DNA from: Escherichia phage phiSUSP1
DNA length: 64,000 nucleotides
Direction: 5' to 3' (one strand)
Sequence record: KT454805
In this document: one piece after another, positions 1 to 64,000 of the stretch
Layout of the letters: the number at the start of each line of letters is the position of its first letter
Position numbering within the stretch: position 1 is the stretch's first letter
Notes under the pieces: generated by a model
Databases searched by the model: none
The model's input: the letters and a program-made list of their open reading frames with translations, nothing else
What the model was told of the DNA's origin: nothing
Translations under genes and position numbers: made by a program

Positions 1-170
1 AAATCTTTGCGACTTGTGCCTGAGAAAGTTTTCTTTTCTCAATTTCTTTTTCAAAACGGAATGCAACGAACTCTCTCATTTCGTCTACATCCATTGGACA
101 GATATAACTTGCCATCTCATACTCTCTATCAGCTTCCCACTTATCTTGTGGAGCATAAGGGTCAAAGACT

Positions 171-374
171 TCATTCATCTTTCTTCCTCCGTTTTCTGGA
201 AGTGTCAATCAATGAATCTATGTTTGTTGCTCTGACGTTTTCACGAGTACCATTGATATGGTCATCCAGTGCTTTATCTACCTCAGAGTCATCTGCACAG
301 TAAACTCGGAAGATAGCATAACCTTCATCGTCAAGCACTTCTCCATAGTTCTTCCTGCAATGATTCTTCTTCAT
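171..374 (-). CDS. hypothetical small protein
   Basis: 67-aa ORF co-oriented with the minus-strand block; no recognisable motif. Confidence 0.3.
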   Translation of the reverse strand: MKKNHCRKNYGEVLDDEGYAIFRVYCADDSEVDKALDDHINGTRENVRATNIDSLIDTSRKRRKKDE

Positions 375-375
375 A

Positions 376-756
376 TCATAGACCTACGCAGGTACGCTTT
401 TCAACAAAATAGTGAACACCTTTGAAAGTTTCATCCATCATTTCACTTTCAGTATCACTGACCTTCTCAATGCTCTTGGAATCAAGCAAGTCAACATCCT
501 GAGTGACCATAGCATCAGAAACAGCTTCGTAGTAGTCTGCCATCACACGATATTTGTAATCAGTAATACGGTCAGACATTTCTATGACAGTTGGAGAAGA
601 TAACGGCTTAGTTAACTCCCCAGCATCTGTTACGACTTTACGAACAATCTGACAAGCCTCCATAGAGACCTTGCTAAAGTCTGCTTCAGGCATCTTCATA
701 GCTGATGCACCAAAACTCAGAGTTGCCAGAATGACACCTACCATAAGCTTTTTCAT
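376..756 (-). CDS. small secreted protein (N-terminal signal peptide)
   Basis: MKKLMVGVILATLSFGASA hydrophobic leader; followed on the minus strand by a terminator. Confidence 0.45.
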   Translation of the reverse strand: MKKLMVGVILATLSFGASAMKMPEADFSKVSMEACQIVRKVVTDAGELTKPLSSPTVIEMSDRITDYKYRVMADYYEAVSDAMVTQDVDLLDSKSIEKVSDTESEMMDETFKGVHYFVEKRTCVGL

Positions 757-842
757 AACTCACCTCATATAAAATTTTGTATACATTCAAGTATAAAAAT
801 AAGCTATAACACCTGACTTGTCAACAGATTTTATAGCTTATT

Positions 843-966
843 TGGCAGATTTTTTATAAGGCTACTGCCATCCTTCCATACCTCACCACACAAGACCAGA
901 CCATGCCGTACTCCACTTCACAGGACCAAGCATCACTTAAAAACCCTCTTAGAAGACTCTTAAGTG
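843..966. repeat. regulatory block copy 1
   Basis: GGCTACTGCCATCC + CA-rich tract + 36-mer CATCACTTAAAAACCCTCTTAGAAGACTCTTAAGTG (931-966) identical to 2487-2522. Confidence 0.6.
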
Positions 967-971
967 GTGTA

Positions 972-1010
972 AGTCTCATTTTAATGTAGCTGAGACTAAC
1001 TACCCATACC
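972..1010. repeat. 39-bp hairpin element copy 1
   Basis: AGTCTCATTTTAATGTAGCTGAGACTAACTACCCATACC; AGTCTCA/TGAGACT inverted repeat; second copy at 1114-1152. Confidence 0.55.
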
Positions 1011-1113
1011 GAACCTTACTAAACCACACTTTACCTGACTGAACCCTACCAAACATCACCATGCCAGACCAAACCTTATTAAAAGACCCTCTTCAAAGAC
1101 CTTTTAAAAAGGT

Positions 1114-1152
1114 GAGTCTCATTTTAATGTAGCTGAGACTAACTACCCATAC
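1114..1152. repeat. 39-bp hairpin element copy 2
   Basis: identical to 972-1010. Confidence 0.55.
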
Positions 1153-1253
1153 CAAACCAGACCGCACCAGACAAAACCACGCCAAACCGCACCTTACCCA
1201 ACCTTAACACACCAGACCCAACCTTATTAAAAGACCCTGTTTAAAGACCTTTT

Positions 1254-1276
1254 AAAAAGGAGCCTCCGAAGAGGCT
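1254..1276 (-). terminator. rho-independent terminator
   Basis: minus-strand reading GTAGCCTC-TTCG-GAGGCTCC followed by TTTTT, just after stop of ORF 1288..1728. Confidence 0.55.
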
Positions 1277-1287
1277 ACCTAGTCAAC

Positions 1288-1728
1288 TTAGAAAGGCTTT
1301 CTACGTTGCTTGTTAATGTTAGCTTTCATAGCAGCTAAATGGTTTTGCTGTTCAATCAGTCGTGAACGTTCTTGATGACTAAGTGCCATAGTGTTCACAT
1401 TCTCAATTGCTTGGGTGGCTTGCTTTAAAGCTCGACCAATCTTACCAGACATTTTACGTTTTGCAATAGTTGCTTGATGTTTTGGTTCAACTACACGATA
1501 ACCCACACCCATTGAAGCAACCAGATAAATCTTTTCTTCTTTAAGAAGCTTTTCGATAAACTTCTCAAGTCGGTTTAATCGTGTCAGAGAATAAGCCTTC
1601 ATCTCATCTTCGTACTTAACAATATCACCCTGATAAGTTGGCTTCACAATACCTAAGAAGGTATCCATTTCAGAGTGTGATACAGTATCACCGTAACTAA
1701 ACTTTGCTGCTAATGCTTTTGTATTCAT
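1288..1728 (-). CDS. hypothetical protein
   Basis: 146-aa ORF, packed against upstream gene. Confidence 0.45.
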   Translation of the reverse strand: MNTKALAAKFSYGDTVSHSEMDTFLGIVKPTYQGDIVKYEDEMKAYSLTRLNRLEKFIEKLLKEEKIYLVASMGVGYRVVEPKHQATIAKRKMSGKIGRALKQATQAIENVNTMALSHQERSRLIEQQNHLAAMKANINKQRRKPF

Positions 1729-1730
1729 AA

Positions 1731-2336
<606 letters not shown>

Positions 2337-2392
2337 TTAGTTGATTGTTAAGTTGTTTGTAAAGAACCCTCAACAGAAGACTCTTTAGAAAC

Positions 2393-2522
2393 TTGGTAGA
2401 TTTTTAACGTGGCTACTACCATCCACCCACACCAGACCAAACCTAGCCTTACCCCACCGCACCTTACCGAACCACACCTTACCATACATCACTTAAAAAC
2501 CCTCTTAGAAGACTCTTAAGTG
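2393..2522. repeat. regulatory block copy 2
   Basis: GGCTACTACCATCC + ACCTTACC-type CA-rich repeats + identical 36-mer. Confidence 0.6.
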
Positions 2523-2579
2523 ATGCTGGTGAGTACCCGTTGGTTTATGCTGCTCAGTATACTCACCAAATTTTCTATG

Positions 2580-2768
2580 TCAACAACTTTCTAATAAAGT
2601 TTTATAAAGATTTTGCTTAACGACTCGCCTCACATGCCTATGCTCTTTCTTAATAAAGAGTGACCTCTTCTTGATAGAGCGCCTATTCTTGTAAGTGTTG
2701 CTAGGGTACTTATCGTGACCCGGACAACAACTGCCAGGATTTGTAAACTTGATAATCTCTCTTTTCAC
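2580..2768 (-). CDS. small basic protein
   Basis: 62-aa Lys/Arg-rich ORF, GTG start overlapping ligase stop. Confidence 0.3.
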   Translation of the reverse strand: MKREIIKFTNPGSCCPGHDKYPSNTYKNRRSIKKRSLFIKKEHRHVRRVVKQNLYKTLLESC

Positions 2769-3868
2769 TATTCATAATCCCTAATAACGAGACCAACAGG
2801 GAACTGTAAAGACCCCTTACGAGTCATCTTCTGGAACTGAACTGTCAAAGGTTTCCCGATAAACTCTTCAGGATGTTCAGCAAGATACTGTTTCTTCTCG
2901 TGTGTAGTCTTCCATGAAACATCTACAAAGACGTTAGGAAGAGTCTCTACAACGAACTTACCATGACCACGCTTATCGGTCTTCACACCAGTAATTTTAA
3001 ACTCTTCAGTGTGCATCTTCTTGTGCTTAATCAAGAAGTATGAACGGTGACCACACTCGTAGAAAGATTCTTCAGAGATTGAACGGTACATTGCACCTTC
3101 AAACTTAGCTTCAACCCACTTATCATGAGCTTCATCAAACTCTTCCCAAGAATTTACATGGATAGTCTGTACAGGAACAACTCTACAGGTATCCCCAAGC
3201 TGAACGAGAGGTGAACTGTCAATAACTTCACGACGCTCAGGCCAAGATTTTGAATTGTCACAGATATCATACCAGTAGAATTTAAGAAGGTGACGGTCTG
3301 GATTGTCAGCATTCTTAATCATAGAGACAATATCTTCTAAGTCCCAACCATGAGCATAAATCTCACCATCAAAGTCTTCAACTTGTGGATGTAATTTAAG
3401 CAACAAAAGCAAATCTGGGATTAGTTCTGTTGGAACGTTGTAAACAGTATTCTCACGAGAATAAGCCGTGAAACTAACTGAATCAGCATTCTTTGAAATC
3501 CTACAACGGACACCATCAAGTTTTGGTTGAGCATCAGCAGGGAACTTCAGATACTTTGCATGGCTAACCTTTGCAGCATCATGAGCAAGCTGTACACCAA
3601 CCTTCTCAACACACTCTGCTTCAGATTTTGTGTAAGCGTAACCTTTACGGTCAACCTGTTTCTTGTACTTAGCAGCAACTTCAAAGAGAGCTTGCTGTTC
3701 AGCATTACGCTCATTCTTTTTACCGATGTTTTTCGGTTCTGCTGTGTACTCTTCAAACATCATCTTGCCATTTTCTTTACCGTAAGTTGTGACAACTTTA
3801 TCACCTACGGCAACACATGACCAGACGTTGAAAGAACCATCTTTATTTTGTTTGTACAGGATTGTCAT
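2768..3868 (-). CDS. ATP-dependent DNA ligase
   Basis: adenylation motif KLDGVR, DGEIY, EGAMY, FLIKHK; 366 aa. Confidence 0.85.
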   Translation of the reverse strand: MTILYKQNKDGSFNVWSCVAVGDKVVTTYGKENGKMMFEEYTAEPKNIGKKNERNAEQQALFEVAAKYKKQVDRKGYAYTKSEAECVEKVGVQLAHDAAKVSHAKYLKFPADAQPKLDGVRCRISKNADSVSFTAYSRENTVYNVPTELIPDLLLLLKLHPQVEDFDGEIYAHGWDLEDIVSMIKNADNPDRHLLKFYWYDICDNSKSWPERREVIDSSPLVQLGDTCRVVPVQTIHVNSWEEFDEAHDKWVEAKFEGAMYRSISEESFYECGHRSYFLIKHKKMHTEEFKITGVKTDKRGHGKFVVETLPNVFVDVSWKTTHEKKQYLAEHPEEFIGKPLTVQFQKMTRKGSLQFPVGLVIRDYE

Positions 3869-4053
3869 TACATCTCCTTGCTCTTATCTAAGAATCTTGC
3901 ACCGCAGCTATTACATTCATATAAACCTAATTTTGTGTTGTCAGGTTTATGAAAGCAATTACACCCACATTTGCAAGAGAACTCACCACCAGCTACTGTG
4001 ATTATGAACGTCTCAATGTTTCCGTCTTCAGTTCTTACAGGTTCTGTTTTCAT
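3868..4053 (-). CDS. small Zn-ribbon protein
   Basis: CKCGCNC...CNSC cysteine clusters; 61 aa. Confidence 0.4.
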   Translation of the reverse strand: MKTEPVRTEDGNIETFIITVAGGEFSCKCGCNCFHKPDNTKLGLYECNSCGARFLDKSKEM

Positions 4054-4256
4054 TTTCTCTTACCACCAATTTCTACATCAATAACCTGAACATCACCAGC
4101 AACATCAAACTTGTGAATGACATTTTCTACAGTGTAAGTCCAACCTTCAATATGAACCCATTCACCTTCTCGTGGTACGATTGGATTACGTTGAGCCACC
4201 GTTGTAGTAGAATGAACAACATCATAACGGTAGATATAGTTTACTAAAACTTGCAT
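4050..4256 (-). CDS. hypothetical small protein
   Basis: 68-aa ORF, 4-nt overlap with neighbour. Confidence 0.35.
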   Translation of the reverse strand: MQVLVNYIYRYDVVHSTTTVAQRNPIVPREGEWVHIEGWTYTVENVIHKFDVAGDVQVIDVEIGGKRK

Positions 4257-4264
4257 AATTTTCC

Positions 4265-4492
4265 TTAAAAGAATAAGTCAGAGGCTTTTGGAGAATCTTG
4301 CACAAGACCCCACTCAGATTTCTGCCAATCAAGGCCACGATACCATGAAGCCATCGGGTAACCCATTTCACAGACAATCTTTCCATCTTTCATTTCAAAG
4401 AACTCATCAGATGTGAAGTTCTCATTACGTACTTTCTTACCTTGCTTCATTGCTTCAACAGCTTCTTCAAAAGTCATTTTTGGTTTCTCCAA
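4265..4492 (-). CDS. hypothetical small protein
   Basis: 75-aa ORF in co-oriented operon. Confidence 0.35.
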   Translation of the reverse strand: MEKPKMTFEEAVEAMKQGKKVRNENFTSDEFFEMKDGKIVCEMGYPMASWYRGLDWQKSEWGLVQDSPKASDLFF

Positions 4493-4495
4493 TAC

Positions 4496-4708
4496 TTAAA
4501 AGTTAATGTCGATGCGTTCACCCTTAAGGACTCCAGTGCGGTCTCTTGCAATCTTACCGTCAACAATAAGGATATGTGCAGCCCTTAAAGAGTCACGATT
4601 AAAACCTTTTACGAACTTACTAGGCATCACTACAATGAGCATCTCCTGAATCAACTCTGGAGTGTAGCAGTTGTCGTGAAGTTGTTGGATAACGTCTGAA
4701 AGTGTCAT
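4496..4708 (-). CDS. hypothetical small protein
   Basis: 70-aa ORF in co-oriented operon. Confidence 0.35.
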   Translation of the reverse strand: MTLSDVIQQLHDNCYTPELIQEMLIVVMPSKFVKGFNRDSLRAAHILIVDGKIARDRTGVLKGERIDINF

Positions 4709-4759
4709 AAACCCTCCTATACAAGATACAGTATAAGGTACTCTTCCATGAGCACCTTG

Positions 4760-5287
4760 TCAACTTAGTTTTGCAAACTCTCCGTGAAGTTTCATAGAAG
4801 CTTCACAGTAAGCTTTATGGGCTTCTTCAGGGGTGTCATAGTAGCCTAATGACATCTTTTTACCTTTATAGCTTATTTGCGCAACCCACCTACCAGACTT
4901 CTTCTTCAGGCTTACACCCTTATAGCCTGATTTATTGGTGGATAGTTTGCTTTTATTCCAAGCACTTTGGCAGTCGTCTGCTTCTCTTAAGTTTACAATC
5001 CTGTTATCAAGGGAGTCCCCATTACTATGGTCAATAACACCTTTAGGTAACCTACCATACACGTACAGCCATGCGAGTCTGTGCGCTTTATGTGCTTTCT
5101 TGTCAAAATAGATAGTAATCTGCTTATGACCAGTTGAGTCAATCTGGAGGCTTCCCGCTACCTGTCCTGCGTACTGGCTATTAAAAACTTTAACAGCCTT
5201 TGAGTCGCCCTCTCTACGAAGCCAAGTAAAGACCCCTATTTCGGGGTCATAGTGTAGTAGTTCCTTTAAACGTTCTTGTGTAATCAT
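4760..5287 (-). CDS. HNH homing endonuclease with AP2 DNA-binding domain
   Basis: HRLAWLYVYG...DHSNGDSLDNRIVNLR (HNH_3) plus YKGVS...GYYDTPEEAHKAY (AP2); inserted between ligase and polymerase. Confidence 0.8.
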   Translation of the reverse strand: MITQERLKELLHYDPEIGVFTWLRREGDSKAVKVFNSQYAGQVAGSLQIDSTGHKQITIYFDKKAHKAHRLAWLYVYGRLPKGVIDHSNGDSLDNRIVNLREADDCQSAWNKSKLSTNKSGYKGVSLKKKSGRWVAQISYKGKKMSLGYYDTPEEAHKAYCEASMKLHGEFAKLS

Positions 5288-5297
5288 TTTGTCACCA

Positions 5298-7997
5298 TTA
5301 ATGCACTTCCAACCACGATTTACCGACCTTACCAGTACCAGTTACCAGTGTTTTACTCTTTAGTCCTAAGTTCTTAGAGGCTTGCCCGTAATACCAATCA
5401 GTGACAGCCTTCACCTCTGCCGTCATACTTTCTGGACATTCCCAACTTGTCTCATCGTGATAGGAGCACAATAAACGAGCACCTATAGCTGGTTTACGAC
5501 CGTTCAACTTCATCAAACCTTCGTCAATCATACGACGGCAAGCAAGGTTAATTGCCTCGTTCTGAATCTGGCTTTCCGAACCCATGAGCAAGTAGTTCAA
5601 CAGTTTGTGTGGAGACTTACACCACAACCATGCTCCAGCAACCTTGACAAAACCACCTTTAGCAATTGCAGCAGTCTTACCAAATACCTCTTCAAGTGCT
5701 TTCTTAGTTGCTTTAAAGTCAGCTTCCAAGTCATCTAACAGTTTCTTAATCTTCGGCAAACGCACAAAGTAAGTCTGTTTAGTCAATGCACCTTCCTGAG
5801 TAGTCGCAGCTTTAATCGTCTTAGCAAACTTCTCATCACCAGCACCAAACAGCAACGCATAGATGCCATTCTTAGCTTTCTTACGACCTTTACTAATTTC
5901 GTGAAGAAGATTTTCATCCTGAGTCATACGACAAGTCAAGATGTCTTGTTCTTCGTTCAAACTGAAGTAGATACTGTTCAGTGTATGAGCATCAGTGCCT
6001 GAGTAAACTACGTACAAATCGTTTTCAGAGTCATAACGCAGATACTTATCAACTTCTGGATTCAGGTATTCGTCAAAGTGTTTGCAGTAATATCTGCCAT
6101 CTTCCTGACGGATAAACTCAATCTCTTCTTTACCTTGAGTTACCGCTTTGGTGAACTCTTTGTCACCCATAAAGTTACACAGCAAAACAAGCTGTGCAGA
6201 GTTCATGTCAACGGAAACTACGTTGGTTCCTTCTTCACAAATCCAGACTGCCCTCATTGGTTCACCGTAAACAGCAGCCCCAGAAGGTACGTTCACAATC
6301 CCGTATTGTGTCATACGTCCAGTTGAAGTACCAAACACCATTGCACCAGCACTCAAACGACCATCTGGACGAATCTGGTTTAACCAACCCTTTTCATCAT
6401 CCTTTGAGTTCTCAATAGTCCTGCGTCGGTGCATCAAAGTGTAGTACTTCGCAATCTTCTGTCCAAGTTCACCTTCAATCGTATCATAAGATGATTCAGT
6501 CAGTTTCGGTGAAGTACGAATCAAGCAAGGCTCAAGCAAATCTGTGTACTTCTTCACAGACCAGTTGTGTTCGATGTACTGTACACCTTCATGCTCAACA
6601 TAGTTCAACCCGCAACGGTCTACCATCTCTTGCCATTTCGGATGTTTACGAATCATCTTCTTGTTGTCTTTGAAGCGACAAACCTTCACCGGACGACCAT
6701 CAGAATCTTTCTTGTAGTTCCAGTCATCAGGAATCCAGCCAAGAGTTTTCAGATAATCCTTCACAACCGCAACCTGAGTCATGCGTGAAACTTCAAACTC
6801 AATTGGTGTATAAGGTGCATCAATCAAACCTGTGTAACGACTTGACTCAAGTTCGAAGTGGTTTACTACGTGATTGTTGTAGTACTTCACAGTCTTCACA
6901 GTCTTAACTGGTTTCCAGTCTTTGCACTTCTTATCAATCGCAGCATTCAACTCGTTACAAACTGCACGAGCATCTTTCATTGCCACGAAACCTTCTTTGT
7001 ACTCTTCTCCAGTAACCGTGTTAGTTGGAGTGTAGCAGTTACGCTTCTCAATGTTGAAAATCTTGGTAGTTGGTTTACCAAAAGGTTTGATAGCGTAAGT
7101 CTGCATCTCACCATTACGAACCTGCTGACGGAACTTAGTTTTTGGATACTTAGTGATGCGCTTCAGACCATCTGCTTCACCAAATGTCTCAACGTACTCG
7201 TTCCAAGCTTTTGCAAACTCTTCACCAGTGACTTTACCTTTCGTCTTAATAGTCGGTGGCAGATGAGGCTCAACTTCAGCAGCTAATTCATCAGTCATTC
7301 TGTCAAGTTCTTTGACATGGAACTGCATAAGTTCAATATCAGCTTTCCAACCGTTGATAGCTTGCTGACTCATCCAGAAAGATGTTTCTTTAGCTCGCAT
7401 GTAGGTTTCGTAAGTGTCTACACCACACTTCTTCAACTTCAGGTATTCATTATCAAGAGCACGTTTAGCTTTGGCGTTGATTCGAATATCCTCAACAACA
7501 CGGTTCAGAATGTCAGCATTCCAGACACCCCACTCTTCAATCTCTGGCTTACGAACACCAACACGAGCACCCCATGCAGCCAAACCATGAGCACCTTTGT
7601 AACCTTTCGGTGTAGGTCTATCCATCCACTGAACACGAGACTGGATAAGAGAATCCTGAAAGAAGTCTCCCCAAGGTTTACACTTCGGATTATCAAAGTT
7701 CCATAAGTCTGGTGCAATGTGGTTAAACACCCACCAGTCATAGCCAAGACCGTTATGAATGCAGAGACGTTTTGCCTTAAGAGCAAACTCCACACCTTCA
7801 CGAAGACCACCTTTGATGTACTTAGTACACTTGTGACCAAGGATAGGTTCATCGGTGAAGACCCACACAGCAGGTTCGTCACTGTCATCTTTGTAATCTG
7901 CAAATGCCATTACGTGTGCTTTTGTGAACTCAAGGAGTAACCCATCAGTTTCGGTATCACCTACCAAGTGCAAGTTTTCAAAATCTACGTTTTCCAT
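5298..7997 (-). CDS. DNA polymerase, family A (T7-like) with 3'-5' exonuclease domain
   Basis: 899 aa; N-terminal VGDTETDGL exo motif; YALLFGAGDEKFAKT resembles T7 gp5 FIYGFLYGAGDEKIGQ; SYHDETSWECP resembles T7 WVHDEIQVGC. Confidence 0.9.
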   Translation of the reverse strand: MENVDFENLHLVGDTETDGLLLEFTKAHVMAFADYKDDSDEPAVWVFTDEPILGHKCTKYIKGGLREGVEFALKAKRLCIHNGLGYDWWVFNHIAPDLWNFDNPKCKPWGDFFQDSLIQSRVQWMDRPTPKGYKGAHGLAAWGARVGVRKPEIEEWGVWNADILNRVVEDIRINAKAKRALDNEYLKLKKCGVDTYETYMRAKETSFWMSQQAINGWKADIELMQFHVKELDRMTDELAAEVEPHLPPTIKTKGKVTGEEFAKAWNEYVETFGEADGLKRITKYPKTKFRQQVRNGEMQTYAIKPFGKPTTKIFNIEKRNCYTPTNTVTGEEYKEGFVAMKDARAVCNELNAAIDKKCKDWKPVKTVKTVKYYNNHVVNHFELESSRYTGLIDAPYTPIEFEVSRMTQVAVVKDYLKTLGWIPDDWNYKKDSDGRPVKVCRFKDNKKMIRKHPKWQEMVDRCGLNYVEHEGVQYIEHNWSVKKYTDLLEPCLIRTSPKLTESSYDTIEGELGQKIAKYYTLMHRRRTIENSKDDEKGWLNQIRPDGRLSAGAMVFGTSTGRMTQYGIVNVPSGAAVYGEPMRAVWICEEGTNVVSVDMNSAQLVLLCNFMGDKEFTKAVTQGKEEIEFIRQEDGRYYCKHFDEYLNPEVDKYLRYDSENDLYVVYSGTDAHTLNSIYFSLNEEQDILTCRMTQDENLLHEISKGRKKAKNGIYALLFGAGDEKFAKTIKAATTQEGALTKQTYFVRLPKIKKLLDDLEADFKATKKALEEVFGKTAAIAKGGFVKVAGAWLWCKSPHKLLNYLLMGSESQIQNEAINLACRRMIDEGLMKLNGRKPAIGARLLCSYHDETSWECPESMTAEVKAVTDWYYGQASKNLGLKSKTLVTGTGKVGKSWLEVH

Positions 7998-8048
7998 TTT
8001 TACTCCCTCTCAAAATCATTGACTCAATACATTACTGCAAAAAGTTTC

Positions 8049-8078
8049 AAAAAGCAAGTTGACAATTCACTTGACAAG
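8049..8078 (+). promoter_or_regulatory. sigma70-like promoter (tandem TTGACA boxes, TGnTAATCT)
   Basis: TTGACA at 8049 and 8061; extended -10 TGtTAATCT; divergent control region between DNA pol and plus-strand block. Confidence 0.4.
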
Positions 8079-8194
8079 GTGTTAATCTTTGCGAAGTGGG
8101 TTTTAACTTAAAAGACTCCCTTTACAGATTAACTATACAGTTTCTTTAAAACCCTTAAAAGATTTTTAATAGCTTTTAAGAAGCTTTAAAGTTA

Positions 8195-8211
8195 TACGTA
8201 TAGAATACGTA
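8195..8211. promoter_or_regulatory. perfect inverted repeat TACGTAT-aga-ATACGTA (operator candidate)
   Basis: 7-bp arms with 3-bp spacer, 45 bp upstream of ORF 8255. Confidence 0.35.
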
Positions 8212-8254
8212 AAGAAAACAGATTAAGTTTAATAGGTACTTAAAAGAGGGCATT

Positions 8255-8677
8255 ATGCAGAGAATGTTTGTTCACCCAGACATAGCTGACTTCATGAGAG
8301 CTTTAAAAAAGTTGGAAGAACTTGACATTGCTGCTCAAAAGGAATACGCTTACCATCATCGTCGAATGGTTGATGTTCAACATGAGATTGAACTCTCCGA
8401 AGGCTACGATGAAAGAATGAAATGTTCAGTCTTTGAGCATATGAAGGAGATATCGGCTGAGAGGCGTAAAGCAAAAGATACACTCTTCTTGATAGATTCT
8501 TTAAAAAAGAAGTTGCAAAACGGAACAGACTTAGATAACCTAGCAACACTGATTAGCGATGTAGAAAGTTCATGGGATAGACATTACTTCCCAAGGTCTG
8601 AAAAAGTTCTTGACTTTTCCTCTACAGAGAGCTTAAAGTTATCACGACAAACACTTAACAAAATGAGAGAGAATTAA
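8255..8677 (+). CDS. hypothetical protein
   Basis: 140-aa ORF, first gene of plus-strand block. Confidence 0.4.
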   Translation: MQRMFVHPDIADFMRALKKLEELDIAAQKEYAYHHRRMVDVQHEIELSEGYDERMKCSVFEHMKEISAERRKAKDTLFLIDSLKKKLQNGTDLDNLATLISDVESSWDRHYFPRSEKVLDFSSTESLKLSRQTLNKMREN

Positions 8678-8678
8678 T

Positions 8679-9482
8679 ATGACTACTGTAAATGAAATGC
8701 TGGCCTCTAAAGGTATCGATAGCAACTTTATGCTGAACACTATTGAAAGCCTTGCTATCGTTATGCGTAGCAACACCTTCAGTTCACAAGTAATTCCTGA
8801 ATCTTATCAGGTTAACGCAGAGATTTCTGATGAGTCAGCATTTCGCTCACAGGTTGAACTGCTTCTGAATAACCGTCAACTGGCTCTGGCTTCAGTGGCT
8901 GTTGGTGTAGATGCCTTGGCTGGTTATGTCTTTGACAAGATGCAAACTGGCGACTACAAAGTTCTCTCTGAAGAAGAGAAAGAAGCACTGCTTGAGTTCA
9001 CTGAAGACGACACCTTCAACCTGATTATCAACTCAATTGCAAGCGTGATGGCTGTACTTGAGAAACGTGTTACAGAAAAACTCCCACACTATGAAAAACT
9101 TGATTGGGGTTTTGCAGATATCTTTGAGCGTTCACAGGAAATGGTGAAGCTGACTAAAGAGCAACTTCAAGAGGTTGTTGACAATGAAGCTGAACGTGGA
9201 ATTGATGAGATTCAGGTCAAACTGACCGCTCTGGTTCCTTCAATCATCACAGTGATGAGTATTCACGCTCTGTTCGAAGTTGCAGGTATGATTGATGCAC
9301 CTATTGAGTTTGTGGAGCAGATTGCTGGTAATGTAAGTGGTGAAGCACTGCGTGAAGTGATTATGCAAACTGGTGCGGCAGTTCTTCAAGACAAGATTGC
9401 CATCCACTTCGGTGATGAATTTGTAGCAACTATTCAGGCTCTGTCTGAAAAAGAAAAGCTTGATTCTACACAAATTCACTAA
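8679..9482 (+). CDS. hypothetical acidic protein
   Basis: 267-aa ORF, 1-nt gap to upstream gene. Confidence 0.4.
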   Translation: MTTVNEMLASKGIDSNFMLNTIESLAIVMRSNTFSSQVIPESYQVNAEISDESAFRSQVELLLNNRQLALASVAVGVDALAGYVFDKMQTGDYKVLSEEEKEALLEFTEDDTFNLIINSIASVMAVLEKRVTEKLPHYEKLDWGFADIFERSQEMVKLTKEQLQEVVDNEAERGIDEIQVKLTALVPSIITVMSIHALFEVAGMIDAPIEFVEQIAGNVSGEALREVIMQTGAAVLQDKIAIHFGDEFVATIQALSEKEKLDSTQIH

Positions 9483-9493
9483 TAGAATTGTTT

Positions 9494-9525
9494 TCCCAAA
9501 GCCTCCTTAATTGGGGGCTTTTTCG
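9494..9525 (+). terminator. rho-independent terminator (terminator-RBS cassette)
   Basis: hairpin ending GGGGGCTTTTT followed by CGTATGGAGATA RBS; near-identical cassette at 13815-13862. Confidence 0.45.
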
Positions 9526-9542
9526 TATGGAGATAAAGGTAT

Positions 9543-10286
9543 ATGAAAAGTATTATTGCATTTACTGGAAAGGCTCGTTCTGGTAAGGACACTTCCTGCA
9601 TGTTGACAAAGAACTTTCTTCAAGAAGAAGAAGGTTACAACGTTCACATCTTTGCTTTTGCAGACAGTTTAAAAGAATCTGCTGCATACATCTTTGGGCT
9701 TGACTGGAATGATTTGTATGGCGAAACTAAAGAGACACCTCAAAAGTTCAACTTGAGATTCTCTGACTTGTACTTTGCAGTTCAATGTTCACTTGAACAA
9801 GTATTCCCACACAAAAACTTACACCTTGACGTTAAGCTATGTGGTGAACTAACTGGACGATTAATCATGGAACTGAAGAAGGTTGCTAAACCGACTATCT
9901 TAACCAGAATGGGGCTTAGTAAAACTTATAAGTTCTCTTCACGTCAGATTCAACAAATCTGGGGGACTGAAGTTGTCAGGAAGGTTCTTGGAGAGAAGTT
10001 CTGGATTCGTGACCTTGCTGAAAGGATGGAAAGATTCTTTGAGTCGTGCTCAAGAAATAACCAGTATGGCATCGCATTGATTAGTGACTTGCGATTTGAC
10101 CATGAAGCAGAGTTCTTAAAGTCTTTTGACAGCCAAATCATTGAGGTAAAAAGAGACAATCAGGTTAAGGTTTCATCACATAAATCAGAAAATGGAATTT
10201 CTACCAAATTTGAACGTGACATTATTCAAAACAATGGTAGTCTTGAAGACCTCGAAAATAAGTTGAAAGCTATTATCATTAAATAA
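9543..10286 (+). CDS. deoxynucleoside monophosphate kinase (T4 gp1-like)
   Basis: P-loop GKARSGKDT like T4 gp1 GVKRSGKDT; C-terminal NNGSLEDLENKLKAII like T4 NDGSLEELFSKIKNTL. Confidence 0.8.
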   Translation: MKSIIAFTGKARSGKDTSCMLTKNFLQEEEGYNVHIFAFADSLKESAAYIFGLDWNDLYGETKETPQKFNLRFSDLYFAVQCSLEQVFPHKNLHLDVKLCGELTGRLIMELKKVAKPTILTRMGLSKTYKFSSRQIQQIWGTEVVRKVLGEKFWIRDLAERMERFFESCSRNNQYGIALISDLRFDHEAEFLKSFDSQIIEVKRDNQVKVSSHKSENGISTKFERDIIQNNGSLEDLENKLKAIIIK

Positions 10287-10291
10287 GAGAG

Positions 10292-10489
10292 ATGAAGATG
10301 AGAGTGAATAATTTAGAAGTTGTTGACCATCGTTCGGTGGAACTCTCATCTCTTTCCAAGGAAGTTATGATGGAGCGGCTTGAAAGGGTCGCTTCAAGAC
10401 GGAAAGAGATTGCAGAAGAGATTCACGAGCTAGACAAGATTGAAAATGGCTTGAAAGCAGAACTAAAACGCAGAGGTGCTAATGTCTAA
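10292..10489 (+). CDS. hypothetical small protein
   Basis: 65-aa coiled-coil-like ORF. Confidence 0.3.
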   Translation: MKMRVNNLEVVDHRSVELSSLSKEVMMERLERVASRRKEIAEEIHELDKIENGLKAELKRRGANV

Positions 10490-12473
10490 AGGTCGTAAAT
10501 TGAAGGAAGCTGGTAATTTTGTTGGTCATTGTGCTTGCCCTAGATGTGGTTCATCAGATGCTGGTTCAATCTATCATCACGACGATGATTCTTATTCGAT
10601 GACTTGCTTTAGTTGCAACAAAGGTTTTCCAGAGTGGGATTTTGATAAAGGGCAAATTGTGAGTACTTATTCTACTGGTTCAGACAATAAAAATCGTACT
10701 TTCCGTGGTATGGATTTAGATGATGTAAAAGACAACCTTGAAGCAATGGATTTAAAAGACCGTAAGATTCCTGCAAAGGTTCTTGACCGTCTTGGTATCA
10801 AGGTTGATGTAGATGGTGAAGGTGAGATTGATGCACACTTTTACCCAACTTACAAGAAAGATGAAAACGGAAAGCTTGAGCATGTGGGTTATCGTGTTCG
10901 TCACCGTTATCCAGAAGACCATCCGAAAGAGCATCTTCGTGGTAAGTTGAAAGACTTCTCCGGTGGCGTAGGGGATATCAAAGGTGAACTGGCAATGTTC
11001 GGTTCGTGGATTGCTCCAGAAGGTGGTAACCGTCTATTCATCTGGGAAGGTGAGATGGAATGCGCTACAGCAATCTACATGACTTCTCTGGCAATTAAAG
11101 ATAAGTCTCGTCGTAAGAATTACTGCCACGTATCTGTTCCATCAGGTGCAAACATCAAGTCTATCAAAGACAACTATCAGTACATCACGTCATTTGATGA
11201 GATTTACCTGTGCTTTGATAACGATGAAGCAGGTGCAAAAGCCACTAAAGAGGCTGCTGGTATCCTTCCGATTGAGAAGGTTCGCTTATTCCAGTATCCA
11301 GAAGGTGTCAAAGACCTTAACGAATGGTGGACTAAGTTTTATAAAGAGAAAGATACAGTACTGGAAGGATTTAAACAGCGTATCTATAATGCACCTCGTT
11401 ACTGCCCTGCTGGTATCAAGAACTTCGCAGATGGTTTTGAGGCAATGAAGAATCGTGGTCAGATTCCACTGATTCCATTCCCAGAATCTTTCGGAGACTT
11501 GAACAGGCTGACTTATGGCGGTTATGGTCTAGGTGAGATTACAACTCTGGCAGCACCATCTTCAGTAGGTAAATCAGCTTACACTCGTGAAATGATTTAT
11601 ACTGCTTGGAAGGAAACTGATTACAATATCGGTGTGATTCCTGTAGAAGATACTTATGAAGAGTTAATGGAGATGCTTTGTGCGATTCACCTTAGCAAGC
11701 AGATTTCAGAGATTCCTTACGATGAACGTAATTGGGATGAAATCAAGGTTGCACATGCTGAGTTGTCTGCTGGTCGTCGTATTCACATCGTTGACCACCA
11801 AGGGGCAATCGACCAAGATAACCTGTTAGAGTTTGTTGACTATCTGGTTAACAGCTTAGACTGTAAGATTATTATTCTTGACCCTATCACACTGGCTCTG
11901 TCACGTTCTGATACGGATGAAGAAGAAGTCTTATCTGAACTGCTGCGTCGTTGCAAGCGTTACCAATATGCACAGGTAAACGTCTGTCACGTTCGTAAGA
12001 GTGCAGGTGGTCAGAAAGCTAACTCTGAAGGTGGTGATATTTCTGAAGAGGATATCAAGGGTTCTGGAGCATACTTCCAGATTTCCATGAACAACATTCT
12101 GTTAATGCGTAACAAGGTTGACCCAGACCCTGTGAAGAAAAACTTGACCAAAATCAAGTTAACTAAATGTCGTCGTCATGGTAAGTCAACTGGTATTGCT
12201 GGTCACACTTGGTATAATCCAGATACAGGCCGTCTTATCAAGGCTGCTGGTAGTGGTGTTGATATTGATGGTGCAGCAGAGAATATTCGTCAGCAGTTTG
12301 GTATTGGTGAAGCTGATGACCACTATGATGATTCTATGCCGCATTATGATGATGAAGTCTTTGACCGTGAGACTGGAGAGGTTTACACTCAAGAGCAACG
12401 TCAAAGTTCTACTATTCCACCAGTATTAAACGAAGACGGAGAAGATGATGACTGCCCGTTTGAAACTGACTGA
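10482..12473 (+). CDS. DNA primase-helicase (T7 gp4-like)
   Basis: N-terminal Cys4 zinc finger (CACPRCGS...CFSCNKG), TOPRIM-like region, Walker A GKSAYT and Walker B IIILDPIT; ATG at 10482 downstream of listed GTG. Confidence 0.85.
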   Translation: MSKGRKLKEAGNFVGHCACPRCGSSDAGSIYHHDDDSYSMTCFSCNKGFPEWDFDKGQIVSTYSTGSDNKNRTFRGMDLDDVKDNLEAMDLKDRKIPAKVLDRLGIKVDVDGEGEIDAHFYPTYKKDENGKLEHVGYRVRHRYPEDHPKEHLRGKLKDFSGGVGDIKGELAMFGSWIAPEGGNRLFIWEGEMECATAIYMTSLAIKDKSRRKNYCHVSVPSGANIKSIKDNYQYITSFDEIYLCFDNDEAGAKATKEAAGILPIEKVRLFQYPEGVKDLNEWWTKFYKEKDTVLEGFKQRIYNAPRYCPAGIKNFADGFEAMKNRGQIPLIPFPESFGDLNRLTYGGYGLGEITTLAAPSSVGKSAYTREMIYTAWKETDYNIGVIPVEDTYEELMEMLCAIHLSKQISEIPYDERNWDEIKVAHAELSAGRRIHIVDHQGAIDQDNLLEFVDYLVNSLDCKIIILDPITLALSRSDTDEEEVLSELLRRCKRYQYAQVNVCHVRKSAGGQKANSEGGDISEEDIKGSGAYFQISMNNILLMRNKVDPDPVKKNLTKIKLTKCRRHGKSTGIAGHTWYNPDTGRLIKAAGSGVDIDGAAENIRQQFGIGEADDHYDDSMPHYDDEVFDRETGEVYTQEQRQSSTIPPVLNEDGEDDDCPFETD

Positions 12474-12726
12474 TGCGTATCTTAAGGAGGGCTTTACGCC
12501 CTTCTATGAAGAAACAAATTCAGTAAAATTTAAAAAAGAGTGCTTGACTCGTATAGACGATTTCTGTAAAGTACTCATCAACGAAGGACATACGGTTGAG
12601 TTAGAGCACAGAGAACTTGAGATTGGCCTTGATGGAATCTTAGTTTCTGTTGACAATGATACTGGATATATGTTTAAGTTGACTGACAAAACATTTGAAT
12701 ACGAAATTTATCGGAGAGTTGTATGA
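12445..12726 (+). CDS. hypothetical small protein
   Basis: 93-aa ORF overlapping primase-helicase 3' end. Confidence 0.3.
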   Translation: MMTARLKLTDAYLKEGFTPFYEETNSVKFKKECLTRIDDFCKVLINEGHTVELEHRELEIGLDGILVSVDNDTGYMFKLTDKTFEYEIYRRVV

Positions 12727-12866
12727 AACATTCTAAAGCGTTTGAAAAAGTATTTGGCGATTCACTGAAAGCAACTGCTGGTAAATCTGCTGCACACTAC
12801 GAAGCAAAACGTGTTCGCACTGGTAAGACAGCACGTAAAGCAGCTAAAAAATCTGCTTAAAAGTGT

Positions 12867-12895
12867 TTGACAAGGGAGTATGAAGTCTGTAAGAT
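12867..12895 (+). promoter_or_regulatory. sigma70-like promoter
   Basis: TTGACA-N17-TAAGAT upstream of ORF 12946. Confidence 0.55.
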
Positions 12896-12945
12896 TGTAC
12901 TCCTTCAAGTTTGAAAGAAATAATTTTGAGAAAGAGGATTTAAGA

Positions 12946-13797
12946 ATGTCTAAAGTTGTTAAAATGAAATCTCCGGTAGAAAAATACAATGGTACTGAAC
13001 GTCAGACTCTGCGTTACTTGCTGAAAGATGTTTGGTTCTACTACCTGAACACTATTCCACGTCCGGGAAAAGGCAAGTCAGTTGATAAGAAATTCCCAGG
13101 CAAAGATTGTAACTACAGCGTTTCGATTCTGGCAAAAGACGGTAACAAACTCTTCAAAGAGTTCACCAAGTCTAAAAAGAATCCTGATGGTTGGGATAAA
13201 GTTACAACTGAAGCAGTTGATGCAGATGACTTCGAAGAGAAGTTTGGTTGCAAACCACCATTTGAAGCAGACACTTATCACATTCTGAAAGTAAGTCGTG
13301 CTGCTGCTTATAAAGATGGTGCAGTCTGGACAGCGAAACAGTCATTCCCTGTTATGCTGATTGAAGAAGTTAACGGTAAGCGTGTTGCAGTTAAACAGCC
13401 GATGAAGAAAATCAAGGCTCAACATTCTGACAAACACGATGACGACAAAACTTATGATGTTATTCACCCAGATATCGCAGTCGGCAACGGTTCATTTGGT
13501 AGTGTGATTCTTGCAACTCACTTCTACACTTTTGAAAGCAACGTTCTGACGAAGCCGATTCAGGAACAGTTTATCATTGATACTCTGGTTCCGTACACTG
13601 GTGGTACAGGTGGTAACGGTGAGCCTGAACTGGATGAAGATGAACTGGCTCTGCTTGGTCTGGATGGCGTTGAAGATAACGGTGAAATCACCGAAGAAGA
13701 TGCGAAGGATTCTGAAGATACTAACTCTGACGATGACGACGATGATATGCCAGACCCAGATGACGACGACGAAGAAGATTTCGATACTGAAGATTAA
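12946..13797 (+). CDS. putative ssDNA-binding protein (acidic C-terminal tail)
   Basis: C-terminal DDDDDDMPDPDDDDEEDFDTED tail as in phage SSBs; located between primase-helicase and exonuclease; ATG 12946 with AAGAGGA RBS. Confidence 0.4.
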   Translation: MSKVVKMKSPVEKYNGTERQTLRYLLKDVWFYYLNTIPRPGKGKSVDKKFPGKDCNYSVSILAKDGNKLFKEFTKSKKNPDGWDKVTTEAVDADDFEEKFGCKPPFEADTYHILKVSRAAAYKDGAVWTAKQSFPVMLIEEVNGKRVAVKQPMKKIKAQHSDKHDDDKTYDVIHPDIAVGNGSFGSVILATHFYTFESNVLTKPIQEQFIIDTLVPYTGGTGGNGEPELDEDELALLGLDGVEDNGEITEEDAKDSEDTNSDDDDDDMPDPDDDDEEDFDTED

Positions 13798-13814
13798 TTC
13801 TCAGTAGTTACTAC

Positions 13815-13845
13815 AAAGCCCTGTACTTAGTATGGGGCTTTTTCG
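13815..13845 (+). terminator. rho-independent terminator (terminator-RBS cassette)
   Basis: AAAGCCC-loop-GGGGCTTTTT then CGTATTGGAGATA. Confidence 0.45.
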
Positions 13846-13859
13846 TATTGGAGATACAA

Positions 13860-14900
13860 ATGGAAAAGTACACGTTAACAAAACTCCCAGATACTGTGAC
13901 ACATGTCTTTATTGACTCTGACAGTATTGCTTACAAGGGAGCCTGTGTCGTTGAGAAAGCAAAGTACAAGTATGTGAATAAACTCACTGCTGAAGAGTCT
14001 GATGCCTTTGAAAGTGCTAAAGATGCTAATCAATGGCTATCTGACCAGAGAGTTCTGACAGAGGAACTTGGTCTTGCATTCGATGAAGATGAATGGGAAA
14101 GACAATCTTGGAAAGAAGCTAAGAGTGAAAAAGAAGCTATTATGGCAACTCAACAAGTTCTTCAGGAATGGTTGAAGGTTGTCGGGAAAGAGCGAACTTG
14201 GATGGGCTACCTTACTGAAAAAGGTGTTCACAAGCATAAAGATATCAAAGGTCTTGAACATCAGTATCAAGGTAATCGTAAAGACGCAGTAACACCTACG
14301 CATTTAGTTGCTTGTCGTGAGTATCTTCTGTCACGACCTGAGTTTAAGCTCTTACTTAATGGGTTTGAAGCTGACTCCATTGTTATTGCAAAAGCTGAGA
14401 AGATGGGTAAGAAGGCTGCTCTTATGAGTATTGATAAAGACCTTCGCCAAGCGGAAGGAACTTACTGTATTGATATGACTTACGAGAAAGCCCCTCTGAT
14501 TTTCATTGCAGATGGTAACGTAGGTGATATTTGGGATTGTCCTATCAAGTCTAAGCCGAAAGCTAAAAAGACTGTTGGTGTAGGCTTCAAATTCCTCTGC
14601 TATCAAGCTGTAGCAGGAGATAACGCAGATAACTACTTTGGCCTTAAGGGTGCAGGGAAAGTTGCTGTAATGAACGCTCTGGAAGGTAAAGAGACCTATA
14701 AAGAGTGTCTTGACGCTATCTATGAACTCTACGCTAAGAAAGAGTCATATACTTATGAATCGTGGGATGGTCAGGTGATTACAAAAACACCTCTTGAATT
14801 AATGCACCAGCACTTCTGGATTGCCTATCAAGAACGTAACCCTAAAGACGATTTCACCTTTGCTAAATATGGTTGGGAGCCTGTTATGAATGAAGATTAA
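13860..14900 (+). CDS. 5'-3' exonuclease / flap endonuclease (T7 gp6-like)
   Basis: VFIDSDSIAYK, SIDKDLRQ and AGDNADNYFGLKGAGK match T7 gp6 VMDGDWLVFQ, SCDKDFK and GDITDGYSGIAGWG. Confidence 0.75.
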   Translation: MEKYTLTKLPDTVTHVFIDSDSIAYKGACVVEKAKYKYVNKLTAEESDAFESAKDANQWLSDQRVLTEELGLAFDEDEWERQSWKEAKSEKEAIMATQQVLQEWLKVVGKERTWMGYLTEKGVHKHKDIKGLEHQYQGNRKDAVTPTHLVACREYLLSRPEFKLLLNGFEADSIVIAKAEKMGKKAALMSIDKDLRQAEGTYCIDMTYEKAPLIFIADGNVGDIWDCPIKSKPKAKKTVGVGFKFLCYQAVAGDNADNYFGLKGAGKVAVMNALEGKETYKECLDAIYELYAKKESYTYESWDGQVITKTPLELMHQHFWIAYQERNPKDDFTFAKYGWEPVMNED

Positions 14901-15390
14901 AGGTTTTGGCAATTGCCCTGAATATGGACATTGGATTTCACTGTGCGGGGAGATTGACCCCGCTAAGTATTTTGGTTTCGTTTACTTAGTGTACTGCAAA
15001 AAGACTGGACAGTATTACATCGGTAAGAAGCAGTTTAACAATGTCACCAAGAAGAAAGTAGCTGGAAAGACCAGACGTAAGATTGTGACAAAAGAGAGTG
15101 ACTGGATGGTTTACCAGACCTCTTCTGAGTACATTAAGAAAGATATTGAAACTTTCGGTGAAAAAGAGTTTGACTTCTATATTGTGCAAACTTATTATAC
15201 GCGAGGTGGGTTGGTCTACGGAGAAGCTAACCTTCAACATAAGTTTGACGTCATGACAAAAAGGATTGACTCCAAGCTTCGACTCTTCTACAATGCAAAC
15301 ATTGCAGCAATCAAGTTTCTTACTAAAGAGACTTATGAAGATGCTGAGAAGAGAATCCATAAAATCATGAAACTTAATGAGAGAGAATAA
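14890..15390 (+). CDS. GIY-YIG family endonuclease-like protein
   Basis: FVYLVYCKKTGQYYIGKK resembles GIY-(10)-YIG motif. Confidence 0.45.
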   Translation: MKIKGFGNCPEYGHWISLCGEIDPAKYFGFVYLVYCKKTGQYYIGKKQFNNVTKKKVAGKTRRKIVTKESDWMVYQTSSEYIKKDIETFGEKEFDFYIVQTYYTRGGLVYGEANLQHKFDVMTKRIDSKLRLFYNANIAAIKFLTKETYEDAEKRIHKIMKLNERE

Positions 15391-15604
15391 GATTATGTTT
15401 AACAAACTGAAGAATGACCACGTAGCTAAAATTGACAGCCACATTGCAGCACTGAAAGATGCAATCATCAAAGCTAAAGAAGCTACGGAGTCCGAAATGG
15501 AGGCTCTTGAGTCCCAGATTCAGCACCTGATTAACAAGCGTGTTGAACTGAAAGGCCGACTGGATTATATTGAGTCTCAGCAGAAACTGTTTCAGGAGGT
15601 TTAA
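15377..15604 (+). CDS. hypothetical small coiled-coil protein
   Basis: 75-aa ORF. Confidence 0.35.
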   Translation: MRENKIMFNKLKNDHVAKIDSHIAALKDAIIKAKEATESEMEALESQIQHLINKRVELKGRLDYIESQQKLFQEV

Positions 15605-16359
15605 TGTTTAATTCCAGAGAATCCGTTTTAACTTGGAACCAGCGTTGTGGTAAAACCCCGTTGACTCCGTATACACCTGAGTACTGGTCTTCGATGCGTA
15701 GTCAAGCACTTTGCATGTTAGAAGAAGCCAAAGAGCTTTTGAAAGCTGTTGATGAAAAAGACCCTATCGAGGCTCTTGATGCTCAGGCAGACTTACAGTA
15801 TGTTCTTGATGGACTGATTTACCTTTCACAGCATGACCATGACGGAGCTATGAAAGCAGTCTGTGAGAATAACAACCTGAAGTATACCGATAACTACGAA
15901 GAAGCTTTGAAGCGTCTTGCAGATATCGAGAAACGTACTGGTGATGAATGTCGTGTACGTGCTTCAATGATTGACGGCAAAGAGTGGTACGCCATTATCC
16001 GTGAGTCTGATAAGAAGGTTATGAAGCAATCTAATCTTCCTAAAGTACAGCTTGCAGAGTTCATCGCGGAACTTGAAAGCAGAGAATTGTTCGTGGTAAC
16101 ATCTGACACATGCGTTATCTGTAAAGGTCTTGTAGGAAGTTTGAAAGACCTTGGATTGAGTGACTTCACAGAAGTTCGACCAATCAGTTCGAAAGCAGAC
16201 AAAGACTTCTGCCGAGAAAACGGATTATGGCTTGCAGATATTGTTTACTATGACGGTGAGAAGTTCCATGTGACCTCATACCCGAAACTGAACTATGATG
16301 CAAATAACCTTAAGAATTGGTTAAAAGGGGTTGGTTATAATGGATTCACAGAACATTAA
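15604..16359 (+). CDS. protein with N-terminal MazG-like nucleotide pyrophosphohydrolase motif
   Basis: LEEAKELLKAVDEKDPIEALDAQADLQYVLDGL resembles MazG/HisE EExxE...D motif pattern; C-terminal half unknown. Confidence 0.35.
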   Translation: MFNSRESVLTWNQRCGKTPLTPYTPEYWSSMRSQALCMLEEAKELLKAVDEKDPIEALDAQADLQYVLDGLIYLSQHDHDGAMKAVCENNNLKYTDNYEEALKRLADIEKRTGDECRVRASMIDGKEWYAIIRESDKKVMKQSNLPKVQLAEFIAELESRELFVVTSDTCVICKGLVGSLKDLGLSDFTEVRPISSKADKDFCRENGLWLADIVYYDGEKFHVTSYPKLNYDANNLKNWLKGVGYNGFTEH

Positions 16360-16663
16360 TACTGAAGAGGTGGCTCCAAAGAGCCATTTCTCAAACTATA
16401 ATCTCTCTATGACAGTGTTTATGAATGATTCACTGTTAGTAAAATACGGAGAGACACCAGAAACTTTACTGGATAATGAACAGGTCTTGAAAGCAGTGCT
16501 TTTCAAATATGGCCTGAACATTGAGAAAACGTATTCTTATGAGATTTGTCAACATCGCAATACGTTTGGAAAGGTTGTAACGGCTCCACTATTCATGGGT
16601 GTTGAACGCACTGATGATGGGTGGCTTTACCTAAAACGAAACTTGGATAAATATCATGTCTAA
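16331..16663 (+). CDS. hypothetical protein
   Basis: 110-aa ORF. Confidence 0.35.
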   Translation: MVIMDSQNINTEEVAPKSHFSNYNLSMTVFMNDSLLVKYGETPETLLDNEQVLKAVLFKYGLNIEKTYSYEICQHRNTFGKVVTAPLFMGVERTDDGWLYLKRNLDKYHV

Positions 16664-16991
16664 AGCAAACAAGCTTACAATTGAAGATGTAAAAGCTGGC
16701 GTTGAACTTGGAGTAGATAAGTTTGACAACCCTTTACGATTCGGTGACATAGTGATGTACACAGAAGATTGTAAAGGGCGAAGTGATATCAAGTTTGGTC
16801 GTGTTTCTGGTAAGCATCGTGGTAATTTTGTTATATCACGCATGGAAGATGACCCTTACGAAAACCTTGCAAAACTTTTTGATGAGACTAAGAGTTATTG
16901 GTATCACAACGCAATGTCAAAAGGTTCACTGACCAAGGTTTCTCACAAGTTTTATGAACTTTGGCAAAATAAACAAATCTTTAGCATTTAA
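16656..16991 (+). CDS. hypothetical protein
   Basis: 111-aa ORF. Confidence 0.35.
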   Translation: MSKANKLTIEDVKAGVELGVDKFDNPLRFGDIVMYTEDCKGRSDIKFGRVSGKHRGNFVISRMEDDPYENLAKLFDETKSYWYHNAMSKGSLTKVSHKFYELWQNKQIFSI

Positions 16992-16996
16992 TCTCT

Positions 16997-17023
16997 AAGG
17001 GGTCTCTTCGGAGACCCTTTTTC
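16997..17023 (+). terminator. rho-independent terminator
   Basis: GGGGTCTC-TTCG-GAGACCC followed by TTTTT. Confidence 0.7.
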
Positions 17024-17043
17024 ACCTGTAGGACTCTAAAATA

Positions 17044-19278
17044 ATGATTAAGACCATTCGCAAATCTGACGGTACAATCGTACCATTCGAACCAGAACGT
17101 TTAAACAAATGGGCTTCATGGGCTGACAAACGAGGAATCATTTGGTCAGAGGTAACTATGGAAGCTATGAAGCGTGTCTATGAAGGTTGCTCTACCAAAG
17201 AGATGCACCAAGCTATGATTGACGTTTGTATTGATAAGCAGACTCAAGAATACTCTGATATGGCTGGTCGATTACTTCTTGGTATCATCTACAAAGAAGC
17301 CTTTGGTGGTTTCACAAAAGTTCCTCAACTGTTTAACTTCGTTATGAAGATGGAGCAAATGGGATTGTGGGAACACATGGATTACACTGAACAAGAGATT
17401 GACTATTTACAAGGTCACATTGTTCACTCAAAAGATATCTCTTACGGCTATGCAGTACTGAAACAGTTCCGTGACAAATACGGTATCCGAGATATCAAGT
17501 CAGGTCGTCTGTTTGAGTCTCCACAGTTTATGTTTATGGGTATGGCTATGAAAGCCTTTGAGAGACAACCTAAGCACCGTAGACTGGAAGATGTTATCAA
17601 GCTGTACACTTACCTGTCTGACCTGAAGATTAACGCCCCTACGCCTTATCTGAATGGTTTACGTGCTACTAAGTCAGGTTATGCGTCATGCTGCTTAATC
17701 AAGGCTAATGACACTGCTGAGTCTCTTGGCATTGCTACTAAGGTAGCTTATGATATGACCACGAAGCAAGCTGGTATTGGTATGCTGATGGAGACCCGTA
17801 CAATTGGTGACGGTATCCGACAAAACACTATTGAGCATATGGGAAAACTCCCTTATTACAAGCTTGTACGTGCTGCTGTAGAAGCTAATAAGCAGAAGAG
17901 TCGTGGTGGTTCAGCTAACAACTTCTTTACTGCATTAGACCCACAGATAGAAGATTTGCTACGCTTAAAGCACCCTACAACGGTTCCTGCAAAGCGTATT
18001 AATGAGATGGACTACTCATTTGGTGCAAACGACTATTTCTGGCAGTGTGTACAGTACGATACAGATTGGTTATTGTTCTCTTACAAGGACGCACCAAGGT
18101 TGTATGATATGTTCTACACGGCTAGTGCTGATGAGTTTGCTATGGCAGTCGGTCACGCAGTACATACAGGTGTTAAACATAAACGTGTAAAAGCTCGTGA
18201 AGTCGCTAAACTGTTTATCCAGCAACGTTATGCTACAGGACGTGTTTACCCGTTCTTTACTAACAATGCAAACTACCATACACCTTTCAAAGAGCCTTTG
18301 AAAATGTCTAACCTGTGTATGGAAATTGTATTGCCAGTACATGGTTTTGAAGATGAACGAGACCTATACAGCTACACAGCCAAGAAAGAAGATGGTGAAG
18401 TTGCTCTTTGCTTCCTAGCTAGTTTGGTTGCAGGGAGAATCTCAGAAGATGAATACGCTGACGTTGCTTATTATGCTCTGGCAATGGTTGACTCCGTTAT
18501 TGACCTTATGGATTATCCGTATCCGTCGATGCGTAACCATGTTCAGAAGCGTCGTTCTGTTGGTATTGGCCTTACTAATGTGGCTCATTACCTTGCGAAG
18601 AACTATGTGAACTATTCTTCAAGAGCAGGTAAAACTAAGCTTCATGAGTTGGCTGAGATGCACTCTTACTTCTTGCATGAGGCATCTTTAAGACTTGCAA
18701 AAGAACGTGGTGTACCAGAGTACATGCAGTTTACCAAGTACCCTGATGGTTGGGTTCCACCTAAGACTGCTAACAAGAAGATTGATGAGAAACACGATGC
18801 AAAACTTCGTTATGATTGGGATGACCTGTCACATCGAATTAAAGAAAATGGCGGTATCCGTAACTCTGTGTTAGAGGCTTACATGCCTAATGAGAGTTCT
18901 TCTCTGGCAACTAACACGACAAACGGTTTATACCCTATTCGTGACTTTATCTTAACCAAGAAGTCTGCAACTGGTAACGTGCTGTTTATTGTACCTGACT
19001 ATGAAGAATTGAAGTACGTCTATGAAATTGCTTGGGATATTGACACTTTTGATATGATTGATTGTTATGCAATTGTTCAAAAATTCACTGGTCAAGCTAT
19101 CTCTTCAGATTTCTATGTTGACTACTCAAAGTCTAAGAAGGTATCATTAGAACTAGCTTTGAAATACATGATTTATGCAAACCTTGTTGGTTTGAAAACT
19201 ATGTACTACCTGAACAGTCGTATTGGTGTTGGTAAATCAGCACTGCAAGATGCCTACTGTGAGGGTTGTGGTGTTTAG
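17044..19278 (+). CDS. nrdA: ribonucleotide reductase class Ia alpha subunit
   Basis: 744 aa; active-site NLCMEIVLP; N-terminal ATP-cone-like. Confidence 0.9.
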   Translation: MIKTIRKSDGTIVPFEPERLNKWASWADKRGIIWSEVTMEAMKRVYEGCSTKEMHQAMIDVCIDKQTQEYSDMAGRLLLGIIYKEAFGGFTKVPQLFNFVMKMEQMGLWEHMDYTEQEIDYLQGHIVHSKDISYGYAVLKQFRDKYGIRDIKSGRLFESPQFMFMGMAMKAFERQPKHRRLEDVIKLYTYLSDLKINAPTPYLNGLRATKSGYASCCLIKANDTAESLGIATKVAYDMTTKQAGIGMLMETRTIGDGIRQNTIEHMGKLPYYKLVRAAVEANKQKSRGGSANNFFTALDPQIEDLLRLKHPTTVPAKRINEMDYSFGANDYFWQCVQYDTDWLLFSYKDAPRLYDMFYTASADEFAMAVGHAVHTGVKHKRVKAREVAKLFIQQRYATGRVYPFFTNNANYHTPFKEPLKMSNLCMEIVLPVHGFEDERDLYSYTAKKEDGEVALCFLASLVAGRISEDEYADVAYYALAMVDSVIDLMDYPYPSMRNHVQKRRSVGIGLTNVAHYLAKNYVNYSSRAGKTKLHELAEMHSYFLHEASLRLAKERGVPEYMQFTKYPDGWVPPKTANKKIDEKHDAKLRYDWDDLSHRIKENGGIRNSVLEAYMPNESSSLATNTTNGLYPIRDFILTKKSATGNVLFIVPDYEELKYVYEIAWDIDTFDMIDCYAIVQKFTGQAISSDFYVDYSKSKKVSLELALKYMIYANLVGLKTMYYLNSRIGVGKSALQDAYCEGCGV

Positions 19279-19333
19279 TTTTAATAACTATGAGGGTCGT
19301 AAAAGACCCTCTAAAATTAACTTGGAGAAAGAT

Positions 19334-19609
19334 ATGCTAGATTTAATTCGTAATGCAAGAGTACGTAGCAAAGATAGCTCACTATACTTATTCTATATCC
19401 CAAGACGGTCTTTGTATTATATTGCAGATTTGGACTTAAAAGTTAAGATGCCAGATGATTCTTGGAAAGAGCATATACGTTATGTGGATTGCTTTAATCC
19501 AAAGCAAACATATGCAAGGCCACTAGATATGTTCAATAAGAACAATTGGGTTGTTTTGACGACAACCGAAGCCAGAAACTTTTTAGATACAGGAATCTTA
19601 CCGGAATGA
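19334..19609 (+). CDS. hypothetical small protein between nrdA and nrdB
   Basis: GGAGAAAG RBS then ATG 19334; 91 aa. Confidence 0.35.
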   Translation: MLDLIRNARVRSKDSSLYLFYIPRRSLYYIADLDLKVKMPDDSWKEHIRYVDCFNPKQTYARPLDMFNKNNWVVLTTTEARNFLDTGILPE

Positions 19610-20679
19610 TTAATCCACATCCAATTTTCTTAGGTGGTGAACGAAAGACTTTCGATTCACTAAATAAACACTATCCAAAAATCTTTGAACTGTATAAGCA
19701 GCAGAAAGCACAAGACTGGTCTGAAGATGAGTTCCCGTTTGAACAGTCACGACTAGATTTTGAAAGCGTTCCACAGTCAATGTCTGGTGTAATGCTTGAA
19801 ATTCTTAAGTGGCAATGGGAAGCAGATACACAGGTTGCTAAAAGTTTAGCTTTTGCATTTGCACCATTCATCTCTGATGATATCTATGCAACTGCTATTA
19901 TGAAGCAATCAGAAATTGAGAACCTTCATGCACTAACTTATTCAGAGATTGTACGTCAGTGTATTAAGAACCCTGAAACAATCCTTGATGAAATTAACCA
20001 GAACGCTGCTGTTCAGGACAGACTGAAAACTGTTAACAGAGCATTGGCAGAACTGCTTGACGAAGGTATTAACTATCGTCTAAACTACGTTCGACAAGAA
20101 TTGATTGAGAAAGACCCTTTACATTTCCATAAGGTAATTTTGAAAGGTCTTTTCGCAGTGACAGCACTTGAAGGAATTTCTTTCATGGCATCCTTTGCAT
20201 GTACCTTTGCACTTGATGCTCAAGATAAATTCCAAGGTATTGCTCAAGCAGTACAGAAAATTATGCTTGATGAAATCATTCACACAAAGATTGATATCGA
20301 AGCATTAAAAGAAACTTTGAAAGACGAAGAGTGGCAAGAAGCGTTCCGTCAAGTACTCCCAGAAATTAAAGTAATTCTGGATGAAGTAGTTGAAAGTGAA
20401 GAGAAATGGTCTTATTATATTTTCTCTGAAGGACGCGCTGTTGTAGGGTTAAATACAAAACTTCTTCACGAATGGGTTTACTACAACGCTGCTCCATTGT
20501 ATGATATGTTTGGTATTCCAAGAGACTTTGTAGCTCCTAAAGAACCACCTTTGAAATATATGATTAAGAAGATGGAAATTGATAAAGAGCAAAACGCTAA
20601 CCAAGAACAACAAAATGGTGCGTATCTTTTGAATACTGTTGTTGATGATTTAAATTCAGGATTTTTAGAGGTTCCTTAA
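19606..20679 (+). CDS. nrdB: ribonucleotide reductase class Ia beta subunit
   Basis: ferritin-like di-iron protein; listed ORF begins at an upstream TTG, ATG 19606 preferred. Confidence 0.85.
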   Translation: MINPHPIFLGGERKTFDSLNKHYPKIFELYKQQKAQDWSEDEFPFEQSRLDFESVPQSMSGVMLEILKWQWEADTQVAKSLAFAFAPFISDDIYATAIMKQSEIENLHALTYSEIVRQCIKNPETILDEINQNAAVQDRLKTVNRALAELLDEGINYRLNYVRQELIEKDPLHFHKVILKGLFAVTALEGISFMASFACTFALDAQDKFQGIAQAVQKIMLDEIIHTKIDIEALKETLKDEEWQEAFRQVLPEIKVILDEVVESEEKWSYYIFSEGRAVVGLNTKLLHEWVYYNAAPLYDMFGIPRDFVAPKEPPLKYMIKKMEIDKEQNANQEQQNGAYLLNTVVDDLNSGFLEVP

Positions 20680-20921
20680 TGACTTATGTAATTTACTCAA
20701 AAGATGGATGCCCACAATGTGTGACTGCTAAAAACTTTGCTCAGGCTCGTGGCCTAGACCACGTTGTAAGAATGCTTGGCAAAGATTATGAGCTAAGTGA
20801 CCTTATGGATATTTCAAAAGTTCCTGTTCGTCAGATGCCTTTCATTATGAAGGTTGAAGATAATGAAATGAAACCAGTTGGAACACTACAAAACTTTATG
20901 GCAGAGGTGAATAATGCTTAA
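20679..20921 (+). CDS. glutaredoxin/thioredoxin-like protein (NrdC/NrdH-like)
   Basis: CPQC redox motif; 80 aa; directly after nrdB. Confidence 0.7.
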   Translation: MTYVIYSKDGCPQCVTAKNFAQARGLDHVVRMLGKDYELSDLMDISKVPVRQMPFIMKVEDNEMKPVGTLQNFMAEVNNA

Positions 20922-21114
20922 ACGTTTATGGGATGGTTTTGTTGAAGATGCACCGATGATTGCTCTTGCATTCATGGTTATCAGTATGTTTACTGATTTA
21001 AAACAAGGTGTCCTCTTCGGAGCTATGCTAGTATGGGTTATCTTTGAGATACTGGATATTCAGCATGACTTAAGCGGAAAACTTAAAAAGCTTATTGAAA
21101 AGTTTTCTAAGTAG
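20914..21114 (+). CDS. small membrane protein
   Basis: hydrophobic segment IALAFMVISMF...LFGAMLVWVIF. Confidence 0.3.
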   Translation: MLKRLWDGFVEDAPMIALAFMVISMFTDLKQGVLFGAMLVWVIFEILDIQHDLSGKLKKLIEKFSK

Positions 21115-21123
21115 ATTTAATAT

Positions 21124-21150
21124 AAGGGTCTCTTCGGAGACCTTTTTTGC
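21124..21150 (+). terminator. rho-independent terminator
   Basis: GGGTCTC-TTCG-GAGACC followed by TTTTTT; lies inside the listed 5' extension of the nrdD ORF. Confidence 0.65.
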
Positions 21151-21163
21151 ATTAGGAGTTAGA

Positions 21164-23305
21164 ATGGTTAAAGTACAAGTTATTAAGAAAGATGGTTCAC
21201 TAGAAAAACCAAATGTAAATAAAATCGTTGAAGCAGTCACCAAGTCAGCTAATAGAGTTGGGTACAAAGAACTACCAATAGAAGTTATCCATGCTCTTGA
21301 GTCAGCTTTTAACAGACTGCTTGCCAGAGCAACTAATCAGAATGCAATGCTAATCTCTGTAGATGACATTCATAGCATCGTTGAAGGGACTCTGGCAGAG
21401 GTGAACCATGAAATCTATGAGTCATATTCAACATACAGAAACTACCGTAAAGAGGTGGCTCAGAATTGGGATGAACTATATCAGAAGACTAAAGACACAC
21501 TCTTCTTAGGTGACCGTGAGAATGCTAACTTTGACAGTAGCTTAATCTCCACAAAAGGCTCAATCATCCGTGGTTACCTGACAAAAGAAATCTTTAAGCA
21601 GTACCACTTAACACCAGAAGAAACAAGTGCTATTGAAGATGGATTCATTTATATCCATGACTTAAGAGATTTAATCTTCGGTGGTATTAACTGCTGCTTG
21701 TTTGACATTGGAAGTGTCCTGAAAGGTGGCTTTGAAATGTCCGGCATCGAATACTGTGAACCTAAGTCTGTGCTATCAGCTTTACAGGTTATCGGTGATG
21801 TTGTACTCTCAGCAACTGCACAGCAGTTTGGAGGGTTCACTATTCCAGAGATTGATAAGGTTCTTGTGCCATATGCTAAGAAGTCTTTTGAGTATCATCT
21901 GGAAAAAGCAAAGCAATATAATATCCCAGGCAAGGGAGCATACTACTACGCTAAAGAGCAACTCCAGATTGAACTAACTCAGGGATTCCAATCACTGGAA
22001 ATGAAGCTGAACACTGTTCCTTGTAGCCGTGGGGACTTTGCATTCACAACATTAACATTTGGTTTACTTGAACCAGATATGGCTAGTGAAGATAACCGTT
22101 TGCAATTTATGATTGCTAAGACTATCCTAGATGTTAGGATGAATGGTCAAGGTAAATCTAAGAAGCCTGTTGTGTTTCCTAAGCTGGTTTATATCTATGA
22201 TGAAACAAGACATATACTAGACCCTTGGCAGGGGCAGCTTTATGATAAAGCTATTGAGTGTTGTTCTAAAGCTATGTATCCAGACTTCTTAAGCGTGTCT
22301 GGTAGTGGTTCTGTTGCAGAGGCTTTTGAACGTTCAGGTGCAGTCATCTCTCCAATGGGTTGCAGGGCTTTCTTATCTCCTTATTACGATGATGAAGGTA
22401 AAGAGTTCTATACAGGTCGAGCAAACATTGGTGCAGTATCTCTTAATCTGCCGATGATTTACAAGTATTCTGAAGAGAATGACTTAGACTTTTGGAAAGA
22501 ACTTGACAAGTATCTTGAGATGATTAGAAGCTTCCACAAGAAGCGCTATGAGATGATTGCTAATATGCCAGCAAGTTCTAACCCTCTTGCATTCACTCAA
22601 GGTGGATTGTATAAAGGTCATAAGAAGCCAACTGATAAGATTGGTTGGGATACTGTGAAATCTTTTACAGCATCTTTTGGTGTAACTGCATTAGATGAGT
22701 TAACAGTGCTTGCCCAAGGTAAAAGGTTGCATGAATCTGATGGTGATATTGCAAGTAAGGTTTTAAGCTACCTGAATAGCAAGCTGGAGCAGTTTAAGCA
22801 GGAAGATGGTTTCTTGTATGCCCTCTATGGTACACCTGCTGAGAGCCTTTGTGGTACGCAATTGAAGCAGTTCAGAAATATGTTCGGAGTTGTTAAAGGT
22901 GTTTCTGATAAAGAATACTTTACAAATAGTTTTCACATGAATGTTGGTGCAGATATCACACCGTTTGAAAAGCAAGACTTAGAAGAACCTTTCTTCCATT
23001 CTTGTAATGGAGGCCATATCCAGTATGTTCGTATCGCTAACCCAGAGAACCACAAAGCCATTAGAGCTTGTGTAACAAGGGGTATGGGTAAAGGTTTCTA
23101 TCAAGGTGTTAACTTTGATTTAGCAATCTGTGAAAATTGTGGTCACCGTCCAAGTGCAGATGTTGAATTATGTCCTAAGTGCAACTCACACGATATCTCT
23201 GTGATTAATAGGGTGTGTGGTTATCTTTCGTTCACTAAGATTAAAGGACAGTCTCGAATGAACGATGCAAAAATTGCCGAGATTAAGGATAGAAAGTCTA
23301 TGTAA
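21164..23305 (+). CDS. nrdD: anaerobic ribonucleoside-triphosphate reductase
   Basis: C-terminal glycyl-radical motif RVCGYLS and Cys4 zinc site (CENCGH...CPKCNSH); start moved to ATG 21164 after terminator. Confidence 0.85.
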   Translation: MVKVQVIKKDGSLEKPNVNKIVEAVTKSANRVGYKELPIEVIHALESAFNRLLARATNQNAMLISVDDIHSIVEGTLAEVNHEIYESYSTYRNYRKEVAQNWDELYQKTKDTLFLGDRENANFDSSLISTKGSIIRGYLTKEIFKQYHLTPEETSAIEDGFIYIHDLRDLIFGGINCCLFDIGSVLKGGFEMSGIEYCEPKSVLSALQVIGDVVLSATAQQFGGFTIPEIDKVLVPYAKKSFEYHLEKAKQYNIPGKGAYYYAKEQLQIELTQGFQSLEMKLNTVPCSRGDFAFTTLTFGLLEPDMASEDNRLQFMIAKTILDVRMNGQGKSKKPVVFPKLVYIYDETRHILDPWQGQLYDKAIECCSKAMYPDFLSVSGSGSVAEAFERSGAVISPMGCRAFLSPYYDDEGKEFYTGRANIGAVSLNLPMIYKYSEENDLDFWKELDKYLEMIRSFHKKRYEMIANMPASSNPLAFTQGGLYKGHKKPTDKIGWDTVKSFTASFGVTALDELTVLAQGKRLHESDGDIASKVLSYLNSKLEQFKQEDGFLYALYGTPAESLCGTQLKQFRNMFGVVKGVSDKEYFTNSFHMNVGADITPFEKQDLEEPFFHSCNGGHIQYVRIANPENHKAIRACVTRGMGKGFYQGVNFDLAICENCGHRPSADVELCPKCNSHDISVINRVCGYLSFTKIKGQSRMNDAKIAEIKDRKSM

Positions 23306-23313
23306 GGTGGTGA

Positions 23314-23877
23314 ATGAACTATGAACTAATCTATGACAAGTTAATGAAGAAAGCACACTCTGAGAGGGGTGTGCCTTTAACATTTTACAAATGCCAAGGC
23401 TTAGGTTATGAGAGACACCATATCAAACCACTGTGTCTCGGAGGGGATAGATTTGACGGTAGCAATATAGCCTTATTAACACCAAGGGAACATTATATTG
23501 CACACAAGCTTTTGGTTAAGATGCATCCTGAAAAGTACAAACTCTGGATTGCTTGGCAAAGGCTGTCTACAGATGGACTAAATAGAAAGGTTTCATCAAG
23601 AGACCATGAACACGTCAAACGTTTAAACTCAAAAGCTATGTCTATAATCAATAAAGGTAGATTGTTTACAGATGAGCATAGGTTTAGATTGAGTCAATCC
23701 CAGATTGGTAATACCAAGCCCAAAGGGTGTAAGAGGTCTTTAGAAACAAGGCAACGAATGTCAGAATCTGCAAAGAAACCACAGGCGAAAAAGACGTGCC
23801 CATACTGCGGCATGACAGGTGGTGCAAGCAACATGACACGTTACCATTTTGAGAATTGTAAAAGTAAATCTATGTAA
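23314..23877 (+). CDS. HNH homing endonuclease
   Basis: HHIKPLCLGGD...NIALLTPREHYIAH HNH motif; NUMOD-like repeats; inserted between nrdD and nrdG. Confidence 0.8.
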   Translation: MNYELIYDKLMKKAHSERGVPLTFYKCQGLGYERHHIKPLCLGGDRFDGSNIALLTPREHYIAHKLLVKMHPEKYKLWIAWQRLSTDGLNRKVSSRDHEHVKRLNSKAMSIINKGRLFTDEHRFRLSQSQIGNTKPKGCKRSLETRQRMSESAKKPQAKKTCPYCGMTGGASNMTRYHFENCKSKSM

Positions 23878-23942
23878 GTAGTTGACAAGGTGGTGTAGGT
23901 CTTGATAGGCTTACATCACCTTTTTTTATTAGGAATCACAAC

Positions 23943-24044
23943 ATGATTAAGACATTCTTGTTAGTCACCTTAGTAGGCTCTGTTTTACTAGGTTTCTTGT
24001 TAGGGCTTTTATACAACACATTGAAAGGAAAGAAAGATGACTAA
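23943..24044 (+). CDS. possible 33-aa single-TM mini-protein
   Basis: AGGA RBS, ATG, hydrophobic core LLVTLVGSVLLGFLLGLL; below ORF-track size cut-off. Confidence 0.25.
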   Translation: MIKTFLLVTLVGSVLLGFLLGLLYNTLKGKKDD

Positions 24045-24429
24045 GTTAAATAAAAATCAAATAAATTGGCTTAAAGACTATGCTTTAGAGTGTGGCTCTT
24101 GTAAGAAAACTCACAGAAAATACTCAGAGTTTTACATCACTTGCACATTGATGATAGATGAAGAGGTTATTGGTGAATCTGAGGAAGAAGGTATTAGTAT
24201 CCCTCCATCACTATGTGGTAAAGTTTTGGTAGCAACTGGTACATGGTCAGACTCATATGGCACAGAGATTGGTGACCTATCCTTCTACAGCATTGAACAA
24301 ACGATGAATCCAAAATATGTTACTCTTATGACTCGTGCTCAGGAAGATGAACTCCTTCAGGAATTTATTAAAGAACACTGTGAAGAGTACGTCACAAAAC
24401 ATGTAAGGTTTGAAGTTGAGGTGATTTAA
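24037..24429 (+). CDS. hypothetical protein
   Basis: 130-aa ORF. Confidence 0.4.
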   Translation: MTKLNKNQINWLKDYALECGSCKKTHRKYSEFYITCTLMIDEEVIGESEEEGISIPPSLCGKVLVATGTWSDSYGTEIGDLSFYSIEQTMNPKYVTLMTRAQEDELLQEFIKEHCEEYVTKHVRFEVEVI

Positions 24430-24914
24430 TGAATTACATGGAAATACGAAAATTCGATACAGCAAACGGTGAAGGTGCTCGTGTTAGTCTTTTTGTAGCT
24501 GGCTGCAAACACCACTGTGAAGGATGCTTTAACAGGGAGTCTTGGAAGTTTAATGCTGGCAAGGAGTTTACTTATGCAAACCTTTATGGCATTATGCAAC
24601 TAATGAACGATGATGCTATCAGTGGATTCTCTATATTAGGTGGAGAACCTCTTGATGACCGAAACGTACAGGAAGTGACAAATATCTGTAAGCGGATTAA
24701 GACTGTCTATCCAGATAAAACTATATGGTTGTGGACAGGTTACCAGCTACATGAAAAAATTCACTTAGAAGTGATGAAATATGTTGACGTGGTAGTAGAT
24801 GGTAAGTATGATGCTTCTAAACCGACACACAAACCATATCGTGGGTCTGATAATCAAATACTTTGGAGAAAAGAATATGGCTGGCAAGGTGACTGTCAAT
24901 GGAGAGCAGAGTAG
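24429..24914 (+). CDS. nrdG: anaerobic RNR activating radical-SAM protein
   Basis: CKHHCEGC (CxxxCxxC) cluster; 161 aa. Confidence 0.8.
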   Translation: MNYMEIRKFDTANGEGARVSLFVAGCKHHCEGCFNRESWKFNAGKEFTYANLYGIMQLMNDDAISGFSILGGEPLDDRNVQEVTNICKRIKTVYPDKTIWLWTGYQLHEKIHLEVMKYVDVVVDGKYDASKPTHKPYRGSDNQILWRKEYGWQGDCQWRAE

Positions 24915-25170
24915 CTACTCTGGTAAGTGGATTTATAACATCAACAAGCTTGATGCTTGGATGGTTTATACTCAAGAAAAATTTGGTGAGAGTGGTTTAA
25001 CGGCTTTAGCTGCACTTGTTAAGCAGGTAACATTCACAGTTGAAGAAAAATCAACACTTGGGGATGGACTAATGCTTTTCACTGATGTAAGATACGGAAA
25101 CATACAAGTCTGTATTGAAAAAGAAGAACTAGACCAGTTCTGTATTAAACTTTAAAAGAGAGATATTAAA

Positions 25171-25428
25171 ATGGGTATTTTTTCAAACATGAAAGCAGGT
25201 TTATTAGCAGCTCTGGCAAAAGCAGCAGCTATCGTTTCAATGACTGGTAAGCAGGTTGGAGTAGATGCTTCAGCAGTTGCACAGGTTTTTGCAAGCCAGA
25301 TTGGACAGCAACCTTACATCCATGTTGGACGTGGTAAAGGTGGTAAGAAACAAGCTCATCGCCAAACTGGTGCAGCAGCAATTAAACGTGCAGCTAAAAA
25401 AGCTCGCAACCGTAAACGTAGCAAGTAA
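25171..25428 (+). CDS. hypothetical small protein with basic C-terminus
   Basis: 85-aa ORF; N-terminal hydrophobic segment. Confidence 0.35.
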   Translation: MGIFSNMKAGLLAALAKAAAIVSMTGKQVGVDASAVAQVFASQIGQQPYIHVGRGKGGKKQAHRQTGAAAIKRAAKKARNRKRSK

Positions 25429-25439
25429 GGATTACTAAA

Positions 25440-25751
25440 ATGGAAAAGATTTATAACACCCGTAAAATTCAGATTGCAATTCTGTGCCAATTCATGGCTG
25501 ATAAACATGATTCACACTATTGCGGTACAGGTTTTCTTACTCTAGGTGGTGGGTATGTCAGCTTCAAAGAGGCTGTGAAGATGTACAATGAACATCCTGA
25601 AGATGATAAAGAGTTGAAGCAACTGAAGCTTACCTATGATAAGAAACGTAAGAAAATTATATGCTTGAACAACCTTATCAAGCCAACTGAAAACGTTCAT
25701 GATTCAATTGGCGAAGAAGGTTTCTTCAAAGTCTTGAAATTGGCTCAGTAA
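25440..25751 (+). CDS. hypothetical protein
   Basis: 103-aa ORF. Confidence 0.35.
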   Translation: MEKIYNTRKIQIAILCQFMADKHDSHYCGTGFLTLGGGYVSFKEAVKMYNEHPEDDKELKQLKLTYDKKRKKIICLNNLIKPTENVHDSIGEEGFFKVLKLAQ

Positions 25752-25764
25752 GAGTATATGATTA

Positions 25765-25789
25765 GGGAACTGTAAAAGGTTCCCTTTTT
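25765..25789 (+). terminator. rho-independent terminator
   Basis: GGGAAC-loop-GTTCCC followed by TTTTT. Confidence 0.6.
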
Positions 25790-25803
25790 ATTTTGGAGAA
25801 ATC

Positions 25804-26319
25804 ATGTACTATTCAAATCTAAAACATGCTGCTGCAATGTCTGTTCTTCGTCTTGATTTCGATGAGCGTCAAGAGTTCATTGAATCCCACAAGTATAATC
25901 CTTCAAATTCTAATCACATGGTACTTTGGAACCGTGGTAAGTTCCGTGACAGTACCCTGTTTCAATACTATCCCCACTATACCATTGATAACCTCTATGA
26001 ATATTGTGTTGTCAAGAACACTATAGCAACTCTTAACAAGCTTTGTAGATACTCTGGGAAGAAAGCTTTCACATTAGGCCACCATAAGCCTGTGACAAAA
26101 GGTGGAGAACATCATTGCTCAAACTGGTTTATTCAGACACAAGAAGATAATCAGAAGCAAGGTGAGAAGCTTCCTGAGACTCCTAAGATGACTTGGGAAG
26201 AACAAAAAGCATATCTCAGAAATAATATGCCACCAATGCTTGACAAGGACTATTCAATTCTGGCAATATCTCTCTTGTTGAAGCTTGAGACAGTTTATGA
26301 GGCAACTTATCATGGCTAG
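25804..26319 (+). CDS. HNH-motif nuclease-like protein
   Basis: LGHHKPVTKGGEHHCSNWFIQTQEDNQKQG resembles HNH His-Me finger. Confidence 0.4.
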   Translation: MYYSNLKHAAAMSVLRLDFDERQEFIESHKYNPSNSNHMVLWNRGKFRDSTLFQYYPHYTIDNLYEYCVVKNTIATLNKLCRYSGKKAFTLGHHKPVTKGGEHHCSNWFIQTQEDNQKQGEKLPETPKMTWEEQKAYLRNNMPPMLDKDYSILAISLLLKLETVYEATYHG

Positions 26320-26600
26320 AGAACAATGGGAAATCAAAGAACTCATTAGTGAAGCTGGAAATGGTAGTGAGATGTATATGATACGTGGTCACGTCCCAGA
26401 TGCACTTGCTATTGAAATGATTGACCACTACTCCAACGGATTCTATAAAGAATTTGGAGAGCCAAATATTGAACGTACTTGGACAAAACCAGTACCAGAT
26501 GGAACAGGGAACTGTTCAGTTATCTATCACATTGTAGACCCAAAGAAATGTAAGTCAGCTATGGCTGTAACATTTGTAACTTTTGACTGAGAGAAATATT

Positions 26601-27482
26601 ATGAAAACTATTATTCAAGTCCTGATTAATTCAAACTCTAAAGGCACTCACCAAGAGAACTTCAACATTATCCAGTTCCCTTCAGGAGAAATTGGTGGTA
26701 ACTTCTCAGAAGATTTGGTAGACTTTGTTGAACATGCTGCTGGTAAGATTGATAACGTAATCTTCACGGTACAAGGCTATGATAAAGATACACTCTTTGC
26801 ATTAGCTCTGGCTAAAGAAGCAATTGACCGTATGATTCCTCAGAAAGCAGCTATGAAGACTGTTGTCTTTGGTTTCTTACCAAATGCTAGATATGACCGT
26901 CACATGTTTAAAGGTGATGCAGCAGCACTTAAAGCATTTGCAAATCTTGTAAACGCTATGGAGTTTGATGCAATTTGTGCTCTGGATGCTCATAGTAACG
27001 TGGCAGAGAATCTATTTAAGTGCTTCTACAACCTACCTCAAAAAGAGGCAGCAGTACACTTTGCAAGTGACCCACGAATTGATTACTTAGTGGCTCCAGA
27101 TGCAGGTGCAGCTAAGAAGACTGAAGAAGCTGCTAAGGATGTTGAGAAGCCTTATATCACAATGGCTAAGGTGCGTAACCTGAAAACTGGTGAAATCACT
27201 GGTATGCGAATCCTTGATGACGTAGATTTAACAGGCAAGACTGTCATGATTCTGGATGATATCTGTGACGGTGGTCGTACCTTCATTGAGGCTGCAAAGT
27301 ATCTTCGTGAAGCTGGTGCAGAACGTGTAGAACTGTATGTCACTCATGGGATTTTCTCTAAAGGTGTTGAAAATCTTCTTGACAACGGTATTGACCATAT
27401 CTACACTACAAACTCACTAGGCGATGTAGAAGACCGTGGACTTTCACACTTCTCACAAGTGACTGTAGCAAACATTGAATAG
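26601..27482 (+). CDS. ribose-phosphate pyrophosphokinase family protein (Prs-like; candidate ADP-ribose pyrophosphokinase)
   Basis: VVFGFLPNARYDR resembles Prs AVIPYFGYARQDR; PRPP-binding loop TVMILDDICDGGRT resembles CVLVDDMIDTGGT; THGIFS resembles THPIFS. Confidence 0.85.
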   Translation: MKTIIQVLINSNSKGTHQENFNIIQFPSGEIGGNFSEDLVDFVEHAAGKIDNVIFTVQGYDKDTLFALALAKEAIDRMIPQKAAMKTVVFGFLPNARYDRHMFKGDAAALKAFANLVNAMEFDAICALDAHSNVAENLFKCFYNLPQKEAAVHFASDPRIDYLVAPDAGAAKKTEEAAKDVEKPYITMAKVRNLKTGEITGMRILDDVDLTGKTVMILDDICDGGRTFIEAAKYLREAGAERVELYVTHGIFSKGVENLLDNGIDHIYTTNSLGDVEDRGLSHFSQVTVANIE

Positions 27483-27490
27483 GTAACAAG

Positions 27491-27982
27491 ATGGATAAGG
27501 GTTACTTTGAAAAATACCTAAGATACGAACCAGAGACAGGTTTGTTAATTTGGAAAGTAACCCTTTGTAGCACCGCTATTGCTGGTAATGTGGCTGGCAC
27601 AAGGTCTAAGAAGGGTTATATCCAAGTTCAGATAAACAAGAAGAGGTACTATGCACACAATATCGCATGGATTCTATCTGGAGGTGAGATACCAAGTGGA
27701 TATGAGATAGACCACATAGACCTTGACAAGACAAATAATAAGTTGGAAAACTTAAGACTGAGTACAAAGTCACAAAACCAAAGAAATAGAGGTATACAAA
27801 AGAACAACAAAACTGGCGTGAAGGGTGTAAGTGTATGTACACAGACAGGTCTTTATAAAGCAAGAGTGATGCTTTATCATAAAGAATACTTTTGCGGAAG
27901 ATTTAAAACGCTAGAAGAAGCGAAAGAAGCTGTAATTAAAAAACGATTAGAACTTCATGGTAAGTTTGCAAGACATAACTAA
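27491..27982 (+). CDS. HNH homing endonuclease with AP2 domain
   Basis: YYAHNIAWILSGG...IDHIDLDKTNNKLENLR HNH_3; GVKGVS...YKARV AP2; inserted between Prs-like and NAMPT-like genes. Confidence 0.8.
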   Translation: MDKGYFEKYLRYEPETGLLIWKVTLCSTAIAGNVAGTRSKKGYIQVQINKKRYYAHNIAWILSGGEIPSGYEIDHIDLDKTNNKLENLRLSTKSQNQRNRGIQKNNKTGVKGVSVCTQTGLYKARVMLYHKEYFCGRFKTLEEAKEAVIKKRLELHGKFARHN

Positions 27983-27998
27983 TAGAGAGATATAAAAT

Positions 27999-29816
27999 AT
28001 GAGTAAATCACTTTACGCAGTACCAGCAGGTCTTAATGCAGATGCTTACAAGTCATCACACATCTACCAGTATCCAGATGCTACTCAGTATCTTATGCTG
28101 AATTTAACGCCTCGTGGAGACAAATGGTTTAACTCTCCATTAGAAATTGATGGTGTTGTAGCATTTGGTATTCAGCGTTTTGTAAAAGACTATCTGGTAG
28201 ACCACTGGAATGCAACGTTCTTTGAACGTGATAAGAAAGAAGCCATTGACGAAATCTTGGAAATCATGAATGGTGTACTTGGTGCAGATGCCATTGGTCG
28301 TCAACATTGGGAAGAACTTCATGACTTAGGTTATCTGCCTGTTGAAGTCTACTCTGTAGAGGAAGGTACAATTGTCCCTATGCGTGTCCCGATGATTATA
28401 TTCAAAAACACTGTAGAGGGCTTCCATTGGGTAGCTGGTTATCTCGAAGATGCTTTCTCTGCTGAAATCTGGAAAGCTTGTACAATTGCAACTATTGCAC
28501 TACATTACAAACGTATTTGTAAGAAGTGGTCAGATTTGACCTGTGATAACGACTTCCATCTTCCTTGGCAGTGTCATGACTTTGCAATGCGTGGTATGTC
28601 TGGATTCACAGATGATGCGTTTAACGCAGTAGGTCACCTGACAAGTTTTAAAGGTACTGACAGCTTCCCTGCTGTATACACAGCTAAACGTGCATATGGT
28701 CAGTTTATGACTGTAAGTGATATCGGGAACTCTGTACCAGCAACTGAACACTCTGTGATGTGTGCAAACATCTCATGGAATAGTTGTGCCAAAGAAGTAA
28801 GTGATTGGCATCTGCTACAGTCTGACAACTTGTTAGATGCAATGCGTTGGCGTGGTGAGGTAGAAACTTTCCAACGTCTTCTGACAGAAGTCTACCCAAC
28901 TGGTATTGCAAGTGTTGTATCAGATACTTACAACTTCTGGAGAACTGTTACACAGATTTTACCAGAGCTACGTAATGTGATTCTGAATCGTGATGGTAAG
29001 TTGGTAATCCGTCCAGACTCTGGAGACCCTGTTCACATTGTCACTGGTTACAAAGTCATTGAATGGGAAACTGCTAAGTCAATGTTCTATAAGCACATGA
29101 AAGGTCTTGCACCAGATAACACCCACCTGCATGATGCAATCTTGAATTGTGAAATGGCTGATATTGGCTTTGGATTATCTGCTTGGCTAATCTCTGAAGG
29201 TTATGAGATGGTTGTTGAAAATGAAGATTTTGATTATATTGATACAATCAACCTGATTACTGCTCAGAAAACTGGACAGTTTACTGTGAAGCGTATGTTA
29301 ACAGCAGAAATTGATGGAGCTATCCACACGCTGTATAACATCTTTGGTGGTACTGTTAACTCCAAAGGGTACAAAGTACTGGATGAGCACATTGGACTAA
29401 TCTACGGTGATTCTATCACTTTGGAAAGGGCTAATGAGATTCTATCACGTCTTGCTGATAAAGGTTTTGCAAGTTCTAACGTAGTGTTTGGTGTAGGTTC
29501 ATACACCTATCAGTACCTGACTCGTGATACCTTTGCATTTGCTGTTAAAGCAACTCTTGCACAGATGGACGGTCAAGAAATCATGCTGGCTAAAGACCCT
29601 AAAACAGATAGTGGTCTGAAGAAATCTGCTTTTGGTGGAGTCATCCCTATGTGGGACGGTGATAAGCTGGAAGCTGTAGATGGTTTTGGTTTTGCAGAGT
29701 TTGAAGGTGCAATTGAGAATTGTCAGAGCGCTTTGAAACTGGTATTTAGCAACTCACAACCTTATGGTTATGTTAATCTACGTGATGTACGAAATACTAT
29801 TGACAAGCAACTTTAA
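27999..29816 (+). CDS. nicotinamide phosphoribosyltransferase family protein (NAMPT-like; candidate Namat)
   Basis: NADAYKSSHIYQYP, FKGTDS, SVPATEHS, VVSDTYNFW, IRPDSGDP match human NAMPT ATDSYKVTHYKQYP, FKGTDT, SVPAAEHS, VVSDSYDIY, IRPDSGNP; 605 aa, longer than canonical. Confidence 0.9.
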   Translation: MSKSLYAVPAGLNADAYKSSHIYQYPDATQYLMLNLTPRGDKWFNSPLEIDGVVAFGIQRFVKDYLVDHWNATFFERDKKEAIDEILEIMNGVLGADAIGRQHWEELHDLGYLPVEVYSVEEGTIVPMRVPMIIFKNTVEGFHWVAGYLEDAFSAEIWKACTIATIALHYKRICKKWSDLTCDNDFHLPWQCHDFAMRGMSGFTDDAFNAVGHLTSFKGTDSFPAVYTAKRAYGQFMTVSDIGNSVPATEHSVMCANISWNSCAKEVSDWHLLQSDNLLDAMRWRGEVETFQRLLTEVYPTGIASVVSDTYNFWRTVTQILPELRNVILNRDGKLVIRPDSGDPVHIVTGYKVIEWETAKSMFYKHMKGLAPDNTHLHDAILNCEMADIGFGLSAWLISEGYEMVVENEDFDYIDTINLITAQKTGQFTVKRMLTAEIDGAIHTLYNIFGGTVNSKGYKVLDEHIGLIYGDSITLERANEILSRLADKGFASSNVVFGVGSYTYQYLTRDTFAFAVKATLAQMDGQEIMLAKDPKTDSGLKKSAFGGVIPMWDGDKLEAVDGFGFAEFEGAIENCQSALKLVFSNSQPYGYVNLRDVRNTIDKQL

Positions 29817-29827
29817 AACAGTATGAT

Positions 29828-29852
29828 AAGAGGCTCCTACGGGAGCCTTTTT
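29828..29852 (+). terminator. rho-independent terminator
   Basis: AGAGGCTCC-TACG-GGAGCC followed by TTTTT. Confidence 0.65.
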
Positions 29853-29857
29853 AATTT

Positions 29858-30085
29858 GTGGAGAATGTTATGAGATTTAACACTGATTTATTTTATACAG
29901 ATAGTACTGGATTCTTTGGTGGATACTGTGTAGCATCTTGGCAGTTATGGTTCTCAGAAGACTACAGAGATGATATGCAGGTTTTTGTAGATGATTACAA
30001 GTTCCCTACAAAACCCACTAAACGTCAGATTAGAAAGCTTCGCAGAGAGTTTCGTAAAACTTGCAAAGGGATTAATAGACTATGA
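29858..30085 (+). CDS. hypothetical small protein
   Basis: 75-aa ORF. Confidence 0.3.
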   Translation: MENVMRFNTDLFYTDSTGFFGGYCVASWQLWFSEDYRDDMQVFVDDYKFPTKPTKRQIRKLRREFRKTCKGINRL

Positions 30086-30417
30086 AAATTAAACAGATGA
30101 ATGTCAATGTAATCATTGAAGAACGTTGGGAAAATATTCAGCGACCTGAAGATGGTCACAAGTTTATCAACGAACTGTTTCAAGCAGCACAGTCAGAGTT
30201 AGCTTCTGAGATTTATACAACGGTCACTTTGAAGGTTTACATCAAAGGTCTGCCACAAAATCACCAAGAGGCACTTGATTTGTTCCAAAAAGGATTCTAC
30301 AATCCAAATAAAGATATACTTGAGAACAGTTTTGCAGTATCTTCGAGTATTGTTCATGACAGAAGTTTTGTCCTATTCAGAACTGTAGGAGATAAGGTAT
30401 GCAAAGTTATTGGTTAG
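30082..30417 (+). CDS. hypothetical protein
   Basis: 111-aa ORF. Confidence 0.35.
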   Translation: MKIKQMNVNVIIEERWENIQRPEDGHKFINELFQAAQSELASEIYTTVTLKVYIKGLPQNHQEALDLFQKGFYNPNKDILENSFAVSSSIVHDRSFVLFRTVGDKVCKVIG

Positions 30418-30640
30418 AACTTGTACTGTCACTCGGTTGCATTGTTGCTATTGCAGTGATACTATGCAGATACTTCTCAGAGACAGAACCTTGTGATGAG
30501 TGTGAAGGCTCTGATATAGCTGGTATGGGGCATTGTTGCCCTTACTGTAACGGAACTGGAAAGAAATTTAAAAAGTAACTTGACAGTGGCATCTATAAAA
30601 TTATATAGTTTGCCACATCAACCACTAAGGAGATATTCTT

Positions 30641-33013
30641 ATGCGCATGGTAAATGACCACGCAACTGTAATTAAAAGCTCAAGTACACTGGAAACCTCT
30701 CAGGCTCAGATTAAGATGACACCTGAAATGTTCAGTCTCCTAAGCTCAGGTGTTTACACATACAAAGAACGTGCTGTTATTCGTGAGTTATCATGTAACG
30801 CAGTAGATGCTCACATTGATTCTGGTAATGTTGATAAACCTTTCTTGGTTCACTTACCAACTCGTTTTGAACCTTTCTTTGAAGTTCGTGATTTTGGTAC
30901 AGGTCTGACTCATGATAAAGTTATGAAGCTTTACATGACCTATGGAGAATCTACAAAGAATGATTCGAACGACTACATCGGTGCTATGGGTATCGGCTCA
31001 AAGTCACCATTTGCAATTGCTCAGTCATTTACTGTGTCAAGCTATGTTGATGGTGTAGTTAATAAATACTCAGTTTATCTTGAGAATGGTATTCCTCAAG
31101 TGACTAAGTTGACTACTAACCCAACTACCGAACCAAATGGTTTAGCTGTTCGCGTAGCAGTATCTGACAACCGTATTAATAAGTTCCATGAAGAAGCAAG
31201 TAATGTTTACTCATACTTCAAAGTGAAACCAGAATGCAACGTTGAGTACTACGACATTCTTGAAGCGATGACTTCCATCTCTCGTGAAGATGGTATCTAT
31301 GATGCAATGAAGTACAAAGAAAACTGGCGTTCAAATAGTAACAGTGTACATTTCAATGTAATCATGGGTAATATTGCTTATCCTGTTGAAATGGGTGAAC
31401 TGCTTGGTTCAGAGTTTACAAGTATTCTGCCTCAGTTCTTCCGTAGTGCTGTAGACCTTGTTAATATCTACATGCCAATCGGTTCAGTGGCTATCGCTGC
31501 ATCTCGTGAAGCATTGCAGATGAATGAGACCACTAAGACAAAGATTGTTGAAGCTGTGAAGAAAATCACTAAGACAATAGTTGAAGATGTGGTAAAAGAG
31601 ATTGCTAATAAGCCAACTCTGATTGATGCTGCACAAGCTTATGACACCATGAGGAAAGAGGCTCGTGAAATCTTTAATCACGTCCAAGATTCTCTGGAGT
31701 GGCAAGGTCAGAACTTGAAAAAGCTTGAACAAAAGCTGTTGGGTATTCGTCGTGGTCAGTTAACTGAAGCAGATGGTTCTCCATCATTCTTGAAAGATGA
31801 TGCAGGTAACTTAAGGCTTGACAAAGACGGTAATCCAGTTCCTAATATTGGTAATCTGTATGAACCTGTAGCGTATTACAAGTACAGCAGTCTGGAGAAT
31901 CGTATTCGAGCAACTTCAGCAACATATTCACAAGATGCTGCAATGTTCAGTATCTTTGGTGCAATGAGTAAAGATAAGTTGAGCAACTACTTGTTCCTTA
32001 TCAATGACCGTCGAAACAAGAACGGGTCTGAAAAGACGACTGGTAAAAATCAGATTATCCGTGGAGCTTGCCGTGACCGTGAACAGGAAGATTCTAACTT
32101 CCGTCGCTATAATGGTATTGCTTTCTTGTTCAGCAGTCAGCAGCAATTTGATGAGTTTGTAGCTTTGCATATGCTTGACAAGAATCTGTTAAGTGTGCAT
32201 ACAATGTCAGCTAAAGAGCACCACTATGAGAAACGTACCATTGTACGTGGTGTAGTGAAACTGTACAAAGCATACTTCAGCCCTGCAACTGGAAGGGTTC
32301 TTTATACGGAAGTTAAAGAAAACTTTGATGAGATTGAAGAACCACAACTATATATCAAAGCACAGAGTGATGAAGTTCTGGGTGGTATCTTCTCATGCTC
32401 ACCAGAACGTGCTGCAACGTTGATGACAGAACTAACTGGACAACCAGTTTATGTCTTCCGTAAAGCAAACTGGAAAAAGATTCCTGAAGATTGGGCTGAA
32501 GTCAATGCACAGGTGATGAAAGATTTTATTGAGAATACTCACTGGATTGAGTATCATCGATACTTGACGTATCAGTATATGACTGATAAGCATGATATTA
32601 CAGACTGTAATGTTGTTGCTCGTAACTTCAACTTTGCTGGTAAGAAGAAGTCAAGAGGTCATGTATATAACAAAGACTTTGATTCAACAATCCTGTTAGA
32701 AGGGAACGAAGACGCTGTAGAAGCAATGTTTGGTCGCTTGGCATACACTGCTGCACCGATTGCTTATAAAGAAGTCTACAGCACTCTTGACACTCTTCGC
32801 AGGAATATGAGAGGCTCTTGTAAGCCAAGAAAGATTCTGGACAATGCTAAGAAGCGTCTTGAAAGCAAGTTCAAAGATTACTTTGAGAAACGCCGTAAAG
32901 AAAACTTCTTGCTTTCTAATCTGGATTGGAATAAAGTGTCACCTGTTGAAGTTGGTAGGTTCTTAGGATTTGACGTTAGAGGTCTTCCAGAAGATACCAA
33001 CTGTTGGGAATAA
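30641..33013 (+). CDS. rIIA: rIIA protein (GHKL ATPase fold N-terminus)
   Basis: VIRELSCNAVDAH, RDFGTGLT, GAMGIGSKSP match T4 rIIA VRELISNSVDAN, SGNGHGMT, NAFGIGSKSP. Confidence 0.85.
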   Translation: MRMVNDHATVIKSSSTLETSQAQIKMTPEMFSLLSSGVYTYKERAVIRELSCNAVDAHIDSGNVDKPFLVHLPTRFEPFFEVRDFGTGLTHDKVMKLYMTYGESTKNDSNDYIGAMGIGSKSPFAIAQSFTVSSYVDGVVNKYSVYLENGIPQVTKLTTNPTTEPNGLAVRVAVSDNRINKFHEEASNVYSYFKVKPECNVEYYDILEAMTSISREDGIYDAMKYKENWRSNSNSVHFNVIMGNIAYPVEMGELLGSEFTSILPQFFRSAVDLVNIYMPIGSVAIAASREALQMNETTKTKIVEAVKKITKTIVEDVVKEIANKPTLIDAAQAYDTMRKEAREIFNHVQDSLEWQGQNLKKLEQKLLGIRRGQLTEADGSPSFLKDDAGNLRLDKDGNPVPNIGNLYEPVAYYKYSSLENRIRATSATYSQDAAMFSIFGAMSKDKLSNYLFLINDRRNKNGSEKTTGKNQIIRGACRDREQEDSNFRRYNGIAFLFSSQQQFDEFVALHMLDKNLLSVHTMSAKEHHYEKRTIVRGVVKLYKAYFSPATGRVLYTEVKENFDEIEEPQLYIKAQSDEVLGGIFSCSPERAATLMTELTGQPVYVFRKANWKKIPEDWAEVNAQVMKDFIENTHWIEYHRYLTYQYMTDKHDITDCNVVARNFNFAGKKKSRGHVYNKDFDSTILLEGNEDAVEAMFGRLAYTAAPIAYKEVYSTLDTLRRNMRGSCKPRKILDNAKKRLESKFKDYFEKRRKENFLLSNLDWNKVSPVEVGRFLGFDVRGLPEDTNCWE

Positions 33014-33019
33014 AATAGT

Positions 33020-33048
33020 TTGACAGGGGCTGAAAAGCCCCTTAGAAT
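33020..33048 (+). promoter_or_regulatory. sigma70-like promoter with hairpin in spacer
   Basis: TTGACA-GGGGCTGAAAAGCCCCT-TAGAAT. Confidence 0.5.
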
Positions 33049-33091
33049 ACGAACCACTAAGTAACTTTAAACAACAAAGAGAGATATTAAG

Positions 33092-34213
33092 ATGACTACT
33101 AAGACTAAAGCACAAATCGACGCAGAAATCTACGCACTGGTTAAAGAAGGTAAACTGACCAAAACTGCAATTGCTCTGAAGTACAATACTTCAACTCGTT
33201 CTGTAGGTCGTGCTGTAGAGCGTCATGAAGCAACTCTGCTGACAGGGAAAACCAAAGCAAAACCTGCAAAGACCCTGAAAGATATTGCAAAGGGTGCTAA
33301 GAAAGCTAAAGCAACTAAAAAGGTAGCTACCCAGAAACCTATTGCAAAAGCTGTTAAAGAGGCAGCCAAAGCAGAACCTGTAAATGCTCTGCACGAAGCG
33401 ATGCAGAATAACAGCCAGATTGAGTACATGATTACTGGTGACTCGGTTATCATGACTTTCGGTGCAGAGTCAGAGATTGTTGAGTCAACTCACCCTAACT
33501 ACACTGAAATTGTTATGGCTGTTGTATCAGGTGAGTACAAGAAAGCCTTTGAACTGATGAACATTCGCAAATCCATTGAGAACTTCACTCAGGGTGCTGT
33601 GACCATTAAAGGTGATAACCTGTACTACGGTGCTGTTCAAATGCGTTCAACTCTGGTAGACCGTATTCTGGACATGATGAAGAAAGGCGATGAAGGCTTT
33701 ACCCGTCTTATTGCATTCTTCGAAAAACTGATGGAAAACCCATCAAAAGATTCTGTAGAACAACTTTGGGGCTTTGTGTCACACCTCGATGTTGAAATTG
33801 ATGAAGAAGGTTATATCATCGGTTGGAAGAAAGTCACAACTCGTAGTGGTAAACTGTTTGACTCTCGTACCTGCAAAGTGCCAAACGATTTGGGTAACAT
33901 TGTTGAAATGCCACGTTGGATGGTTGATAATAACCGCCATGTAACATGCTCTCAAGGTCTACATGTTGGTGCTTGGGATTACGTAACTAGCTTCTCTGGT
34001 GACACTATCCTGAAAGTTCGTGTTCACCCTCGTGATGTTGTTTCAGTACCAACTGACTACAACGATATGAAGATGCGAGCCTCTCGTTATGAAGTTGCAG
34101 CGATTGTAAATAGTCGCCGTGAAGTCATCAAAGAGTGGGATGGTTCAGAAGCACTCCACGTAGTTGTAGGAACTGCTGGTGAACTGATTTCTCAGCGTAA
34201 ACGTGAAGTCTAA
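33092..34213 (+). CDS. rIIB: rIIB protein
   Basis: LVDRILDMMKKGDEGF...KVRVHPRDVVSVPTDYNDMKMRASRYEV matches T4 rIIB LVDRILDSMEKGENFE...KVKVHPRDVVSIPIDYNDAKMRTCQYEV. Confidence 0.85.
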   Translation: MTTKTKAQIDAEIYALVKEGKLTKTAIALKYNTSTRSVGRAVERHEATLLTGKTKAKPAKTLKDIAKGAKKAKATKKVATQKPIAKAVKEAAKAEPVNALHEAMQNNSQIEYMITGDSVIMTFGAESEIVESTHPNYTEIVMAVVSGEYKKAFELMNIRKSIENFTQGAVTIKGDNLYYGAVQMRSTLVDRILDMMKKGDEGFTRLIAFFEKLMENPSKDSVEQLWGFVSHLDVEIDEEGYIIGWKKVTTRSGKLFDSRTCKVPNDLGNIVEMPRWMVDNNRHVTCSQGLHVGAWDYVTSFSGDTILKVRVHPRDVVSVPTDYNDMKMRASRYEVAAIVNSRREVIKEWDGSEALHVVVGTAGELISQRKREV

Positions 34214-34230
34214 TAAGTAAATTCCTAAAT

Positions 34231-34255
34231 GGGCTGCTTCGGCAGCCTTTTTTAT
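34231..34255 (+). terminator. rho-independent terminator
   Basis: GGGCTGC-TTCG-GCAGCC followed by TTTTTT. Confidence 0.65.
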
Positions 34256-34283
34256 TTGAAAAATGTGCAGGATGATGTATAAT
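34256..34283 (+). promoter_or_regulatory. sigma70-like promoter with TGTGCAGG spacer motif
   Basis: TTGAAA-N16-TATAAT; spacer contains TGTGCAGG, also present in the 39015-39205 repeats. Confidence 0.5.
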
Positions 34284-34315
34284 TGTCTGCATGTTTAACA
34301 AAATAGGAGTGCAAA

Positions 34316-34863
34316 TGAAGAAATTTGTTTTAGGTTTGTGCTTATTCTTTACAGCACATTTAGCTACAGCATCTGACTGTCCAGAACTTACAATCAGCCA
34401 GAAAGTAAATATGTTAAAAGCATATAACTATGGCGAAGGACAGATGGGAAAAGGTTGGGGAATCCCTTTAGCAGCTATAGCCTTACAAGAGTCACAATTA
34501 GGTGTCATGTTAGAAAATAAAAGGACTCATGATTATGGTGTTTTCCAGAATCACTTGAAGACTGTTGTAAAGCGTAACAAAGTATCTCCAAAGGTTGCTA
34601 AGAAGAAGTTGGTAAGTGACTTCCATTACTCAGCAAAAGAGGCTCATAAAGAGTTGCTATTCTGGACAAAGGTTCACGGTAACCCAGATGGAAAGTACTC
34701 TATGAAGCGTGTCCTAGCTTCTTATAATGCTGGTTACAAATATAAGATTCCAAAGGCTAGACAATACTCTCAAGATGTGTACAATAACATGAAACTGCTT
34801 GCTCAATGTGAGTTTGCAACAAACATTAAAAAGGTAAAATATGAGCGAATCAAAACAATTTGA
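34316..34863 (+). CDS. secreted lytic transglycosylase-like protein
   Basis: signal peptide MKKFVLGLCLFFTAHLATA; AIALQESQLG...HDYGVFQ resembles SLT catalytic ES/Q motifs. Confidence 0.5.
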
Positions 34864-35536
34864 TACGGTTCTGTGTCATGCTTATGATATCAAACCACTT
34901 GATTTAGATATCAGTTCTGCAAGCTGGTCAGACGTTGCTAAAGCTGACTTTGCAGATACAGCAAGATATGTTGCGTGTAGCTTTGAAGACTTTCATTCAA
35001 CAAAGACACAGATTCCTTGTCAAGATTTGCTAACAGGTAAAACTGTGTATGTAGGTCGCAATAGTCTTATCTTGGTTGCAAAGAACTTGGAAGAAAAACG
35101 TAAGATGGTCTTAGCAGATATTGACGGTGTTCTTACAAGCTTTGATAAGAAACTTAACGCAACCTTGTTAGATGATGGTACTTACTCACAGTACACTAAC
35201 TTGGTAGACTCTCGCAGAGCTAAACCAACTTATGTTTTTAACATTCTGTGTGGTATATCACAAAATGCTGATATAGGATTCTTAACTGCTCGTGGTGAAT
35301 CTCAAAGAGTGGTCACTCACCTCTTCCTGAATGAAAATGTAGACAGTAACTTCTTACTGTTTATGCGTGGATTTGGTGACAATGAAATTAGTGCAGAAAG
35401 TTTGAAAGTTCGTATGCTTCAGTCTTGCATTCTACCTTACTATGATGTAGTATGCTTTATAGAAGATACAGTAAAGAACGTGGCAAAGGTTGAAAGAATC
35501 TTACCACACATCAAAACAATGCTTGTTAAAAACTGA
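34841..35536 (+). CDS. HAD-like hydrolase candidate
   Basis: MVLADIDGVL resembles HAD motif I DxDG; FLTARG and FIEDT as motifs II and IV; weak. Confidence 0.3.
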   Translation: MSESKQFDTVLCHAYDIKPLDLDISSASWSDVAKADFADTARYVACSFEDFHSTKTQIPCQDLLTGKTVYVGRNSLILVAKNLEEKRKMVLADIDGVLTSFDKKLNATLLDDGTYSQYTNLVDSRRAKPTYVFNILCGISQNADIGFLTARGESQRVVTHLFLNENVDSNFLLFMRGFGDNEISAESLKVRMLQSCILPYYDVVCFIEDTVKNVAKVERILPHIKTMLVKN

Positions 35537-35547
35537 GAGAGTAAATC

Positions 35548-36012
35548 ATGCAAAACATTATTACAGTAGCTATCGATGCTTCCGGTAACAAATCACAGGT
35601 AGTTCGTGAGATTATCAAGAATAACTTCGATGGTAAAATCTTTCGTGCAGTAAACGTGAAAGCTGATGGTAACATTCGTGAGTATCGTGCAATGTTGAAT
35701 GTAACAAAACACGTTAAAGGTGTTGGCTCAACAACTGCACATAAAGAAAATCTGATGACTATCTATGATATGGGTATGGCTTCAGAGTTAGGTGCAAAAG
35801 GTATTATACAATCCGGTGCTCCTTACCGTTCTTTCAATCTGGAAACTGCTCTTATGCTTTCCTTTACAAGTGGTTCTCAAACTACCACTTACCTCTTCAC
35901 AGACTCTGCAACGGTGTCTGCGATTAAGGATAATACCATTAAGGCTGGCGTAGCTGCTGCTTCAAAAGCCTCAACAATGGCAGCAAATGTCCTTGCGAAA
36001 GTTCTTGGTTAA
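35548..36012 (+). CDS. hypothetical protein
   Basis: 154-aa ORF. Confidence 0.4.
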   Translation: MQNIITVAIDASGNKSQVVREIIKNNFDGKIFRAVNVKADGNIREYRAMLNVTKHVKGVGSTTAHKENLMTIYDMGMASELGAKGIIQSGAPYRSFNLETALMLSFTSGSQTTTYLFTDSATVSAIKDNTIKAGVAAASKASTMAANVLAKVLG

Positions 36013-36021
36013 AGTTATTAT

Positions 36022-36047
36022 AGAGGCTCCTACGGGAGCCTTTTTCA
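36022..36047 (+). terminator. rho-independent terminator
   Basis: AGAGGCTCC-TACG-GGAGCC followed by TTTTT (same hairpin as at 29828). Confidence 0.65.
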
Positions 36048-36064
36048 TTTTTAGGAGAAGTTAA

Positions 36065-36412
36065 ATGACATTTAAAGAATTTTGTCAAGCAGCTTTTGTA
36101 ATCATTTTCTTAATAGGTGTTGGTGCTTGGGGAGGTTACACTTACAAGACCAGCCAAGTTAATGAAAAGGAGTTAACTAACCAGAGACTTGTAAGTGTTG
36201 CTAAAGATGCTTATCAAGAAGGTTTATCAAATCTTAGCTCCAATTACAAAAATGATTTGAAAGATGTGCTTGCTAAAAACAAACACACAAAAGAGGTATT
36301 GAATTATGAAAAAACTAAGACAGTCTTTATTAATGATTGTGCTACTGAGCCTTATGTCAGGGTGTTCAACGAACAAAGTGAACAGTACCTTCAAAAACTC
36401 CCAAGTAAGTGA
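36065..36412 (+). CDS. i-spanin-like protein (N-terminal TM)
   Basis: N-terminal TM FVIIFLIGVGAWGGY; gene overlaps lipoprotein ORF in another frame. Confidence 0.45.
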   Translation: MTFKEFCQAAFVIIFLIGVGAWGGYTYKTSQVNEKELTNQRLVSVAKDAYQEGLSNLSSNYKNDLKDVLAKNKHTKEVLNYEKTKTVFINDCATEPYVRVFNEQSEQYLQKLPSK

Positions 36413-36575
36413 GAGTGACAAGTATACTCAAGAGGAAGCACGATATGAAGTCAAAAGCACTAAAGGTAAAGATATTGCAAGTGCTCTTGAGTTTTATCGT
36501 GACGGCTACTATGAGTGTACTATCAAGGCAAACAACTTGATTGATATGATTTTGTTAGGGAATAAGCAGCAATGA
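36306..36575 (+). CDS. o-spanin-like lipoprotein
   Basis: lipobox LSLMSGC after signal peptide; start embedded in 3' end of upstream TM-protein gene. Confidence 0.5.
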   Translation: MKKLRQSLLMIVLLSLMSGCSTNKVNSTFKNSQVSESDKYTQEEARYEVKSTKGKDIASALEFYRDGYYECTIKANNLIDMILLGNKQQ

Positions 36576-36841
36576 CAGAAAAGAATGAAACTTTTTTCGT
36601 GGAAGGTTACCTTCTGTTACCAAGACCAAATAACACCTACATGAGATTTGACATTATGCCAACGGTTATGGATGATGTAACCTGTCACATCTTTATGCAA
36701 GGTGTTTCTGCACAACTTAAACATGTTGGAAGAGATTGCAAAATACGTGTTGACAACCACCCTGAAATCAACGAGAATCACTACACATGGTTCGGGGAAG
36801 ATTCTAAAGAAATCTACGCAGTTCTTAAAACGAGGAAATAA
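36572..36841 (+). CDS. hypothetical protein
   Basis: 89-aa ORF, ATGA overlap. Confidence 0.35.
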   Translation: MTEKNETFFVEGYLLLPRPNNTYMRFDIMPTVMDDVTCHIFMQGVSAQLKHVGRDCKIRVDNHPEINENHYTWFGEDSKEIYAVLKTRK

Positions 36842-36990
36842 CATGGATAAGCAAGAGTTGCTTAAACTGATTGAAGAGTATGGTGATTCCCGTTACAATG
36901 AAGCTGGAGAAAGCTGTGTAGGTTCTATAGAGGCATTAACACTCTGGGAAGAATCCTCAGCAGCTTTACTTCAGCAGATTAAAGAGGTTA

Positions 36991-37401
36991 TTGCAAATGG
37001 GTGACTGTGCAGATGATGCAGACCGTTGGGCTGAACTCCAAGATTTAAGAGCAGAGTTTAGAGACCTCTTAGTGAGGTCTTCTAAAACAAATGTAGAGTA
37101 TACACAAAAGGATTTTCCAAAGGCTCCTTTGTATGTTATACATCAAAACAATCTAATGAACTCTGGATTAAGTTTGCAACAAAGGATGGACATTTGCCTA
37201 GCAAGGTATTACATTAATGTTGATGCCAAAGTTGGTGACTTGATTAAGTGTCCATGTTGTAACCTTGAATTTAAAAAGAAGTCATACCAACAAAAGTTTT
37301 GTGGAGTTAAGAAGAAAGGTCGCTCTAACTGTAAAGACTTCTTCTTTAATTTCACCGACTTAAAGAGAAACAGCAGAGTTAAGTTCTTCACTGGAGAGTG
37401 A
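36991..37401 (+). CDS. hypothetical protein with Cys cluster
   Basis: CPCCNLEF...CGVKKKGRSNC. Confidence 0.35.
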   Translation: MQMGDCADDADRWAELQDLRAEFRDLLVRSSKTNVEYTQKDFPKAPLYVIHQNNLMNSGLSLQQRMDICLARYYINVDAKVGDLIKCPCCNLEFKKKSYQQKFCGVKKKGRSNCKDFFFNFTDLKRNSRVKFFTGE

Positions 37402-37730
37402 TTATGCAGTTAGATGGTAAGAATTATGTAGCCGTCTTTTCAGATGGTGAAAAAGAAATTGGTACAGCCCAAGTTTGTCACAGTGGGAAAGAGTTCCTCT
37501 ACGGAGTTATCGCATTTATCGGTACTCGTGGAGATATGAAAACTTTCAAAGATTGTGTTGACAAGCTGGAAGAATCAATAGAAAATCATTGGTGTCTGAT
37601 ATGGCTTAATGATGAGAGCCTTAAAGAACGCTATGCAAAAGTTGGCATACATGTTGAAAGCATTGAGCATGTTGACCTGTTCGAACTAACTGAAAGGGTG
37701 ATGTATGAAAGCAATAATCACACGCTGTAA
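37398..37730 (+). CDS. hypothetical protein
   Basis: 110-aa ORF, ATGA overlap. Confidence 0.35.
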   Translation: MIMQLDGKNYVAVFSDGEKEIGTAQVCHSGKEFLYGVIAFIGTRGDMKTFKDCVDKLEESIENHWCLIWLNDESLKERYAKVGIHVESIEHVDLFELTERVMYESNNHTL

Positions 37731-37962
37731 AAAGACCAGAAAAGCCCTTAGTGGGGCAATCTTTGTAGGTCGCCAAGAAGTAATTCCTTTTGGTGCAAAG
37801 ATTTATGAAGGTTCTGTATTAGCACATAGTCATTTCAAAAATGACAATTTGAAACATTATGTATATGGGATTTACCGAAGTGAGACATTGGAAGAGTACA
37901 AACAACGCCAATATCAAGCTTACAAAGATGTATTCTTCCAAGAGGTAATCTCAAATGGCTGA
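37705..37962 (+). CDS. hypothetical small protein
   Basis: 85-aa ORF. Confidence 0.3.
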   Translation: MKAIITRCKKTRKALSGAIFVGRQEVIPFGAKIYEGSVLAHSHFKNDNLKHYVYGIYRSETLEEYKQRQYQAYKDVFFQEVISNG

Positions 37963-38155
37963 TTTCTGCACTAAGTGTTCTATTGAGATGTTTGGTAAAG
38001 ATACAGGAGACTTAAAAGGTCTCTTTACAAAAGCAGAGTTTGAGGCTGGTTCAGCAATGCCAGTAATCTGTGAAGGTTGTGGTGCTTCATGGGTAGACCA
38101 TGAAGGTAACCGAGTTAAACCCTCTGAAGACAACGAACGTTGGGAGCATTATTAA
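37955..38155 (+). CDS. small Zn-ribbon protein
   Basis: CTKCS...CEGCG. Confidence 0.35.
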   Translation: MADFCTKCSIEMFGKDTGDLKGLFTKAEFEAGSAMPVICEGCGASWVDHEGNRVKPSEDNERWEHY

Positions 38156-38156
38156 T

Positions 38157-38951
38157 ATGGGTATCGTAAAGATTATTAAAGGTGATATCTTTAAAGACTT
38201 TGATAATAAGAAGTTTGATATTATTGGTCACGGTTGTAACTGTATGAACTTAATGGGTGCAGGTATTGCAGCAACAATTGCTAAACGCTACCCAAAAGTT
38301 TATGAGACTGATGCTGAAGTTTATACCACAGTAGGTGGTCAAGACCATAAACCTAAGCATATAATGCTTGGCAATATCTCTGTAGCACGTTTTAAGCAGG
38401 GTCGAATTGCTAACCTTTACACTCAGATTATCACTGGTAAAGATGCACGATACAATGCTTTAGAAGCAGCTTTGCAGCGTCTTAACAATTACTGCAAAGT
38501 AAACCAGCTTAAGAAAGTTGGACTTCCTATGATTGGTGCAGGGATTGGTGGTCTTGACAGCATGGCTGTGCTGTCTATCATCAATCAGACCATGAAAGAT
38601 GTTGACGTTTATATGTATGTCTATGAAGATAAGATGTACAGTCAGTTGACTAGTCCGGTTACTGGTTGGGAAAACTTTAGTGAACCTCAATACTTTGATG
38701 GTGTTGCCGTGGTAGGCAAGGATAAAGTTACCCTCAAGGTGAAGCGTAATGGCAAGGTACACACTAGTTACCCTCCGGTTGAGAAGTACAATCGAAGTAA
38801 CGCTCAAGTTACCCACCCGTTACAAGGCCATTGTCACAGAGCCGTAACATTTGGTGATGATGCAAGTGTGTATATCTGTGCTGCTACAGAAGAGTTTGCA
38901 GAGGATTATACCACACATGAAAACGTTAACTATGTTGAAGCACATAACTAA
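38157..38951 (+). CDS. macrodomain protein (ADP-ribose binding/processing) with C-terminal extension
   Basis: IIKGDIF...DIIGHGCNCMNLMGAGIAATIAKRYP and GLPMIGAGIGGL resemble macro-domain Gly-rich ADPR-binding loops; GGGAG RBS before ATG 38157. Confidence 0.6.
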   Translation: MGIVKIIKGDIFKDFDNKKFDIIGHGCNCMNLMGAGIAATIAKRYPKVYETDAEVYTTVGGQDHKPKHIMLGNISVARFKQGRIANLYTQIITGKDARYNALEAALQRLNNYCKVNQLKKVGLPMIGAGIGGLDSMAVLSIINQTMKDVDVYMYVYEDKMYSQLTSPVTGWENFSEPQYFDGVAVVGKDKVTLKVKRNGKVHTSYPPVEKYNRSNAQVTHPLQGHCHRAVTFGDDASVYICAATEEFAEDYTTHENVNYVEAHN

Positions 38952-38975
38952 TAAGTTACCTAAATAGACATAGAC

Positions 38976-39023
38976 AAGCCCTCCAAAGTTTGAGTTTAAA
39001 ATCTCAGGTAAGGAGGGCTTTTT
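38976..39023 (+). terminator. rho-independent terminator (long hairpin)
   Basis: AGCCCTCC...GGAGGGCT followed by TTTTT after the macrodomain gene. Confidence 0.5.
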
Positions 39024-39205
39024 CATTTCAAATTTGTGCAGGTGAAATTGCATAGAACTCTGGACAGATTTCTTTAGCTGAACTCCAAAGAGAAAATTCA
39101 TTTCCAATTTGTGCAGGTCTAGACTCCAAAGGGCTTTTTCATTTTCAATCTGTGCAGATGCAGTTGGACTCCAAAGGGAAAATTCATTTTCAATTTGTGC
39201 AGGTA
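39015..39205 (+). repeat. four tandem degenerate ~45-bp repeats (promoter-like)
   Basis: 4 copies of ACTCCAAAGGG-(A/T)4-TTCATTTYCAATYTGTGCAGRT. Confidence 0.6.
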
Positions 39206-39375
39206 GGTAGCTATAGGAAGCAAGACCCACCACCCTCTTACTCCCCCTCCTCCCAAAAGTCAAGAGAAAAATTTGTAGAGAACTAAAAAATAATTCTTGA
39301 CTAGTTTTATGTTTTCTGTTAGTTGCGTACACGCGTTTCATTCACAACTTGCCAAAAATATTTTTAAAAATCTTG

Positions 39376-39404
39376 TTGACTCTATGAATCCAGTTTTGTA
39401 GTAT
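39376..39404 (+). promoter_or_regulatory. sigma70-like promoter
   Basis: TTGACT-N17-TAGTAT upstream of first array gene. Confidence 0.55.
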
Positions 39405-39455
39405 TTGCATCAACGGGCAAGCAAGCCCCAACAATCCTAAACTGGAGAATCTAAG

Positions 39456-39662
39456 ATGTTATATCAACGTGAATTAATGATTGTTGACAACAACAAAACA
39501 AAGAAACGCCGTTTTTATATGCTAATCTGCGACGTTTGGCAACGTATCTCAGAAAAGGATTTTGATAAATATGTTGATACGTCAATCAGGTCTGATTGTT
39601 ACTTGACAAATCACACAAGACAATTTACAAGACATACGGCAATTTATTACTATAACGTTTAA
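39456..39662 (+). CDS. small early-array protein
   Basis: preceded by conserved CAATCCTAAACTGGAGAATCTAAgATG cassette. Confidence 0.55.
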   Translation: MLYQRELMIVDNNKTKKRRFYMLICDVWQRISEKDFDKYVDTSIRSDCYLTNHTRQFTRHTAIYYYNV

Positions 39663-39674
39663 AAGGGCTTGACA

Positions 39675-39836
39675 ATGATTAAAGAAGGTTATGTAATAAA
39701 GTACAAAGGGCAAGACGGATACACAAAGTTGGGACGTGTTTTCTATCTCTATACTTCAGCGATGGGCAATGAGTGTATAGCCCTTACAAATGGCGACAAA
39801 ATAACCATGAAAGATTTTATAAAAATTATTTCATAA
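39675..39836 (+). CDS. possible 53-aa array protein
   Basis: ATG 39675 to TAA 39836 fills the gap between array genes; no conserved cassette. Confidence 0.3.
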   Translation: MIKEGYVIKYKGQDGYTKLGRVFYLYTSAMGNECIALTNGDKITMKDFIKIIS

Positions 39837-39841
39837 AGTGC

Positions 39842-39877
39842 TTTACATGGGGTTTAAAAGGTAGTATCTTAAGCCCC
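39842..39877 (+). promoter_or_regulatory. promoter-hairpin cassette (class A)
   Basis: TTTACA-N17-TATCTT with GGGG...CCCC stem. Confidence 0.5.
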
Positions 39878-39924
39878 AGATAAAGAGCTTTGCTAACCAA
39901 TAGTCCTAAACTGGAGAATCTAAA

Positions 39925-40305
39925 ATGAAATATCGTGCGCCTAAATTTATCAACAAAGAAAACTTTCGTGATGCTCTGGAAAAATCCATGAATGAGCAGT
40001 TCAAAGGTAAAATCATTGTTGTTCACGCTTACAATTTTAAGTATGATGTAAATGGTAACAAGATAAACCACTACACCGCTACAATGTTAGATGGTACACT
40101 CTCAGGAGAAAAGGCTATTATAAATGCACTGGCTGGACGTGGTAAAACGTTAATCCGTTGCGATAAGCGCCGCTATCAAGGAAGTGCTTATGGTTATGAG
40201 GATGCAATCTATCATCTTGATAACATGGGTTACAACGTGGTAAAAGCTGGAGTATCTCAAATGATTGGTAGTGATGGCTACGTAACAATCTTTGAAATTA
40301 ACTAA
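39925..40305 (+). CDS. small early-array protein
   Basis: conserved CCTAAACTGGAGAATCTAAAATG initiation cassette. Confidence 0.6.
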   Translation: MKYRAPKFINKENFRDALEKSMNEQFKGKIIVVHAYNFKYDVNGNKINHYTATMLDGTLSGEKAIINALAGRGKTLIRCDKRRYQGSAYGYEDAIYHLDNMGYNVVKAGVSQMIGSDGYVTIFEIN

Positions 40306-40313
40306 TAAAGTGC

Positions 40314-40349
40314 TTTACATGGGGTTTATAGTTCGATAGGATAAGCCCC
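40314..40349 (+). promoter_or_regulatory. promoter-hairpin cassette (class A)
   Basis: TTTACA-N17-TAGGAT with GGGG...CCCC stem. Confidence 0.5.
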
Positions 40350-40391
40350 AGATAAAGAACTTTATCACTAACCTAAACTGGAGTTTTAAAA

Positions 40392-40649
40392 ATGGCTACT
40401 ATCAAAAATATTGTAATTACTGCAAAGTCCCGTGATGACGCTCGCGCAACTGCTAAAAAATTAAATGGCAAAGTGGTTGACAACGGAAAAGAATCTGCTG
40501 TAAGATGGGGTGTAAAGACAGACAAGAAATTAACCCTTAAACATAGTTCTTACAACATGTTTAAAGGTGTGAAAACTATCGGTAACACTAATGTATTCAC
40601 AAAGCAAGGTTACAAAATGCACTTATCATTAACTGACAATTTAATCTGA
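40392..40649 (+). CDS. small early-array protein
   Basis: cassette variant CTAAACTGGAGTTTTAAAAATG. Confidence 0.55.
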   Translation: MATIKNIVITAKSRDDARATAKKLNGKVVDNGKESAVRWGVKTDKKLTLKHSSYNMFKGVKTIGNTNVFTKQGYKMHLSLTDNLI

Positions 40650-40657
40650 TAAAGTAC

Positions 40658-40693
40658 TTTACATGGGGTTTATAAGTTGTTAGTATAAGCCCC
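40658..40693 (+). promoter_or_regulatory. promoter-hairpin cassette (class A)
   Basis: TTTACA-N17-TAGTAT with GGGG...CCCC stem. Confidence 0.5.
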
Positions 40694-40740
40694 AGATAAA
40701 GAGCTATATTAACCAATAGTCCTAAACTGGAGATTCTAAA

Positions 40741-41253
40741 ATGAAAACCACTGATGCTATTTTTGAAGTTGTAAAAGAAAAATATACCATTATTTATGCA
40801 GCAGTTAATTTCTATGAGCCTTCCCATTGTGTGGATAACTGGCAATTTACTGATGAGCATAAAGGAGGGATTACAATCAAAGTTAAGAATGCAGAACGTA
40901 ACAGCTACAAATATGCAATCCCTACGCATTACCCACTTTCACAGCTTGCCAGTGACTACGCAAAACAGGGAAGGGATAACCCATCATTGGAAGCTTACAA
41001 GAGCTTACAGGATGAGCTAGAAAGGGATTTAGAAGCTAATAGTTATCTCTTGTATGCCTCAGTAATTGACGCTGAAGGGAACACGGTTTTAAATAGTTTT
41101 TCTCTTGCGTACTCTTTTGATTGGTGCTATCTTGACGGGGAAGATTTAGAGACACGTTTAGAAGAGGAAGTGTCGAACTCTGACGGGGAGACTGAAGTGA
41201 TGGAACGTTTAGAAGCCTTGAAAGATTCAGTTATGAATATCTTTAATATCTAA
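40741..41253 (+). CDS. small early-array protein (acidic)
   Basis: conserved initiation cassette. Confidence 0.6.
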   Translation: MKTTDAIFEVVKEKYTIIYAAVNFYEPSHCVDNWQFTDEHKGGITIKVKNAERNSYKYAIPTHYPLSQLASDYAKQGRDNPSLEAYKSLQDELERDLEANSYLLYASVIDAEGNTVLNSFSLAYSFDWCYLDGEDLETRLEEEVSNSDGETEVMERLEALKDSVMNIFNI

Positions 41254-41259
41254 AAGTGC

Positions 41260-41294
41260 TTTACATGGGGTTATCAAGTTGATAAGATAGCCCC
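41260..41294 (+). promoter_or_regulatory. promoter-hairpin cassette (class A)
   Basis: TTTACA-N17-TAAGAT with GGGG...CCCC stem. Confidence 0.5.
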
Positions 41295-41336
41295 AGATAA
41301 AGAGCTTTACCAACAATCCTAAACTGGAGAATCAAA

Positions 41337-41633
41337 ATGTTTATTTCCGCAAACGTTAGAACTAAATTAAGCCAACTATTAAACAACATTCAATTCATTG
41401 AATCTATGCGCCGTCAATCTGAAGCTGTAGAGTGGTATCATGGAAAGATTAACAAAAAAGAAGTAATAGTTTGTGTATGGAACTTTTGTAAAGAATACAA
41501 AAAGCCGTTGCTTCAGGTTGATATCTATGATAACACTAACAAATCATCAATTAAAACCACTAGAGATATGATTGATTCATACGAAATTAGTCACACTGGG
41601 AAACTATTTCACAAAGGTGTAAACAAATGTTAA
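41337..41633 (+). CDS. small early-array protein
   Basis: conserved initiation cassette. Confidence 0.6.
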   Translation: MFISANVRTKLSQLLNNIQFIESMRRQSEAVEWYHGKINKKEVIVCVWNFCKEYKKPLLQVDIYDNTNKSSIKTTRDMIDSYEISHTGKLFHKGVNKC

Positions 41634-41974
41634 TCACATATACAGCTATTTTTATCTCTATTGTGGCGCTCTATAAAGCCTTTAAAGCGCATCAGTTAGC
41701 TAATAAGGCAATCACAAGGGATTTAAAAATAAACCTTGTAAGGGGCTTTATAGAGCGTTTAAGCTTGGAACAATTGAAACGTTTAGAGATGAGCTTTCGA
41801 TTTAAAGCGGAGACATACAGAATTGACAACATTCTAGCAGGTGATTTTAAGCTAATTAGTGATTATGACATACTGTTAGAAGCAATTCAAGACATAAATT
41901 TAAAAGATTATTACATCGTAATAGCTCAAGAAATTAATAAAAAAGAGCTTGCAATGAAAAACCAAAACAAGTAA
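41627..41974 (+). CDS. small membrane protein
   Basis: N-terminal TM ITYTAIFISIVALY; start overlaps upstream stop. Confidence 0.45.
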   Translation: MLITYTAIFISIVALYKAFKAHQLANKAITRDLKINLVRGFIERLSLEQLKRLEMSFRFKAETYRIDNILAGDFKLISDYDILLEAIQDINLKDYYIVIAQEINKKELAMKNQNK

Positions 41975-42040
41975 AGTATTTATCAACGGGGAGGGAAAAC
42001 TCCCCCCACTAAGCAAAATTCCTAAACTGGAGAATCTAAA

Positions 42041-42313
42041 ATGTATACAACTAACAATGGTAATACCCTTAATGTAACTCTAAAGCACTATGTAGACGGT
42101 GTATTAAACTTTGAAGACTTGCAAGCGGAGCAACATTTATTAGATTGGCAAGTAGCAGGACTGCAAAAAACTGCTACGGGGTACGGTACAAAAATTCCTA
42201 CATCTTGGAAAGTACGCTATTTAGGAAAGTTACGAAGAATTTATCAAGATGTTTATAGCAATAGTGGTGTAAGTTACATTATTGTTAACGGTAAAAAGTT
42301 GTATTTAGTCTAA
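42041..42313 (+). CDS. small early-array protein
   Basis: conserved initiation cassette after GGGGAGGG...CCCCCC hairpin. Confidence 0.6.
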   Translation: MYTTNNGNTLNVTLKHYVDGVLNFEDLQAEQHLLDWQVAGLQKTATGYGTKIPTSWKVRYLGKLRRIYQDVYSNSGVSYIIVNGKKLYLV

Positions 42314-42321
42314 TAAATTGC

Positions 42322-42356
42322 TTTACATGGGGTTATCAGGTTGATAAGATAGCCCC
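42322..42356 (+). promoter_or_regulatory. promoter-hairpin cassette (class A)
   Basis: TTTACA-N17-TAAGAT with GGGG...CCCC stem. Confidence 0.5.
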
Positions 42357-42401
42357 AGATAAAGAGATTCATCTGACACTAACCTAAACTGGAGAATCAA
42401 A

Positions 42402-42809
42402 ATGACTACTATTAATCATAAAGAAGTTGCAATTCTGAAAGCACGTTTGACTATTAACCGTATCAACATTGTCACATCAGCAGCACCAGATGAAACATTG
42501 CATAATATTATTGGTAAAATTCAGGGTGTAGTAGTAGATGTAAAACAGATTAAAGAAGCTTTACAAGACGTAGCAGCGGGGGCTATAATTGACGGCGCAC
42601 AATATGAAATGCAGGAAATGCTTTCAAAATCTAGAGTAATGAATAAAGAATTAGACTTGAAAATGTTTCGATTTGCTGTTAAAGTATGGCTATGTGTTGA
42701 TTTTGATGCTAACTTTGCAATAGCTGATTTCTTTGCTACATGGTTACAGCGTAATTTACCATCAGAAAAATTTCGTGAAATTTGCGATGCAATTTATTCA
42801 GAAATTTGA
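42402..42809 (+). CDS. small early-array protein
   Basis: conserved initiation cassette. Confidence 0.6.
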   Translation: MTTINHKEVAILKARLTINRINIVTSAAPDETLHNIIGKIQGVVVDVKQIKEALQDVAAGAIIDGAQYEMQEMLSKSRVMNKELDLKMFRFAVKVWLCVDFDANFAIADFFATWLQRNLPSEKFREICDAIYSEI

Positions 42810-42893
42810 TTGACACTGCAAAAACATAGTAGTAAAGTACTCATCAACGGGGCAAGATAAAGCCCCAACAATCCTAAACTGGAGAATCTAAAA

Positions 42894-43142
42894 ATGTTTA
42901 ATATGCTGAATATCCCTGATACCTGCCGACTGTTAACACAACTTGAAAATCTTGGCAAGCCCTTTTTATATCATATGCCAGATAACACGGCAAAAACTTA
43001 CAGCTATATTGTGAATCGTTTCACGGCTTATGGTTCAAAATATGGTTACAATGTCAAGACTCAAAAAGTGACTTTGTTCACAAGTATTGAAGAGTTGCCG
43101 ACTGTTGCAGTTAAACTAATCTTTACAAAGAAAACTAAATAA
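42894..43142 (+). CDS. small early-array protein
   Basis: conserved initiation cassette (class B upstream hairpin). Confidence 0.6.
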   Translation: MFNMLNIPDTCRLLTQLENLGKPFLYHMPDNTAKTYSYIVNRFTAYGSKYGYNVKTQKVTLFTSIEELPTVAVKLIFTKKTK

Positions 43143-43147
43143 AGTCC

Positions 43148-43184
43148 TTTACATGGGGTTTATAGTTAGATAAGATAAGCCCCA
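43148..43184 (+). promoter_or_regulatory. promoter-hairpin cassette (class A)
   Basis: TTTACA-N17-TAAGAT with GGGG...CCCC stem. Confidence 0.5.
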
Positions 43185-43226
43185 GATAAAGAGCTTTACC
43201 AACAATCCTAAACTGGAGAATCTAAA

Positions 43227-43784
43227 ATGAAATGCTTTCATGGTACTACTCAAGAAAACTTTTTAAACCTTATCAATGGCGGTGAAAAACCATCAGGAGC
43301 TTGGAATTGCTCTGATATGGATGGATGTTTTTACGTGTATCCGGTTAATAAGTTCTATGATGTAGAAGACTTAGACGACGAACAAATCACTAGCGAGGGT
43401 ATTAGAAATGCACTTGATAGTGCAAGCATTACAGCAGCATATCAAATGAAATCACAAAAAATTGTCATCTTGGAACTTGACATTCCAGAGGAAGATTTAC
43501 AAGATGACTGGAGTTGTGAAAATATGAGCGACGTTGCAAGCTTTACAGAATACTTTGATAAAGAATGGATTAAAAAGATTTACACAACTGAATTTAACGG
43601 GATGTATGCACCTTTCTTTGTGCCTAACCTGAATAACAGGAATTTAGGATACATACCGGATGAGTTACGCAACATTGCAGCAATGATACAGCGTAGCGAT
43701 GAAATGAATAATGTGTATATTGATATCTTTGAAACTATGCAGACATACGTTTCAGAAACGTCTATAAGCGATTTAACAGCATAA
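43227..43784 (+). CDS. small early-array protein
   Basis: conserved initiation cassette. Confidence 0.6.
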   Translation: MKCFHGTTQENFLNLINGGEKPSGAWNCSDMDGCFYVYPVNKFYDVEDLDDEQITSEGIRNALDSASITAAYQMKSQKIVILELDIPEEDLQDDWSCENMSDVASFTEYFDKEWIKKIYTTEFNGMYAPFFVPNLNNRNLGYIPDELRNIAAMIQRSDEMNNVYIDIFETMQTYVSETSISDLTA

Positions 43785-43847
43785 ACTATAGAATCATACC
43801 AGATAACCATAAAAGCCCCGCATAGGGGCTTACAGGAGCTTTAAAAG

Positions 43848-44078
43848 ATGCTTACAACAATCTATCTTATCCTTTCCTTGTCTAATGGTGCTGAATGGAA
43901 CTTCAAAGGGCTTGAAGAGTTCACAGGAAGCAAGGAAAACGCCATTGCAGCTTGTCAGATAGCAAGACTTGACTATCCTGCCAGCGATGATATACAATGC
44001 TACTTCAAGACAGAAGATGAGGAATCAATCTATTTTGATAGTATAGATGGTCAATATGAGATTCTTATAGAAAAATAG
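43848..44078 (+). CDS. small early-array protein
   Basis: own AGGAG RBS after AGCCCCGCATAGGGGCT hairpin. Confidence 0.5.
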   Translation: MLTTIYLILSLSNGAEWNFKGLEEFTGSKENAIAACQIARLDYPASDDIQCYFKTEDEESIYFDSIDGQYEILIEK

Positions 44079-44088
44079 TTGACACTGA

Positions 44089-44117
44089 AAAACAAAACAA
44101 GTAAAGTACTCATCAAC
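44089..44117 (+). promoter_or_regulatory. sigma70-like promoter (class B cassette)
   Basis: TTGACA-N17-TAAAGT followed by CATCAACGGG...CCC hairpin and conserved initiation cassette. Confidence 0.45.
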
Positions 44118-44155
44118 GGGAAGCAATCCCACAATCCTAAACTGGAGAATCTAAA

Positions 44156-44377
44156 ATGTTGCAAATCTTGAATGTAAAAACCATTGATTTTAAAGCCTTA
44201 AATGTTCGCCGTACCTATTTACAACCATTCAATAATCCTGTTAGAATATCCAACGATGACGCTAAAAAGTTAATTGATGAGATTCTAGCTAATGGCGGTT
44301 ATCTGGCAAGCCATAACCAATATGATGATGAGGATGGAAGCCTGATAAATGAATTTACATATTATTACTACAAATAA
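44156..44377 (+). CDS. small early-array protein
   Basis: conserved initiation cassette. Confidence 0.6.
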   Translation: MLQILNVKTIDFKALNVRRTYLQPFNNPVRISNDDAKKLIDEILANGGYLASHNQYDDEDGSLINEFTYYYYK

Positions 44378-44389
44378 CTAATAAAGTGC

Positions 44390-44425
44390 TTTACATGGGG
44401 TTTAAAAGGTAGTATCTTAAGCCCC
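44390..44425 (+). promoter_or_regulatory. promoter-hairpin cassette (class A)
   Basis: TTTACA-N17-TATCTT; identical to the copy at 39842. Confidence 0.5.
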
Positions 44426-44469
44426 AGATAAAGAGCTTTACCAACAATCCTAAACTGGAGAATCTAAAA

Positions 44470-44811
44470 ATGGCATATGTAACAATTATCACTGATAAAG
44501 AAAATTCGTCTTGGTCAACTCAGGTTAGCGACAAAATGACTCCTATGCAGTGTCTCAAGTACTTTGAACAGTGGAATCGTGGAGAGGATGTTAGCCCCTT
44601 TCAAGTGATGCAAGTTGTACACGTTGACAATGACGGCAACAAAACAACCCTTAACACTGAATACTATGCAAGCCGTTTTGAAACTAGAGCGGAGACAATG
44701 AAGCAATTACGTGAGAAGGGTTATAGTCACATAGCGGGATTAATCTGGAATGACTTACTAAAACAGCAGCGTATGACATATGTTAAGCCAGAAAAAATCT
44801 TTATAAGCTAA
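44470..44811 (+). CDS. small early-array protein
   Basis: conserved initiation cassette. Confidence 0.6.
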   Translation: MAYVTIITDKENSSWSTQVSDKMTPMQCLKYFEQWNRGEDVSPFQVMQVVHVDNDGNKTTLNTEYYASRFETRAETMKQLREKGYSHIAGLIWNDLLKQQRMTYVKPEKIFIS

Positions 44812-44843
44812 TCAACAACTTATAAAATTCTTTGAAAAAACTG

Positions 44844-44872
44844 TTGACATTGCCCCTTGACAATAGTACATT
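44844..44872 (+). promoter_or_regulatory. sigma70-like promoter
   Basis: TTGACA-N17-TACATT (second TTGACA in spacer). Confidence 0.5.
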
Positions 44873-45008
44873 TGTTCGAGGGGGTTTATCTAAAAGGATT
44901 CACTTAAAAGATTCTTTATAGATAAGCCAAAAATTACTTGCAAGACTCTAAGCAATTCTGTATAGTTCTATTCAAGCGATAAAACAATCCTAAACTGGAG
45001 AATATAAG

Positions 45009-45536
45009 ATGAATAAGTTCAATGCAATTAACGCTATCCGCTCAAAAGATGTAATGAAAAAACCTGTAAAAGACACTTTCGAATTTACCCTTAAAAACAA
45101 GTTGTTTGCAGTTATCACAAAAGGGGAAGATAAAAAGTATTACATTCATCGCCCCAATCAGAAAACGGTAACCACTAACAACTTTATGCAAGCCGTGGCG
45201 GTCATTCTGCCAGATTATATGGCTATTGTCGCAGAGATTCACGAAATGGCTATAAAAGCAACTAAAAACGAGTTAAATCGTTACAAAATGGCTTATGAGC
45301 GCTCTATTAAGTCTCACAATCTTTTTATTGCAATTCATCATACAGGGATGTATGCTATGGGAACGGGTAACCAACAATCCCCGCTCTATGATGTAGAAAA
45401 CATCTTTACAAGTGACTACCCGACAACTAAATTTAAAATTACGTTAGGGGAAGCATTAACTAGAGGGATTAAGCTGTACGAACAATCTTTAAAAAACTTA
45501 GAAAATTCACTTGACGAAATCATCAGAACTCTATAA
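45009..45536 (+). CDS. small early-array protein
   Basis: cassette variant CAATCCTAAACTGGAGAATATAAGATG. Confidence 0.6.
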   Translation: MNKFNAINAIRSKDVMKKPVKDTFEFTLKNKLFAVITKGEDKKYYIHRPNQKTVTTNNFMQAVAVILPDYMAIVAEIHEMAIKATKNELNRYKMAYERSIKSHNLFIAIHHTGMYAMGTGNQQSPLYDVENIFTSDYPTTKFKITLGEALTRGIKLYEQSLKNLENSLDEIIRTL

Positions 45537-45597
45537 AGTACTCATCAACGGGGAGGGAATGACCTTCCCCCAACAATCCTAAACTGGAGACTAGAAA

Positions 45598-45861
45598 ATG
45601 AATAATCAAGAAATCACTATCATGTTACAGATTGGTACTGACAAAGAAGATATCCAACTTTGCAAACGTATCGAAAGTGATTGGTTTAATGGTGAAATCA
45701 TCGCGGAGTCTTATGAGGTAGTTGGATTCATGAATGGTGAAATCGTAAGCCATTTTGGTTTAACTAAATCTGAAGCAATTGTAAAGTATGACGTTTTATC
45801 TTGTGAGATTCTTACAAAATACAACGAAAAAAGACTTGCAACATACGCCGCAATGAATTAA
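45598..45861 (+). CDS. small early-array protein
   Basis: conserved cassette after GGGGAGGGAATGACCTTCCCCC hairpin. Confidence 0.6.
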   Translation: MNNQEITIMLQIGTDKEDIQLCKRIESDWFNGEIIAESYEVVGFMNGEIVSHFGLTKSEAIVKYDVLSCEILTKYNEKRLATYAAMN

Positions 45862-45924
45862 TATTACTTTCAACGGGGAGGGAGACTTCCCCACTAACCC
45901 AAAATCCTAAACTGGAGATTCAAA

Positions 45925-46176
45925 ATGGCTACTATCCGCGCAACTGTTAACAACTTCGGCTTCAACGTACTAGATGTTAAATTTGATATGGTTGGCACTG
46001 GTGATGCTTTCGGTATGGTTGAAATGTGTCTGAAGGCAACTATTCAGGACTATAACCCATCAGAACCATTCTGGAAGGAAACTAAACAGGAAGTCTTAAA
46101 AGATGGGGTAACGTCCTACTATTGGGGTGATTCTCTTATCACACTTTACTACCAAAAATTCGGTGTGATTAACTAA
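45925..46176 (+). CDS. small early-array protein
   Basis: conserved cassette after GGGGAGGGAGACTTCCCC hairpin. Confidence 0.6.
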   Translation: MATIRATVNNFGFNVLDVKFDMVGTGDAFGMVEMCLKATIQDYNPSEPFWKETKQEVLKDGVTSYYWGDSLITLYYQKFGVIN

Positions 46177-46217
46177 CAGGACGCCGCAACGGGGCAAATA
46201 GCCCCAGACACCTTTAC

Positions 46218-46240
46218 AGCCCCTTAAATGGGGCTTTTCT
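46218..46240 (+). terminator. rho-independent terminator
   Basis: AGCCCC-TTAAAT-GGGGCT followed by TTTTCT; ends plus-strand array. Confidence 0.6.
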
Positions 46241-47830
46241 ACGTCTATGAGATAGAACTCTATCGAATCCTATATACAGAACCCTTCCTAGAATCTTAGA
46301 GATTCATCTAACAAGTTAGACTCATACCAGACATTTAGAACAATAACTCTATAGCTTACTCTATATCTTCTTATCAAGTCAACTACAATATAAGCCCATA
46401 ACCCGAAAGGGAAGGGCAATCTCTAAAACGCTCTATAACGCTCTATACGGGCTTATCATCTCATCTTAAGCAATCATATTAATCCATTCTTAAAAGCCCT
46501 TTATAGAGCTTCCTAGAGCCTTAAAAGAATCTTATAAGGGAGTAAGCTTATAGGCTGGATAGAATCTTGTGAATAATTAAAAAGGGGCTTGATAGTTACT
46601 TAAAAGTATGTTATGGAGGTTTAAAAGAGCCTTAAAAGTAACGTAAAAGTTAGCCCCCTTTACATTCTCTTAACAAAATCTTAACAAATGCTACATAGTT
46701 ATGCTTATTAGAGACTTGTTAGGGTCTTGTTAAATCCTTGTTAGAGGTATGTTAAAAGCTTGTTAGACTCTTTGAAGTCCCTGTATAAGCCCCTAGAAAG
46801 GGCTATAAAGAGCTGTACAGGTAGTTGGGGTGTAGTTACTAGGGAGAAGCTTAGAAGAGGCTATATAGAGCTATACAGAGCTTTTAAGAGGGCTTTTAAG
46901 AGAATCACTAAGAAGGGGAAGGGAACTATAGACCAGAGATAGTGACCATGTTAATAGCTTGTTAAAAAGGTTTAGAACTTATTAGAGCCTTGTTAATTAT
47001 CTTAACAAAATAACTCTTAAGATTTAACTATTTAGCAACTTATAAGCAACTTGTTAGACTCTTGTAAGCAATGTTACAGACTTGTTAAACCCTTGTTAGT
47101 TATGTTAAGGGTCTGTTAAGAACTTTGAAGAGATGTTAAGAGCTTGAGAGAGTTGTTAAGTGATTGTTAATGATATTTTAAGATTTTGCAAAGGGGATGT
47201 TACAGGGCTGTTTAGGGCTACCAAGCAGATATACATCCTATGTAGATATTTTTGAGTTACTCTCAAGACCCTAAAAAATGACTTGACAGTTCTATTTTAT
47301 AAAAATTTATGAGTTTAGATATTTCTAAACGAAATACTAAAGAATTGCATAAATATCTATATAGTATTCTGTATAAAACAGGTAAATACAGGCTTATAAG
47401 ATACCTTGTTAACACCGTGTTAGACCTTGTAGGATAAGCCTTAGAAGGTGATACCTGTTTAGTTAGTTAAAACAGTCTATATAGAGGATTAGTAGAACCT
47501 AGTGAATACCCTATAGAGAGTCATATCGTTAACATAGAGATTAAGATGGGTATAGGGGCTTCTAAGGGGATAGGAAGAGATGGTTAAGGTGATTGTATAG
47601 GTTTAGAAGAGAGATGCTTAGAGGGCTATTTAGAAGGGTTATACAGAGAGCTATAGAGACTCACTGTTAAGGGACTAAGAGACTATATAGCACTATATAA
47701 CACTATATAACTATATAGAGAGTAAGATTAAGTAGGCTGTTAAGAAGGGTAGATATTTTATCACATGATATGGTGACCCAAGATGAACGGAGTGAATCTA
47801 AATTTTATAAAAATTATAAATTTCGTAAAT
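46241..47830. repeat. non-coding iteron-rich region
   Basis: no credible ORF; more than ten TTGTTA(A/G) copies plus ATGTTA/CTGTTA variants, often ~11 bp apart, and repeated CTATAnAGAG motifs. Confidence 0.7.
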
Positions 47831-47840
47831 TTTACTCAAT

Positions 47841-47862
47841 AAAAAGCCCCATTGAAGGGGCT
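47841..47862 (-). terminator. rho-independent terminator
   Basis: minus-strand reading AGCCCC-TTCAAT-GGGGC followed by TTTTT, just after stop of ORF 47871..48485. Confidence 0.6.
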
Positions 47863-47870
47863 GTATAGTT

Positions 47871-48485
47871 TTACATCACTTCTTTGAGCATTGCATTCAA
47901 TGAGGTCTTAGTCGTTTGGAAGAAGTGTGTGAACCCATTGTGACGTTCTCTTACCTGAAGCATTATCTGGTCACCCTTAATTGGATGTGAACTGATATGG
48001 TATTCATTCAGGTTCAAAACTGCACTTCCACCTTCAAAGATGTGTCTCAGGTATGTAGCATCAATAAATTCTTCTTTACCTGTGACCTTGATGCAAACAC
48101 CCTTATTAACTCGTTTAGGATTAATATCTTCCATCACAAGCATTTGTTGTCCACCAAGTGAAACCATAGAGAACTCTTGACGGTTCTGCTGCTTAACATA
48201 CATCTCAAGTTTCTGCAAAGTGTCTTTATAGAACGGATAAGAATCTTTAACAAAGATACCTTTTAGCTGCTCTTTACCATCTACAAACTCTCTTGAATGC
48301 CTTAGTGACATTACAATTTGTTGAAGCTGGTCTCTGCACTCAGGTGATAAGTAGTTATCAATATCTTCCAAACTTAGTACCAAGTACTTTCTCTCTAACT
48401 CAAATTCTCTTTTTCTCATCTCAAAACCCTTCAAAGTGTTTACAGTGAACTTAACCATTTCCCAATACTGTTCAGTAACTATCAA
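47871..48485 (-). CDS. hypothetical protein
   Basis: 204-aa ORF, last gene of minus-strand block. Confidence 0.45.
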   Translation of the reverse strand: MIVTEQYWEMVKFTVNTLKGFEMRKREFELERKYLVLSLEDIDNYLSPECRDQLQQIVMSLRHSREFVDGKEQLKGIFVKDSYPFYKDTLQKLEMYVKQQNRQEFSMVSLGGQQMLVMEDINPKRVNKGVCIKVTGKEEFIDATYLRHIFEGGSAVLNLNEYHISSHPIKGDQIMLQVRERHNGFTHFFQTTKTSLNAMLKEVM

Positions 48486-48952
48486 CGAATCACCTCGTAA
48501 CGTGGTACAGCAAATTTGTTATCACCTGCATCAAGTATTAAGTCTTCTTTAGAGACGATAAGACGATACCCACAAAGATGTGCATAAGGTTTAGCATATT
48601 CAAAGATGCTTATAATGTATGTACCATCACTGTAGACCTGCTCTACTTCACCCTTAGCAATCACCTGCTGAGTCTGGAAGTCTTTAATTTGATATAGATT
48701 ACCTACTTTCACTGGAGGTTTCATTTCAGGTTCTTTAAACTCTTTACCAACCTTGATATCACCTATCAAATTAGAACTGTCAAAAGCTGCATGAATCATG
48801 TAGGCTTCTGAGCATTCCCAAATAAAGCTATGGAGCAGAACCTTTGCAGCATGTCTTGAGCAGTTCAGTTTGTCGCAGATATCTTTGTACATCTCGTCTT
48901 TGGTGGAGTTGTCAAGCATTGACTTACGTACAATCTCTTTAACATTCTTCAT
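48482..48952 (-). CDS. hypothetical protein
   Basis: 156-aa ORF, ATGA-type overlap. Confidence 0.45.
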   Translation of the reverse strand: MKNVKEIVRKSMLDNSTKDEMYKDICDKLNCSRHAAKVLLHSFIWECSEAYMIHAAFDSSNLIGDIKVGKEFKEPEMKPPVKVGNLYQIKDFQTQQVIAKGEVEQVYSDGTYIISIFEYAKPYAHLCGYRLIVSKEDLILDAGDNKFAVPRYEVIR

Positions 48953-48994
48953 TTTCGCTACCTTTTAAAGAGGGGCTGTTACACCCCTTTGAAA

Positions 48995-49231
48995 TTACTC
49001 TTCAGTCTTATTCTCATCAGACTTTTTAGTTTTCTTCTCAGCTTTCTTAGGCTTCTCTTCAGCCTTAGCTTCTGTCTCATTTTGAGTTGCCTGAATAGCA
49101 ATGTCAACAAGTTTTGCCAAGTCTGATTTAATCACCGTAACAGGTTGCTCGTTGTAGTAGCTTTTGTCAAGGTGCTCTTTCAGTTCGTTAAGAGAGCTAA
49201 AACCAAATGGTTGAATAGGTGTCTTAATCAT
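48995..49231 (-). CDS. hypothetical small Lys/Glu-rich protein
   Basis: 78-aa ORF. Confidence 0.4.
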   Translation of the reverse strand: MIKTPIQPFGFSSLNELKEHLDKSYYNEQPVTVIKSDLAKLVDIAIQATQNETEAKAEEKPKKAEKKTKKSDENKTEE

Positions 49232-49305
49232 TTATCACTCCTTATAGGCATCTTTCAGGATTGCTTGGTTAATCATATCAGCAATTGCATAACGGACACA
49301 TACAG

Positions 49306-49842
49306 CTAAAATCTTAGGTTGCATTCTTTACTTACCTCTTCAAATTTATTCTCAGCGTCCACAAGTCGTTTCTTATGAACCTTCATTCTCCAATAGGCAG
49401 CAATCATACCAGCAATTGGAAGTACATACAAGAACCAGAGTTCACCAAGTTTCTTCTCGGTCTGATTCAGTGTTAAATCTTGGTTGTAAAAACCCATAAA
49501 GGAGATTACACAAATCATCACAAGGAAGATTCCAAGCATCAGGATAGTTCCAGCCCAACCTCTGGCTTTATACTCACTGCTTGTGCAGTCATTCTTTGCT
49601 TGAACAAGTTCGTTGTAGTCATTAATAAAATCTCGGTAGAATGCTTTCAGATATTCTTTGCTGTAACCTTCAAAGCACCCTGTACCAAACCAATTATCAC
49701 CTCCGAAGTGGGAGATAACACCTGCTTCACCATTTGGCTTAGTAATCTTCAGAGATACATGATGGTTAGACTGCTGAAAAGAAATCACATCACGGCTATC
49801 TTCGTAAATCATTTTGCTACCCTCTCTAAACGAGCATTCCAC
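49306..49842 (-). CDS. membrane protein (two predicted TM helices)
   Basis: GTILMLGIFLVMICVISFMGF and LYVLPIAGMIAAYW hydrophobic helices. Confidence 0.4.
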   Translation of the reverse strand: MECSFREGSKMIYEDSRDVISFQQSNHHVSLKITKPNGEAGVISHFGGDNWFGTGCFEGYSKEYLKAFYRDFINDYNELVQAKNDCTSSEYKARGWAGTILMLGIFLVMICVISFMGFYNQDLTLNQTEKKLGELWFLYVLPIAGMIAAYWRMKVHKKRLVDAENKFEEVSKECNLRF

Positions 49843-50030
49843 TCAATATCCATCAGACGTTTGAAAGTTTTACCTCTTGGTGTAACATGAGGCATCCCAT
49901 CATGCACTGTGCAATACAGAATATCACCTTCAGATTTCTTACCGTAACACTGCTTAGTCTTTTTGGCTTTCCTGTAGGATTCTGTAGCAGCAAGCATCCA
50001 GTACTCACCAAGTGTTGTAAATTTTTTCAT
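49809..50030 (-). CDS. hypothetical small protein
   Basis: 73-aa ORF. Confidence 0.3.
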   Translation of the reverse strand: MKKFTTLGEYWMLAATESYRKAKKTKQCYGKKSEGDILYCTVHDGMPHVTPRGKTFKRLMDIEWNARLERVAK

Positions 50031-50764
50031 TCGTTCACCATAGCGTTGTAGAACTGACGTTGAATTTCTTCAGCAATCTGATGAGGTGTTAAACCAGCTT
50101 TCATCATCATCCTCACGGTGTACTCAATATCTCCGTGTTTTACTACTCTCTCCGTGATAAACGCTGCTTCTCTCACCTCTTCAGCAGATTTTACATCCTC
50201 TTCACATTTACTTGTCAACATTGAATCAAGTTTTGTTTGAGGTGTGAAGTAGTGGTGATGTTGACTGCCTGAAGAGAAAGCTTTGAAGAAGTCTTGGGCT
50301 TTGTCAACAACTACTGAAGCTGCGCCATTAGCATCTGCCTTAGTTGTGAAACGTGCTGTACCATAGTCATGTTTAGGCAGGTCTTCTGCTTTTAGGGCAG
50401 GTGCTTCACATGTATCCTTCGAGATTTCACTTTTATTATCTTGTACAACACTCAGGCTTAACATGAGGGCATCCTTCCATGTACCAGTAAACATGCCTCT
50501 GTGAAAATCATCAGTTGAGTAAACTTGACCAGCATAAATCCTCTGCTCAACATTGTTGACCATGAATGTCATATTTGCTATTGGTTTAAAGTAAACTCTT
50601 CCAGTGTCTGATACAAATGTCACATCTGCATAAACTGTATCAGCACCAGCTATTGAAAATCGAGATGTGTTAGCAACATTGATAGTTATTACATCACCTT
50701 TTTGTACTTTCATTTTACTTTCCTCGCATATGAAAAAGGGACTACCCTTAAGTAGCCCCATCAT
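50027..50764 (-). CDS. hypothetical protein
   Basis: 245-aa ORF; true start may be internal (MKVQKGD). Confidence 0.4.
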   Translation of the reverse strand: MMGLLKGSPFFICEESKMKVQKGDVITINVANTSRFSIAGADTVYADVTFVSDTGRVYFKPIANMTFMVNNVEQRIYAGQVYSTDDFHRGMFTGTWKDALMLSLSVVQDNKSEISKDTCEAPALKAEDLPKHDYGTARFTTKADANGAASVVVDKAQDFFKAFSSGSQHHHYFTPQTKLDSMLTSKCEEDVKSAEEVREAAFITERVVKHGDIEYTVRMMMKAGLTPHQIAEEIQRQFYNAMVNE

Positions 50765-50791
50765 ATAGAAATCTGTATACTGCTGTCAAGA

Positions 50792-51382
50792 TTATTTTTT
50801 AGGCAGTAATGCACTACGCCTGTTTCGTTCGTTCTCAAGCATAGAGATAAAGTCATCTTTAGCACCACGCCAAGGGCTAAACCCAGGAATATGCTCACGA
50901 ATAGCTTCAACTACAGTCTTCAGTGCATTGTTTTTCATCCACCAATCAGGGCTTGAAGCAGCAGTCACGTAGAACTGTGCATCATCTGTCAAAACTGGTT
51001 CAGTAATGCAAGGAGAGGTGTACGTAGTGATAATTGCACCACTATTCATGTAGTATGTACGCTTCAGAACCTTTTCAAGCAGCTTGTGCAGGTCACCAAA
51101 CAGTGAAACTACGTCACGATGGTTAATATCTTTGTCAAGGGTTGCACGATACTTCAAAAGTGCTGCATCAACCTCTTTGTCGTTATACTTGAAGTACTGA
51201 ACTTCTTCGATAACACATGCAGAGATGTTGTTAACGTTCATCGTCACTGTACAAACCTTTGCAGGTGAGTTAACAGTTGGTTGGAATGCTGCAAGAATAC
51301 CTTCAATGTTACCAAAGTGTTGTACAAGGGTAACTTGTGGCATAAACTCTTCTTGATTCTCTGGCTTTACTTCTTCAGACAT
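50792..51382 (-). CDS. hypothetical protein
   Basis: 196-aa ORF. Confidence 0.4.
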   Translation of the reverse strand: MSEEVKPENQEEFMPQVTLVQHFGNIEGILAAFQPTVNSPAKVCTVTMNVNNISACVIEEVQYFKYNDKEVDAALLKYRATLDKDINHRDVVSLFGDLHKLLEKVLKRTYYMNSGAIITTYTSPCITEPVLTDDAQFYVTAASSPDWWMKNNALKTVVEAIREHIPGFSPWRGAKDDFISMLENERNRRSALLPKK

Positions 51383-51819
51383 TATAGTTTCCTCACTAAA
51401 TATTTTTTAAGTTGTGTGTTAGGAGTTTCAAAGACCTCTAAAGAAGAAATCTTGATGTTATCACCACGCATGTTTGTATGGCGGTAAATGTAGTACTCCA
51501 ACATGCCTATGTGTTTTGCTGGAAGGTCATGCTTGACGAAAACTGTTACGCTATCCTCAAACTGTAAGACTCTGACACCATCTTTGTATTTAAACTCTTT
51601 AGGATGCTGGTAATCTCCTAAATCACACATGATAAAGAGCCTTGAACGGTGCTTGTCAACTTGTGAAGTCAAAGCATTCTGCATATCCGCAAAGCTCTTG
51701 TAAACAACAACGTGTAACTTAGTCATCACGGTATTCCCTGACGAAGAAATAGTTAACTTTGTTGCCACCAATAAGTAACTCGAAGCAGGTGTTCTCAAAA
51801 GGTGTCTTTGAGGCATCAT
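51382..51819 (-). CDS. hypothetical protein
   Basis: 145-aa ORF, start uncertain. Confidence 0.35.
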   Translation of the reverse strand: MMPQRHLLRTPASSYLLVATKLTISSSGNTVMTKLHVVVYKSFADMQNALTSQVDKHRSRLFIMCDLGDYQHPKEFKYKDGVRVLQFEDSVTVFVKHDLPAKHIGMLEYYIYRHTNMRGDNIKISSLEVFETPNTQLKKYLVRKL

Positions 51820-52012
51820 ACGTAGTGTACGGTTCAGACACCTGCTTAGTGGTGAGTTTCTTGTTGGCTGGATTTAAGAGGCCACCATAAAGTTTCTTGA
51901 TAGCCTCTTCAACGACACTCCAAGTCATGTCGTCGGTTATTTCTTCGTACAGGTCGAACTCTCGTTCAAGAACAAAGTCACAAATCGGAAAGACAACCTG
52001 TAAACGACTCAT
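51719..52012 (-). CDS. hypothetical protein
   Basis: 97-aa ORF overlapping neighbour; uncertain. Confidence 0.3.
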   Translation of the reverse strand: MSRLQVVFPICDFVLEREFDLYEEITDDMTWSVVEEAIKKLYGGLLNPANKKLTTKQVSEPYTTYDASKTPFENTCFELLIGGNKVNYFFVREYRDD

Positions 52013-52500
52013 TAGCGAATTACCTGTGTGACCTGAATAGCTTCGGTAACAGAAATGTCACCAACTTTTTCTTCAGTGACAAAAGTGAAGGTTAGCTCTA
52101 CAGGCTCCTTCTCAACTTCCAGTTCTACAGGAACACCGTTCAGTTCATCAAAGATTGATTGGGTAGTCCAATCCTCCTGACCATCTGGGTAGTGGATAGC
52201 ATAGAACGGGAACTCTACATCATACCAACCAAATACAGGACATCCATCTGCATCATTGTATCTGTGTTTCAGTACGTTTCCAGTTCTTACAAAACGCAGT
52301 CTCAGACTATTGTCTTGCATAAAAATAACAGCATCTGAGTAACGCTCACCAAAGTCACTGTGTGGTGTTACGTCAACTTTTACAGAAATCTCTTTACTCA
52401 TAATAACCTCTCTCAGCTTTTTCAATCTTGTCCAGAAGCTTGATGCACTGGTTGTTGTGGTAGTTAGCCTCACCCTGATGCAAAGCTTTCTGCTTCTCAA
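52012..52500 (-). CDS. hypothetical protein
   Basis: 162-aa ORF, start uncertain. Confidence 0.35.
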   Translation of the reverse strand: MRSRKLCIRVRLTTTTTSASSFWTRLKKLREVIMSKEISVKVDVTPHSDFGERYSDAVIFMQDNSLRLRFVRTGNVLKHRYNDADGCPVFGWYDVEFPFYAIHYPDGQEDWTTQSIFDELNGVPVELEVEKEPVELTFTFVTEEKVGDISVTEAIQVTQVIR

Positions 52501-52792
52501 GTAGGCTTTTATAGTAACCGGAAAGCTGCTCTCTTGTCAAGGGGTGTTCTGAAATAATGTCTAAACCATTCTCACCAAGTGGACTGAACATACCTTCACC
52601 ATCCACGTTGTACATACTTCCTACATAGAAAGCGTTGTTAGCAATCGTGATAGGCGAACGTTCAATCACTTCTATGATAAACTTTGTATAAACCTTCTCA
52701 CCCAACGTTACAATCTTGCTTCCACTGATACGAACCTTCATACCACTACGGGTGTATTTGAAAGTCCCAACATCACTAGCCCAAATCTTCAT
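52394..52792 (-). CDS. hypothetical protein
   Basis: start moved to MKIW ATG with GGAG RBS, downstream of terminator 52810-52832. Confidence 0.35.
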   Translation of the reverse strand: MKIWASDVGTFKYTRSGMKVRISGSKIVTLGEKVYTKFIIEVIERSPITIANNAFYVGSMYNVDGEGMFSPLGENGLDIISEHPLTREQLSGYYKSLLEKQKALHQGEANYHNNQCIKLLDKIEKAERGYYE

Positions 52793-52809
52793 AGTTTTCT
52801 CCATAGAAA

Positions 52810-52832
52810 TAAAAAGGCTCCCGAAGGAGCCT
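52810..52832 (-). terminator. rho-independent terminator
   Basis: minus-strand reading GGCTCC-TTCG-GGAGCC followed by TTTTT, after endolysin stop. Confidence 0.6.
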
Positions 52833-52841
52833 CTAAATCTA

Positions 52842-53306
52842 CTATTTCGGATAAACAGCGTCAAGGTAAATTTTTGCTTCTAAACTACGTCTATTTTTCA
52901 GACCCTTAGAAACTTCTTTCTTACCGTTGACTGTTACCTTGTTCCACCACTGCATAGCTTCAGCACAACCAGCCTTATTACCAGCATTGTGACGCTTGAT
53001 GAAAGTGGAATCTCTCATAGCTGTGATGCCAATGTTGTAAGTTTCTACAACGAGAGCATCAAACTCATTTTGGGAAGTTGGAACCTTGATAGCTTTGTTC
53101 ACCGCACCAACATAGCTTTCAACATCTGCAAGCAGATACTGTTCAGCTTGTTCAGAAGTAATCTTCATACCCATCGTAACAGGTTTACCACCAATACGGA
53201 TTGTCCCGTACCCAATTGTTGGGATTCCAGCAGAGTCTTTATAGGCTTCTAGACGAAGCCCTTCAAAAAACTTAATTGCTGCAAGCCCCTTATCAGAGAG
53301 TTGCAT
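52842..53306 (-). CDS. endolysin (GH24 phage lysozyme)
   Basis: FEGLRLEAYKDSAGIPTIGYG matches T4-type lysozyme [20 protein letters not shown]. Confidence 0.85.
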   Translation of the reverse strand: MQLSDKGLAAIKFFEGLRLEAYKDSAGIPTIGYGTIRIGGKPVTMGMKITSEQAEQYLLADVESYVGAVNKAIKVPTSQNEFDALVVETYNIGITAMRDSTFIKRHNAGNKAGCAEAMQWWNKVTVNGKKEVSKGLKNRRSLEAKIYLDAVYPK

Positions 53307-53308
53307 TA

Positions 53309-54193
53309 TTAACCTCCTACTTCGTTAACCACAACAGTAGCTGCATTAGAAGTCACAGAACCACCTGCACCAGTAACTACACAAGTGTATGTTCCGGCAT
53401 CATCAGCAGTTGTTGCATCCTCTTTTGTGTAAGTCGCTGAAGTTGCTCCAGAGATGTTATCAGCACCTTTCTTCCACTGGTAACCAGTTGCTCCAGTAGC
53501 CACGATGCTCAACTCAAGAGTGTCACCTTCAGTGATTTCAACGTTTTGCGGCTGCGTAGTGATTACTGGCAAAGCATTCACTGTCACAGTTGCAGCATTT
53601 GACGTTACAGTTGCACCACCTTCACCAGTTACTACGCAGGTGTAAGAACCAGCATCAGCAGGTACTACATTTGATTTGGTGTAAGTTGCAGATATTGCAC
53701 CGGAGATGTTACTTGCGCCTTTCTTCCACTGATAACCCGTAGCACCAGTTGCAACAATACTCAGAGTCAGCGTTCCACCCTCATTAACGGTCTGGTTAGT
53801 TGGCTGTGTAGTAATCACTGGAGGAACTACAGAATCTTTCAGTTTTGCGTTGAGCATTGAGAAAGGTTTAACTCTTGCAAGCCATTCACAGTAAACGGTG
53901 TCAACATCTTTACCGTTGATGATTGCATACTGCAAATCCATGAAGAAATCAGCAGTTCTCATTTGAGCACCAACGCTGTAAAGAAGTTCTGAACTGAATG
54001 GGACTGTGTAGGCTGGCTCATAAGCAAAGTTGGTAACCTCTGCAATATCTGCTTCAGGCCAAGGTGAACTGTAAGTCAGTGGGAGAATAGCTTCCTGATA
54101 TGTTCTGAAGTCATATCTTTTACCAGCTTTAACGTTCGCAATAAAACCTTTAACGAACTCTTTAAAATCTGGATATGTTTTTGCCTTAATCAT
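53309..54193 (-). CDS. Ig-like domain protein (possible virion decoration/adhesion)
   Basis: two tandem ~80-aa repeats (VITTQP...GATGYQWKKGA...YTCVVTG...VTSNAATVTVN); N-domain paralogous to ORF 54186..54560. Confidence 0.55.
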   Translation of the reverse strand: MIKAKTYPDFKEFVKGFIANVKAGKRYDFRTYQEAILPLTYSSPWPEADIAEVTNFAYEPAYTVPFSSELLYSVGAQMRTADFFMDLQYAIINGKDVDTVYCEWLARVKPFSMLNAKLKDSVVPPVITTQPTNQTVNEGGTLTLSIVATGATGYQWKKGASNISGAISATYTKSNVVPADAGSYTCVVTGEGGATVTSNAATVTVNALPVITTQPQNVEITEGDTLELSIVATGATGYQWKKGADNISGATSATYTKEDATTADDAGTYTCVVTGAGGSVTSNAATVVVNEVGG

Positions 54194-54560
54194 TTTTATT
54201 AGCCTCTAATCTTGCATTTAATCTAAAGTAGCCTTTGTGTTGCGGAGAAACATCACCAAGAACTACACCTTCAATTTTATATCCCTTACCCATCACATAC
54301 TGAATATCCATCAGGAAAGTACCCAGACCAACAATGTGAAACATTGGGTAGAGTAATTCTTCAGAATCTGGTAGGTCAATTTTAGGAGTGTATTTGAAGG
54401 TTGCAGTGGTTGGTGGGATATCCGTTTCAGGCCATTGACTAGTACGCCACGTTAAAGGAGTTGGGAGAACATCATCAAGATTATATCTCTCACCTTCTTC
54501 AATTGTTTGTACATAGGATTGTAGGAAGCAGTAAAAGTCTTTTCCACTCTTCGCCTTCAT
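54186..54560 (-). CDS. paralog of Ig-like protein N-terminal domain
   Basis: FLMDIQYVMGKG and ELLYPMF align with FFMDLQYAIINGK and ELLYSV of neighbour. Confidence 0.45.
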   Translation of the reverse strand: MKAKSGKDFYCFLQSYVQTIEEGERYNLDDVLPTPLTWRTSQWPETDIPPTTATFKYTPKIDLPDSEELLYPMFHIVGLGTFLMDIQYVMGKGYKIEGVVLGDVSPQHKGYFRLNARLEANKND

Positions 54561-54579
54561 TATCTATCCTTAAATAATT

Positions 54580-54598
54580 AAAAAGGGGCTTTCGCCCC
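54580..54598 (-). terminator. rho-independent terminator
   Basis: minus-strand reading GGGGCG-AAAG-CCCC followed by TTTTT. Confidence 0.55.
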
Positions 54599-54605
54599 GA
54601 AGTAC

Positions 54606-55196
54606 TTAAGCTTTAGTCTTAAGCAGGTTTTTAAGCTTTTTGAGATTCATAGTCTCATCAAACTTAAAGCCGAATCCATTGACGTATTCAATGAACTCAG
54701 ATTTCTTACTCAAAGCAAGTGCGTAATCCATGTCGAAATCATTGCTTGGAGTTGCGTCTGGTGTAGTGTTCACATCAAACGAGATATCTGTAGGTGTCAG
54801 GTCACCACTTCTCATGTTGTCCACAAGAACGCATGTGTAGTTTGCTGGATAGAATGATACAGAGCCATCAACATAAGTGTACTTGTCATTGTGGATAAGA
54901 TTTGAGAAGACCTTCAGGAAGGTTTCAGCGTCGTGACAGACAAGTTTAAACTTACTTTCTGCACCAAGAGCCATTAAGGAGTATGGACATTCTTCGCTTA
55001 GGTCGTATGAAGGGTTCACATTACATACCGTCACACGCATCAGGTTATTTGCAATTGTCTTCTGTTTAAAAGTGTCAGGTACGTAGTGCATACCTCTTCC
55101 ACACTGATTAACCAACTCTTTTAAGAGGTCATTTGCATAAGGTGAAGTGACGGATACAGAACCATCACTATTATAATTAAAACTTACGGTTAACAT
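54606..55196 (-). CDS. hypothetical protein
   Basis: 196-aa ORF. Confidence 0.4.
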   Translation of the reverse strand: MLTVSFNYNSDGSVSVTSPYANDLLKELVNQCGRGMHYVPDTFKQKTIANNLMRVTVCNVNPSYDLSEECPYSLMALGAESKFKLVCHDAETFLKVFSNLIHNDKYTYVDGSVSFYPANYTCVLVDNMRSGDLTPTDISFDVNTTPDATPSNDFDMDYALALSKKSEFIEYVNGFGFKFDETMNLKKLKNLLKTKA

Positions 55197-55423
55197 TTAT
55201 CAGTTCTCCTACGATTTATAATTTTGCTGCAATAGAGAAACGAAGCAAACTCACTGGAAGAAACCATTAAATGCTGTTCACTAGATTGAGCTACAGCCCT
55301 GAAATACATTCCAGTTAGAGCATCATAGTGACTATTCTTCCCAATAGAAGTTATATAGCCATGATTCTTTGCAGTCTGATACAACTCAATAATATCTGTG
55401 ATTTCTAATTGTGAACTACACAT
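55190..55423 (-). CDS. hypothetical small protein
   Basis: 77-aa ORF, first gene of minus-strand block. Confidence 0.35.
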   Translation of the reverse strand: MCSSQLEITDIIELYQTAKNHGYITSIGKNSHYDALTGMYFRAVAQSSEQHLMVSSSEFASFLYCSKIINRRRTDKC

Positions 55424-55814
55424 AAATAATCCTCTTGTCTTCTGTAATTTTGAAAGAACAGGTACAGACCAATTTCAGAGGACGAATAGTAGATTGATTC
55501 TACCCTTTTTGATTCCTTACAGTGATTGGTATTATTACCTTTCTTCGGTTTATTAGATTTTCTCATTAAGTCTCCTTTGTAGATAAAGGCAGACCTACAG
55601 CTTTAAGTAAGATGGTACAGTAATCCATACAACAAGTCAAGAACTATTGCAACTGAAAAAAGTTGTTGACAAATGACTTGACAAGCTGTAGCCTAATAAA
55701 ACACTTAGAAGATTACTTAAAAGACTCTTCTAAAAAGGCTATTTAAACAGATATCTTTCTGGATATCTATCTCTTATCTTAAAAGCCTTTTAAGAAGTCT
55801 TAGAAGGAGACTGA

Positions 55815-56186
55815 ATGACAAAACGTACAAACAAAGGCCAATTCAAGAAAGGCCAGTCTGGTAACCCATCTGGAAGACCAAAAGGTTCACGTAACAAGAG
55901 TTCTCTTGTAAAAGCCCAATTAACCATTGACAACTCAGCAGAGTATGCTGCAAAGTTGTTTGAGGCAATTGTTACCAGAGACCCTGTAAAACTTGCAGAG
56001 TTTGGACTTTCACCAAATGATGTTCAGATTAAATCCATGATGGAAGCTGGTAAGGTCATCATGACCCACTCAGCAGGTGAGATGAAAGCCATCGCTGGAG
56101 ACACTAAGAAGGGTGATGATAAGGGTGGAGACAAACCACAAGAGAACAAACCAACGTTCTCTGCTGTAGCGGCTCTGAAAAAATAA
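55815..56186 (+). CDS. hypothetical protein with GNPSGRPKG motif
   Basis: KKGQSGNPSGRPKGSRNK basic Gly-rich N-terminus. Confidence 0.4.
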   Translation: MTKRTNKGQFKKGQSGNPSGRPKGSRNKSSLVKAQLTIDNSAEYAAKLFEAIVTRDPVKLAEFGLSPNDVQIKSMMEAGKVIMTHSAGEMKAIAGDTKKGDDKGGDKPQENKPTFSAVAALKK

Positions 56187-56266
56187 TTTAAAAGATGTTG
56201 ACAGGCTCTACGAAGATGTTCTAAAGTCTGTCACATCAAACAACAAATGAGAGAAGAGAGTAAAAT

Positions 56267-57682
56267 ATGAGCGATTTATTTAAACATTCGCACCTCCATG
56301 CAGGGCGAACTGAAAATGGTGCTGTTAACCATACATCATCAATGTCTGCCTTGGTAGACTTCTATAAAGCTGCTGGCTCAAGCCGTGGCAATGTAGAGAT
56401 TCTCCCAGACTTGTTCTACAAAGCTTTGCGTGAGGATGTTGATGTAGCAGTTCGTATTTTACTGCATATGCGAGATGTACGAGAAGGTATGGGTGAGCGT
56501 AAAGCTTTCCGAACTGTCCTCTTACAAGCAATCGAAGATAACATTCTGGATTCTTTCCAAGTTCTTCGTATCATGGATAAGATTTCTGAATTAGGTCGTT
56601 TCGATGACTTCAAAATCTTCGTAGGTACTCGTTATGAGACAGATGCTTTCAAGCATTTAGAAGCAGCCTTGTTAGACCCTGATACAGCAGGTTTAGCAGC
56701 TAAGTGGTTACCACGAGTAAAACCACGCCACAAAAAGTTTGTAAAACGTTTCTGTAAGTTTGCAAACTTGAGTGAGAAAGAATACCGTACACTGTTATCA
56801 GCTTTGTCTGATACCGTTGAACAGAAAATCTCTACAAATAACTTTGGTGAGATTGACTACAGCAAGATTCCTTCACTGGCTGCTGCACGTTACCAAAAAC
56901 TGTTCAGCAAGAAAGACGGTGAACGTTATACAGCTTACGTTGAAGCTTTATCCAAAGGTGAGGCCAAGATTAATGCTGGTGCTGTGTACCCATACGATAT
57001 TCTGAAGTCCGTTAATCATGGTAAAGCAAGTGTTGCAAACGAACAGTGGAAAGCATTACCAAACTGGATGGCAGAAGGTGAAAACATTCTGTGCATGTCA
57101 GATGTATCAGCGTCTATGACTTGGCAGACATTTGGTTCTGTAACTGCTCTTGATATTGGCCTGTCTTTGGCGTTATATGTCTCAGAACGCAATACAGGGT
57201 GCTTTAAAGATGAGTTAATGGTTTACTCCACAAGACCTCACTTTATCACTCTGAGTGGTGATTTACAGACTCGTATGCGTCAAGTAATGAGTCATGTTGA
57301 GTATGGTTCAACAAACCTGCAAGCAGCATTTGACCGTATTCTTGAAATTGGTGTAAGAAATGGCTTGACTCAGGTAGCAATGCCAAGTAAGCTTATTATC
57401 TTCTCTGATATGGAGTTCAATCAGGTTGACGGTGCAAATGGTTGTACAAACTTCGAAGCAATTCGTAGTAAGTACGAAAAAGCTGGATACGAAATGCCAC
57501 AACTGGTATTCTGGTACTTAGCAAACCGTAATGGTACTTGCGAAGTGTCTGTTAAGGATAATGGTGTAGCAATGGTATCAGGTTTCTCTCCAGCCACTTT
57601 AAAAGCTCTGCTTGGTGGTGAGAAGTTTGACCCAATCAGCGTAATGCTCAAAGCAGTAATGATTGACCGTTACATCTGGTAA
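56267..57682 (+). CDS. Ro60-like protein (TROVE-like N-domain plus vWA domain with MIDAS)
   Basis: AVYPYDILKSVNHG, CMSDVSASM, LIIFSDMEFN, VSGFSPATLKAL align with human Ro60 RIHPFHILIALETY, AVDVSASM, FIVFTDNETF, MCGFDTGALDVI. Confidence 0.7.
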   Translation: MSDLFKHSHLHAGRTENGAVNHTSSMSALVDFYKAAGSSRGNVEILPDLFYKALREDVDVAVRILLHMRDVREGMGERKAFRTVLLQAIEDNILDSFQVLRIMDKISELGRFDDFKIFVGTRYETDAFKHLEAALLDPDTAGLAAKWLPRVKPRHKKFVKRFCKFANLSEKEYRTLLSALSDTVEQKISTNNFGEIDYSKIPSLAAARYQKLFSKKDGERYTAYVEALSKGEAKINAGAVYPYDILKSVNHGKASVANEQWKALPNWMAEGENILCMSDVSASMTWQTFGSVTALDIGLSLALYVSERNTGCFKDELMVYSTRPHFITLSGDLQTRMRQVMSHVEYGSTNLQAAFDRILEIGVRNGLTQVAMPSKLIIFSDMEFNQVDGANGCTNFEAIRSKYEKAGYEMPQLVFWYLANRNGTCEVSVKDNGVAMVSGFSPATLKALLGGEKFDPISVMLKAVMIDRYIW

Positions 57683-57699
57683 AAAGTTTTAAAAAGGGT

Positions 57700-57728
57700 A
57701 TTGACAATCTGCTCGATACCCTTTAATA
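57700..57728 (+). promoter_or_regulatory. sigma70-like promoter for tRNA cluster
   Basis: TTGACA-N17-TAATAT; -35 flanked by inverted repeat AAGGGTAT...ATACCCTT. Confidence 0.6.
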
Positions 57729-57848
57729 TGTTCTACATAGAAACGAAATCGAGAGTTTTTCTAAGATACTGAAAAATATTTTAAAAAAGTTCTTGACAAC
57801 CACTAAAAAATAATGTTAAAGTGGTTACATAGAGTTTGAAAAGATTAT

Positions 57849-57925
57849 CTCCGTTTAGCTCAGTTTGGTAGAGTGCGCCGTTTGGGGCGGTGAGGTCGAA
57901 GGTTCAATCCCTTCAACGGAGACCA
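57849..57925 (+). tRNA. tRNA-Pro (anticodon TGG)
   Basis: acceptor CTCCGTT/AACGGAG, T-arm GGTTCAATCC, loop TTTGGGG; CCA encoded. Confidence 0.75.
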
Positions 57926-57932
57926 AATTAAT

Positions 57933-58010
57933 GTTCCAGTAGACAAATTGGTAAAGTCACCACACTTTCAATGTGGAGTTTTGAGGGTTCAAGTCCCTTC
58001 TGGAACGCCA
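57933..58010 (+). tRNA. tRNA-Glu (anticodon TTC)
   Basis: acceptor GTTCCAG/CTGGAAC, T-arm GAGGGTTCAAGTCCCTT, loop CTTTCAA. Confidence 0.75.
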
Positions 58011-58017
58011 AATTTGA

Positions 58018-58082
58018 CAGAAGACCAAGTACAGCAAATAACTTTACTTTTCGCGCATAGAAAACTTAAAAGTTTGGTCTGG
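58018..58082 (+). ncRNA. inverted-repeat-bounded inter-tRNA element E1
   Basis: CAGAAGACCAA...TTGGTCTGG, 7-bp closing stem AGACCAA/TTGGTCT. Confidence 0.4.
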
Positions 58083-58093
58083 TCATAAAAGTT

Positions 58094-58170
58094 CGCGGGT
58101 ATAGAGAAAGGGCGTCTCACATGTCTCATTAGCATGGTATCGGCAGGTTCGACTCCTGCACCCGCCTCCA
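58094..58170 (+). tRNA. tRNA-Met/Ile2 (anticodon CAT)
   Basis: T-arm GCAGGTTCGACTCCTGC, loop CTCATTA, 3' ACCCGCC-T-CCA; 5' boundary uncertain. Confidence 0.6.
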
Positions 58171-58176
58171 AATTTG

Positions 58177-58239
58177 CAGAAGACCGTTTACAGCAATCTC
58201 AAAAATTTTTATCGGAAAAAATGAAAAGATACGGTCTGG
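58177..58239 (+). ncRNA. inverted-repeat-bounded inter-tRNA element E2
   Basis: CAGAAGACCGT...ACGGTCTGG, 7-bp closing stem. Confidence 0.4.
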
Positions 58240-58252
58240 CAATACTAAACAT

Positions 58253-58329
58253 GGTGAGGAAGCACATAAGGCATGTGCGGTCGGCTGTTAACCGAATGGT
58301 ATAGGGTTCGAATCCCTAACTCACCGCCA
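58253..58329 (+). tRNA. tRNA-Asn (anticodon GTT)
   Basis: D-arm GCAC-ATAAGGCAT-GTGC, loop CTGTTAA, T-arm TAGGGTTCGAATCCCTA, CCA encoded. Confidence 0.75.
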
Positions 58330-58399
58330 AGATTTGGGAGAGAAGCGTAATGCTCACCGATTTGTAAGGTGTAAGTCCTTAGCCTGAATAGAATAAAAT

Positions 58400-58487
58400 G
58401 CGTCGTTATCCCGTAGATGGAAGCGGTGGTGACTGTAAATCACTTGTCATTATGACTCGGTAGGTTCGACTCCTTCACGGCGCACCA
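58400..58487 (+). tRNA. tRNA-Tyr (anticodon GTA), class II
   Basis: 88 nt with long variable arm; loop CTGTAAA; acceptor GCGTCGT/ACGGCGC. Confidence 0.7.
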
Positions 58488-58493
58488 AATAAA

Positions 58494-58571
58494 GGTTATG
58501 TAGTTTAATCTGGTTAAAATACCTCACTGTCACTGAGGAAGATGAGGGTTCAAATCCCTTCGTAACCGCCA
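58494..58571 (+). tRNA. tRNA-Asp (anticodon GTC)
   Basis: anticodon arm CCTCA-CTGTCAC-TGAGG; T-arm GAGGGTTCAAATCCCTT. Confidence 0.75.
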
Positions 58572-58632
58572 ATTTTGAGAGGGCTTTCTAGCCCCTCCCT
58601 TAAAGAGTTCTTACGAGTATTCTTTAAAGGAG

Positions 58633-58709
58633 CAGAAGACCAAATTCAGCAAGCCAACTTAAAAAATTTCAAGCCAATTTAATTTTGAAAAATTTAAAAC
58701 TTGGTCTGG
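58633..58709 (+). ncRNA. inverted-repeat-bounded inter-tRNA element E3
   Basis: CAGAAGACCAA...TTGGTCTGG closing stem. Confidence 0.4.
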
Positions 58710-58722
58710 CTCAACAAATTTA

Positions 58723-58849
58723 CAGAAGACCGTTTACAGCAAGTATAAAACAATCTATTTCTCTGGTAAAGAAAAGGAGAAGGTTCGATTCCTTCACACG
58801 TTACGGCGTGTTGGTGTAATGGTAGCACTTAAGATAAACAACGGTCTGG
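58723..58849 (+). ncRNA. structured element E4 with tRNA-like T-arm (Y-RNA-like candidate)
   Basis: closing stem AGACCGT/ACGGTCT; internal hairpins GAAGG-TTCGATT-CCTTC (T-arm-like), ACACG-TTACGG-CGTGT, GTGT-AATGGTA-GCAC (D-arm-like); no anticodon arm. Confidence 0.4.
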
Positions 58850-58998
58850 TAATCCTCTTTGCAGTGACTTATGGAGCTAAATGTCGTCCCATGAGTGCCG
58901 ATGAATTTCCTTAGCATGATTCTAGATTAGCTTAATAGGAAATGACTCTACAAACCCTTTAGCAAGGTTTGCGTAGGTTACTGCAAAGATGATTTAAT

Positions 58999-59074
58999 GG
59001 GGGTGTAGCAGAAAGGTGATGCGGCAGACTTTTAATCTGACAGGCGACGGGTTCGAATCCCTCCACTCCCACCA
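58999..59074 (+). tRNA. tRNA-Lys (anticodon TTT)
   Basis: acceptor GGGGGTG/CACTCCC, loop CTTTTAA, T-arm GACGGGTTCGAATCCC. Confidence 0.7.
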
Positions 59075-59078
59075 ATAT

Positions 59079-59155
59079 GGTTCAGTCGCAGATAAGGTAA
59101 TGCAAGGGTTTCATAAGCCCTATGAATGTGGGTTCGAATCCCATCTGAACCTCCA
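59079..59155 (+). tRNA. tRNA-Met/Ile2 (anticodon CAT), second copy
   Basis: acceptor GGTTCAG/CTGAACC, loop TTCATAA, T-arm GTGGGTTCGAATCCCAT. Confidence 0.7.
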
Positions 59156-59156
59156 A

Positions 59157-59232
59157 GCTGGTATAGTTAAGAAGGTTATAACACTCCCCTGATAAGGGAA
59201 CATCGGTGGTTCGATTCCACCTACCAGTACCA
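59157..59232 (+). tRNA. tRNA-Ile (anticodon GAT)
   Basis: loop CTGATAA, T-arm GGTGGTTCGATTCCACC, acceptor GCTGGTA/TACCAGT. Confidence 0.7.
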
Positions 59233-59247
59233 ATTTCAATAAAGTTG

Positions 59248-59276
59248 TTGACATGGAGATGTGACTACTTTATAGT
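59248..59276 (+). promoter_or_regulatory. sigma70-like promoter inside tRNA cluster
   Basis: TTGACA-N17-TATAGT. Confidence 0.6.
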
Positions 59277-59509
59277 AGCCTTAGTTTTCGTTAGCGTAGC
59301 GTCTATTTTGCAAACTTAAAAATAAATGCAAACGATAATGCTTTTCTGGCAGTAGCTTAATAGGCTAAACACCAGTGAGGTCTTCCAATTCCTCATCAAA
59401 GAATTTGGCGTACTCGCCCACGGTATGATTAATAAGGTGGGCAACATTCTAAAGGGTATCCCGTATGGGGCTTGGCTTAAATGCAATGAGTACCCTTTAA
59501 AATGTTAAT

Positions 59510-59586
59510 GCACCCTTAGTTCAATTGGATAGAGCAAGTGCCTTCTAAGCACTGAGTTACAGGTTCGAGTCCTGTAGGGTGTGCCA
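59510..59586 (+). tRNA. tRNA-Arg (anticodon TCT)
   Basis: anticodon arm AGTGC-CTTCTAA-GCACT, T-arm ACAGGTTCGAGTCCTGT. Confidence 0.75.
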
Positions 59587-59593
59587 GTTTAAT

Positions 59594-59715
59594 GGTCAAG
59601 ACAACACTAGTAAGCCATCTGGATACATGTTAACAGATGTACGAAAGTCGGAAAGTTGCTGAAGGTTAGCTACCTTCGAGAGTAAGTAGGTTCGACTCCT
59701 ACCTTGACTGCCAAA
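59594..59715 (+). ncRNA. atypical tRNA-like element (possible pseudogene or insertion-containing tRNA)
   Basis: perfect T-arm GTAGG-TTCGACT-CCTAC and 3' CTTGACT-G-CCA pairing with GGTCAAG ~120 nt upstream; no canonical D-arm. Confidence 0.3.
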
Positions 59716-59849
59716 TAGTTAGCAGATTACTTAGACGACCTTAGCGGGTCTCCGTGTTGATTCAGATGAGTCAACTTCATAAGGAGGTGGTCTGTATCTC
59801 ATGTTTTCCAGAACATGTAAATAATCTGAGAAGAGGCTTGACAGTGTTG

Positions 59850-59878
59850 TGACAATACGGTAAGCTTCGAATTATAGT
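59850..59878 (+). promoter_or_regulatory. sigma70-like promoter
   Basis: TGACAA-N17-TATAGT upstream of tRNA-Trp and HNH gene. Confidence 0.5.
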
Positions 59879-59884
59879 GTTAAT

Positions 59885-59955
59885 AGGGGTGAGCTAAGGC
59901 AGCAATAGAGTCTCCAAAATTCTTGATTAGAGTTCGAATCTCTACACCCCTGCCA
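59885..59955 (+). tRNA. tRNA-Trp (anticodon CCA), short D-arm
   Basis: acceptor AGGGGTG/CACCCCT, loop CTCCAAA, T-arm TAGAGTTCGAATCTCTA; 71 nt. Confidence 0.6.
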
Positions 59956-59969
59956 GAATAGGTACTTGT

Positions 59970-60374
59970 ATGAAACTTTGTAGAAAATGCTCACAAGAAA
60001 AACCTTTAAGTTGTTTTCATAAGCGTGGTAATGGATACCAGTCAGTATGCAAAGATTGCAAATCCAAATACTCTTCTAAGAAGTATCAAGAAGACCCAAC
60101 TTATAAAGCTAAAAGGAAAATTAGGGCGGTAGCTGACAGAAAAAGAAACAGAGAGTTTCTTAACCGATACAAAAGAATCTGCAAATGCAGAGTTTGTGGT
60201 GAATCTGAACCAGTAGCATTAGACTTCCACCATTTAGACCCAAATGAAAAAGACTTTGAACCTAGCAATTTAAAGACTTACTCTAGAGGGACTATTAAGA
60301 GAGAAGTTAGAAAATGTGTTGTACTGTGTTCTAACTGTCATAGGAAAGTTCATGCAGGACTGTTAGAGGTTTAA
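59970..60374 (+). CDS. HNH endonuclease inside tRNA cluster
   Basis: Cys pairs CRKC...CKDC...CRVC and DFHHLDPN...LCSNCHRKVH HNH motif. Confidence 0.7.
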   Translation: MKLCRKCSQEKPLSCFHKRGNGYQSVCKDCKSKYSSKKYQEDPTYKAKRKIRAVADRKRNREFLNRYKRICKCRVCGESEPVALDFHHLDPNEKDFEPSNLKTYSRGTIKREVRKCVVLCSNCHRKVHAGLLEV

Positions 60375-60388
60375 CAGTCTTATTAGGG

Positions 60389-60475
60389 GTAGATAGCGGC
60401 TAATGGAAGCCAAATTGTCTTGAAAACAATTGCCATTGTAGTGATACGGTGAGGGTTCGACTCCTTTATCTACCG
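60389..60475 (+). tRNA. tRNA-Ser (anticodon TGA), class II
   Basis: 87 nt with long variable arm; anticodon arm ATTGT-CTTGAAA-ACAAT; CCA not encoded. Confidence 0.65.
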
Positions 60476-60628
60476 CCTAATGAGATTTAAGCCCACGCTC
60501 TGGTACAGCGTTCGGTTTCCCTCGTGTATTGTCGTACACGCACAACAAAGCACCTAGTAGGTGTCACGGAGAAGAGATAATATCAAGCTCTCCAAAGGTT
60601 CTAGTCACCGGATTAAACAAGACTATGC

Positions 60629-60648
60629 AAAGACCAGTTAGGTCTTTT
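60629..60648 (+). terminator. rho-independent terminator
   Basis: AAGACC-AGTTA-GGTCTT followed by TTT; ends a ~150-nt structured non-tRNA segment. Confidence 0.5.
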
Positions 60649-60718
60649 TAGAGAATTGTTAAGGCATTTGATACCATTGTTGCTTTGGCGTCTTAGCAGT
60701 TCTCTACAAAGATTTAAT

Positions 60719-60796
60719 GGGAGATTGACGGTAATTGGTAAACCTACCATCCTTAGAAGTTGGTGTTTGAGGGTTCGAATCCCTTGTCTCCTACCA
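60719..60796 (+). tRNA. tRNA with anticodon read as TAG, class I
   Basis: acceptor GGGAGAT/GTCTCCT-A-CCA, T-arm GAGGGTTCGAATCCCTT; anticodon arm CCATC-CTTAGAA-GTTGG is a 1-nt variant of the Val tRNA arm. Confidence 0.5.
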
Positions 60797-60803
60797 AATT
60801 AAT

Positions 60804-60879
60804 GCAGGTGTAGCAAAATGGTTATGCGGCTGACTCTTAATCAGTAAGACGATGGGTTCAATTCCCTCCACCTGTACCA
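60804..60879 (+). tRNA. tRNA-Lys (anticodon CTT)
   Basis: paralog of tRNA-Lys(TTT); loop CTCTTAA with compensatory stem change. Confidence 0.6.
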
Positions 60880-60885
60880 AATATT

Positions 60886-60961
60886 GGGGTTGTAGTTTAA
60901 ATGGTTAAAACATAAGTTTTGCAAACTTAAGTACAGGGTTCGATTCCCTGCTTCTCCACCA
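60886..60961 (+). tRNA. tRNA-Cys-like (anticodon GCA), imperfect acceptor stem
   Basis: anticodon arm AAGTT-TTGCAAA-AACTT, T-arm CAGGGTTCGATTCCCTG; two U-U mismatches in acceptor; possible pseudogene. Confidence 0.4.
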
Positions 60962-60967
60962 ATTAGT

Positions 60968-61042
60968 GCATCCATAGTTTAAACGGGAAAATTACAGTCT
61001 TCCAAACTGAGGTTGAGGGTTCGATTCCCTCTGGATGCTCCA
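60968..61042 (+). tRNA. tRNA-Gly (anticodon TCC)
   Basis: acceptor GCATCCA/TGGATGC perfect; loop CTTCCAA. Confidence 0.75.
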
Positions 61043-61049
61043 AATTAAT

Positions 61050-61125
61050 GCTCCTATCGTATAATTGGCTATTACGGTTGCCTTGTAAGCAACTTATCAG
61101 GGTTCGAATCCTTGTGGGAGCACCA
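61050..61125 (+). tRNA. tRNA-Thr (anticodon TGT)
   Basis: anticodon arm GTTGC-CTTGTAA-GCAAC; acceptor GCTCCTA/TGGGAGC. Confidence 0.75.
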
Positions 61126-61221
61126 ATTCAGAGGTCGAGTGAAAGACCGCTTGAGTCAACTGAAGACCGTAACAAATTCCACGGAGTTGAGTTAGCGGCA
61201 CAACTTCAGACCTCTTTTCAT

Positions 61222-61296
61222 ACTCGCTTAGTTTATACGGTAAAGCCCCATCCTTACAAGTTGGTGAAGAAGGTTCAAGTCCTTCAGCGAGTACCA
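61222..61296 (+). tRNA. tRNA-Val (anticodon TAC)
   Basis: loop CTTACAA as in E. coli tRNA-Val; acceptor ACTCGCT/AGCGAGT; T-arm GAAGGTTCAAGTCCTTC. Confidence 0.7.
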
Positions 61297-61298
61297 AT

Positions 61299-61376
61299 GT
61301 TCCAGTATCCCAATTGGCAGAGGATGCAAGCTCAAACCTTGTATTAGTGACGGTTCGAATCCGTCTTGGAACACCA
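61299..61376 (+). tRNA. tRNA with anticodon read as CAA, class I
   Basis: acceptor GTTCCAG/TTGGAAC-A-CCA; anticodon arm GCAAG-CTCAAAC-CTTGT; T-arm GACGGTTCGAATCCGTC. Confidence 0.5.
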
Positions 61377-61392
61377 ATTTTAGGAGATTCCT

Positions 61393-61605
61393 ATGAAGCC
61401 TTATGGTAGACACGGTAAAGTTGAAATTGCAAGTTGTGGTTGCTGTGCTTCTCACGATGGTGAAGAAGATTACTACAAGTGGCGTACAGACCATCGTAGA
61501 CGCTTTCTCAGAAGAGATAAGAAGAGAGCTAGACAGGAATCTCAAAAGAACATTGCAGAATTAGTTCAAATGGATAGAGCAGCAGCCTACGAAGTTGCTT
61601 GTTAG
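61393..61605 (+). CDS. small basic Cys-containing protein; 3' end overlaps tRNA-Arg
   Basis: AGGAG RBS 7 nt before ATG; 70 aa; last ~50 nt overlap tRNA 61555-61631. Confidence 0.25.
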   Translation: MKPYGRHGKVEIASCGCCASHDGEEDYYKWRTDHRRRFLRRDKKRARQESQKNIAELVQMDRAAAYEVAC

Positions 61606-61631
61606 GGGTTCGAATCCCTTATTCTGCACCA
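61555..61631 (+). tRNA. tRNA-Arg (anticodon ACG)
   Basis: acceptor GCAGAAT/ATTCTGC perfect; anticodon arm GCAGC-CTACGAA-GTTGC. Confidence 0.7.
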
Positions 61632-61650
61632 ATTTAAAGAGGCTATTTAA

Positions 61651-62208
61651 ATGAGATATTTGAAGTATGCTTCATGGATTTTCCTAGCTTTGCTAGAGCC
61701 ATTTGCAGCAATCTTAGCAGTAATCTTAGCACCCTTTGTGGTTCCATTCTACAGTGAGAGGAAAGGTCACTTACCTTTTGGATTCAGATGGATGGAAACT
61801 TATGATAACCCGATTGACGGTGACAAAGGTCACGTTGAGCGATGGGCTAAGATTCGAAAGATTGGTAAGCTCGGTGTTTATATGCAGAGAGTTGGATGGC
61901 TCTGGAGAAACAAAGCTTATAACTTCTCTTACCATGTATTAGGAAGAGATGTAAAAGATGTTACTAAGTGGAAAGGTAATATCAACGTAAGTTCTAACCC
62001 TGAAGATAAACAGACAGGTTATCTCCTGATGTGGAACAGTAATGCTTGGGGTTTATTCGCTTTTATCCCGTCAATTAAAATCTTTGGTAAACAATTTTAC
62101 TGGAGAATTTATGTTGGTTGGAAACTTAAAAGTGTTGTCCCAGAAGAAAGAGCATTTTCAAGGGAAAGAATTATGTTGGCATTCTTTATTCATCCACTAA
62201 GAAAGTAA
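61651..62208 (+). CDS. hypothetical protein with N-terminal hydrophobic helix
   Basis: AAGAGG RBS; WIFLALLEPFAAILAVILAPFVV; 185 aa inside tRNA cluster. Confidence 0.4.
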   Translation: MRYLKYASWIFLALLEPFAAILAVILAPFVVPFYSERKGHLPFGFRWMETYDNPIDGDKGHVERWAKIRKIGKLGVYMQRVGWLWRNKAYNFSYHVLGRDVKDVTKWKGNINVSSNPEDKQTGYLLMWNSNAWGLFAFIPSIKIFGKQFYWRIYVGWKLKSVVPEERAFSRERIMLAFFIHPLRK

Positions 62209-62216
62209 AGATTTAA

Positions 62217-62292
62217 AGGGGATTAGTTTACAAGGTTAAAACCTCGGTCTTTGAAATCGAAGAAGTTGGTTCAATTCCAACATCCCCCGCCA
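62217..62292 (+). tRNA. tRNA-Gln (anticodon TTG)
   Basis: anticodon arm TCGGT-CTTTGAA-ATCGA; T-arm GTTGGTTCAATTCCAAC; A1-C72 mismatch. Confidence 0.65.
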
Positions 62293-62294
62293 AT

Positions 62295-62373
62295 GCTCCA
62301 TTACTCCAATTGGCAGAGAGGCCAGACTTAAAATCTGTGTTATGTATCGGTTCGAATCCGATATGGAGTACCA
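62295..62373 (+). tRNA. tRNA with anticodon read as TAA
   Basis: acceptor GCTCCAT/ATGGAGT-A-CCA; loop CTTAAAA in a Lys-tRNA-like arm; 7-nt variable loop. Confidence 0.5.
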
Positions 62374-62380
62374 AATTAAT

Positions 62381-62456
62381 AGCAGTGTAGCATAACTGGC
62401 AATGCTCCAGCCTCTGAAGCTGAAAGATTAAGGTTCAAATCCTTACGCTGCTGCCA
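62381..62456 (+). tRNA. tRNA-Gln (anticodon CTG)
   Basis: anticodon arm CAGC-CTCTGAA-GCTG; T-arm TAAGGTTCAAATCCTTA. Confidence 0.65.
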
Positions 62457-62487
62457 CTTCTAAGGGTTCTTACGAGAGTCCTTACAT

Positions 62488-62564
62488 GTGTCCTTATCAT
62501 AAATGGATAATGACCCATGCTGTGAACATGGTCTATACGGGTTCGATTCCCGTAGGTCACCCCA
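62488..62564 (+). tRNA. tRNA-His (anticodon GTG)
   Basis: D-arm TCAT-AAATGGATA-ATGA, anticodon arm CCATG-CTGTGAA-CATGG, discriminator C73. Confidence 0.7.
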
Positions 62565-62572
62565 AATTTAAT

Positions 62573-62648
62573 GGGTTAAGTAGCTTATATGGTTAAAGCG
62601 CGTGTCTGAAAAACATGAGAAGAGGGTTCAAATCCCACTAACCCGCCA
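62573..62648 (+). tRNA. tRNA-Phe (anticodon GAA)
   Basis: anticodon arm CGTGT-CTGAAAA-ACATG; acceptor GGGTTAA/CTAACCC. Confidence 0.6.
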
Positions 62649-62665
62649 ATTTCAAAAGGTGCTTA

Positions 62666-63400
62666 ATGAAAGAGATGACAGAACAAGGTAAAGAGATTTT
62701 TAATCTCCTGAAATCCGGTAACGGGTTTTCTAACCCTCTTATTACTGGTGCAGCAATCCTTGGTGGCACAATTGCCGCTTCTACTTCATTAGTAAGCTCT
62801 ATTAGCTCGGTATCAGACCCTACAGTAAAAGATAAACTTATTGCTGCTGGTTTGACTACAGCCTTGTTAAGTAGCTTCTCAACGAGCCTTGGAAGCACTA
62901 CAACGACAACTAACACTTTGACTCAATACGGGCAGAAGTCTGTAGATGAGTTCTCATCACGTATGCAGGTAGCTAAAGGTTACTCTAACGTTATGGGTGC
63001 AGCAGGAGAACAAGTTGGTTGTACACCGTTTAGTGGAATCATGGGAGTAGCTACAGAGTACGGTCAAAAAGCTATGGATTTGATTAACACCTCCATAGAC
63101 ACTGTGAATGGCGTTCTAAGTGATTTGCAAGATGCAATCAACAAAGGACTAGATACTATATCTCCCTTAGCCTCACAAGCCGTTACAGCGATTAATCAGG
63201 GCATTGCTAAGATTACTGCATATGCTAATGAGGTCACTCAGATGATTGCAGATGAAGCAGCGTTAATTGCTGATTACTTGAAAACGAATATCAATGGTTT
63301 CCTTGCAGGTATCTTACCAGACTGGTTTGATGATGCTTGTAAAACTGGCGTGATTGATTCAATCGCAACTCCAGAGATGAAGGATGCCTTGAATAAATAA
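62666..63400 (+). CDS. hypothetical Ser/Thr/Ala-rich protein
   Basis: 244-aa ORF between tRNA-Phe and tRNA-Ser. Confidence 0.4.
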   Translation: MKEMTEQGKEIFNLLKSGNGFSNPLITGAAILGGTIAASTSLVSSISSVSDPTVKDKLIAAGLTTALLSSFSTSLGSTTTTTNTLTQYGQKSVDEFSSRMQVAKGYSNVMGAAGEQVGCTPFSGIMGVATEYGQKAMDLINTSIDTVNGVLSDLQDAINKGLDTISPLASQAVTAINQGIAKITAYANEVTQMIADEAALIADYLKTNINGFLAGILPDWFDDACKTGVIDSIATPEMKDALNK

Positions 63401-63402
63401 TT

Positions 63403-63495
63403 GGAAGATTAACCCTAAAAGGTAAGGGAACAGTTTGCTAAACTGTCAGTAACCGAGAAATCGGCGTACCAGTTCAAGTCTGGTATCTTCCTCCA
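63403..63495 (+). tRNA. tRNA-Ser (anticodon GCT), class II
   Basis: 93 nt; acceptor GGAAGAT/ATCTTCC perfect; anticodon arm ACAGT-TTGCTAA-ACTGT; long variable arm. Confidence 0.75.
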
Positions 63496-63503
63496 ATTTA
63501 ATG

Positions 63504-63578
63504 CGTCGATGACAGAAATGGCTATGTGCCTGTCTGCAAAACAGGATTATGAGGGTTCGACTCCCTTTCGACGCTCCA
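63504..63578 (+). tRNA. tRNA-Cys (anticodon GCA)
   Basis: acceptor GCGTCGA/TCGACGC perfect; anticodon arm CCTGT-CTGCAAA-ACAGG. Confidence 0.75.
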
Positions 63579-63612
63579 AATTATTTTACTCTCTCTCAAA
63601 ATAAAATAATAA

Positions 63613-63673
63613 CGCCCTGCTACGAGTATTCTTCCTTTCGCTACCGAAGAGTATTTTTAGACAGGGCTTTTTT
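63613..63673 (+). terminator. rho-independent terminator closing the tRNA operon
   Basis: CGCCCTG...CAGGGC followed by TTTTTT. Confidence 0.55.
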
Positions 63674-63738
63674 ACAGATGTATACTTTATAAGAAGACTT
63701 ATACAGTATGTCTCTGGCATACATTGTGGTTTCTCCTT

Positions 63739-63766
63739 GACGGTCTCTGCGCCGTCTTTTTTCAGG
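63739..63766 (+). terminator. second rho-independent terminator
   Basis: GACGG-TCTCTGCG-CCGTC followed by TTTTTT. Confidence 0.55.
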
Positions 63767-63799
63767 AGAACCATTCACTTATTATTTTGGAGAAATACA

Positions 63800-64000
63800 A
63801 TGAACGAGACTAATGTTTACAAAGAACTTTATGAAGCAAACAAAAGAGCCGAACTGTTGCAGAACACTATTATCAGTGTTGCTCACCGTCTGGCTAATGC
63901 AACTGGTAAGGACATTAAAGAAACCAATATGGATGAACTGTTAGACGCAGTTGATGCAAAGTTTGGTGTTAAGGCTGCCGAAGAAGTTGCTGCTGAATAA
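63800..64000 (+). CDS. hypothetical small protein
   Basis: GGAGAAA RBS then ATG 63800; 66 aa; stop at window end. Confidence 0.4.
   Translation: MNETNVYKELYEANKRAELLQNTIISVAHRLANATGKDIKETNMDELLDAVDAKFGVKAAEEVAAE

Follow-up and report, generated by a model that had tools for sequence, protein, structure and literature searches.

What is the function of a short array of direct repeats that stands between two gene modules of Escherichia phage phiSUSP1? An initial annotation of the locus described four degenerate tandem repeats that resemble a promoter elsewhere in the window and proposed that the two may share a regulator-binding motif. We analysed the locus in a stretch of 64,000 nucleotides from sequence record KT454805 (the window), which represents a Felix O1-like myovirus of the Ounavirinae (Mooglevirus). 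Its closest relative is Citrobacter phage vB_CbrM_HP1 (Mooglevirus; HP1 in the following) with 95% identity over 2.5 kb. Phages like Felix O1 count among the classic typing phages of Salmonella, and their relatives are isolated for biocontrol and phage therapy.

The repeat array and its place in the genome

The array opens a non-coding region of 504 bp (38952-39455). The left neighbour is a gene for a macro-domain protein (38100-38951; Pfam Macro), and to the right the start codon at 39456 begins the first of a long array of small genes. The genes to the left comprise rIIA, rIIB and those for an SLT-like protein, polynucleotide kinase, the spanins and the macro protein. On the other side, approximately 16 small genes follow, at least six of which have a sigma-70-like promoter match just upstream, and a pre-start cassette, TCCTAAACTGGAG, is common to twelve sites. 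The array stands at the border between the rIIA/rIIB-lysis-macro module and a terminal block of ~7-8 kb of small early genes; this is also a compositional boundary, at which the G+C content falls from ~0.39 to 0.35.

The position of the locus relative to the genome end can be read from HP1, the record of which has an annotated direct terminal repeat of 570 bp with identical copies at both ends. This repeat maps to 46653-47222 and, thus, the genome terminus falls within the window. Between the array and the right terminal repeat, on the inner side of the latter, there are ~7.4 kb, which places the array at 8-9% of the genome from the right end, and on the basis of this distance we rejected a packaging site or terminal repeat as an explanation for the array. 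Terminal repeats of 570-610 bp have been confirmed for the Felix O1-like group (PMC4837284, PMC8303462). Some IMG/VR contigs break inside the array region; these breaks are probably assembly breakpoints of circularised contigs and no evidence for DNA ends.

At its left end, the array is fused to the terminator of the macro-domain gene, in such a way that the T-tract of copy 1 is the U-tract of the terminator (Table 1). The terminator hairpin is present in the MFE as well as the centroid fold and was also found as an inverted repeat. In Felix O1, the homologous terminator is t13, which follows gene 13 (PMC3185647, Table 2). Because Felix O1 gene 13 and several downstream small genes belong to the 5-min class by RT-PCR (PMC3185647), the array lies within early-transcribed DNA and not at the border between early and late genes.

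The four copies stand on the same strand and have the pattern TCATTT(T)-N6/7-GTGCAG(G/A)T. Allowing up to three mismatches, the 22-mer TTCATTTTCAATTTGTGCAGGT matches these four copies only in the 64 kb, while 0.01 matches are expected. Tandem Repeats Finder identified an array of period 45 (39082-39202) with 2.9 copies, 77% matches and a score of 143, and a repeat search returned a 43-nt family with four copies (39001-39043, 39076-39118, 39117-39159 and 39162-39204) at spacings of 75, 41 and 45 bp. The four tandem repeats of ~45 bp described initially are, therefore, real as copies, but the tandem arrangement at ~41-45 bp is limited to copies 2-4, and copy 1 lies 75 bp upstream. Likewise, ACTCCAAAG stands before copies 2-4 only, whereas copy 1 comes after GGAGGGCT, which forms the 3' arm of the terminator hairpin; the 5' arm of this hairpin contains a CCTCCAAAG. 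The 8-mer TGTGCAGG, which had been singled out as the motif, is not significant by itself (5 matches versus 1.98 expected, with 6 of 100 shuffled sequences reaching 5), and copy 3 has TGTGCAGA where it would stand. Instead, the conserved unit is bipartite, (C/T)ATTT-N7-GTGCAG. On the plus strand of the window, this pattern is found in the four array copies and at 34254 and nowhere else, and ATTT-N7-GTGCAG has one match on the minus strand, which we put down to chance. The region also contains a partial inverted copy of the 3' half of the unit, at which relatives have TCTGTAGAGA or TCTGTACAGA. In other genera, copy 4 is preceded by GGTCGGGCAAG, as are units of the Erwinia phage described below.

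Table 1. Features of the array region and of the related rIIB site, with positions in the window
Feature	Position	Strand	Description
rIIB terminator followed by promoter	34231..34283	+	Promoter TTGAAA-16-TATAAT; only other ATTT-N7-GTGCAG (34254-34271)
Antisense ORF, 173 aa, not a gene	38820..39341	-	Open frame differs between lineages; stops in several relatives
Intrinsic terminator of macro-domain gene	38976..39023	+	Arms AGCCCTCC (38977-38984) and GGAGGGCT (39012-39019), then T-tract
Repeat copy 1, core	39022..39043	+	TTCATTTCAAATTTGTGCAGGT; kept in relatives
Partial inverted copy of unit 3' half	39059..39070	-	TCTGGACAGATT, complement of AATCTGTGCAGA with one mismatch; inverted repeat, 92% complementary
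Repeat copy 2	39082..39118	+	ACTCCAAAGAGAAAA, then core TTCATTTCCAATTTGTGCAGGT (39097-39118); missing in lineage L014/L025
Repeat copy 3	39123..39159	+	ACTCCAAAGGGCTTT, then core TTCATTTTCAATCTGTGCAGAT (39138-39159)
Repeat copy 4	39168..39204	+	ACTCCAAAGGGAAAA, then core TTCATTTTCAATTTGTGCAGGT (39183-39204)
G-free polypyrimidine tract	39226..39254	+	CCCACCACCCTCTTACTCCCCCTCCTCCC; invariant core CTCTTACTCCCC
Candidate leftward promoter	39235..39263	-	-35 TTGACT (39263 to 39258), 17-bp spacer, -10 TAAGAG (39240 to 39235)
Rightward promoter P1	39297..39325	+	TTGACT, 17-bp spacer, TAGTTG, TGn just upstream; A/T-rich stretch before; read from sequence
Rightward promoter P2, first small gene	39376..39404	+	TTGACT-17-TAGTAT; promoter scan; invariant TAGTATTTGCATCA

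Conservation of the half-sites among relatives

The intergenic region was found in 254 phage records, 181 of which cover at least 80% of the region at 75-97% identity. In alignments of seven and then 13 distinct relatives (Mooglevirus, Suspvirus and Felixounavirus), four copies are present except in one lineage that has three, the half-sites are invariant and the spacers are variable. Across 29 distinct arrays from coli, Salmonella, Citrobacter and Shigella phages with a total of 112 units, ATTT and GTGCAG are fixed except for one GTGTAG, while the seven bases between the two half-sites vary freely; the entropy is 0.24-0.29 bits in the cores versus 0.64-0.91 bits between cores, and these invariance statistics are partly inflated by the use of an exact 21-nt anchor and of motif patterns to retrieve loci. 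Loci retrieved by BLAST or by protein similarity have the same half-site invariance. Because the spacers differ freely between copies in one and the same genome, it is selection on the half-sites, rather than gene conversion, that keeps the copies alike.

The same architecture is found in much more distant phages. In Erwinia phage SunLIRen (Kolesnikvirus), the macro protein of which is 36% identical to that of the window, four TCATTTT-N6-GTGCAT units (GGACAGCTTTTTCATTTTCAATTTGTGCATAGG and three variants) with a spacing of 37, 37 and 39 bp directly follow the macro terminator and are themselves followed by a C-rich tract and a pair of back-to-back promoters. A third lineage, represented by the IMG/VR contig L071 with a macro protein of 38% identity, has four to five units of the type AAAATTCATTTTAAAAACGTGCATAGG in the same place. 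When 1.6 kb of the window were compared with SunLIRen, significant nucleotide matches were limited to 91 nt within the macro gene (74% identity) and to the repeat units, which with 19/19 and 23/24 identities are better matched than the macro gene. Relatives carry 3-5 units, and the spacing between units depends on the lineage (37-39 bp versus 39-45 and 73-77 bp), so that strict helical phasing is not conserved. The initial annotation had named absence of the repeats from close relatives as an outcome that would speak against its reading; they are, on the contrary, the best-conserved DNA in the region, even between genera.

The half-sites differ between lineages in one respect. The last base of half-site 2 is G in 112/112 units of the coli type, whereas L071 and three Kolesnikvirus sequences have a T at this position throughout; their half-site 2 is GTGCAT in every unit but one (GTGGAT in L071). 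Such a concerted, lineage-specific G/T change is the pattern that would be expected from a co-evolving trans-factor, and GTGCAG behaves as a selected motif of the kind that a protein would bind, as had been suggested for it. The motif is also highly restricted: the complete 89-kb genome of HP1 has five sites in all, four in the array and one at a promoter, and SunLIRen has none outside the array. A scan of metagenomes with a two-unit GTGCAT pattern returned unrelated tandem repeats only. About half of the matches to a looser motif pattern in IMG/VR are unrelated coding repeats.

Promoters, reading frames and RNA structure

Downstream of the array, the entropy of the intergenic region is lowest at the G-free polypyrimidine tract, with 36/41 positions invariant over 39235-39275, and a tract rich in C comes after the SunLIRen array, too. 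The candidate leftward promoter was read by eye and is not called by the promoter scan, position 6 of its -10 element being a G. Both of its hexamers are invariant in 13 relatives and its spacer varies in sequence at constant length. At the equivalent place, SunLIRen has a back-to-back pair consisting of TTGACG-18-TATACT on the minus strand and TTGACT-17-TATATT on the plus strand. In the window, the rightward partner is P1, in which TTGAC and an upstream A-tract are invariant; the two TTGACT hexamers stand on opposite strands 33 bp apart, with A/T-rich DNA between them. Two invariant A/T-rich blocks, 39264-39296 and 39354-39371, also fit UP-like elements of P1 and P2. From this arrangement, the candidate leftward promoter would likely fire antisense through the array.

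The only site with the unit pattern outside the array is at the promoter that follows the rIIB terminator. The resemblance of the repeats to this promoter (34256-34283), which had been noted initially, is borne out and goes beyond what had been described, because copy 1 matches the terminator tail plus promoter at 21/25 positions in the same register after the T-run, and we read it as suggesting that copy 1 and the rIIB terminator/promoter descend from a common terminator-plus-promoter cassette. In a divergent lineage, the rIIB site has kept ATTT and GTGCAG while five of the seven spacer bases have changed. The search for the motif in promoter spacers that the initial annotation called for finds, on the plus strand of the window, this one promoter site (34254) but no others outside the array, and a single extra genomic match is about what is expected by chance for the 10-base pattern alone. 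The case for a regulator shared between the array and this promoter is, accordingly, a weak one: the site is GTGTAG in L021 despite an intact array, SunLIRen lacks such a site yet has a four-copy array, and in HP1 this promoter site is the only one outside the array. In the coli/Salmonella lineages, the same factor may nevertheless bind the rIIB promoter too.

Resemblance to a promoter is not matched by complete promoter elements in the units themselves. The promoter reading, in which the units are four tandem promoters for the small-gene array served by sigma-70 or by a phage-modified RNA polymerase, is in line with the likeness of the units to the strong promoter at 34256-34283 over its -35 element and spacer, and in some lineages weak hexamers resembling TATAG(A/G) stand 9-11 bp behind GTGCAG in copies 1 and 4. 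However, the promoter scan finds no sigma-70-like site on the plus strand over 38581-39376, and a -10 element at the distance seen at 34278-34283 is absent from all units in the window as well as from those in SunLIRen. By eye, the hexamers 7-11 bp past GTGCAG are TGCATA, CTCCAA, TGGACT and GCTATA/TATAGG; those that are -10-like lack the final T and are not conserved. With five sites only in the 89-kb genome of HP1, we also rejected a general phage promoter class, and the Felix O1 genome paper reports neither a phage RNA polymerase nor an apparent polymerase-specificity factor for this group (PMC3185647). We, therefore, regard tandem promoters as highly unlikely. The same likeness could alternatively mean that the units are decayed terminator-plus-promoter cassettes without function, kept as substrates for recombination beside a hyper-variable gene block. 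Along these lines, copy 1 and the rIIB terminator/promoter are alike in the same register as described, each unit resembles the 3' half of a terminator (G/C-rich, T5 or A5, CATTTT) followed by a -35-like TTCAAT, and the gene content downstream varies among relatives while the intergenic region is conserved. But neutral half-sites would not stay intact in 3-5 copies while the neighbouring protein diverges to 36-38% identity, and neither fixed half-sites with free spacers nor the concerted lineage-specific G/T change is expected of neutral sequence, making this explanation very unlikely. Finally, the function could reside in the antisense strand, as a small protein (the ORFs of PHROG 15689) or as a non-coding RNA of ~250 nt with four motifs, expressed from the leftward promoter. 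The conserved back-to-back arrangement points this promoter into the array, a minus-strand frame with …LHKLKM… has no stop across at least copies 4 and 3 in any lineage, SunLIRen among them, and annotators have called ORFs here that form a PHROG. Against a protein, composition alone leaves a unit without stops in two of its three frames, lineages differ in the frame that is used and several have stops, spacings of 41, 37, 73, 75 and 77 bp break the frame between units, and the candidate starts have no Shine-Dalgarno sequence. Moreover, synonymous variation is absent at CTG-CAC and AAA-ATG in more than 110 units, placing the constraint on nucleotides and not on codons. Against an RNA, the fold is no better than that of shuffled sequence. 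Overall, an antisense product is quite unlikely.

These results agree with the suspicion of the initial annotation that the antisense ORF at 38820-39341 is an artefact, since its frame is not conserved and the unit spacings are not multiples of 3. The ORF matches PHROG 15689 over the repeat array only, and we rejected the encoded protein on the frame analysis despite this match. In the GenBank records that we inspected, either nothing or a hypothetical antisense protein is annotated at the array; several of these records and one PHROG family, thus, appear to describe a protein that does not exist. A structured RNA or riboswitch was likewise rejected, based on fold z-scores of 0.02 (plus strand) and 0.20 (minus strand), which are no better than for shuffled sequences, and on a search of Rfam that gave no match better than E = 0.5. 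Because copy 1 straddles the termination point, its GTGCAG would lie beyond the end of terminated transcripts.

Possible functions of the array and related systems

As the best of the readings considered, we suggest that the repeats are quite possibly a cis-acting DNA element, an iteron-like array of bipartite sites in the same orientation for a lineage-specific and probably phage-encoded DNA-binding protein with a role in transcriptional insulation or control. In this model, each site consists of half-site 1, (C/T)ATTT(T), then 6-7 variable A/T-rich bases, and half-site 2, GTGCA(G/T). From the conservation pattern, we infer that the array would be bound by a sequence-specific protein, the specificity of which differs between phage lineages; because of this difference, the binder would most likely be encoded by the phage. 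The bound protein would form a nucleoprotein block at the module border, and this block would stop transcripts that read through from the left as well as antisense transcripts that start at the leftward promoter. A further effect may be a modulation of the early promoters next to the array and, for the coli/Salmonella lineages, of the promoter after rIIB through its related site. We favor a role as insulator or control element because of the position of the array, which starts at the terminator of the rIIA/rIIB-lysis-macro module, ends ~30 bp from the back-to-back promoter pair and ~25 bp downstream of the predicted leftward start, and adjoins divergent promoters in the lineages of both the window and SunLIRen. 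Several observations argue against this role: helical phasing is not strictly kept between lineages, the sites are 100-300 bp upstream of the rightward promoters, which is odd for a simple repressor or activator, and the -10 element of the leftward promoter, TAAGAG, is non-canonical.

As for the putative binder, scans of the neighbouring small proteins against Pfam and PHROG gave nothing significant. Candidates encoded nearby are a Cys-rich basic protein of 136 aa (36991-37401) and a CxxC…CxxC protein of 66 aa (37955-38155). The consensus sequences of IHF, CRP, LexA, Fis and sigma-54, which we checked by eye, do not fit the unit.

Sites of this kind could also serve replication or DNA entry. 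If the array were a lytic origin of replication, the units would be iterons for a phage initiator, and the polypurine/polypyrimidine tract and A/T-rich stretches would be an R-loop and unwinding region activated by the strong flanking promoters. Three to five bipartite sites of 18-22 bp in the same orientation do have the iteron format that is classically known from lambda ori and from origins of plasmids; the genome has no second locus of this kind; behind the array stand a strand-asymmetric tract and A/T-rich blocks such as AAAATATTTTTAAAA, all of them invariant; and the leftward promoter in the Erwinia phage would give a G-rich RNA over a C-rich template. Yet, the cumulative GC skew in HP1 rises steadily through 81 kb, has no inflection at the array and follows gene orientation, and the skew minimum, together with divergent early promoters, adjoins the DNA polymerase and helicase genes ~30 kb away. 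No initiator gene is adjacent, the neighbours being the macro-domain protein and small proteins without a significant Pfam match, the A/T-rich blocks may be explained more simply as UP-like promoter elements, and a unit spacing of 37-75 bp is wider than that of typical contiguous iterons. We, therefore, consider an origin unlikely. Binding by a host protein is a further alternative, in which DnaA boxes or sites for other host factors at the terminal early block would anchor the entering DNA or titrate DnaA, in analogy to the injection stop of T5. Here, the minus strand of the Erwinia-phage units, CTATGCACA and TTATGCACG, matches TTATNCACA at 7/8 positions, and the deviating GTGGAT unit of L071 differs at the N position of the box. 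The location would fit as well: in the window, ~7.4 kb separate the array from the terminal repeat, so that it stands at 8-9% of the genome from the right end, the SunLIRen array lies ~7 kb before the equivalent non-coding zone, and T5-like phages have conserved non-coding repeats that contain DnaA boxes at 7.9% (bioRxiv 10.1101/866236). By contrast, the units of the window and of all coli/Salmonella phages, ACCTGCACA, ATCTGCACA or GTCTGCACG, match at 5-6/8 positions only. In the window, ACCTGCACA (as in copies 1, 2 and 4) has three and ATCTGCACA (copy 3) two mismatches to TTATNCACA; with 770 window sites at two mismatches, copy 3 is at background level and the other copies are weaker still, leaving the Erwinia lineage as the only one with boxes at no more than one mismatch. 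DnaA specificity is essentially identical in Escherichia and Erwinia and, therefore, a site for host DnaA should not differ systematically between lineages. Moreover, the T5 model is itself an in-silico proposal, and we know of no report of two-step entry in a phage of the Felix O1 type. A host-factor site is, thus, highly doubtful. Also by analogy to T5, the array might be a boundary signal of staged genome entry. The right-terminal block of ~8 kb of small early genes would then enter and be expressed first, after which DNA transfer or processing would pause at the array, bound by a membrane-associated host or phage protein that could be DnaA in the Erwinia lineage; we regard this as extremely unlikely.

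Irrespective of its function, the array is a deeply conserved, unannotated non-coding element that over long divergence is better kept than a neighbouring gene. The terminator and direct repeats elsewhere are listed in the Felix O1 genome paper, but the array itself is missing there (PMC3185647). Our literature searches found no description of the element and no transcriptome, 5'-end, promoter-map, footprint or genetic data for Ounavirinae, including Felix O1 and Ea21-4, and the text of a gene-essentiality preprint on Bas63 holds no result for the intergenic region of the array. Thus, the motif, its architecture and the depth of its conservation appear to be undescribed, while repeated sites for a protein in the control region of a phage are, as a kind of element, familiar. 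The 20-bp motif provides a handle with which the putative binder could be fished out, and it can be mutated to test control of the terminal early-gene block.

Several known systems share parts of this design. The PeSL elements of T4-type phages, reportedly described by Arbiol et al. in 2010, are mobile promoter/stem-loop cassettes duplicated around small early genes in a variable region. Similarly, the array units look as if they derive from a terminator-plus-promoter cassette, and the small-gene array carries such cassettes. However, PeSLs are functional promoters dispersed between genes, whereas the array units form a tandem cluster, have no -10 element and are conserved in another part of the sequence, i.e. 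the would-be promoter spacer. The iss region of T5 (bioRxiv 10.1101/866236) also consists of conserved non-coding repeats that are better kept than the neighbouring genes, and the array shares with it a position where a terminal block of small early genes has its inner border, ~8% from the genome end, as well as, in the Erwinia lineage only, DnaA-box-like motifs. The T5 region spans 1.2-1.7 kb, is rich in inverted repeats and palindromes, has paired DnaA boxes and is located inside a terminal repeat of 10 kb (bioRxiv 10.1101/866236). The array, by contrast, comprises 200 bp of direct repeats outside a terminal repeat of ~570 bp, and its units in coli-infecting phages are poor DnaA boxes.

The arrays at lambda ori and in theta-replicating plasmids (F RepE, R6K pi and P1 RepA) are built from contiguous iterons of ~22 bp. 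As in these systems, the array described here has 3-5 direct repeats in one orientation, each an asymmetric 18-22-bp site with two halves, and is unique in the genome and located beside A/T-rich DNA and promoters. It differs in that the units are 37-75 bp apart, their sequence is unrelated, no initiator gene is adjacent, and neither skew nor position points to an origin; the minus strand has a passing resemblance to the RepE iteron, which presumably falls in the variable spacer. In phi29, four p4 sites lie between promoters A2c/A2b and A3, and these sites, which overlap the promoters under their control, are inverted repeats. We know of no regulator in the Ounavirinae. While the array differs from the p4 sites in consisting of direct repeats to one side of the promoter pair and in starting at a terminator, the two have in common that clustered sites for one small phage protein, putative in the case of the array, stand beside back-to-back promoters, that the cluster marks a border between temporal or functional modules, and that the sites are rich in A/T-tracts and bendable.

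Proteins and sequence flanking the array

Two small conserved proteins are encoded in the operon immediately 5' of the array of four bipartite ATTT-N7-GTGCAG-type repeat units (see the table). Neither the 136-aa nor the 66-aa protein had a significant match in Pfam. Both are possible nucleic-acid binders for the array. On the other side, the array is followed by an invariant G-free tract. A candidate leftward promoter, a minus-strand pair of hexamers, has this tract as its spacer. This tract includes CCCTCTTAC, which is one base different from boxA of lambda nutR (CGCTCTTAC). In the divergent relative L071 (IMG/VR 3300045988_063805), approximately nine TTAACA copies are present within A/T-rich sequence directly after the repeat array (reverse strand 5620-5770).

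Features in the window
Feature	Coordinates	Strand	Description
136-aa protein	36991-37401		C-terminus Cys-rich and very basic (KCPCCNLEFKKKSYQQKFCGVKKKGRSNCKD)
66-aa protein	37955-38155		CxxC…CxxC
ORF over the array	38820-39341	minus	Match to PHROG 15689 (78 aa)
G-free tract	39226-39254		Includes CCCTCTTAC
Small-gene cassettes	39435-45917		TCCTAAACTGGAG, 12 copies; TTTACA-17-TAnGAT with AAGCCCC hairpin
Non-coding region	45600-47900		2.3 kb; short tandem repeat units, e.g. CTTGTTAGAGA, ACTATATAGC, CTCTATAACG, TGTTAAGAACTTGAGAGAGA
Counterpart of HP1 terminal repeat	46653-47222		89.5% identity
tRNA genes	57849-63578	plus	25 genes, clustered

Gene calls and locus limits at the array

Mordin, mistaenkt, Silverhawkium and UAB_Phi87, the last with two neighboring ORFs, carry annotated ORFs of 51-117 aa at the array region, and the match to PHROG 15689 is confined to the repeat array as translated from the minus strand. 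In all likelihood, these ORFs are gene-calling artifacts that were then carried into a protein family. Several loci taken from Felix O1-like IMG/VR metagenome contigs of roughly 89 kb (L016, L018, L020 and L027; sample 3300045988) begin or end no more than 25-77 bp from the conserved post-array tract. For one contig, the locus limit was confirmed as the contig end, with a terminal overlap of 55 bp. These limits probably reflect breaks in assembly where the DNA is conserved or repeated, rather than real genome ends.

The genome end and the small-gene block

The non-coding region is dense in short tandem repeats and includes the counterpart of the annotated 570-bp direct terminal repeat of the complete relative HP1 (Citrobacter phage vB_CbrM_HP1). 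The position of this counterpart inside the window indicates that the window spans the physical genome end.

In the small-gene block, each copy of TCCTAAACTGGAG lies directly 5' of a small-gene start codon. TTTACA-17-TAnGAT promoters with an AAGCCCC hairpin are also found at several small genes. These units are common promoter and translation-initiation cassettes of the small genes. A tRNA cluster such as that in the window is typical of Felix O1-like phages. The small-gene cassettes resemble the 57-bp repeats reported in Felix O1, and they are reminiscent of the PeSL cassettes of T4.

Follow-up and report, generated by a model that had tools for sequence, protein, structure and literature searches.

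The region at 39376-46245 of the window (the whole 64,000-nt stretch of DNA that was analysed) is very probably an array of self-contained early-gene expression modules with cassettes of the promoter-early stem-loop (PeSL) type. The source of the window is a Felix O1-like myovirus (Ounavirinae) near Mooglevirus, and the array represents a genuine and ancient version of an organisation known from T4-like phages. Seventeen plus-strand ORFs of 53-185 aa lie between 39456 and 46176 (Table 1). All 17 matched PHROG families over their full length, and 14 are preceded by an exact copy of a 12-nt core, CCTAAACTGGAG. A cassette is missing from three genes: ORF2 lies 6 nt after ORF1, ORF7 overlaps ORF6, and ORF12 has its own hairpin and AGGAG.

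Table 1. Cassettes, ORFs and hairpins of the array in order of position. N17, 17-nt spacer; core, CCTAAACTGGAG; ΔG in kcal/mol.
Feature	Position	Strand	Description
Cassette 1, class B	39376..39455	+	-35 TTGACT 39376, N17, -10 TAGTAT 39399; predicted +1 ~39411; 5' stem-loop 39415-39429; core 39436-39447; ATG 39456
ORF1	39456..39662	+	68 aa, PHROG 5293 (unknown function)
ORF2	39675..39836	+	53 aa from ATG (55 aa from TTG at 39669), PHROG 14219; no cassette, close behind ORF1
Cassette 2, class A	39835..39924	+	three-tier hairpin 39835-39891 (ΔG -22.1, z -4.3) around -35 TTTACA 39842, N17, -10 TATCTT 39865; predicted +1 ~39877; core 39905-39916
ORF3	39925..40305	+	126 aa, PHROG 4495
Cassette 3, class A	40307..40391	+	hairpin 40307-40363 (ΔG -21.7, z -5.1); TTTACA 40314, N17, TAGGAT 40337; core 40372-40383
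ORF4	40392..40649	+	85 aa, PHROG 5089
Cassette 4, class A	40651..40740	+	hairpin 40651-40707 (ΔG -21.0, z -4.7); TTTACA 40658, N17, TAGTAT 40681; core 40721-40732
ORF5	40741..41253	+	170 aa, PHROG 4190; in 11/11 phages compared; orthologue of Felix O1 ORF16 (5-min transcript peak)
Cassette 5, class A	41253..41336	+	hairpin 41253-41308 (ΔG -24.4, z -6.5); TTTACA 41260, N17, TAAGAT 41283; core 41318-41329
ORF6	41337..41633	+	98 aa, PHROG 4401
ORF7	41627..41974	+	115 aa, PHROG 4375; 7-nt overlap with ORF6, no cassette of its own
Cassette 6, class B	41949..42040	+	-35 TTGCAA 41949 (within ORF7 3' end), N17, -10 TAAAGT 41972 (includes ORF7 stop); 5' stem-loop 41988-42007; core 42021-42032
ORF8	42041..42313	+	90 aa, PHROG 3436; most conserved array gene; homologues also in Erwinia Felix O1-like phages and Vequintavirinae
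Cassette 7, class A	42315..42401	+	hairpin 42315-42370 (ΔG -21.3, z -5.0); TTTACA 42322, N17, TAAGAT 42345; core 42383-42394
ORF9	42402..42809	+	135 aa, PHROG 4327
Cassette 8, class B	42810..42893	+	TTGACA 42810, N17, TAAAGT 42833; 5' stem-loop 42849-42866 (z -3.8); core 42873-42884
ORF10	42894..43142	+	82 aa, PHROG 9030
Cassette 9, class A	43141..43226	+	hairpin 43141-43197 (ΔG -21.6, z -5.0); TTTACA 43148, N17, TAAGAT 43171; core 43207-43218
ORF11	43227..43784	+	185 aa, PHROG 3303; predicted ADP-ribosyltransferase-like fold
Hairpin AAGCCCCGCATAGGGGCTT	43813..43831	+	between ORF11 and ORF12, followed by ORF12's own AGGAG Shine-Dalgarno; not a standard cassette
ORF12	43848..44078	+	76 aa, PHROG 4640
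Cassette 10, class B	44079..44155	+	TTGACA 44079, N17, TAAAGT 44102; 5' stem-loop 44118-44130; core 44136-44147
ORF13	44156..44377	+	73 aa, PHROG 10118; in only 3/11 phages compared
Cassette 11, class A	44383..44469	+	hairpin 44383-44439 (ΔG -22.1, z -4.9); TTTACA 44390, N17, TATCTT 44413; core 44449-44460
ORF14	44470..44811	+	113 aa, PHROG 4318; class A, B or D upstream depending on phage
Cassette 12, class D (no hairpin)	44938..45008	+	TTGCAA 44938, N17, TATAGT 44961; short leader; core 44989-45000
ORF15	45009..45536	+	175 aa, PHROG 4725
Cassette 13, class B	45511..45597	+	TTGACG 45511 (within ORF15), N17, TAAAGT 45534; 5' stem-loop 45550-45571 (z -3.1); core 45578-45589
ORF16	45598..45861	+	87 aa, PHROG 7022
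Cassette 14, class B	45836..45924	+	TTGCAA 45836 (within ORF16), N17, TAATAT 45859; 5' stem-loop 45875-45892; core 45906-45917
ORF17	45925..46176	+	83 aa, PHROG 4559
Array end, cassette-type hairpin GGGGCAAATAGCCCC	46191-46205	+	no gene behind
Array end, canonical terminator AGCCCCTTAAATGGGGCT + TTTTCT	46218-46241	+	counterpart of Felix O1 t23

The 14 exact copies of the core are all on the plus strand and all within 39436-45917, against a chance expectation of 0.27; none of 100 shuffles reached 14. No decaying copies were detected, matches with two or three mismatches totalling 54 against 52.6 expected. Alignment of the copies from about 20 related loci in three genera showed the core to be exact in 196 of 198, with the ATG 6-10 nt downstream in 171 of 173 unique copies (7-9 nt in 163). 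The motif is multi-copy in Felix O1-like genomes only. The initial annotation had described a near-invariant 27-nt initiation string before 14 of the 17 ORFs; the repeat stands, but its invariance is confined to the 12-nt core, since the 8 nt that separate it from the ATG are highly conserved but show some variation. The core holds the GGAG Shine-Dalgarno, and a standard ribosome-binding site alone does not account for the eight invariant nucleotides upstream of it across genera. It is predicted to fold as UCC[UAAACU]GGA, a stem of 3-4 bp at about -2.7 kcal/mol. A Felix O1 variant of the leader, CCTTAAACTAGGAG, has one extra U-A pair and an unchanged loop; the variants numbered 267 (V1) and 107 (V2), with 0 of either single-insertion form. 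At the sequence level, this compensated variant suggests a small stem-loop containing the Shine-Dalgarno. In Erwinia phages the leader reads CCUU[variable]AAGG.

Upstream of the core, all 14 cassettes in the window carry a predicted sigma70-type promoter with exact N17 spacing. Seven are class A (CTTTACATGGGG ... CCCCAGATAAAG), with the promoter inside a three-tier hairpin of about 20 bp, and six are class B (TCATCAACGGG-type), in which a GC stem-loop starts about 4 nt past the predicted +1. The single class D copy, upstream of ORF15, lacks a hairpin. Among 63 unique class A cassettes from the related loci, TTTACA is present in 62, and the spacing to TAnnnT is N17 in 57 and N18 in the other 6, with none at N15, 16, 19 or 20. 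The same -35/N17/-10 arrangement occurs in 104 unique non-A cassettes, in 61 of which the hairpin begins 4 nt past the predicted +1, every +1 being inferred from the -10 position. The earlier assignment of class A cassettes to seven genes and class B cassettes to others, and its reading of class A as a promoter embedded in a hairpin, are thus borne out by the sequence.

The class A hairpins in the window have predicted energies of -21 to -24 kcal/mol (z -4.3 to -6.5), and RNAalifold recovered the same structure. Positions of the inner stem alternate among T-A, A-T and C-G, yet pairing is retained in 61-63 of 63 cassettes at positions 6-7 and in 57 of 63 at position 8, a level reached by 0 of 2000 shuffles. 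Two positions are mostly U.G wobbles, alternating with C-G or U-A, and the stem of an Erwinia phage is compensated as GGTG/CACC. Because of this covariation, and because the U.G pairs form on the sense strand only, sequence comparison identifies the class A hairpin as a selected RNA structure; the cassette copies share descent, so the covariation counts represent few independent events. The cassette hairpins lack a U-tract and are therefore not canonical intrinsic terminators.

Array gene content differs between related phages, and identity between relatives is mosaic, gene by gene. Forty-two of 56 homology-block ends fell within ATG-33..+9, the pre-start repeat, although BLAST block ends are naturally pulled toward the edges of conserved repeats. 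Compared with an approximately 95% identical S. Kent phage, three indels have their junctions within shared stretches of 13-29 nt, and the class of cassette upstream of one and the same gene can be A, B or D depending on the phage. As judged from these alignments, relatives swapped, lost or gained genes at exactly the repeated pieces, in line with the proposal that the array is recombination-prone. The genes had also been proposed to be early. In published Felix O1 RT-PCR data, the orthologues ORF16, 20, 21 and 22 peak at 5 min (four of seven tested), which agrees with this; ORF17, 19 and 23 peak at 25 min and not at 5 min, and do not.

In the model we propose, host sigma70 RNA polymerase would transcribe each module from a promoter at its start (-35, exactly 17 nt, TAnnnT). 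In class B, the stem-loop about 4 nt past the predicted transcript start would form a 5'-terminal hairpin, expected to make the mRNA less prone to 5'-end-dependent decay. The hairpin of class A, like that of class C in relatives, spans the promoter and so would exist only in read-through RNA from the upstream gene. There it may cap the 3' end of that gene, whether by attenuating transcription, blocking exonucleases or providing a processing site, and may also insulate neighbouring modules. In phage T7, RNase III processes irregular hairpins, likewise of about 20 bp and with internal loops, that lie between successive early genes of a read-through transcript. Class A hairpins resemble these sites in shape and placement, and if cleaved they would provide the upstream message with a 3' hairpin, but they overlap the promoter, which the T7 sites do not. 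After the hairpin, a G-poor leader would lead to the invariant element 7-9 nt before the ATG, supplying every cargo gene with an identical translation-initiation region. With 14 directly repeated cassettes of 25-90 nt, the array could lose, gain or exchange genes by homologous recombination between them without breaking expression, which would keep it hyperplastic.

In its sequence, the array design corresponds to PeSL cassettes of the T4 type joined to a leader that resembles the start-associated sequences (SAS) of mycobacteriophages. The likeness to T4-type cassettes, already drawn in the initial annotation, holds feature by feature against the published PeSL definition (Arbiol et al. 2010, PMC2839356; Comeau et al. 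2014, PMC4122927). Both have a sigma70-like early promoter and a GGGG...CCCC stem-loop, which sits in the -35/-10 spacer, covers the -10 or follows it closely, and then the Shine-Dalgarno; both accompany small ORFans in hyperplastic regions, and indel or replacement junctions between related phages fall inside the cassettes. PeSLs are carried by T4-like phages rather than by Ounavirinae; they differ from the long three-tier class A hairpin (~20 bp, two internal loops) and lack the invariant 12-nt leader element. Experiments on PeSLs demonstrated that they act as promoters and terminators and form mini-circles; the array promoters are predicted from sequence. Cronobacter phage CR9 (Vequintavirinae) has similar promoter-hairpin cassettes without the invariant leader. 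The SAS/ESAS elements of cluster K mycobacteriophages (Pope et al. 2011, PMC3203893) are short asymmetric repeats of 13 nt, compared with 12 nt here, with 11-19 copies per genome against about 14. Like the core, they contain a Shine-Dalgarno core a few nucleotides before the ATG, in one orientation, ahead of non-structural genes with large intergenic gaps; they also share conserved positions beyond 16S pairing and an upstream inverted repeat at about half of the copies. Their sequence, GGGATAGGAGCCC, is unrelated, and the ESAS arms gave no support for RNA pairing, whereas the upstream inverted repeats here covary as RNA. SAS/ESAS phages are temperate siphoviruses of a Gram-positive-type host; the array belongs to a virulent myovirus of E. 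coli, Salmonella, Shigella and Citrobacter, genetically a much more tractable system. Both array repeats were mentioned before without analysis (Felix O1 2010, Mordin 2015), and the Mordin genome announcement already likened the leader to start-associated sequences.

The early genes under RegB/RegA control in phage T4 share a GGAG Shine-Dalgarno, and RegB cuts GGAG in early mRNAs. Shared GGAG sequences may offer a common post-transcriptional handle in the array as in T4, although the T4 targets have no invariant 12-mer. It is possible, if somewhat doubtful, that the main role of the invariant leader is that of an RNA operator for the whole regulon, with its Shine-Dalgarno-containing stem-loop recognised by a trans-acting factor. 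This could be a phage translational repressor or endoribonuclease, in the manner of RegA or RegB, or a host factor, and would act as a common switch for the translation or decay of all array mRNAs, adding to the cassette model without replacing it. Such an operator is consistent with a 12-mer that is exact in those 196 of 198 copies, and free of decayed copies, while coding sequences are 50-90% identical across genera, with a loop (UAAACU) that is invariant in enteric phages, and with the heterogeneous Shine-Dalgarno sequences of the phage's other genes. Complementarity to 16S rRNA does not account for the part before the Shine-Dalgarno (71% of shuffles equal it), and the different, lineage-specific leader of like design in distant Erwinia phages is expected if leader and factor co-evolve. 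The compensated base-pair insertion between V1 and V2 points the same way but is a single evolutionary event. The predicted stem is only 3-4 bp long, and annotation covering half of the KPS64 genome names no protein similar to RegA or RegB.

We consider action at the DNA level unlikely, with the 12-mer and/or the TAAAGnnCTTTA palindromes serving as operator or 'stoperator'-like sites, or the GGGG...CCCC repeats as cruciform or recombinase targets. The TAAAGnnCTTTA palindromes flank class A cassettes, where a phage DNA-binding protein (e.g. of Cro/C1-type HTH) could shut off early transcription, and relatives encode two small HTH proteins (KPS64 gp28 and gp49). In addition, TAAAGTACTTTA is a perfect palindrome over the -35 (class A) or -10 (class B), every core lies downstream of a promoter in one orientation, and the GGGG...CCCC motif was speculated to be a possible protein target (Arbiol et al., PMC2839356). 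However, the two wobble positions are mainly T.G, a mismatch in DNA or antisense, and the left half of the upstream palindrome co-varies with the right half of the downstream one, a pattern expected of a hairpin but not of independent operators. The fixed 7-9-nt distance from core to ATG and the Shine-Dalgarno within the core also argue for a role at the RNA or ribosome level. It is very unlikely that the cassettes are ordinary promoters and ribosome-binding sites made uniform by recent duplication and gene conversion in a fast-recombining region. Recombination between copies is clear and could homogenise them, and identical blocks of cassette sequence recur within a genome. But the core, -35, N17 geometry and hairpin are retained in Mooglevirus, Suspvirus and Felixounavirus, and class A persists in Erwinia Kolesnikvirus too, where stem changes are compensated and array proteins share only ~50% identity. 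Conservation is also sharply bounded, with 12 invariant nucleotides beside variable flanks instead of whole-cassette identity, and the stems covary rather than being identical.

Anti-defence or host-shutoff roles, suggested for such products in the initial annotation, are hypothetical for this array. Among its products, that of ORF11 provides the sole functional lead, a predicted ADP-ribosyltransferase-like fold. The invariant residues of its family, PHROG 3303, are H5-G6-T7, Y36 and E83.

All 17 small ORFs claimed by the initial annotation were recovered on the + strand and encode products of 53-185 aa (see table). Fourteen of them are preceded by an invariant 12-nt leader element containing a GGAG Shine-Dalgarno (SD) motif, here called the core (CCTAAACTGGAG), which is found in 14 exact copies in the window, all on the + strand and all within the array, compared to 0.27 expected. 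The cassettes that end in these cores comprise seven of class A (CTTTACATGGGG ... CCCCAGATAAAG), in which the promoter lies inside a hairpin, six of class B, in which a stem-loop follows the predicted +1, and one promoter without a hairpin, before ORF15; the earlier tally of seven class-A cassettes is confirmed. Cassette-free genes are ORF2, which starts at most 6 nt after the preceding gene, ORF7, which overlaps the preceding gene, and ORF12, which has a private hairpin and SD. Full-length matches to PHROG families of unknown function were obtained for 17/17 array products and a Pfam search with the same 17 returned no match, so the products, already described as unrecognisable, are real, conserved phage ORFans.

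In each of the 14 window cassettes a -35-like hexamer is separated from a TAnnnT hexamer by exactly 17 nt. The class-A promoter reads TTTACA-N17-TA(A/G/T)nnT. In class B the -35 is TTGACA, TTGCAA, TTGACG or TTGACT and the -10 is TAAAGT, TAGTAT or TAATAT, and a GC stem-loop starts 4 nt past the +1 predicted from the -10. Most cassette copies hold the upstream TAA stop inside TAAAGT(G/A)C and the GGAG SD and ATG at their 3' end; in three class-B cases the preceding ORF contains the -35 in its 3' end and takes its stop codon from the -10 TAAAGT. The comparison set comprised the cassettes of the window, of ten relatives in GenBank and of eight loci in IMG/VR. TTTACA was present in 62 of the 63 unique class-A cassettes of this set, and its spacing to TAnnnT was N17 in 57 and N18 in 6, with N15, 16, 19 and 20 in none; the spacing is constant although loop sequence and length vary. 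Nearly all of the 104 unique non-A cassettes have a -35/N17/-10 arrangement, and the hairpin begins exactly 4 nt after the predicted +1 in 61 of them. The relatives also carry a class C, TTGACA-[AGGGGCTTCAAAGCCCC]-TACTAT, whose hairpin fills the -35/-10 spacer. Spacing that stays fixed whatever the hairpin sequence gives the putative promoters, including the TTTACA-N17 element as initially read, their strongest in-silico support. A generic promoter scan gave weak enrichment (50 versus 35 expected), and so the promoter case rests on the comparative geometry; no transcriptomics of Felix O1-like phages was found in the literature searched. Two other promoter readings were ruled out. A T4 MotA box at GTGCTTTA would lie at the wrong distance to the -10, and its G/T positions vary (TGCTTTA, TACTTTA, TCCTTTA). 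TAAAGA, 3' of class A, as a second -10 has no -35 and lacks the final T.

The class-A hairpin is built of three tiers, ~20 bp in all: outer AAAGU/GCUUU, middle CUUUA/UAAAG and inner (U)GGGGUUUAU/AUAAGCCCC(A). Its folding energy is -21 to -24.4 kcal/mol (z -4.3 to -6.5), and RNAalifold returned the same structure for 21 diverse copies. Inner-stem position 6 of the 63 class-A cassettes shows T-A (44) or A-T (19), position 7 A-T (42) or T-A (19) and position 8 A-T (14), T-A (23) or C-G (16), and one outer-stem position has 39 G-C and 15 T-A pairs; the copies share ancestry, and these counts represent few independent events. The observed level of pairing was reached by 0/2000 shuffles. Two further stem positions are mostly T.G (48/63 and 53/63) and otherwise C-G or T-A, a pairing available only as U.G in sense-strand RNA. 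A compensated stem, GGTG...CACC, was found in the more distant Erwinia phage phiEa104, and class-B stem-loops always keep their pairing across diverse sequences. At the level of sequence, the range of pair types seen at more than one position, together with the sense-only wobbles, favours an RNA hairpin over a DNA site as the target of selection, in line with the hairpin first proposed. Since the predicted class-A start lies within the 3' arm, the complete hairpin would form only in read-through RNA from the upstream gene. Unlike intrinsic terminators, the cassette hairpins have no U-tract: the sequence directly 3' of them is AGAUAAAG or AACAAUCC, and a scan for a hairpin plus U-tract detected no canonical terminator at the cassettes. 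This combination was found only in the element at the array end.

The core was exact in 196/198 copies across the compared loci. The ATG follows it by 6-10 nt in 171 of 173 unique copies (7-9 nt in 163), with an intervening A-W-T-C-W-A-A-A pattern, and conservation of the leader drops sharply upstream of position -1. In the window, 12-mer matches with two or three mismatches occur at chance level (54 in total versus 52.6 expected), indicating that copies are either perfect or absent; the SDs of other window genes are heterogeneous. The core is multi-copy only in Felix O1-like (enterobacterial) genomes (225 phage records), with 13-14 copies per genome in Mooglevirus and 1-9 in Felixounavirus.

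Several explanations for the leader were weighed. An antisense partner was ruled out, as the window has no reverse-strand copy of the core and none above chance even at three mismatches. Translational enhancement through 16S complementarity was also ruled out: GGAG is the sole part of the core that pairs with the anti-SD, and E. coli 16S rRNA binds the pre-SD part with at best -7.2 kcal/mol, a value that 71% of shuffles equalled. An inverted repeat formed by the first promoter's spacer and the core lacks conservation among the relatives and was set aside. RNAfold repeatedly paired UCC to GGA around the loop UAAACU. A second core variant, V2 (CCTTAAACTAGGAG), carried by Felix O1 and its close relatives, has an extra 5' T and 3' A; compared to the usual form, V1, this adds one U-A pair and leaves the hexaloop the same (V1 UCC[UAAACU]GGA, V2 UCCU[UAAACU]AGGA). 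We counted 267 copies of V1, 107 of V2 and no single-insertion forms in 59 Felix O1-like loci, and in IMG/VR single-insertion forms were only isolated matches in unrelated contigs. The V2 insertions are 7 nt apart, so that the comparison represents one compensated event plus one lineage comparison. The leader of the Erwinia relative reads CCUU[AUA/ACA]AAGG or CCU[UAAAC/UAAAG/UAAAU]AGG; its arms are conserved and its loop varies. From these comparisons a small stem-loop embedding the SD is plausible, with about even chances, and its recognition by a trans-acting factor is a possibility that we hold only tentatively. It is similarly doubtful, though conceivable, that the leader is a dedicated RNA operator on every early-array mRNA, which a phage or host factor would read to turn the whole early regulon on or off in concert, via translation or mRNA cleavage. 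No regulator of the RegA/RegB type was present in the annotation of half the KPS64 genome.

The array had been proposed to be modular and prone to recombination, and comparison with ten relatives bore this out. Of 56 internal homology-block ends, 42 fall within ATG-33 to +9, in the pre-start repeat, and most of the remainder lie at class-A or class-B cassette starts; neighbouring blocks overlap by 20-30 nt within the repeat. S.Kent 1-2-1 and the window form a gene-by-gene mosaic, in which ORF3-8 are 99% identical and ORF9 70%, and S.Kent 1-2-1 lacks ORF1-2, ORF10-13 and ORF16. Each of its junctions falls in sequence that the cassettes on both sides share, 20 nt in one case, 29 nt in another and a class-B hairpin's 5' arm in the third (13-29 nt overall). 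Gene content varies between phages, with ORF13 present in 3/11 and ORF2, 3, 10-12 and 16 variably present. Cassette types are swapped as well, where class D denotes a cassette without a hairpin: depending on the phage, ORF14 and ORF15 each follow an A, B or D cassette, ORF3, 11 and 13 an A or B cassette, and ORF17 a B or C cassette. In the ORF14-ORF15 spacer the block GATTCACTTAAAAGATTCTTTATAGATAAGC is kept in all relatives and is followed in Mordin, KPS64, Silverhawkium and mistaenkt by a gene for a ~46-aa putative membrane protein and a class-B cassette, neither of which is in the window. Mordin has two class-A cassettes in tandem at ~2868-2933 with no intervening gene, and KPS64 has a duplicated class-B cassette plus core at 7871 and 7998, 127 nt apart. 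Both arrangements are probably traces left by deletion or duplication through the cassettes.

By definition, the promoter-early stem-loop (PeSL) cassettes of T4-like phages combine an upstream stop, a sigma70-like early promoter, a GGGG...CCCC stem-loop (five positions relative to the promoter), an SD and ATG, an association with ORFans and recombination between copies (PMC2839356, PMC4122927). The T4-type likeness suggested earlier extends to every sequence-level feature of these cassettes: an extent from an upstream stop codon in an AT-rich stretch through the SD/ATG, a sigma70-like early promoter in an intergenic cassette, and a setting of ORFans in a hyperplastic region with junctions in the cassettes. 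The stem-loop is placed over the spacer and -10 in class A, between -35 and -10 in class C and just past +1 in class B. Termination or attenuation of upstream transcription by the stem-loop, and cassette-bounded mini-circles in infected cells, are further features of PeSLs. PeSLs occur in T4-like (Tevenvirinae-type) genomes, whereas the present cassettes are in Ounavirinae. A third phage group is represented by Cronobacter phage CR9 (Vequintavirinae), whose locus 1-7162 is a small-gene array with nearly all genes preceded by TTGAC-GGGGCC...GGCCCC-ATAAT and a CA-rich leader. These cassettes are PeSL-like, with the hairpin in the promoter spacer, and have no invariant leader, suggesting that the promoter-hairpin design is widespread and that the invariant leader is the Ounavirinae-specific part.

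All positional properties of the leader resemble those of the start-associated sequences (SAS) of mycobacteriophages (PMC3203893), though the sequences differ. Both are short, asymmetric, SD-containing repeats in one orientation just before the ATG of non-structural genes, with conserved positions beyond those pairing with the 16S rRNA 3' end. The SAS consensus is GGGATAGGAGCCC and is restricted to cluster K, in contrast to the core, which is restricted to enterobacterial Felix O1-like phages; the function of cluster K SAS was still open in 2025. The repeats themselves are already on record. For Felix O1, Whichard et al. (2010) gave the class-A repeat (57 bp) and a TTGACA repeat (39 bp) merely as direct repeats, and Guan et al. 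(2015) described a 26-bp SAS-like repeat ahead of 8 Mordin genes, which is labelled repeat_region in the Mordin GenBank record. In these two papers and further Felix O1-like genome papers we found no reading as promoter-hairpin cassettes or recombination linkers. What is new is the occurrence of PeSL-type cassettes outside T4-like phages together with an SAS-like leader.

PDB sequence searches with ORF5, ORF11 and ORF15 gave no matches, and a poor structure model of ORF5 (pLDDT 63) had no meaningful fold match. ORF11 is a candidate ADP-ribosyltransferase (ART) by predicted fold; ARTs are marked by that fold together with an H-Y-E (or R-S-E) signature for NAD binding. A macro-domain gene lies a few kb from ORF11, and the two products could form an ADP-ribosylation eraser/writer pair. 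Early expression of the array had been proposed at the outset. In published RT-PCR of Felix O1, ORF16, 20, 21 and 22, the orthologues of window ORF5, 9, 14 and 15, peak at 5 min, whereas ORF17, 19 and 23, the orthologues of ORF6, 8 and 17, peak at 25 min.

Overall, the finding is real and its first interpretation is supported. 'Plug-and-play' cassettes of the PeSL type are not limited to T4-like phages: in the Felix O1 group, and apparently in Vequintavirinae too, they order the variable early region. This supports accessory-gene shuffling by a general mechanism in virulent phages. The invariant leader is an E. coli/Salmonella counterpart of the mycobacteriophage SAS, whose function has been open since 2011; if the RNA-operator reading were true, this unexplained element would have a Gram-negative, genetically tractable counterpart. 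Felix O1-like phages, including BASEL collection members, grow on K-12 strains, making the leader easy to manipulate. The cassettes delimit 14 putatively independently expressed ORFan modules beside the physical genome end, and these, including the predicted ADP-ribosyltransferase ORF11, are defined candidates for host-takeover or anti-defence screens. As compact natural promoter/5'UTR parts, the cassettes could serve phage engineering. The main value lies in having the SAS phenomenon in a tractable phage and a delimited early ORFan set for functional screening.

Table. Features of the array and its surroundings (window coordinates)
Feature	Coordinates	Strand	Remarks
Macro-domain gene	38100-38951		directly upstream of array; Pfam Macro, E 1.2e-7; PHROG 'phosphatase'
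173-aa ORF	38820-39341	-	overlaps the ~43-nt direct repeats
Four direct copies of a ~43-nt unit (...ACTCCAAAGGGnnTTTTCATTTTCAATTTGTGCAGGT)	39001-39204		between macro-gene terminator and first array promoter
17 array ORFs	39456-46176	+	53-185 aa
Extra promoter-like site, TTGACA-N17-TACATT	44844-44872		in long ORF14-ORF15 spacer (44812-44937)
Canonical terminator at array end	46218-46241		after one further cassette-type hairpin; counterpart of Felix O1 t23
Terminal direct repeat annotated in HP1	46653-~47220		mapped position; inside ORF-free 46250-47870
tRNA cluster, 25 genes	57849-63578	+	ARAGORN; 23 pass Rfam threshold

Sequence comparison places the array and its neighbourhood with the Felix O1-like myoviruses (subfamily Ounavirinae), at 80-95% identity overall. 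The array is 80-90% identical to the Mooglevirus phages Mordin, Michonne, Sf13, KPS64, ESh22 and HP1, and the adjoining rIIA/NAD-salvage block is ~95% identical to Salmonella phage S.Kent 1-2-1 and Citrobacter phage HP1. The large tRNA cluster is typical of Felix O1-like phages; a gathering-threshold Rfam scan of the window returned 23 tRNA matches only, none in the array. The 173-aa minus-strand ORF may be spurious. The last array gene ends ~480 bp before the terminal repeat mapped in relatives, and the mistaenkt record stops at window ~46650. Together with the HP1 repeat, this record end places a physical genome end ~480 bp past the array, so that the window crosses a terminus. The ORF-free stretch is rich in the short words CTTGTTA(A/G) and CTATA(G/T)AG. 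GU169904.1 ('Staphylococcus phage SA1', 147 kb) also contains array sequence of the Felix O1 type, with a homologue of ORF8 at 81% identity, and looks like a chimeric or contaminated record. Array proteins are additionally filed under E. coli assemblies, one of them on an 88,055-bp 'plasmid', and these entries probably represent a Felix O1-like phage genome assembled together with its host.

Follow-up and report, generated by a model that had tools for sequence, protein, structure and literature searches.

We found that the gene-free region of 1.6 kb at positions 46241 to 47830 of the window, a 64-kb stretch (64,000 nucleotides) of Escherichia phage phiSUSP1 (KT454805), very probably holds the physical end of the phage genome. 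Judged by homology, the 570 bp from 46653 to 47222 in the centre of this gap are predicted to be the direct terminal repeat (DTR) of a linear genome, with terminase cuts predicted at 46652/46653 and 47222/47223. The initial annotation had proposed a genome terminus or packaging region as one of several functions, and that proposal is upheld, as the central 570 bp match the direct terminal repeats of relatives boundary for boundary. The repeat is thus of an already known feature type, an ordinary phage genome end. The phage itself belongs to the Ounavirinae and is Mooglevirus-like/Felix-O1-like, and its gap matched approximately 280 Ounavirinae records.

The evidence that carries this prediction is the position of the ends in related genomes. 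Exact terminal repeats are present in the records of vB_CbrM_HP1 (570 bp), Pr103Blw (581 bp), E9 (580 bp) and CRP22 (579 bp), and in all four the repeat lies inside the homologous gap with identical boundaries; several of these ends derive from PhageTerm or from unreferenced record annotation and not from wet-lab work, with Pr103Blw determined with PhageTerm and called DTR rather than pac (PMC8303462), E9 described in a source paper that cites PhageTerm (PMC11737134), and HP1 and CRP22 with no stated method that we found. The left boundary reads ...TA/GCCCCCTT(T/A)ACAT and the right boundary GGGCTACC/AAGCAGATATACA (the slash marks the predicted cut), and both are invariant across 13 aligned phages. 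Furthermore, the records of D4, I14.1 and H12 begin at a DTR boundary, and those of GE_vB_7A and ECOH1 no more than a few bases from one. Bal31 digestion combined with run-off sequencing gave a terminal repeat of 608 bp for UAB_Phi87; the boundary motifs inside its GenBank record, from which we took its length, delimit 614 bp, 6 bp off that value (PMC4837284). The start of the UAB_Phi87 record, JN225449.1, was rejected as a physical end since the record opens in a tRNA cluster. The terminal repeat of Ro111lw has been reported as 613 bp (PMC6454146), and the literature we found on Ounavirinae terminal repeats gives lengths only. Even in a different genus, Erwinia phage M7 has an exact terminal repeat of 444 bp whose boundaries deviate by no more than 2-3 nt from the homologous positions. 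We left out the "DTR" of BSwM KMM2, a 64-bp overlap only, which we took to be an assembly overlap.

In virion coordinates HP1 and Pr103Blw have the layout seen here, in which the DTR occupies a non-coding gap where the end-proximal transcription units meet. The segment 46653-47222 is present in one copy in the window and, because the DTR boundaries of relatives map to 46653 and 47222, the window represents the collapsed form of a concatemer junction. The repeat aligns over its full length to those of relatives at 78-95% identity, with adjacent genes only partly alignable in several of them; identity to the closest relatives is 89.5-95% (best 95.4%), and no record is identical to this phage.

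The gap is without genes here and in the curated records of relatives, and the description of it as an ORF-free interval of 1.6 kb between convergent terminators proved correct at both ends. The left terminator has a fold energy of -14.9 kcal/mol (z = -3.2), and the Mordin and Moogle records annotate a terminator at the homologous place; the right terminator, which our terminator scan placed at 47845-47862 on the minus strand, is annotated as such in Mordin, Moogle and wV8. The segment 47842-47868, comprising the right terminator and its flanks, is a 93% inverted copy of 46212-46238 in the left terminator region. The left terminator ends the rightward array of small genes, which in virion coordinates is the right-end transcription unit. 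There are seven ORFs of at least 30 aa in the gap, all of 31-60 aa, and none is conserved, so that we rejected any coding capacity: six are interrupted by stops or frameshifts in relatives, and the seventh (47160-47255), which crosses the physical end, lacks its start codon in relatives. No 3-base periodicity was detected in the gap, the 60-aa ORF had no match in PHROG, and an Rfam scan of 45800-48200 gave no match up to E = 1. The genes flanking the gap belong to PHROG families of unknown function.

Table 1. Features in and around the gene-free gap (positions of the 64-kb window; a slash within a sequence marks the predicted cut).
Feature	Position	Strand	Description
Rho-independent terminator	46218..46240	+	AGCCCC-TTAAAT-GGGGCT hairpin and T-tract
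Unique non-coding spacer	46241..46652	.	last right-end gene to DTR; 412 bp
Predicted DTR	46653..47222	.	570 bp; homologous to terminal repeats of relatives, same boundaries
Inverted TGTTA pair	46668..46688	-	two copies of TCTTAACAAAA, 11 bp apart, at left DTR edge
TGTTA array A	46704..46767	+	six 11-bp units, (C)TTGTTA(A/G)nnn; first unit degenerate
Second motif family in DTR	46793..46913	+	GCTATA.AGAG and GCTTTTAAGAG units, 10-12 bp; TRF
TGTTA array B	46947..47008	+	sites at 46949, 46960 and 46991, then inverted site TTAACAAAA at 47002
TGTTA array C	47049..47202	+	ten sites, 47052 to 47198, 9-33 bp apart
Most widely recognisable gap element	47134..47235	.	crosses right DTR boundary, ...ATTTTAAGATTTTGCAAAGGGGATGTTACAGGGCTGTTTAGGGCTACC/AAGCAGATATACA
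Unique non-coding spacer	47223..47830	.	DTR to first left-end (leftward) gene; 608 bp
Rho-independent terminator	47841..47862	-	terminator scan and fold; ends leftward gene block

Conservation within the gap is far from uniform (Table 1). The left spacer, which carries arrays of CTCTATA and CTTAAAAG with a period of 10-12 bp (TRF), is 80-94% conserved relative to relatives, a level equal to or above that of the neighboring genes, and a near-invariant box, AAAGT(A/T)ACGTAAA (46635-46647), stands only a few bases to the left of the DTR boundary in the alignment. Inside the repeat, the inverted TGTTA pair is a perfect period-11 repeat (TRF, 100% match) that is near-invariant in the alignment; it falls within an imperfect inverted repeat between the two DTR edges (46655-46689 and 47173-47207). 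A 30-bp block of array B (46987-47016) is 95% conserved, and array C is the only other cluster region within the 64-kb window. The element that spans the right boundary (91-93% conservation in 13 phages) is the sole part of the gap that blastn still aligns to the Erwinia Kolesnikvirus phages, and on this comparative footing it is a candidate recognition and cleavage site. The right spacer aligns over almost its full length at approximately 73-77% identity to relatives, and contains an invariant AT-rich box, CTATTTTATAAAAATTT, at 47292-47308, a TGTTA pair at 47407 and 47418, an array of ACTATATA at 47682-47718 (TRF) and an AT-rich tail at 47799-47834 (AT-rich scan). An insertion of about 29 bp at approximately 47309-47337 is private to this phage in the alignment.

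The short repeats that first drew attention to the gap, namely TTGTTA(A/G), CTATA(N)AGAG and short direct repeats, are present where they had been located and lie far above expectation in 1000 dinucleotide shuffles of the gap. TTGTTA[AG] occurs 12 times on the plus strand (0.4 +/- 0.7 expected) and its core TGTTA 23 times (2.3 expected), with CTATA.AGAG present six times (0.1 expected), CTTAAAAG in four plus-strand and two minus-strand copies (0.1 expected) and ACTATATA four times (0.2 expected). Of the 23 TGTTA sites on the plus strand, 18 fall within the predicted DTR and five in its flanks. Clusters comparable to that of the DTR are found nowhere else in the window: the DTR holds 21 TGTTA sites, as against 1.9 +/- 1.4 (maximum 7) per 570 bp elsewhere in the 64 kb.

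What of the spacing of approximately 11 bp, or one helical turn, that had been claimed for these repeats? Locally it stands, as consecutive TGTTA sites are separated by 11, 11, 11, 11 ... 11, 31, 61, 20, 11, 11, 9, 11, 20, 20, 11 and 33 bp, but the array as a whole is better described as phased at 10.4 bp. The sites share this phase over approximately 480 bp with a resultant length of 0.80, a value equalled by none of 5000 random site placements. Likewise, the base self-identity of the gap rises to 0.365 at lag 10 and 0.360 at lag 11 (background 0.26 +/- 0.015), and within 46653-47222 it reaches as much as 0.44 at lags 10/11.

Both the cores and their phase are conserved, although the 13 phages compared are mutually related and the statistics are accordingly not 13 independent observations. 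In these phages the TGTTA core columns are 97.7% conserved, relative to 82% for the other DTR columns (p = 2e-10), and conservation of the spacers between cores falls to 58-87%. The TGTTA content of relatives' DTRs is 18-22 plus-strand sites, and a phase of 10.2-10.45 bp is maintained in all 13 even though DTR length ranges from 570 to 659 bp; where larger indels occur, they comprise complete units of 11 or 22-24 bp. In Erwinia M7, whose DTR is from another genus and otherwise unalignable, the TGTTAAGA motif is also present, and phasing is marginal (p about 0.06).

How might such a terminus work? A virion would carry the 570-bp repeat at both ends, and the replicating concatemer, like the collapsed and permuted assembly, a single copy. 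As a general rule, each concatemer junction has been described as having one copy of the repeat, with the second synthesized at packaging, and assemblies as collapsing the repeat (PMC10438801). By analogy with phages of the T7 type, terminase would recognize the junction and cut at both invariant boundaries, strand-displacement synthesis would duplicate the repeat such that each packaged genome has a copy at either end, and after infection the terminal repeats would permit concatemer formation. The junction is insulated from read-through because both flanking transcription units end in terminators. Across the repeat there are approximately 20 TGTTA(A/G) sites with invariant cores and free spacers on one helical face, and it is possible, if somewhat short of an even chance, that they form a platform to which an oligomeric protein of the packaging or end-processing machinery, dedicated to DNA recognition, binds cooperatively; by bending or wrapping the repeat, such a putative protein would expose the boundaries to cleavage. 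Alternatively, the role of the array may lie in replication, end protection or intrinsic bending.

A more specific and rather doubtful proposal is that the array is the docking platform for the Ounavirinae equivalent of a small terminase, or for an end-binding protein, with a wrapped complex that would span the repeat and position both cuts. No small terminase is annotated in the subfamily Ounavirinae. The HP1 large terminase matches Terminase_6N/6C and, by HP1 synteny, the large terminase gene starts just past the end of the window, approximately 17.4 kb from the left end. We rejected a 68-aa ORF upstream of the HP1 large terminase as a small-terminase candidate, as it has no recognizable DNA-binding domain and only sub-threshold DUF hits. 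The text of the Bas63 PhageMaP essentiality study is silent on this locus.

Could the gap instead, or in addition, be a replication origin, as its earlier description as an iteron-rich candidate origin implied? In such a scenario, which is compatible with a terminus, the phased repeats would be iterons and the AT-rich segment 47281-47360 the unwinding element. Same-orientation repeats are indeed dense in the gap, that segment is 80% AT and includes the invariant box noted above, there is a further AT-rich stretch at 47801-47840, and the cumulative GC skew has its maximum at 47-48 kb. This skew turn is nonetheless uninformative, because the coding strand switches there too, and the repeats have a core of only 5-7 bp at a spacing of 10.4-11 bp, in contrast to the units of 17-22 bp of classical iterons. 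The gap contains no exact DnaA box (one match with a single mismatch, at 46568) and no IHF consensus, and no initiator is recognizable among the flanking genes, which belong to families of unknown function. The terms "iteron" and "origin" consequently find no specific support, and we consider an origin unlikely. In addition, neither Chi nor GATC is present in the gap. That the array occupies exactly the interval between the mapped genome ends speaks for an end-related role.

It is also conceivable that the DTR is real and its short repeats are a functionless residue of slippage or recombination, conferring perhaps intrinsic curvature and binding nothing. Consistent with this, indels come as whole units of 11 or 22 bp, and the flanking 10-12 bp arrays vary by genus (CTTAAAAG and CTATA in this phage as against CTTCTAA in Erwinia M7). 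The difficulty is that the core is invariant while the spacers drift, with the five core bases conserved at 97.7% against 58-87% for the spacers, which argues for selection on the core and not recent slippage; moreover, the TGTTAAGA motif survives in a DTR of another genus that is otherwise unalignable, and helical phase is maintained over 480 bp in 13 phages. We regard a functionless residue as very unlikely. Hardly any credence attaches to the gap being a transcriptional control region whose repeats bind a phage regulator, or a small-RNA locus between terminators. The terminators do insulate the region on either side, and there is a TTGACA hexamer at 47284 along with a few promoter-like matches, yet sigma-70-like promoter sites are not enriched (9, with 9.5 expected), the hexamer is missing in Mordin, Sf17 and HP1 and is followed by no well-spaced -10 hexamer, and the region has no Rfam family up to E = 1. 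The operator sites of a regulator would also differ from what is seen, given that the rest of the 64 kb is free of TGTTA clusters, and the physical ends split the region in the virion. As to other types of genome end, we rejected a headful pac site of the P22, P1 or SPP1 kind, since independent records of relatives have exact repeats with identical boundaries.

If the gap holds the DTR, as we consider very probable, the left end of the virion genome is placed at 46653 and the repeat 46653-47222 should recur at the right end. The record would then be a permuted assembly in which the repeat is collapsed, which bears on genome length, annotation and engineering, and correct ends matter for the regulatory dossiers of therapeutic Felix-O1-like phages. 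The footprint described here (a core of five invariant bases, phasing at 10.4 bp that persists despite unit-sized indels, and a boundary box that extends to Erwinia phages) is a target for studies of how Ounavirinae concatemers are recognized and cut. If the docking-platform proposal were true, it would represent a packaging-recognition architecture new for myoviruses with short DTRs.

The closest known counterparts of this locus are the DTRs of Felixounavirus and Mooglevirus phages (HP1, Pr103Blw, UAB_Phi87 and Ro111lw), which are alike in homologous sequence, boundaries, gap position and TGTTA content; they differ in that the relatives have the DTR at the record ends whereas here there is one internal copy, in junction form. 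Looking further afield, tandem direct repeats of the same orientation with an AT-rich stretch close by are also a feature of plasmid and phage iteron origins, but the array here is bounded by genome ends. The hexamer arrays of P1 pac and the R sites of lambda cosB are likewise clusters of short protein-binding elements at a terminase cleavage site. Lambda, though, makes cohesive ends, and P1 uses headful packaging that yields permuted ends, with GATC-containing elements under Dam regulation. Unlike in P1, the ends of the relatives are exact, and elements of the P1 GATC type are impossible because GATC is absent from the window.

The likeness to T7 had been raised at the outset, and in our direct comparison with the T7 sequence it held in one respect and failed in another: the T7 junction likewise has an array of a short motif, with 13 same-orientation copies of CCTAAAG within and beside its 160-bp repeat, but the TGTTA arrays are located mainly inside the DTR and so do not flank it as proposed. 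Both systems have a short, exact, non-permuted DTR with one copy per junction and duplication at packaging (PMC10438801). The likeness is one of organization only, with no sequence similarity, and differences are evident at several levels. The repeat here is 3.5 times the length of that of T7; T7 has early promoters just within its left end, whereas both ends here are the 3′ ends of transcription units; and, compared with T7, a relative has a large terminase of the Terminase_6N/6C type, in a subfamily that lacks an annotated small terminase. The T7 motif, moreover, is a heptamer spaced at approximately 12-13 bp with no helical phasing, as opposed to TGTTA(A/G) with a local spacing of 11 bp and an overall phase of 10.4 bp. 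These differences notwithstanding, on grounds of analogy the CCTAAAG arrays of T7 are the closest analogue of the TGTTA array.

We conclude that the central 570 bp (46653-47222) of the 1.6-kb gap between convergent terminators in phiSUSP1 (46241-47830) is very probably the direct terminal repeat (DTR), with the invariant boundaries as the predicted ends of virion DNA. Short DTRs are known in Felix-O1-like phages: that of UAB_Phi87 (608 bp) was determined by Bal31 digestion and run-off sequencing (PMC4837284), that of Pr103Blw (581 bp) by PhageTerm (PMC8303462), Ro111lw has one of 613 bp (PMC6454146), and the Mooglevirus vB_CbrM_HP1 (HP1) has direct repeats at both termini (PMC9120918). Both Pr103Blw and HP1 have their annotated repeat within the homolog of the gap, in the order last rightward gene, ~460 bp, DTR, ~630 bp, first leftward gene. 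The exact terminal repeats that we extracted from four records (Pr103Blw, 581 bp; HP1, 570 bp; E9, 580 bp; CRP22, 579 bp) all share the left boundary ...GTTACGTAAAnnCTA/GCCCCCTTAACAT and the right boundary ...GTTAAGGGCTACC/AAGCAGATATACA. Both boundary sequences occur in the window (Table), and the predicted DTR is therefore 570 bp long, as in HP1, Mordin, Moogle and Sf17.

The boundaries also recur in other records. The first base of a 571-bp query aligns to position 1 of the D4, I14.1 and H12 records, the GE_vB_7A and ECOH1 records start within a few bases of the left boundary, and the boundary motifs in UAB_Phi87 span 614 bp versus the 608 bp measured. Erwinia phage M7, of another genus and with a gap that is otherwise unalignable, has an exact terminal repeat of 444 bp whose ends fall 2-3 nt or less from the homologous positions; only 47134-47235 of the gap can still be aligned to Erwinia phages by blastn, and this segment spans the right boundary. 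The whole length of the DTR is alignable, at 78-95% identity, while only parts of several neighboring genes are. Of the three options that the initial annotation gave for the gap, it is thus the genome-terminus/packaging region that homology to the terminal repeats of relatives favors. For Citrobacter phage BSwM KMM2 (OP902295.1, a Nanopore assembly), the completeness call used a "direct terminal repeat" that is only a 64-bp overlap ending near the true right DTR boundary; we interpret it as an overlap from assembly and not as the DTR of ~570 bp.

Because the boundaries are homologous and the DTR sequence is present once in the window, the window is, on sequence grounds, the junction form, whether as a concatemer or as a collapsed permuted assembly. 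Phage assemblies often lose DTRs, and contigs are often linearized with the repeat mid-sequence (PMC10438801). In virion coordinates, 46653-64000 would be the left 17 kb and 1-47222 the right part, and synteny with HP1 places the large terminase gene just past the window end.

Features of the gap and of the surrounding window; expected counts are from 1000 dinucleotide-preserving shuffles of the gap
Feature	Position	Strand	Found	Expected	Remarks
Left terminator	46218-46240				hairpin AGCCCC/GGGGCT and T-tract; fold -14.9 kcal/mol, z = -3.2
Right terminator	47845-47862	minus			terminator scan and fold
Predicted left DTR boundary, ...GTAACGTAAAAGTTA/GCCCCCTTTACAT	46652/46653
Predicted right DTR boundary, ...GGGCTACC/AAGCAGATATACA	47222/47223
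TTGTTA[AG]			12	0.4
TGTTA			23	2.3
CTATA.AGAG			6	0.1
CTTAAAAG			4 plus, 2 minus	0.1
ACTATATA			4	0.2
Insertion ATGAGTTTAGATATTTCTAAACGAAATAC	47309-47337				~29 bp; directly 3' of invariant AT-rich box CTATTTTATAAAAATTT
~43-nt repeat (...TTCATTTCCAATTTGTGCAGGT)	39001-39204		4		tandem-like, 41-75 bp apart
Standard leader (C)AACAATCCTAAACTGGAGAATCTAAAATG	39426-45937		12		each directly 5' of a small rightward gene
Sigma-70-like promoters TTGACAC-N17-TAAAGT	~42810, 44080 (and 41950)				repeated within small-gene array; then conserved CATCAACGGGG box
tRNA genes	57849-63578	plus	25		HP1 annotates 21 in homologous cluster

Matches to the gap came from ~250-280 phage records, which without exception belong to the Ounavirinae (Mooglevirus, Felixounavirus, Suspvirus); Erwinia Kolesnikvirus matched weakly. 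Its nearest relatives, Citrobacter and Shigella Moogleviruses, show ~84-88% identity across the gap and at most 95.4% in its central part, and in the carefully annotated records of Mordin, Moogle, Sf17 and wV8 the homologous stretch is gene-free with both terminators marked. The convergent terminators reported initially were confirmed by position and fold; with their flanks (46212-46238 and 47842-47868) they are mutual inverted copies (93%). The absence of a credible ORF also held: the ORFs are of 31-60 aa only, six of seven are interrupted by stops or frameshifts in relatives, and the seventh, which crosses the predicted physical genome end, has no start codon in these phages. Since the gap also has no 3-base periodicity and no Rfam match, and its largest ORF no PHROG family, we regard it as non-coding. 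The insertion at 47309-47337, private to phiSUSP1 among 13 aligned relatives, accounts for a spurious 42-aa ORF (47309-47437).

All repeated motifs described for the gap in the initial annotation were located, in numbers far above those in shuffles. Self-identity across the entire gap is 0.365 at lag 10 and 0.360 at lag 11 (background 0.26 +/- 0.015), peaking within 46653-47222 at 0.44 (lag 11), and TRF returned many arrays of period 10-12. Within the DTR lie 18 of the 23 plus-strand TGTTA sites plus three inverted copies, two of them at its left edge, where they pair with the right edge as an imperfect inverted repeat; these 21 sites compare with 1.9 +/- 1.4 per 570 bp elsewhere in the 64 kb (maximum 7). 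The ~11 bp spacing noted earlier is correct locally, and globally the sites keep a single 10.4 bp phase over ~480 bp (resultant length 0.80, reached by 0 of 5000 random placements). A phase of 10.2-10.45 bp was found in 13/13 DTRs, of 570-659 bp, and DTR indels longer than 2 bp measure 11 or 22-24 bp. Across 13 aligned phages, conservation is 97.7% in the five core columns of TGTTA versus 82% in other DTR columns (p = 2e-10), and it falls to 58-69% at positions 3-4 bases either side of the core. M7 keeps the motif as TGTTAAGA, with inverted copies in the left half of its repeat and direct copies in the right half. To the left of its repeat M7 carries ~15 copies of another motif, (T)CTTCTAA(A/G), in place of the CTTAAAAG and CTCTATA arrays of the window. 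The arrays beside the repeat are thus specific to the genus, while TGTTA within it is common to both. A helically phased, invariant TGTTA array in the repeat appears to be undescribed, the literature we found giving repeat lengths only.

Could the short repeats be pure slippage debris? The contrast in conservation between core and spacer, and the retention of the motif in different genera, make this very unlikely. That the gap is instead a regulatory or RNA locus is unlikely, given the lack of an Rfam match and of any further TGTTA cluster in the 64-kb window. A replication origin would be compatible with a terminus, and the repeats that suggested one are present, but their core is just 5-7 bp, the gap has no exact DnaA box and no IHF site, no recognizable initiator is found among nearby genes, and the GC-skew turn coincides with the coding-strand switch. 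We consider an origin unlikely and reject a classical iteron origin as the identity of the gap; a pac site is ruled out because relatives have exact unpermuted ends.

Elsewhere in the window, a conserved hairpin, CTTTACATGGGG...CCCCAGATAAAGAGCTTTACCA, precedes 6 or 7 of the 12 leaders and matches the 57-bp direct repeat described in Felix O1, which has 22 tRNA genes (PMC3185647); the Mordin record annotates a 14-bp repeat_region at homologous leader places. GATC is absent from the 64-kb window (~234 expected under a Markov model) and from every relative's locus checked, including 45 kb of HP1 and the Erwinia M7 junction, and several 6-bp palindromes (CAGCTG, CCATGG, CACGTG and others) are likewise absent. 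The absence of GATC, on which the Felix O1 genome paper is silent, suggests that the whole lineage avoids restriction at GATC or processes that depend on Dam.

How would the terminal repeat work? By analogy with the established T7-type scheme (PMC10438801), the concatemers made by replication would carry a single repeat at each junction. Terminase would cut at the boundaries, with duplication of the repeat during packaging, and after injection the repeats would support concatemer formation. The anatomy of the array tentatively suggests a platform to which an oligomeric DNA-recognition protein would bind cooperatively; this protein would belong to the packaging or end-processing machinery and would bend or wrap the repeat. 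Ounavirinae have no annotated small terminase (PMC4837284), and a 68-aa ORF upstream of the HP1 large terminase has no recognizable domain.

By sequence and boundaries, 46653-47222 groups with the Ounavirinae DTR family. With the T7 terminal region it shares organization, and it would work in a similar way. The resemblance to T7 genome-end arrays proposed in the initial annotation stands, as T7, checked directly, has a 160-bp repeat and flanks with 13 same-orientation copies of CCTAAAG at ~12-13 bp spacing, although sequence, period and repeat length all differ from those of the window.
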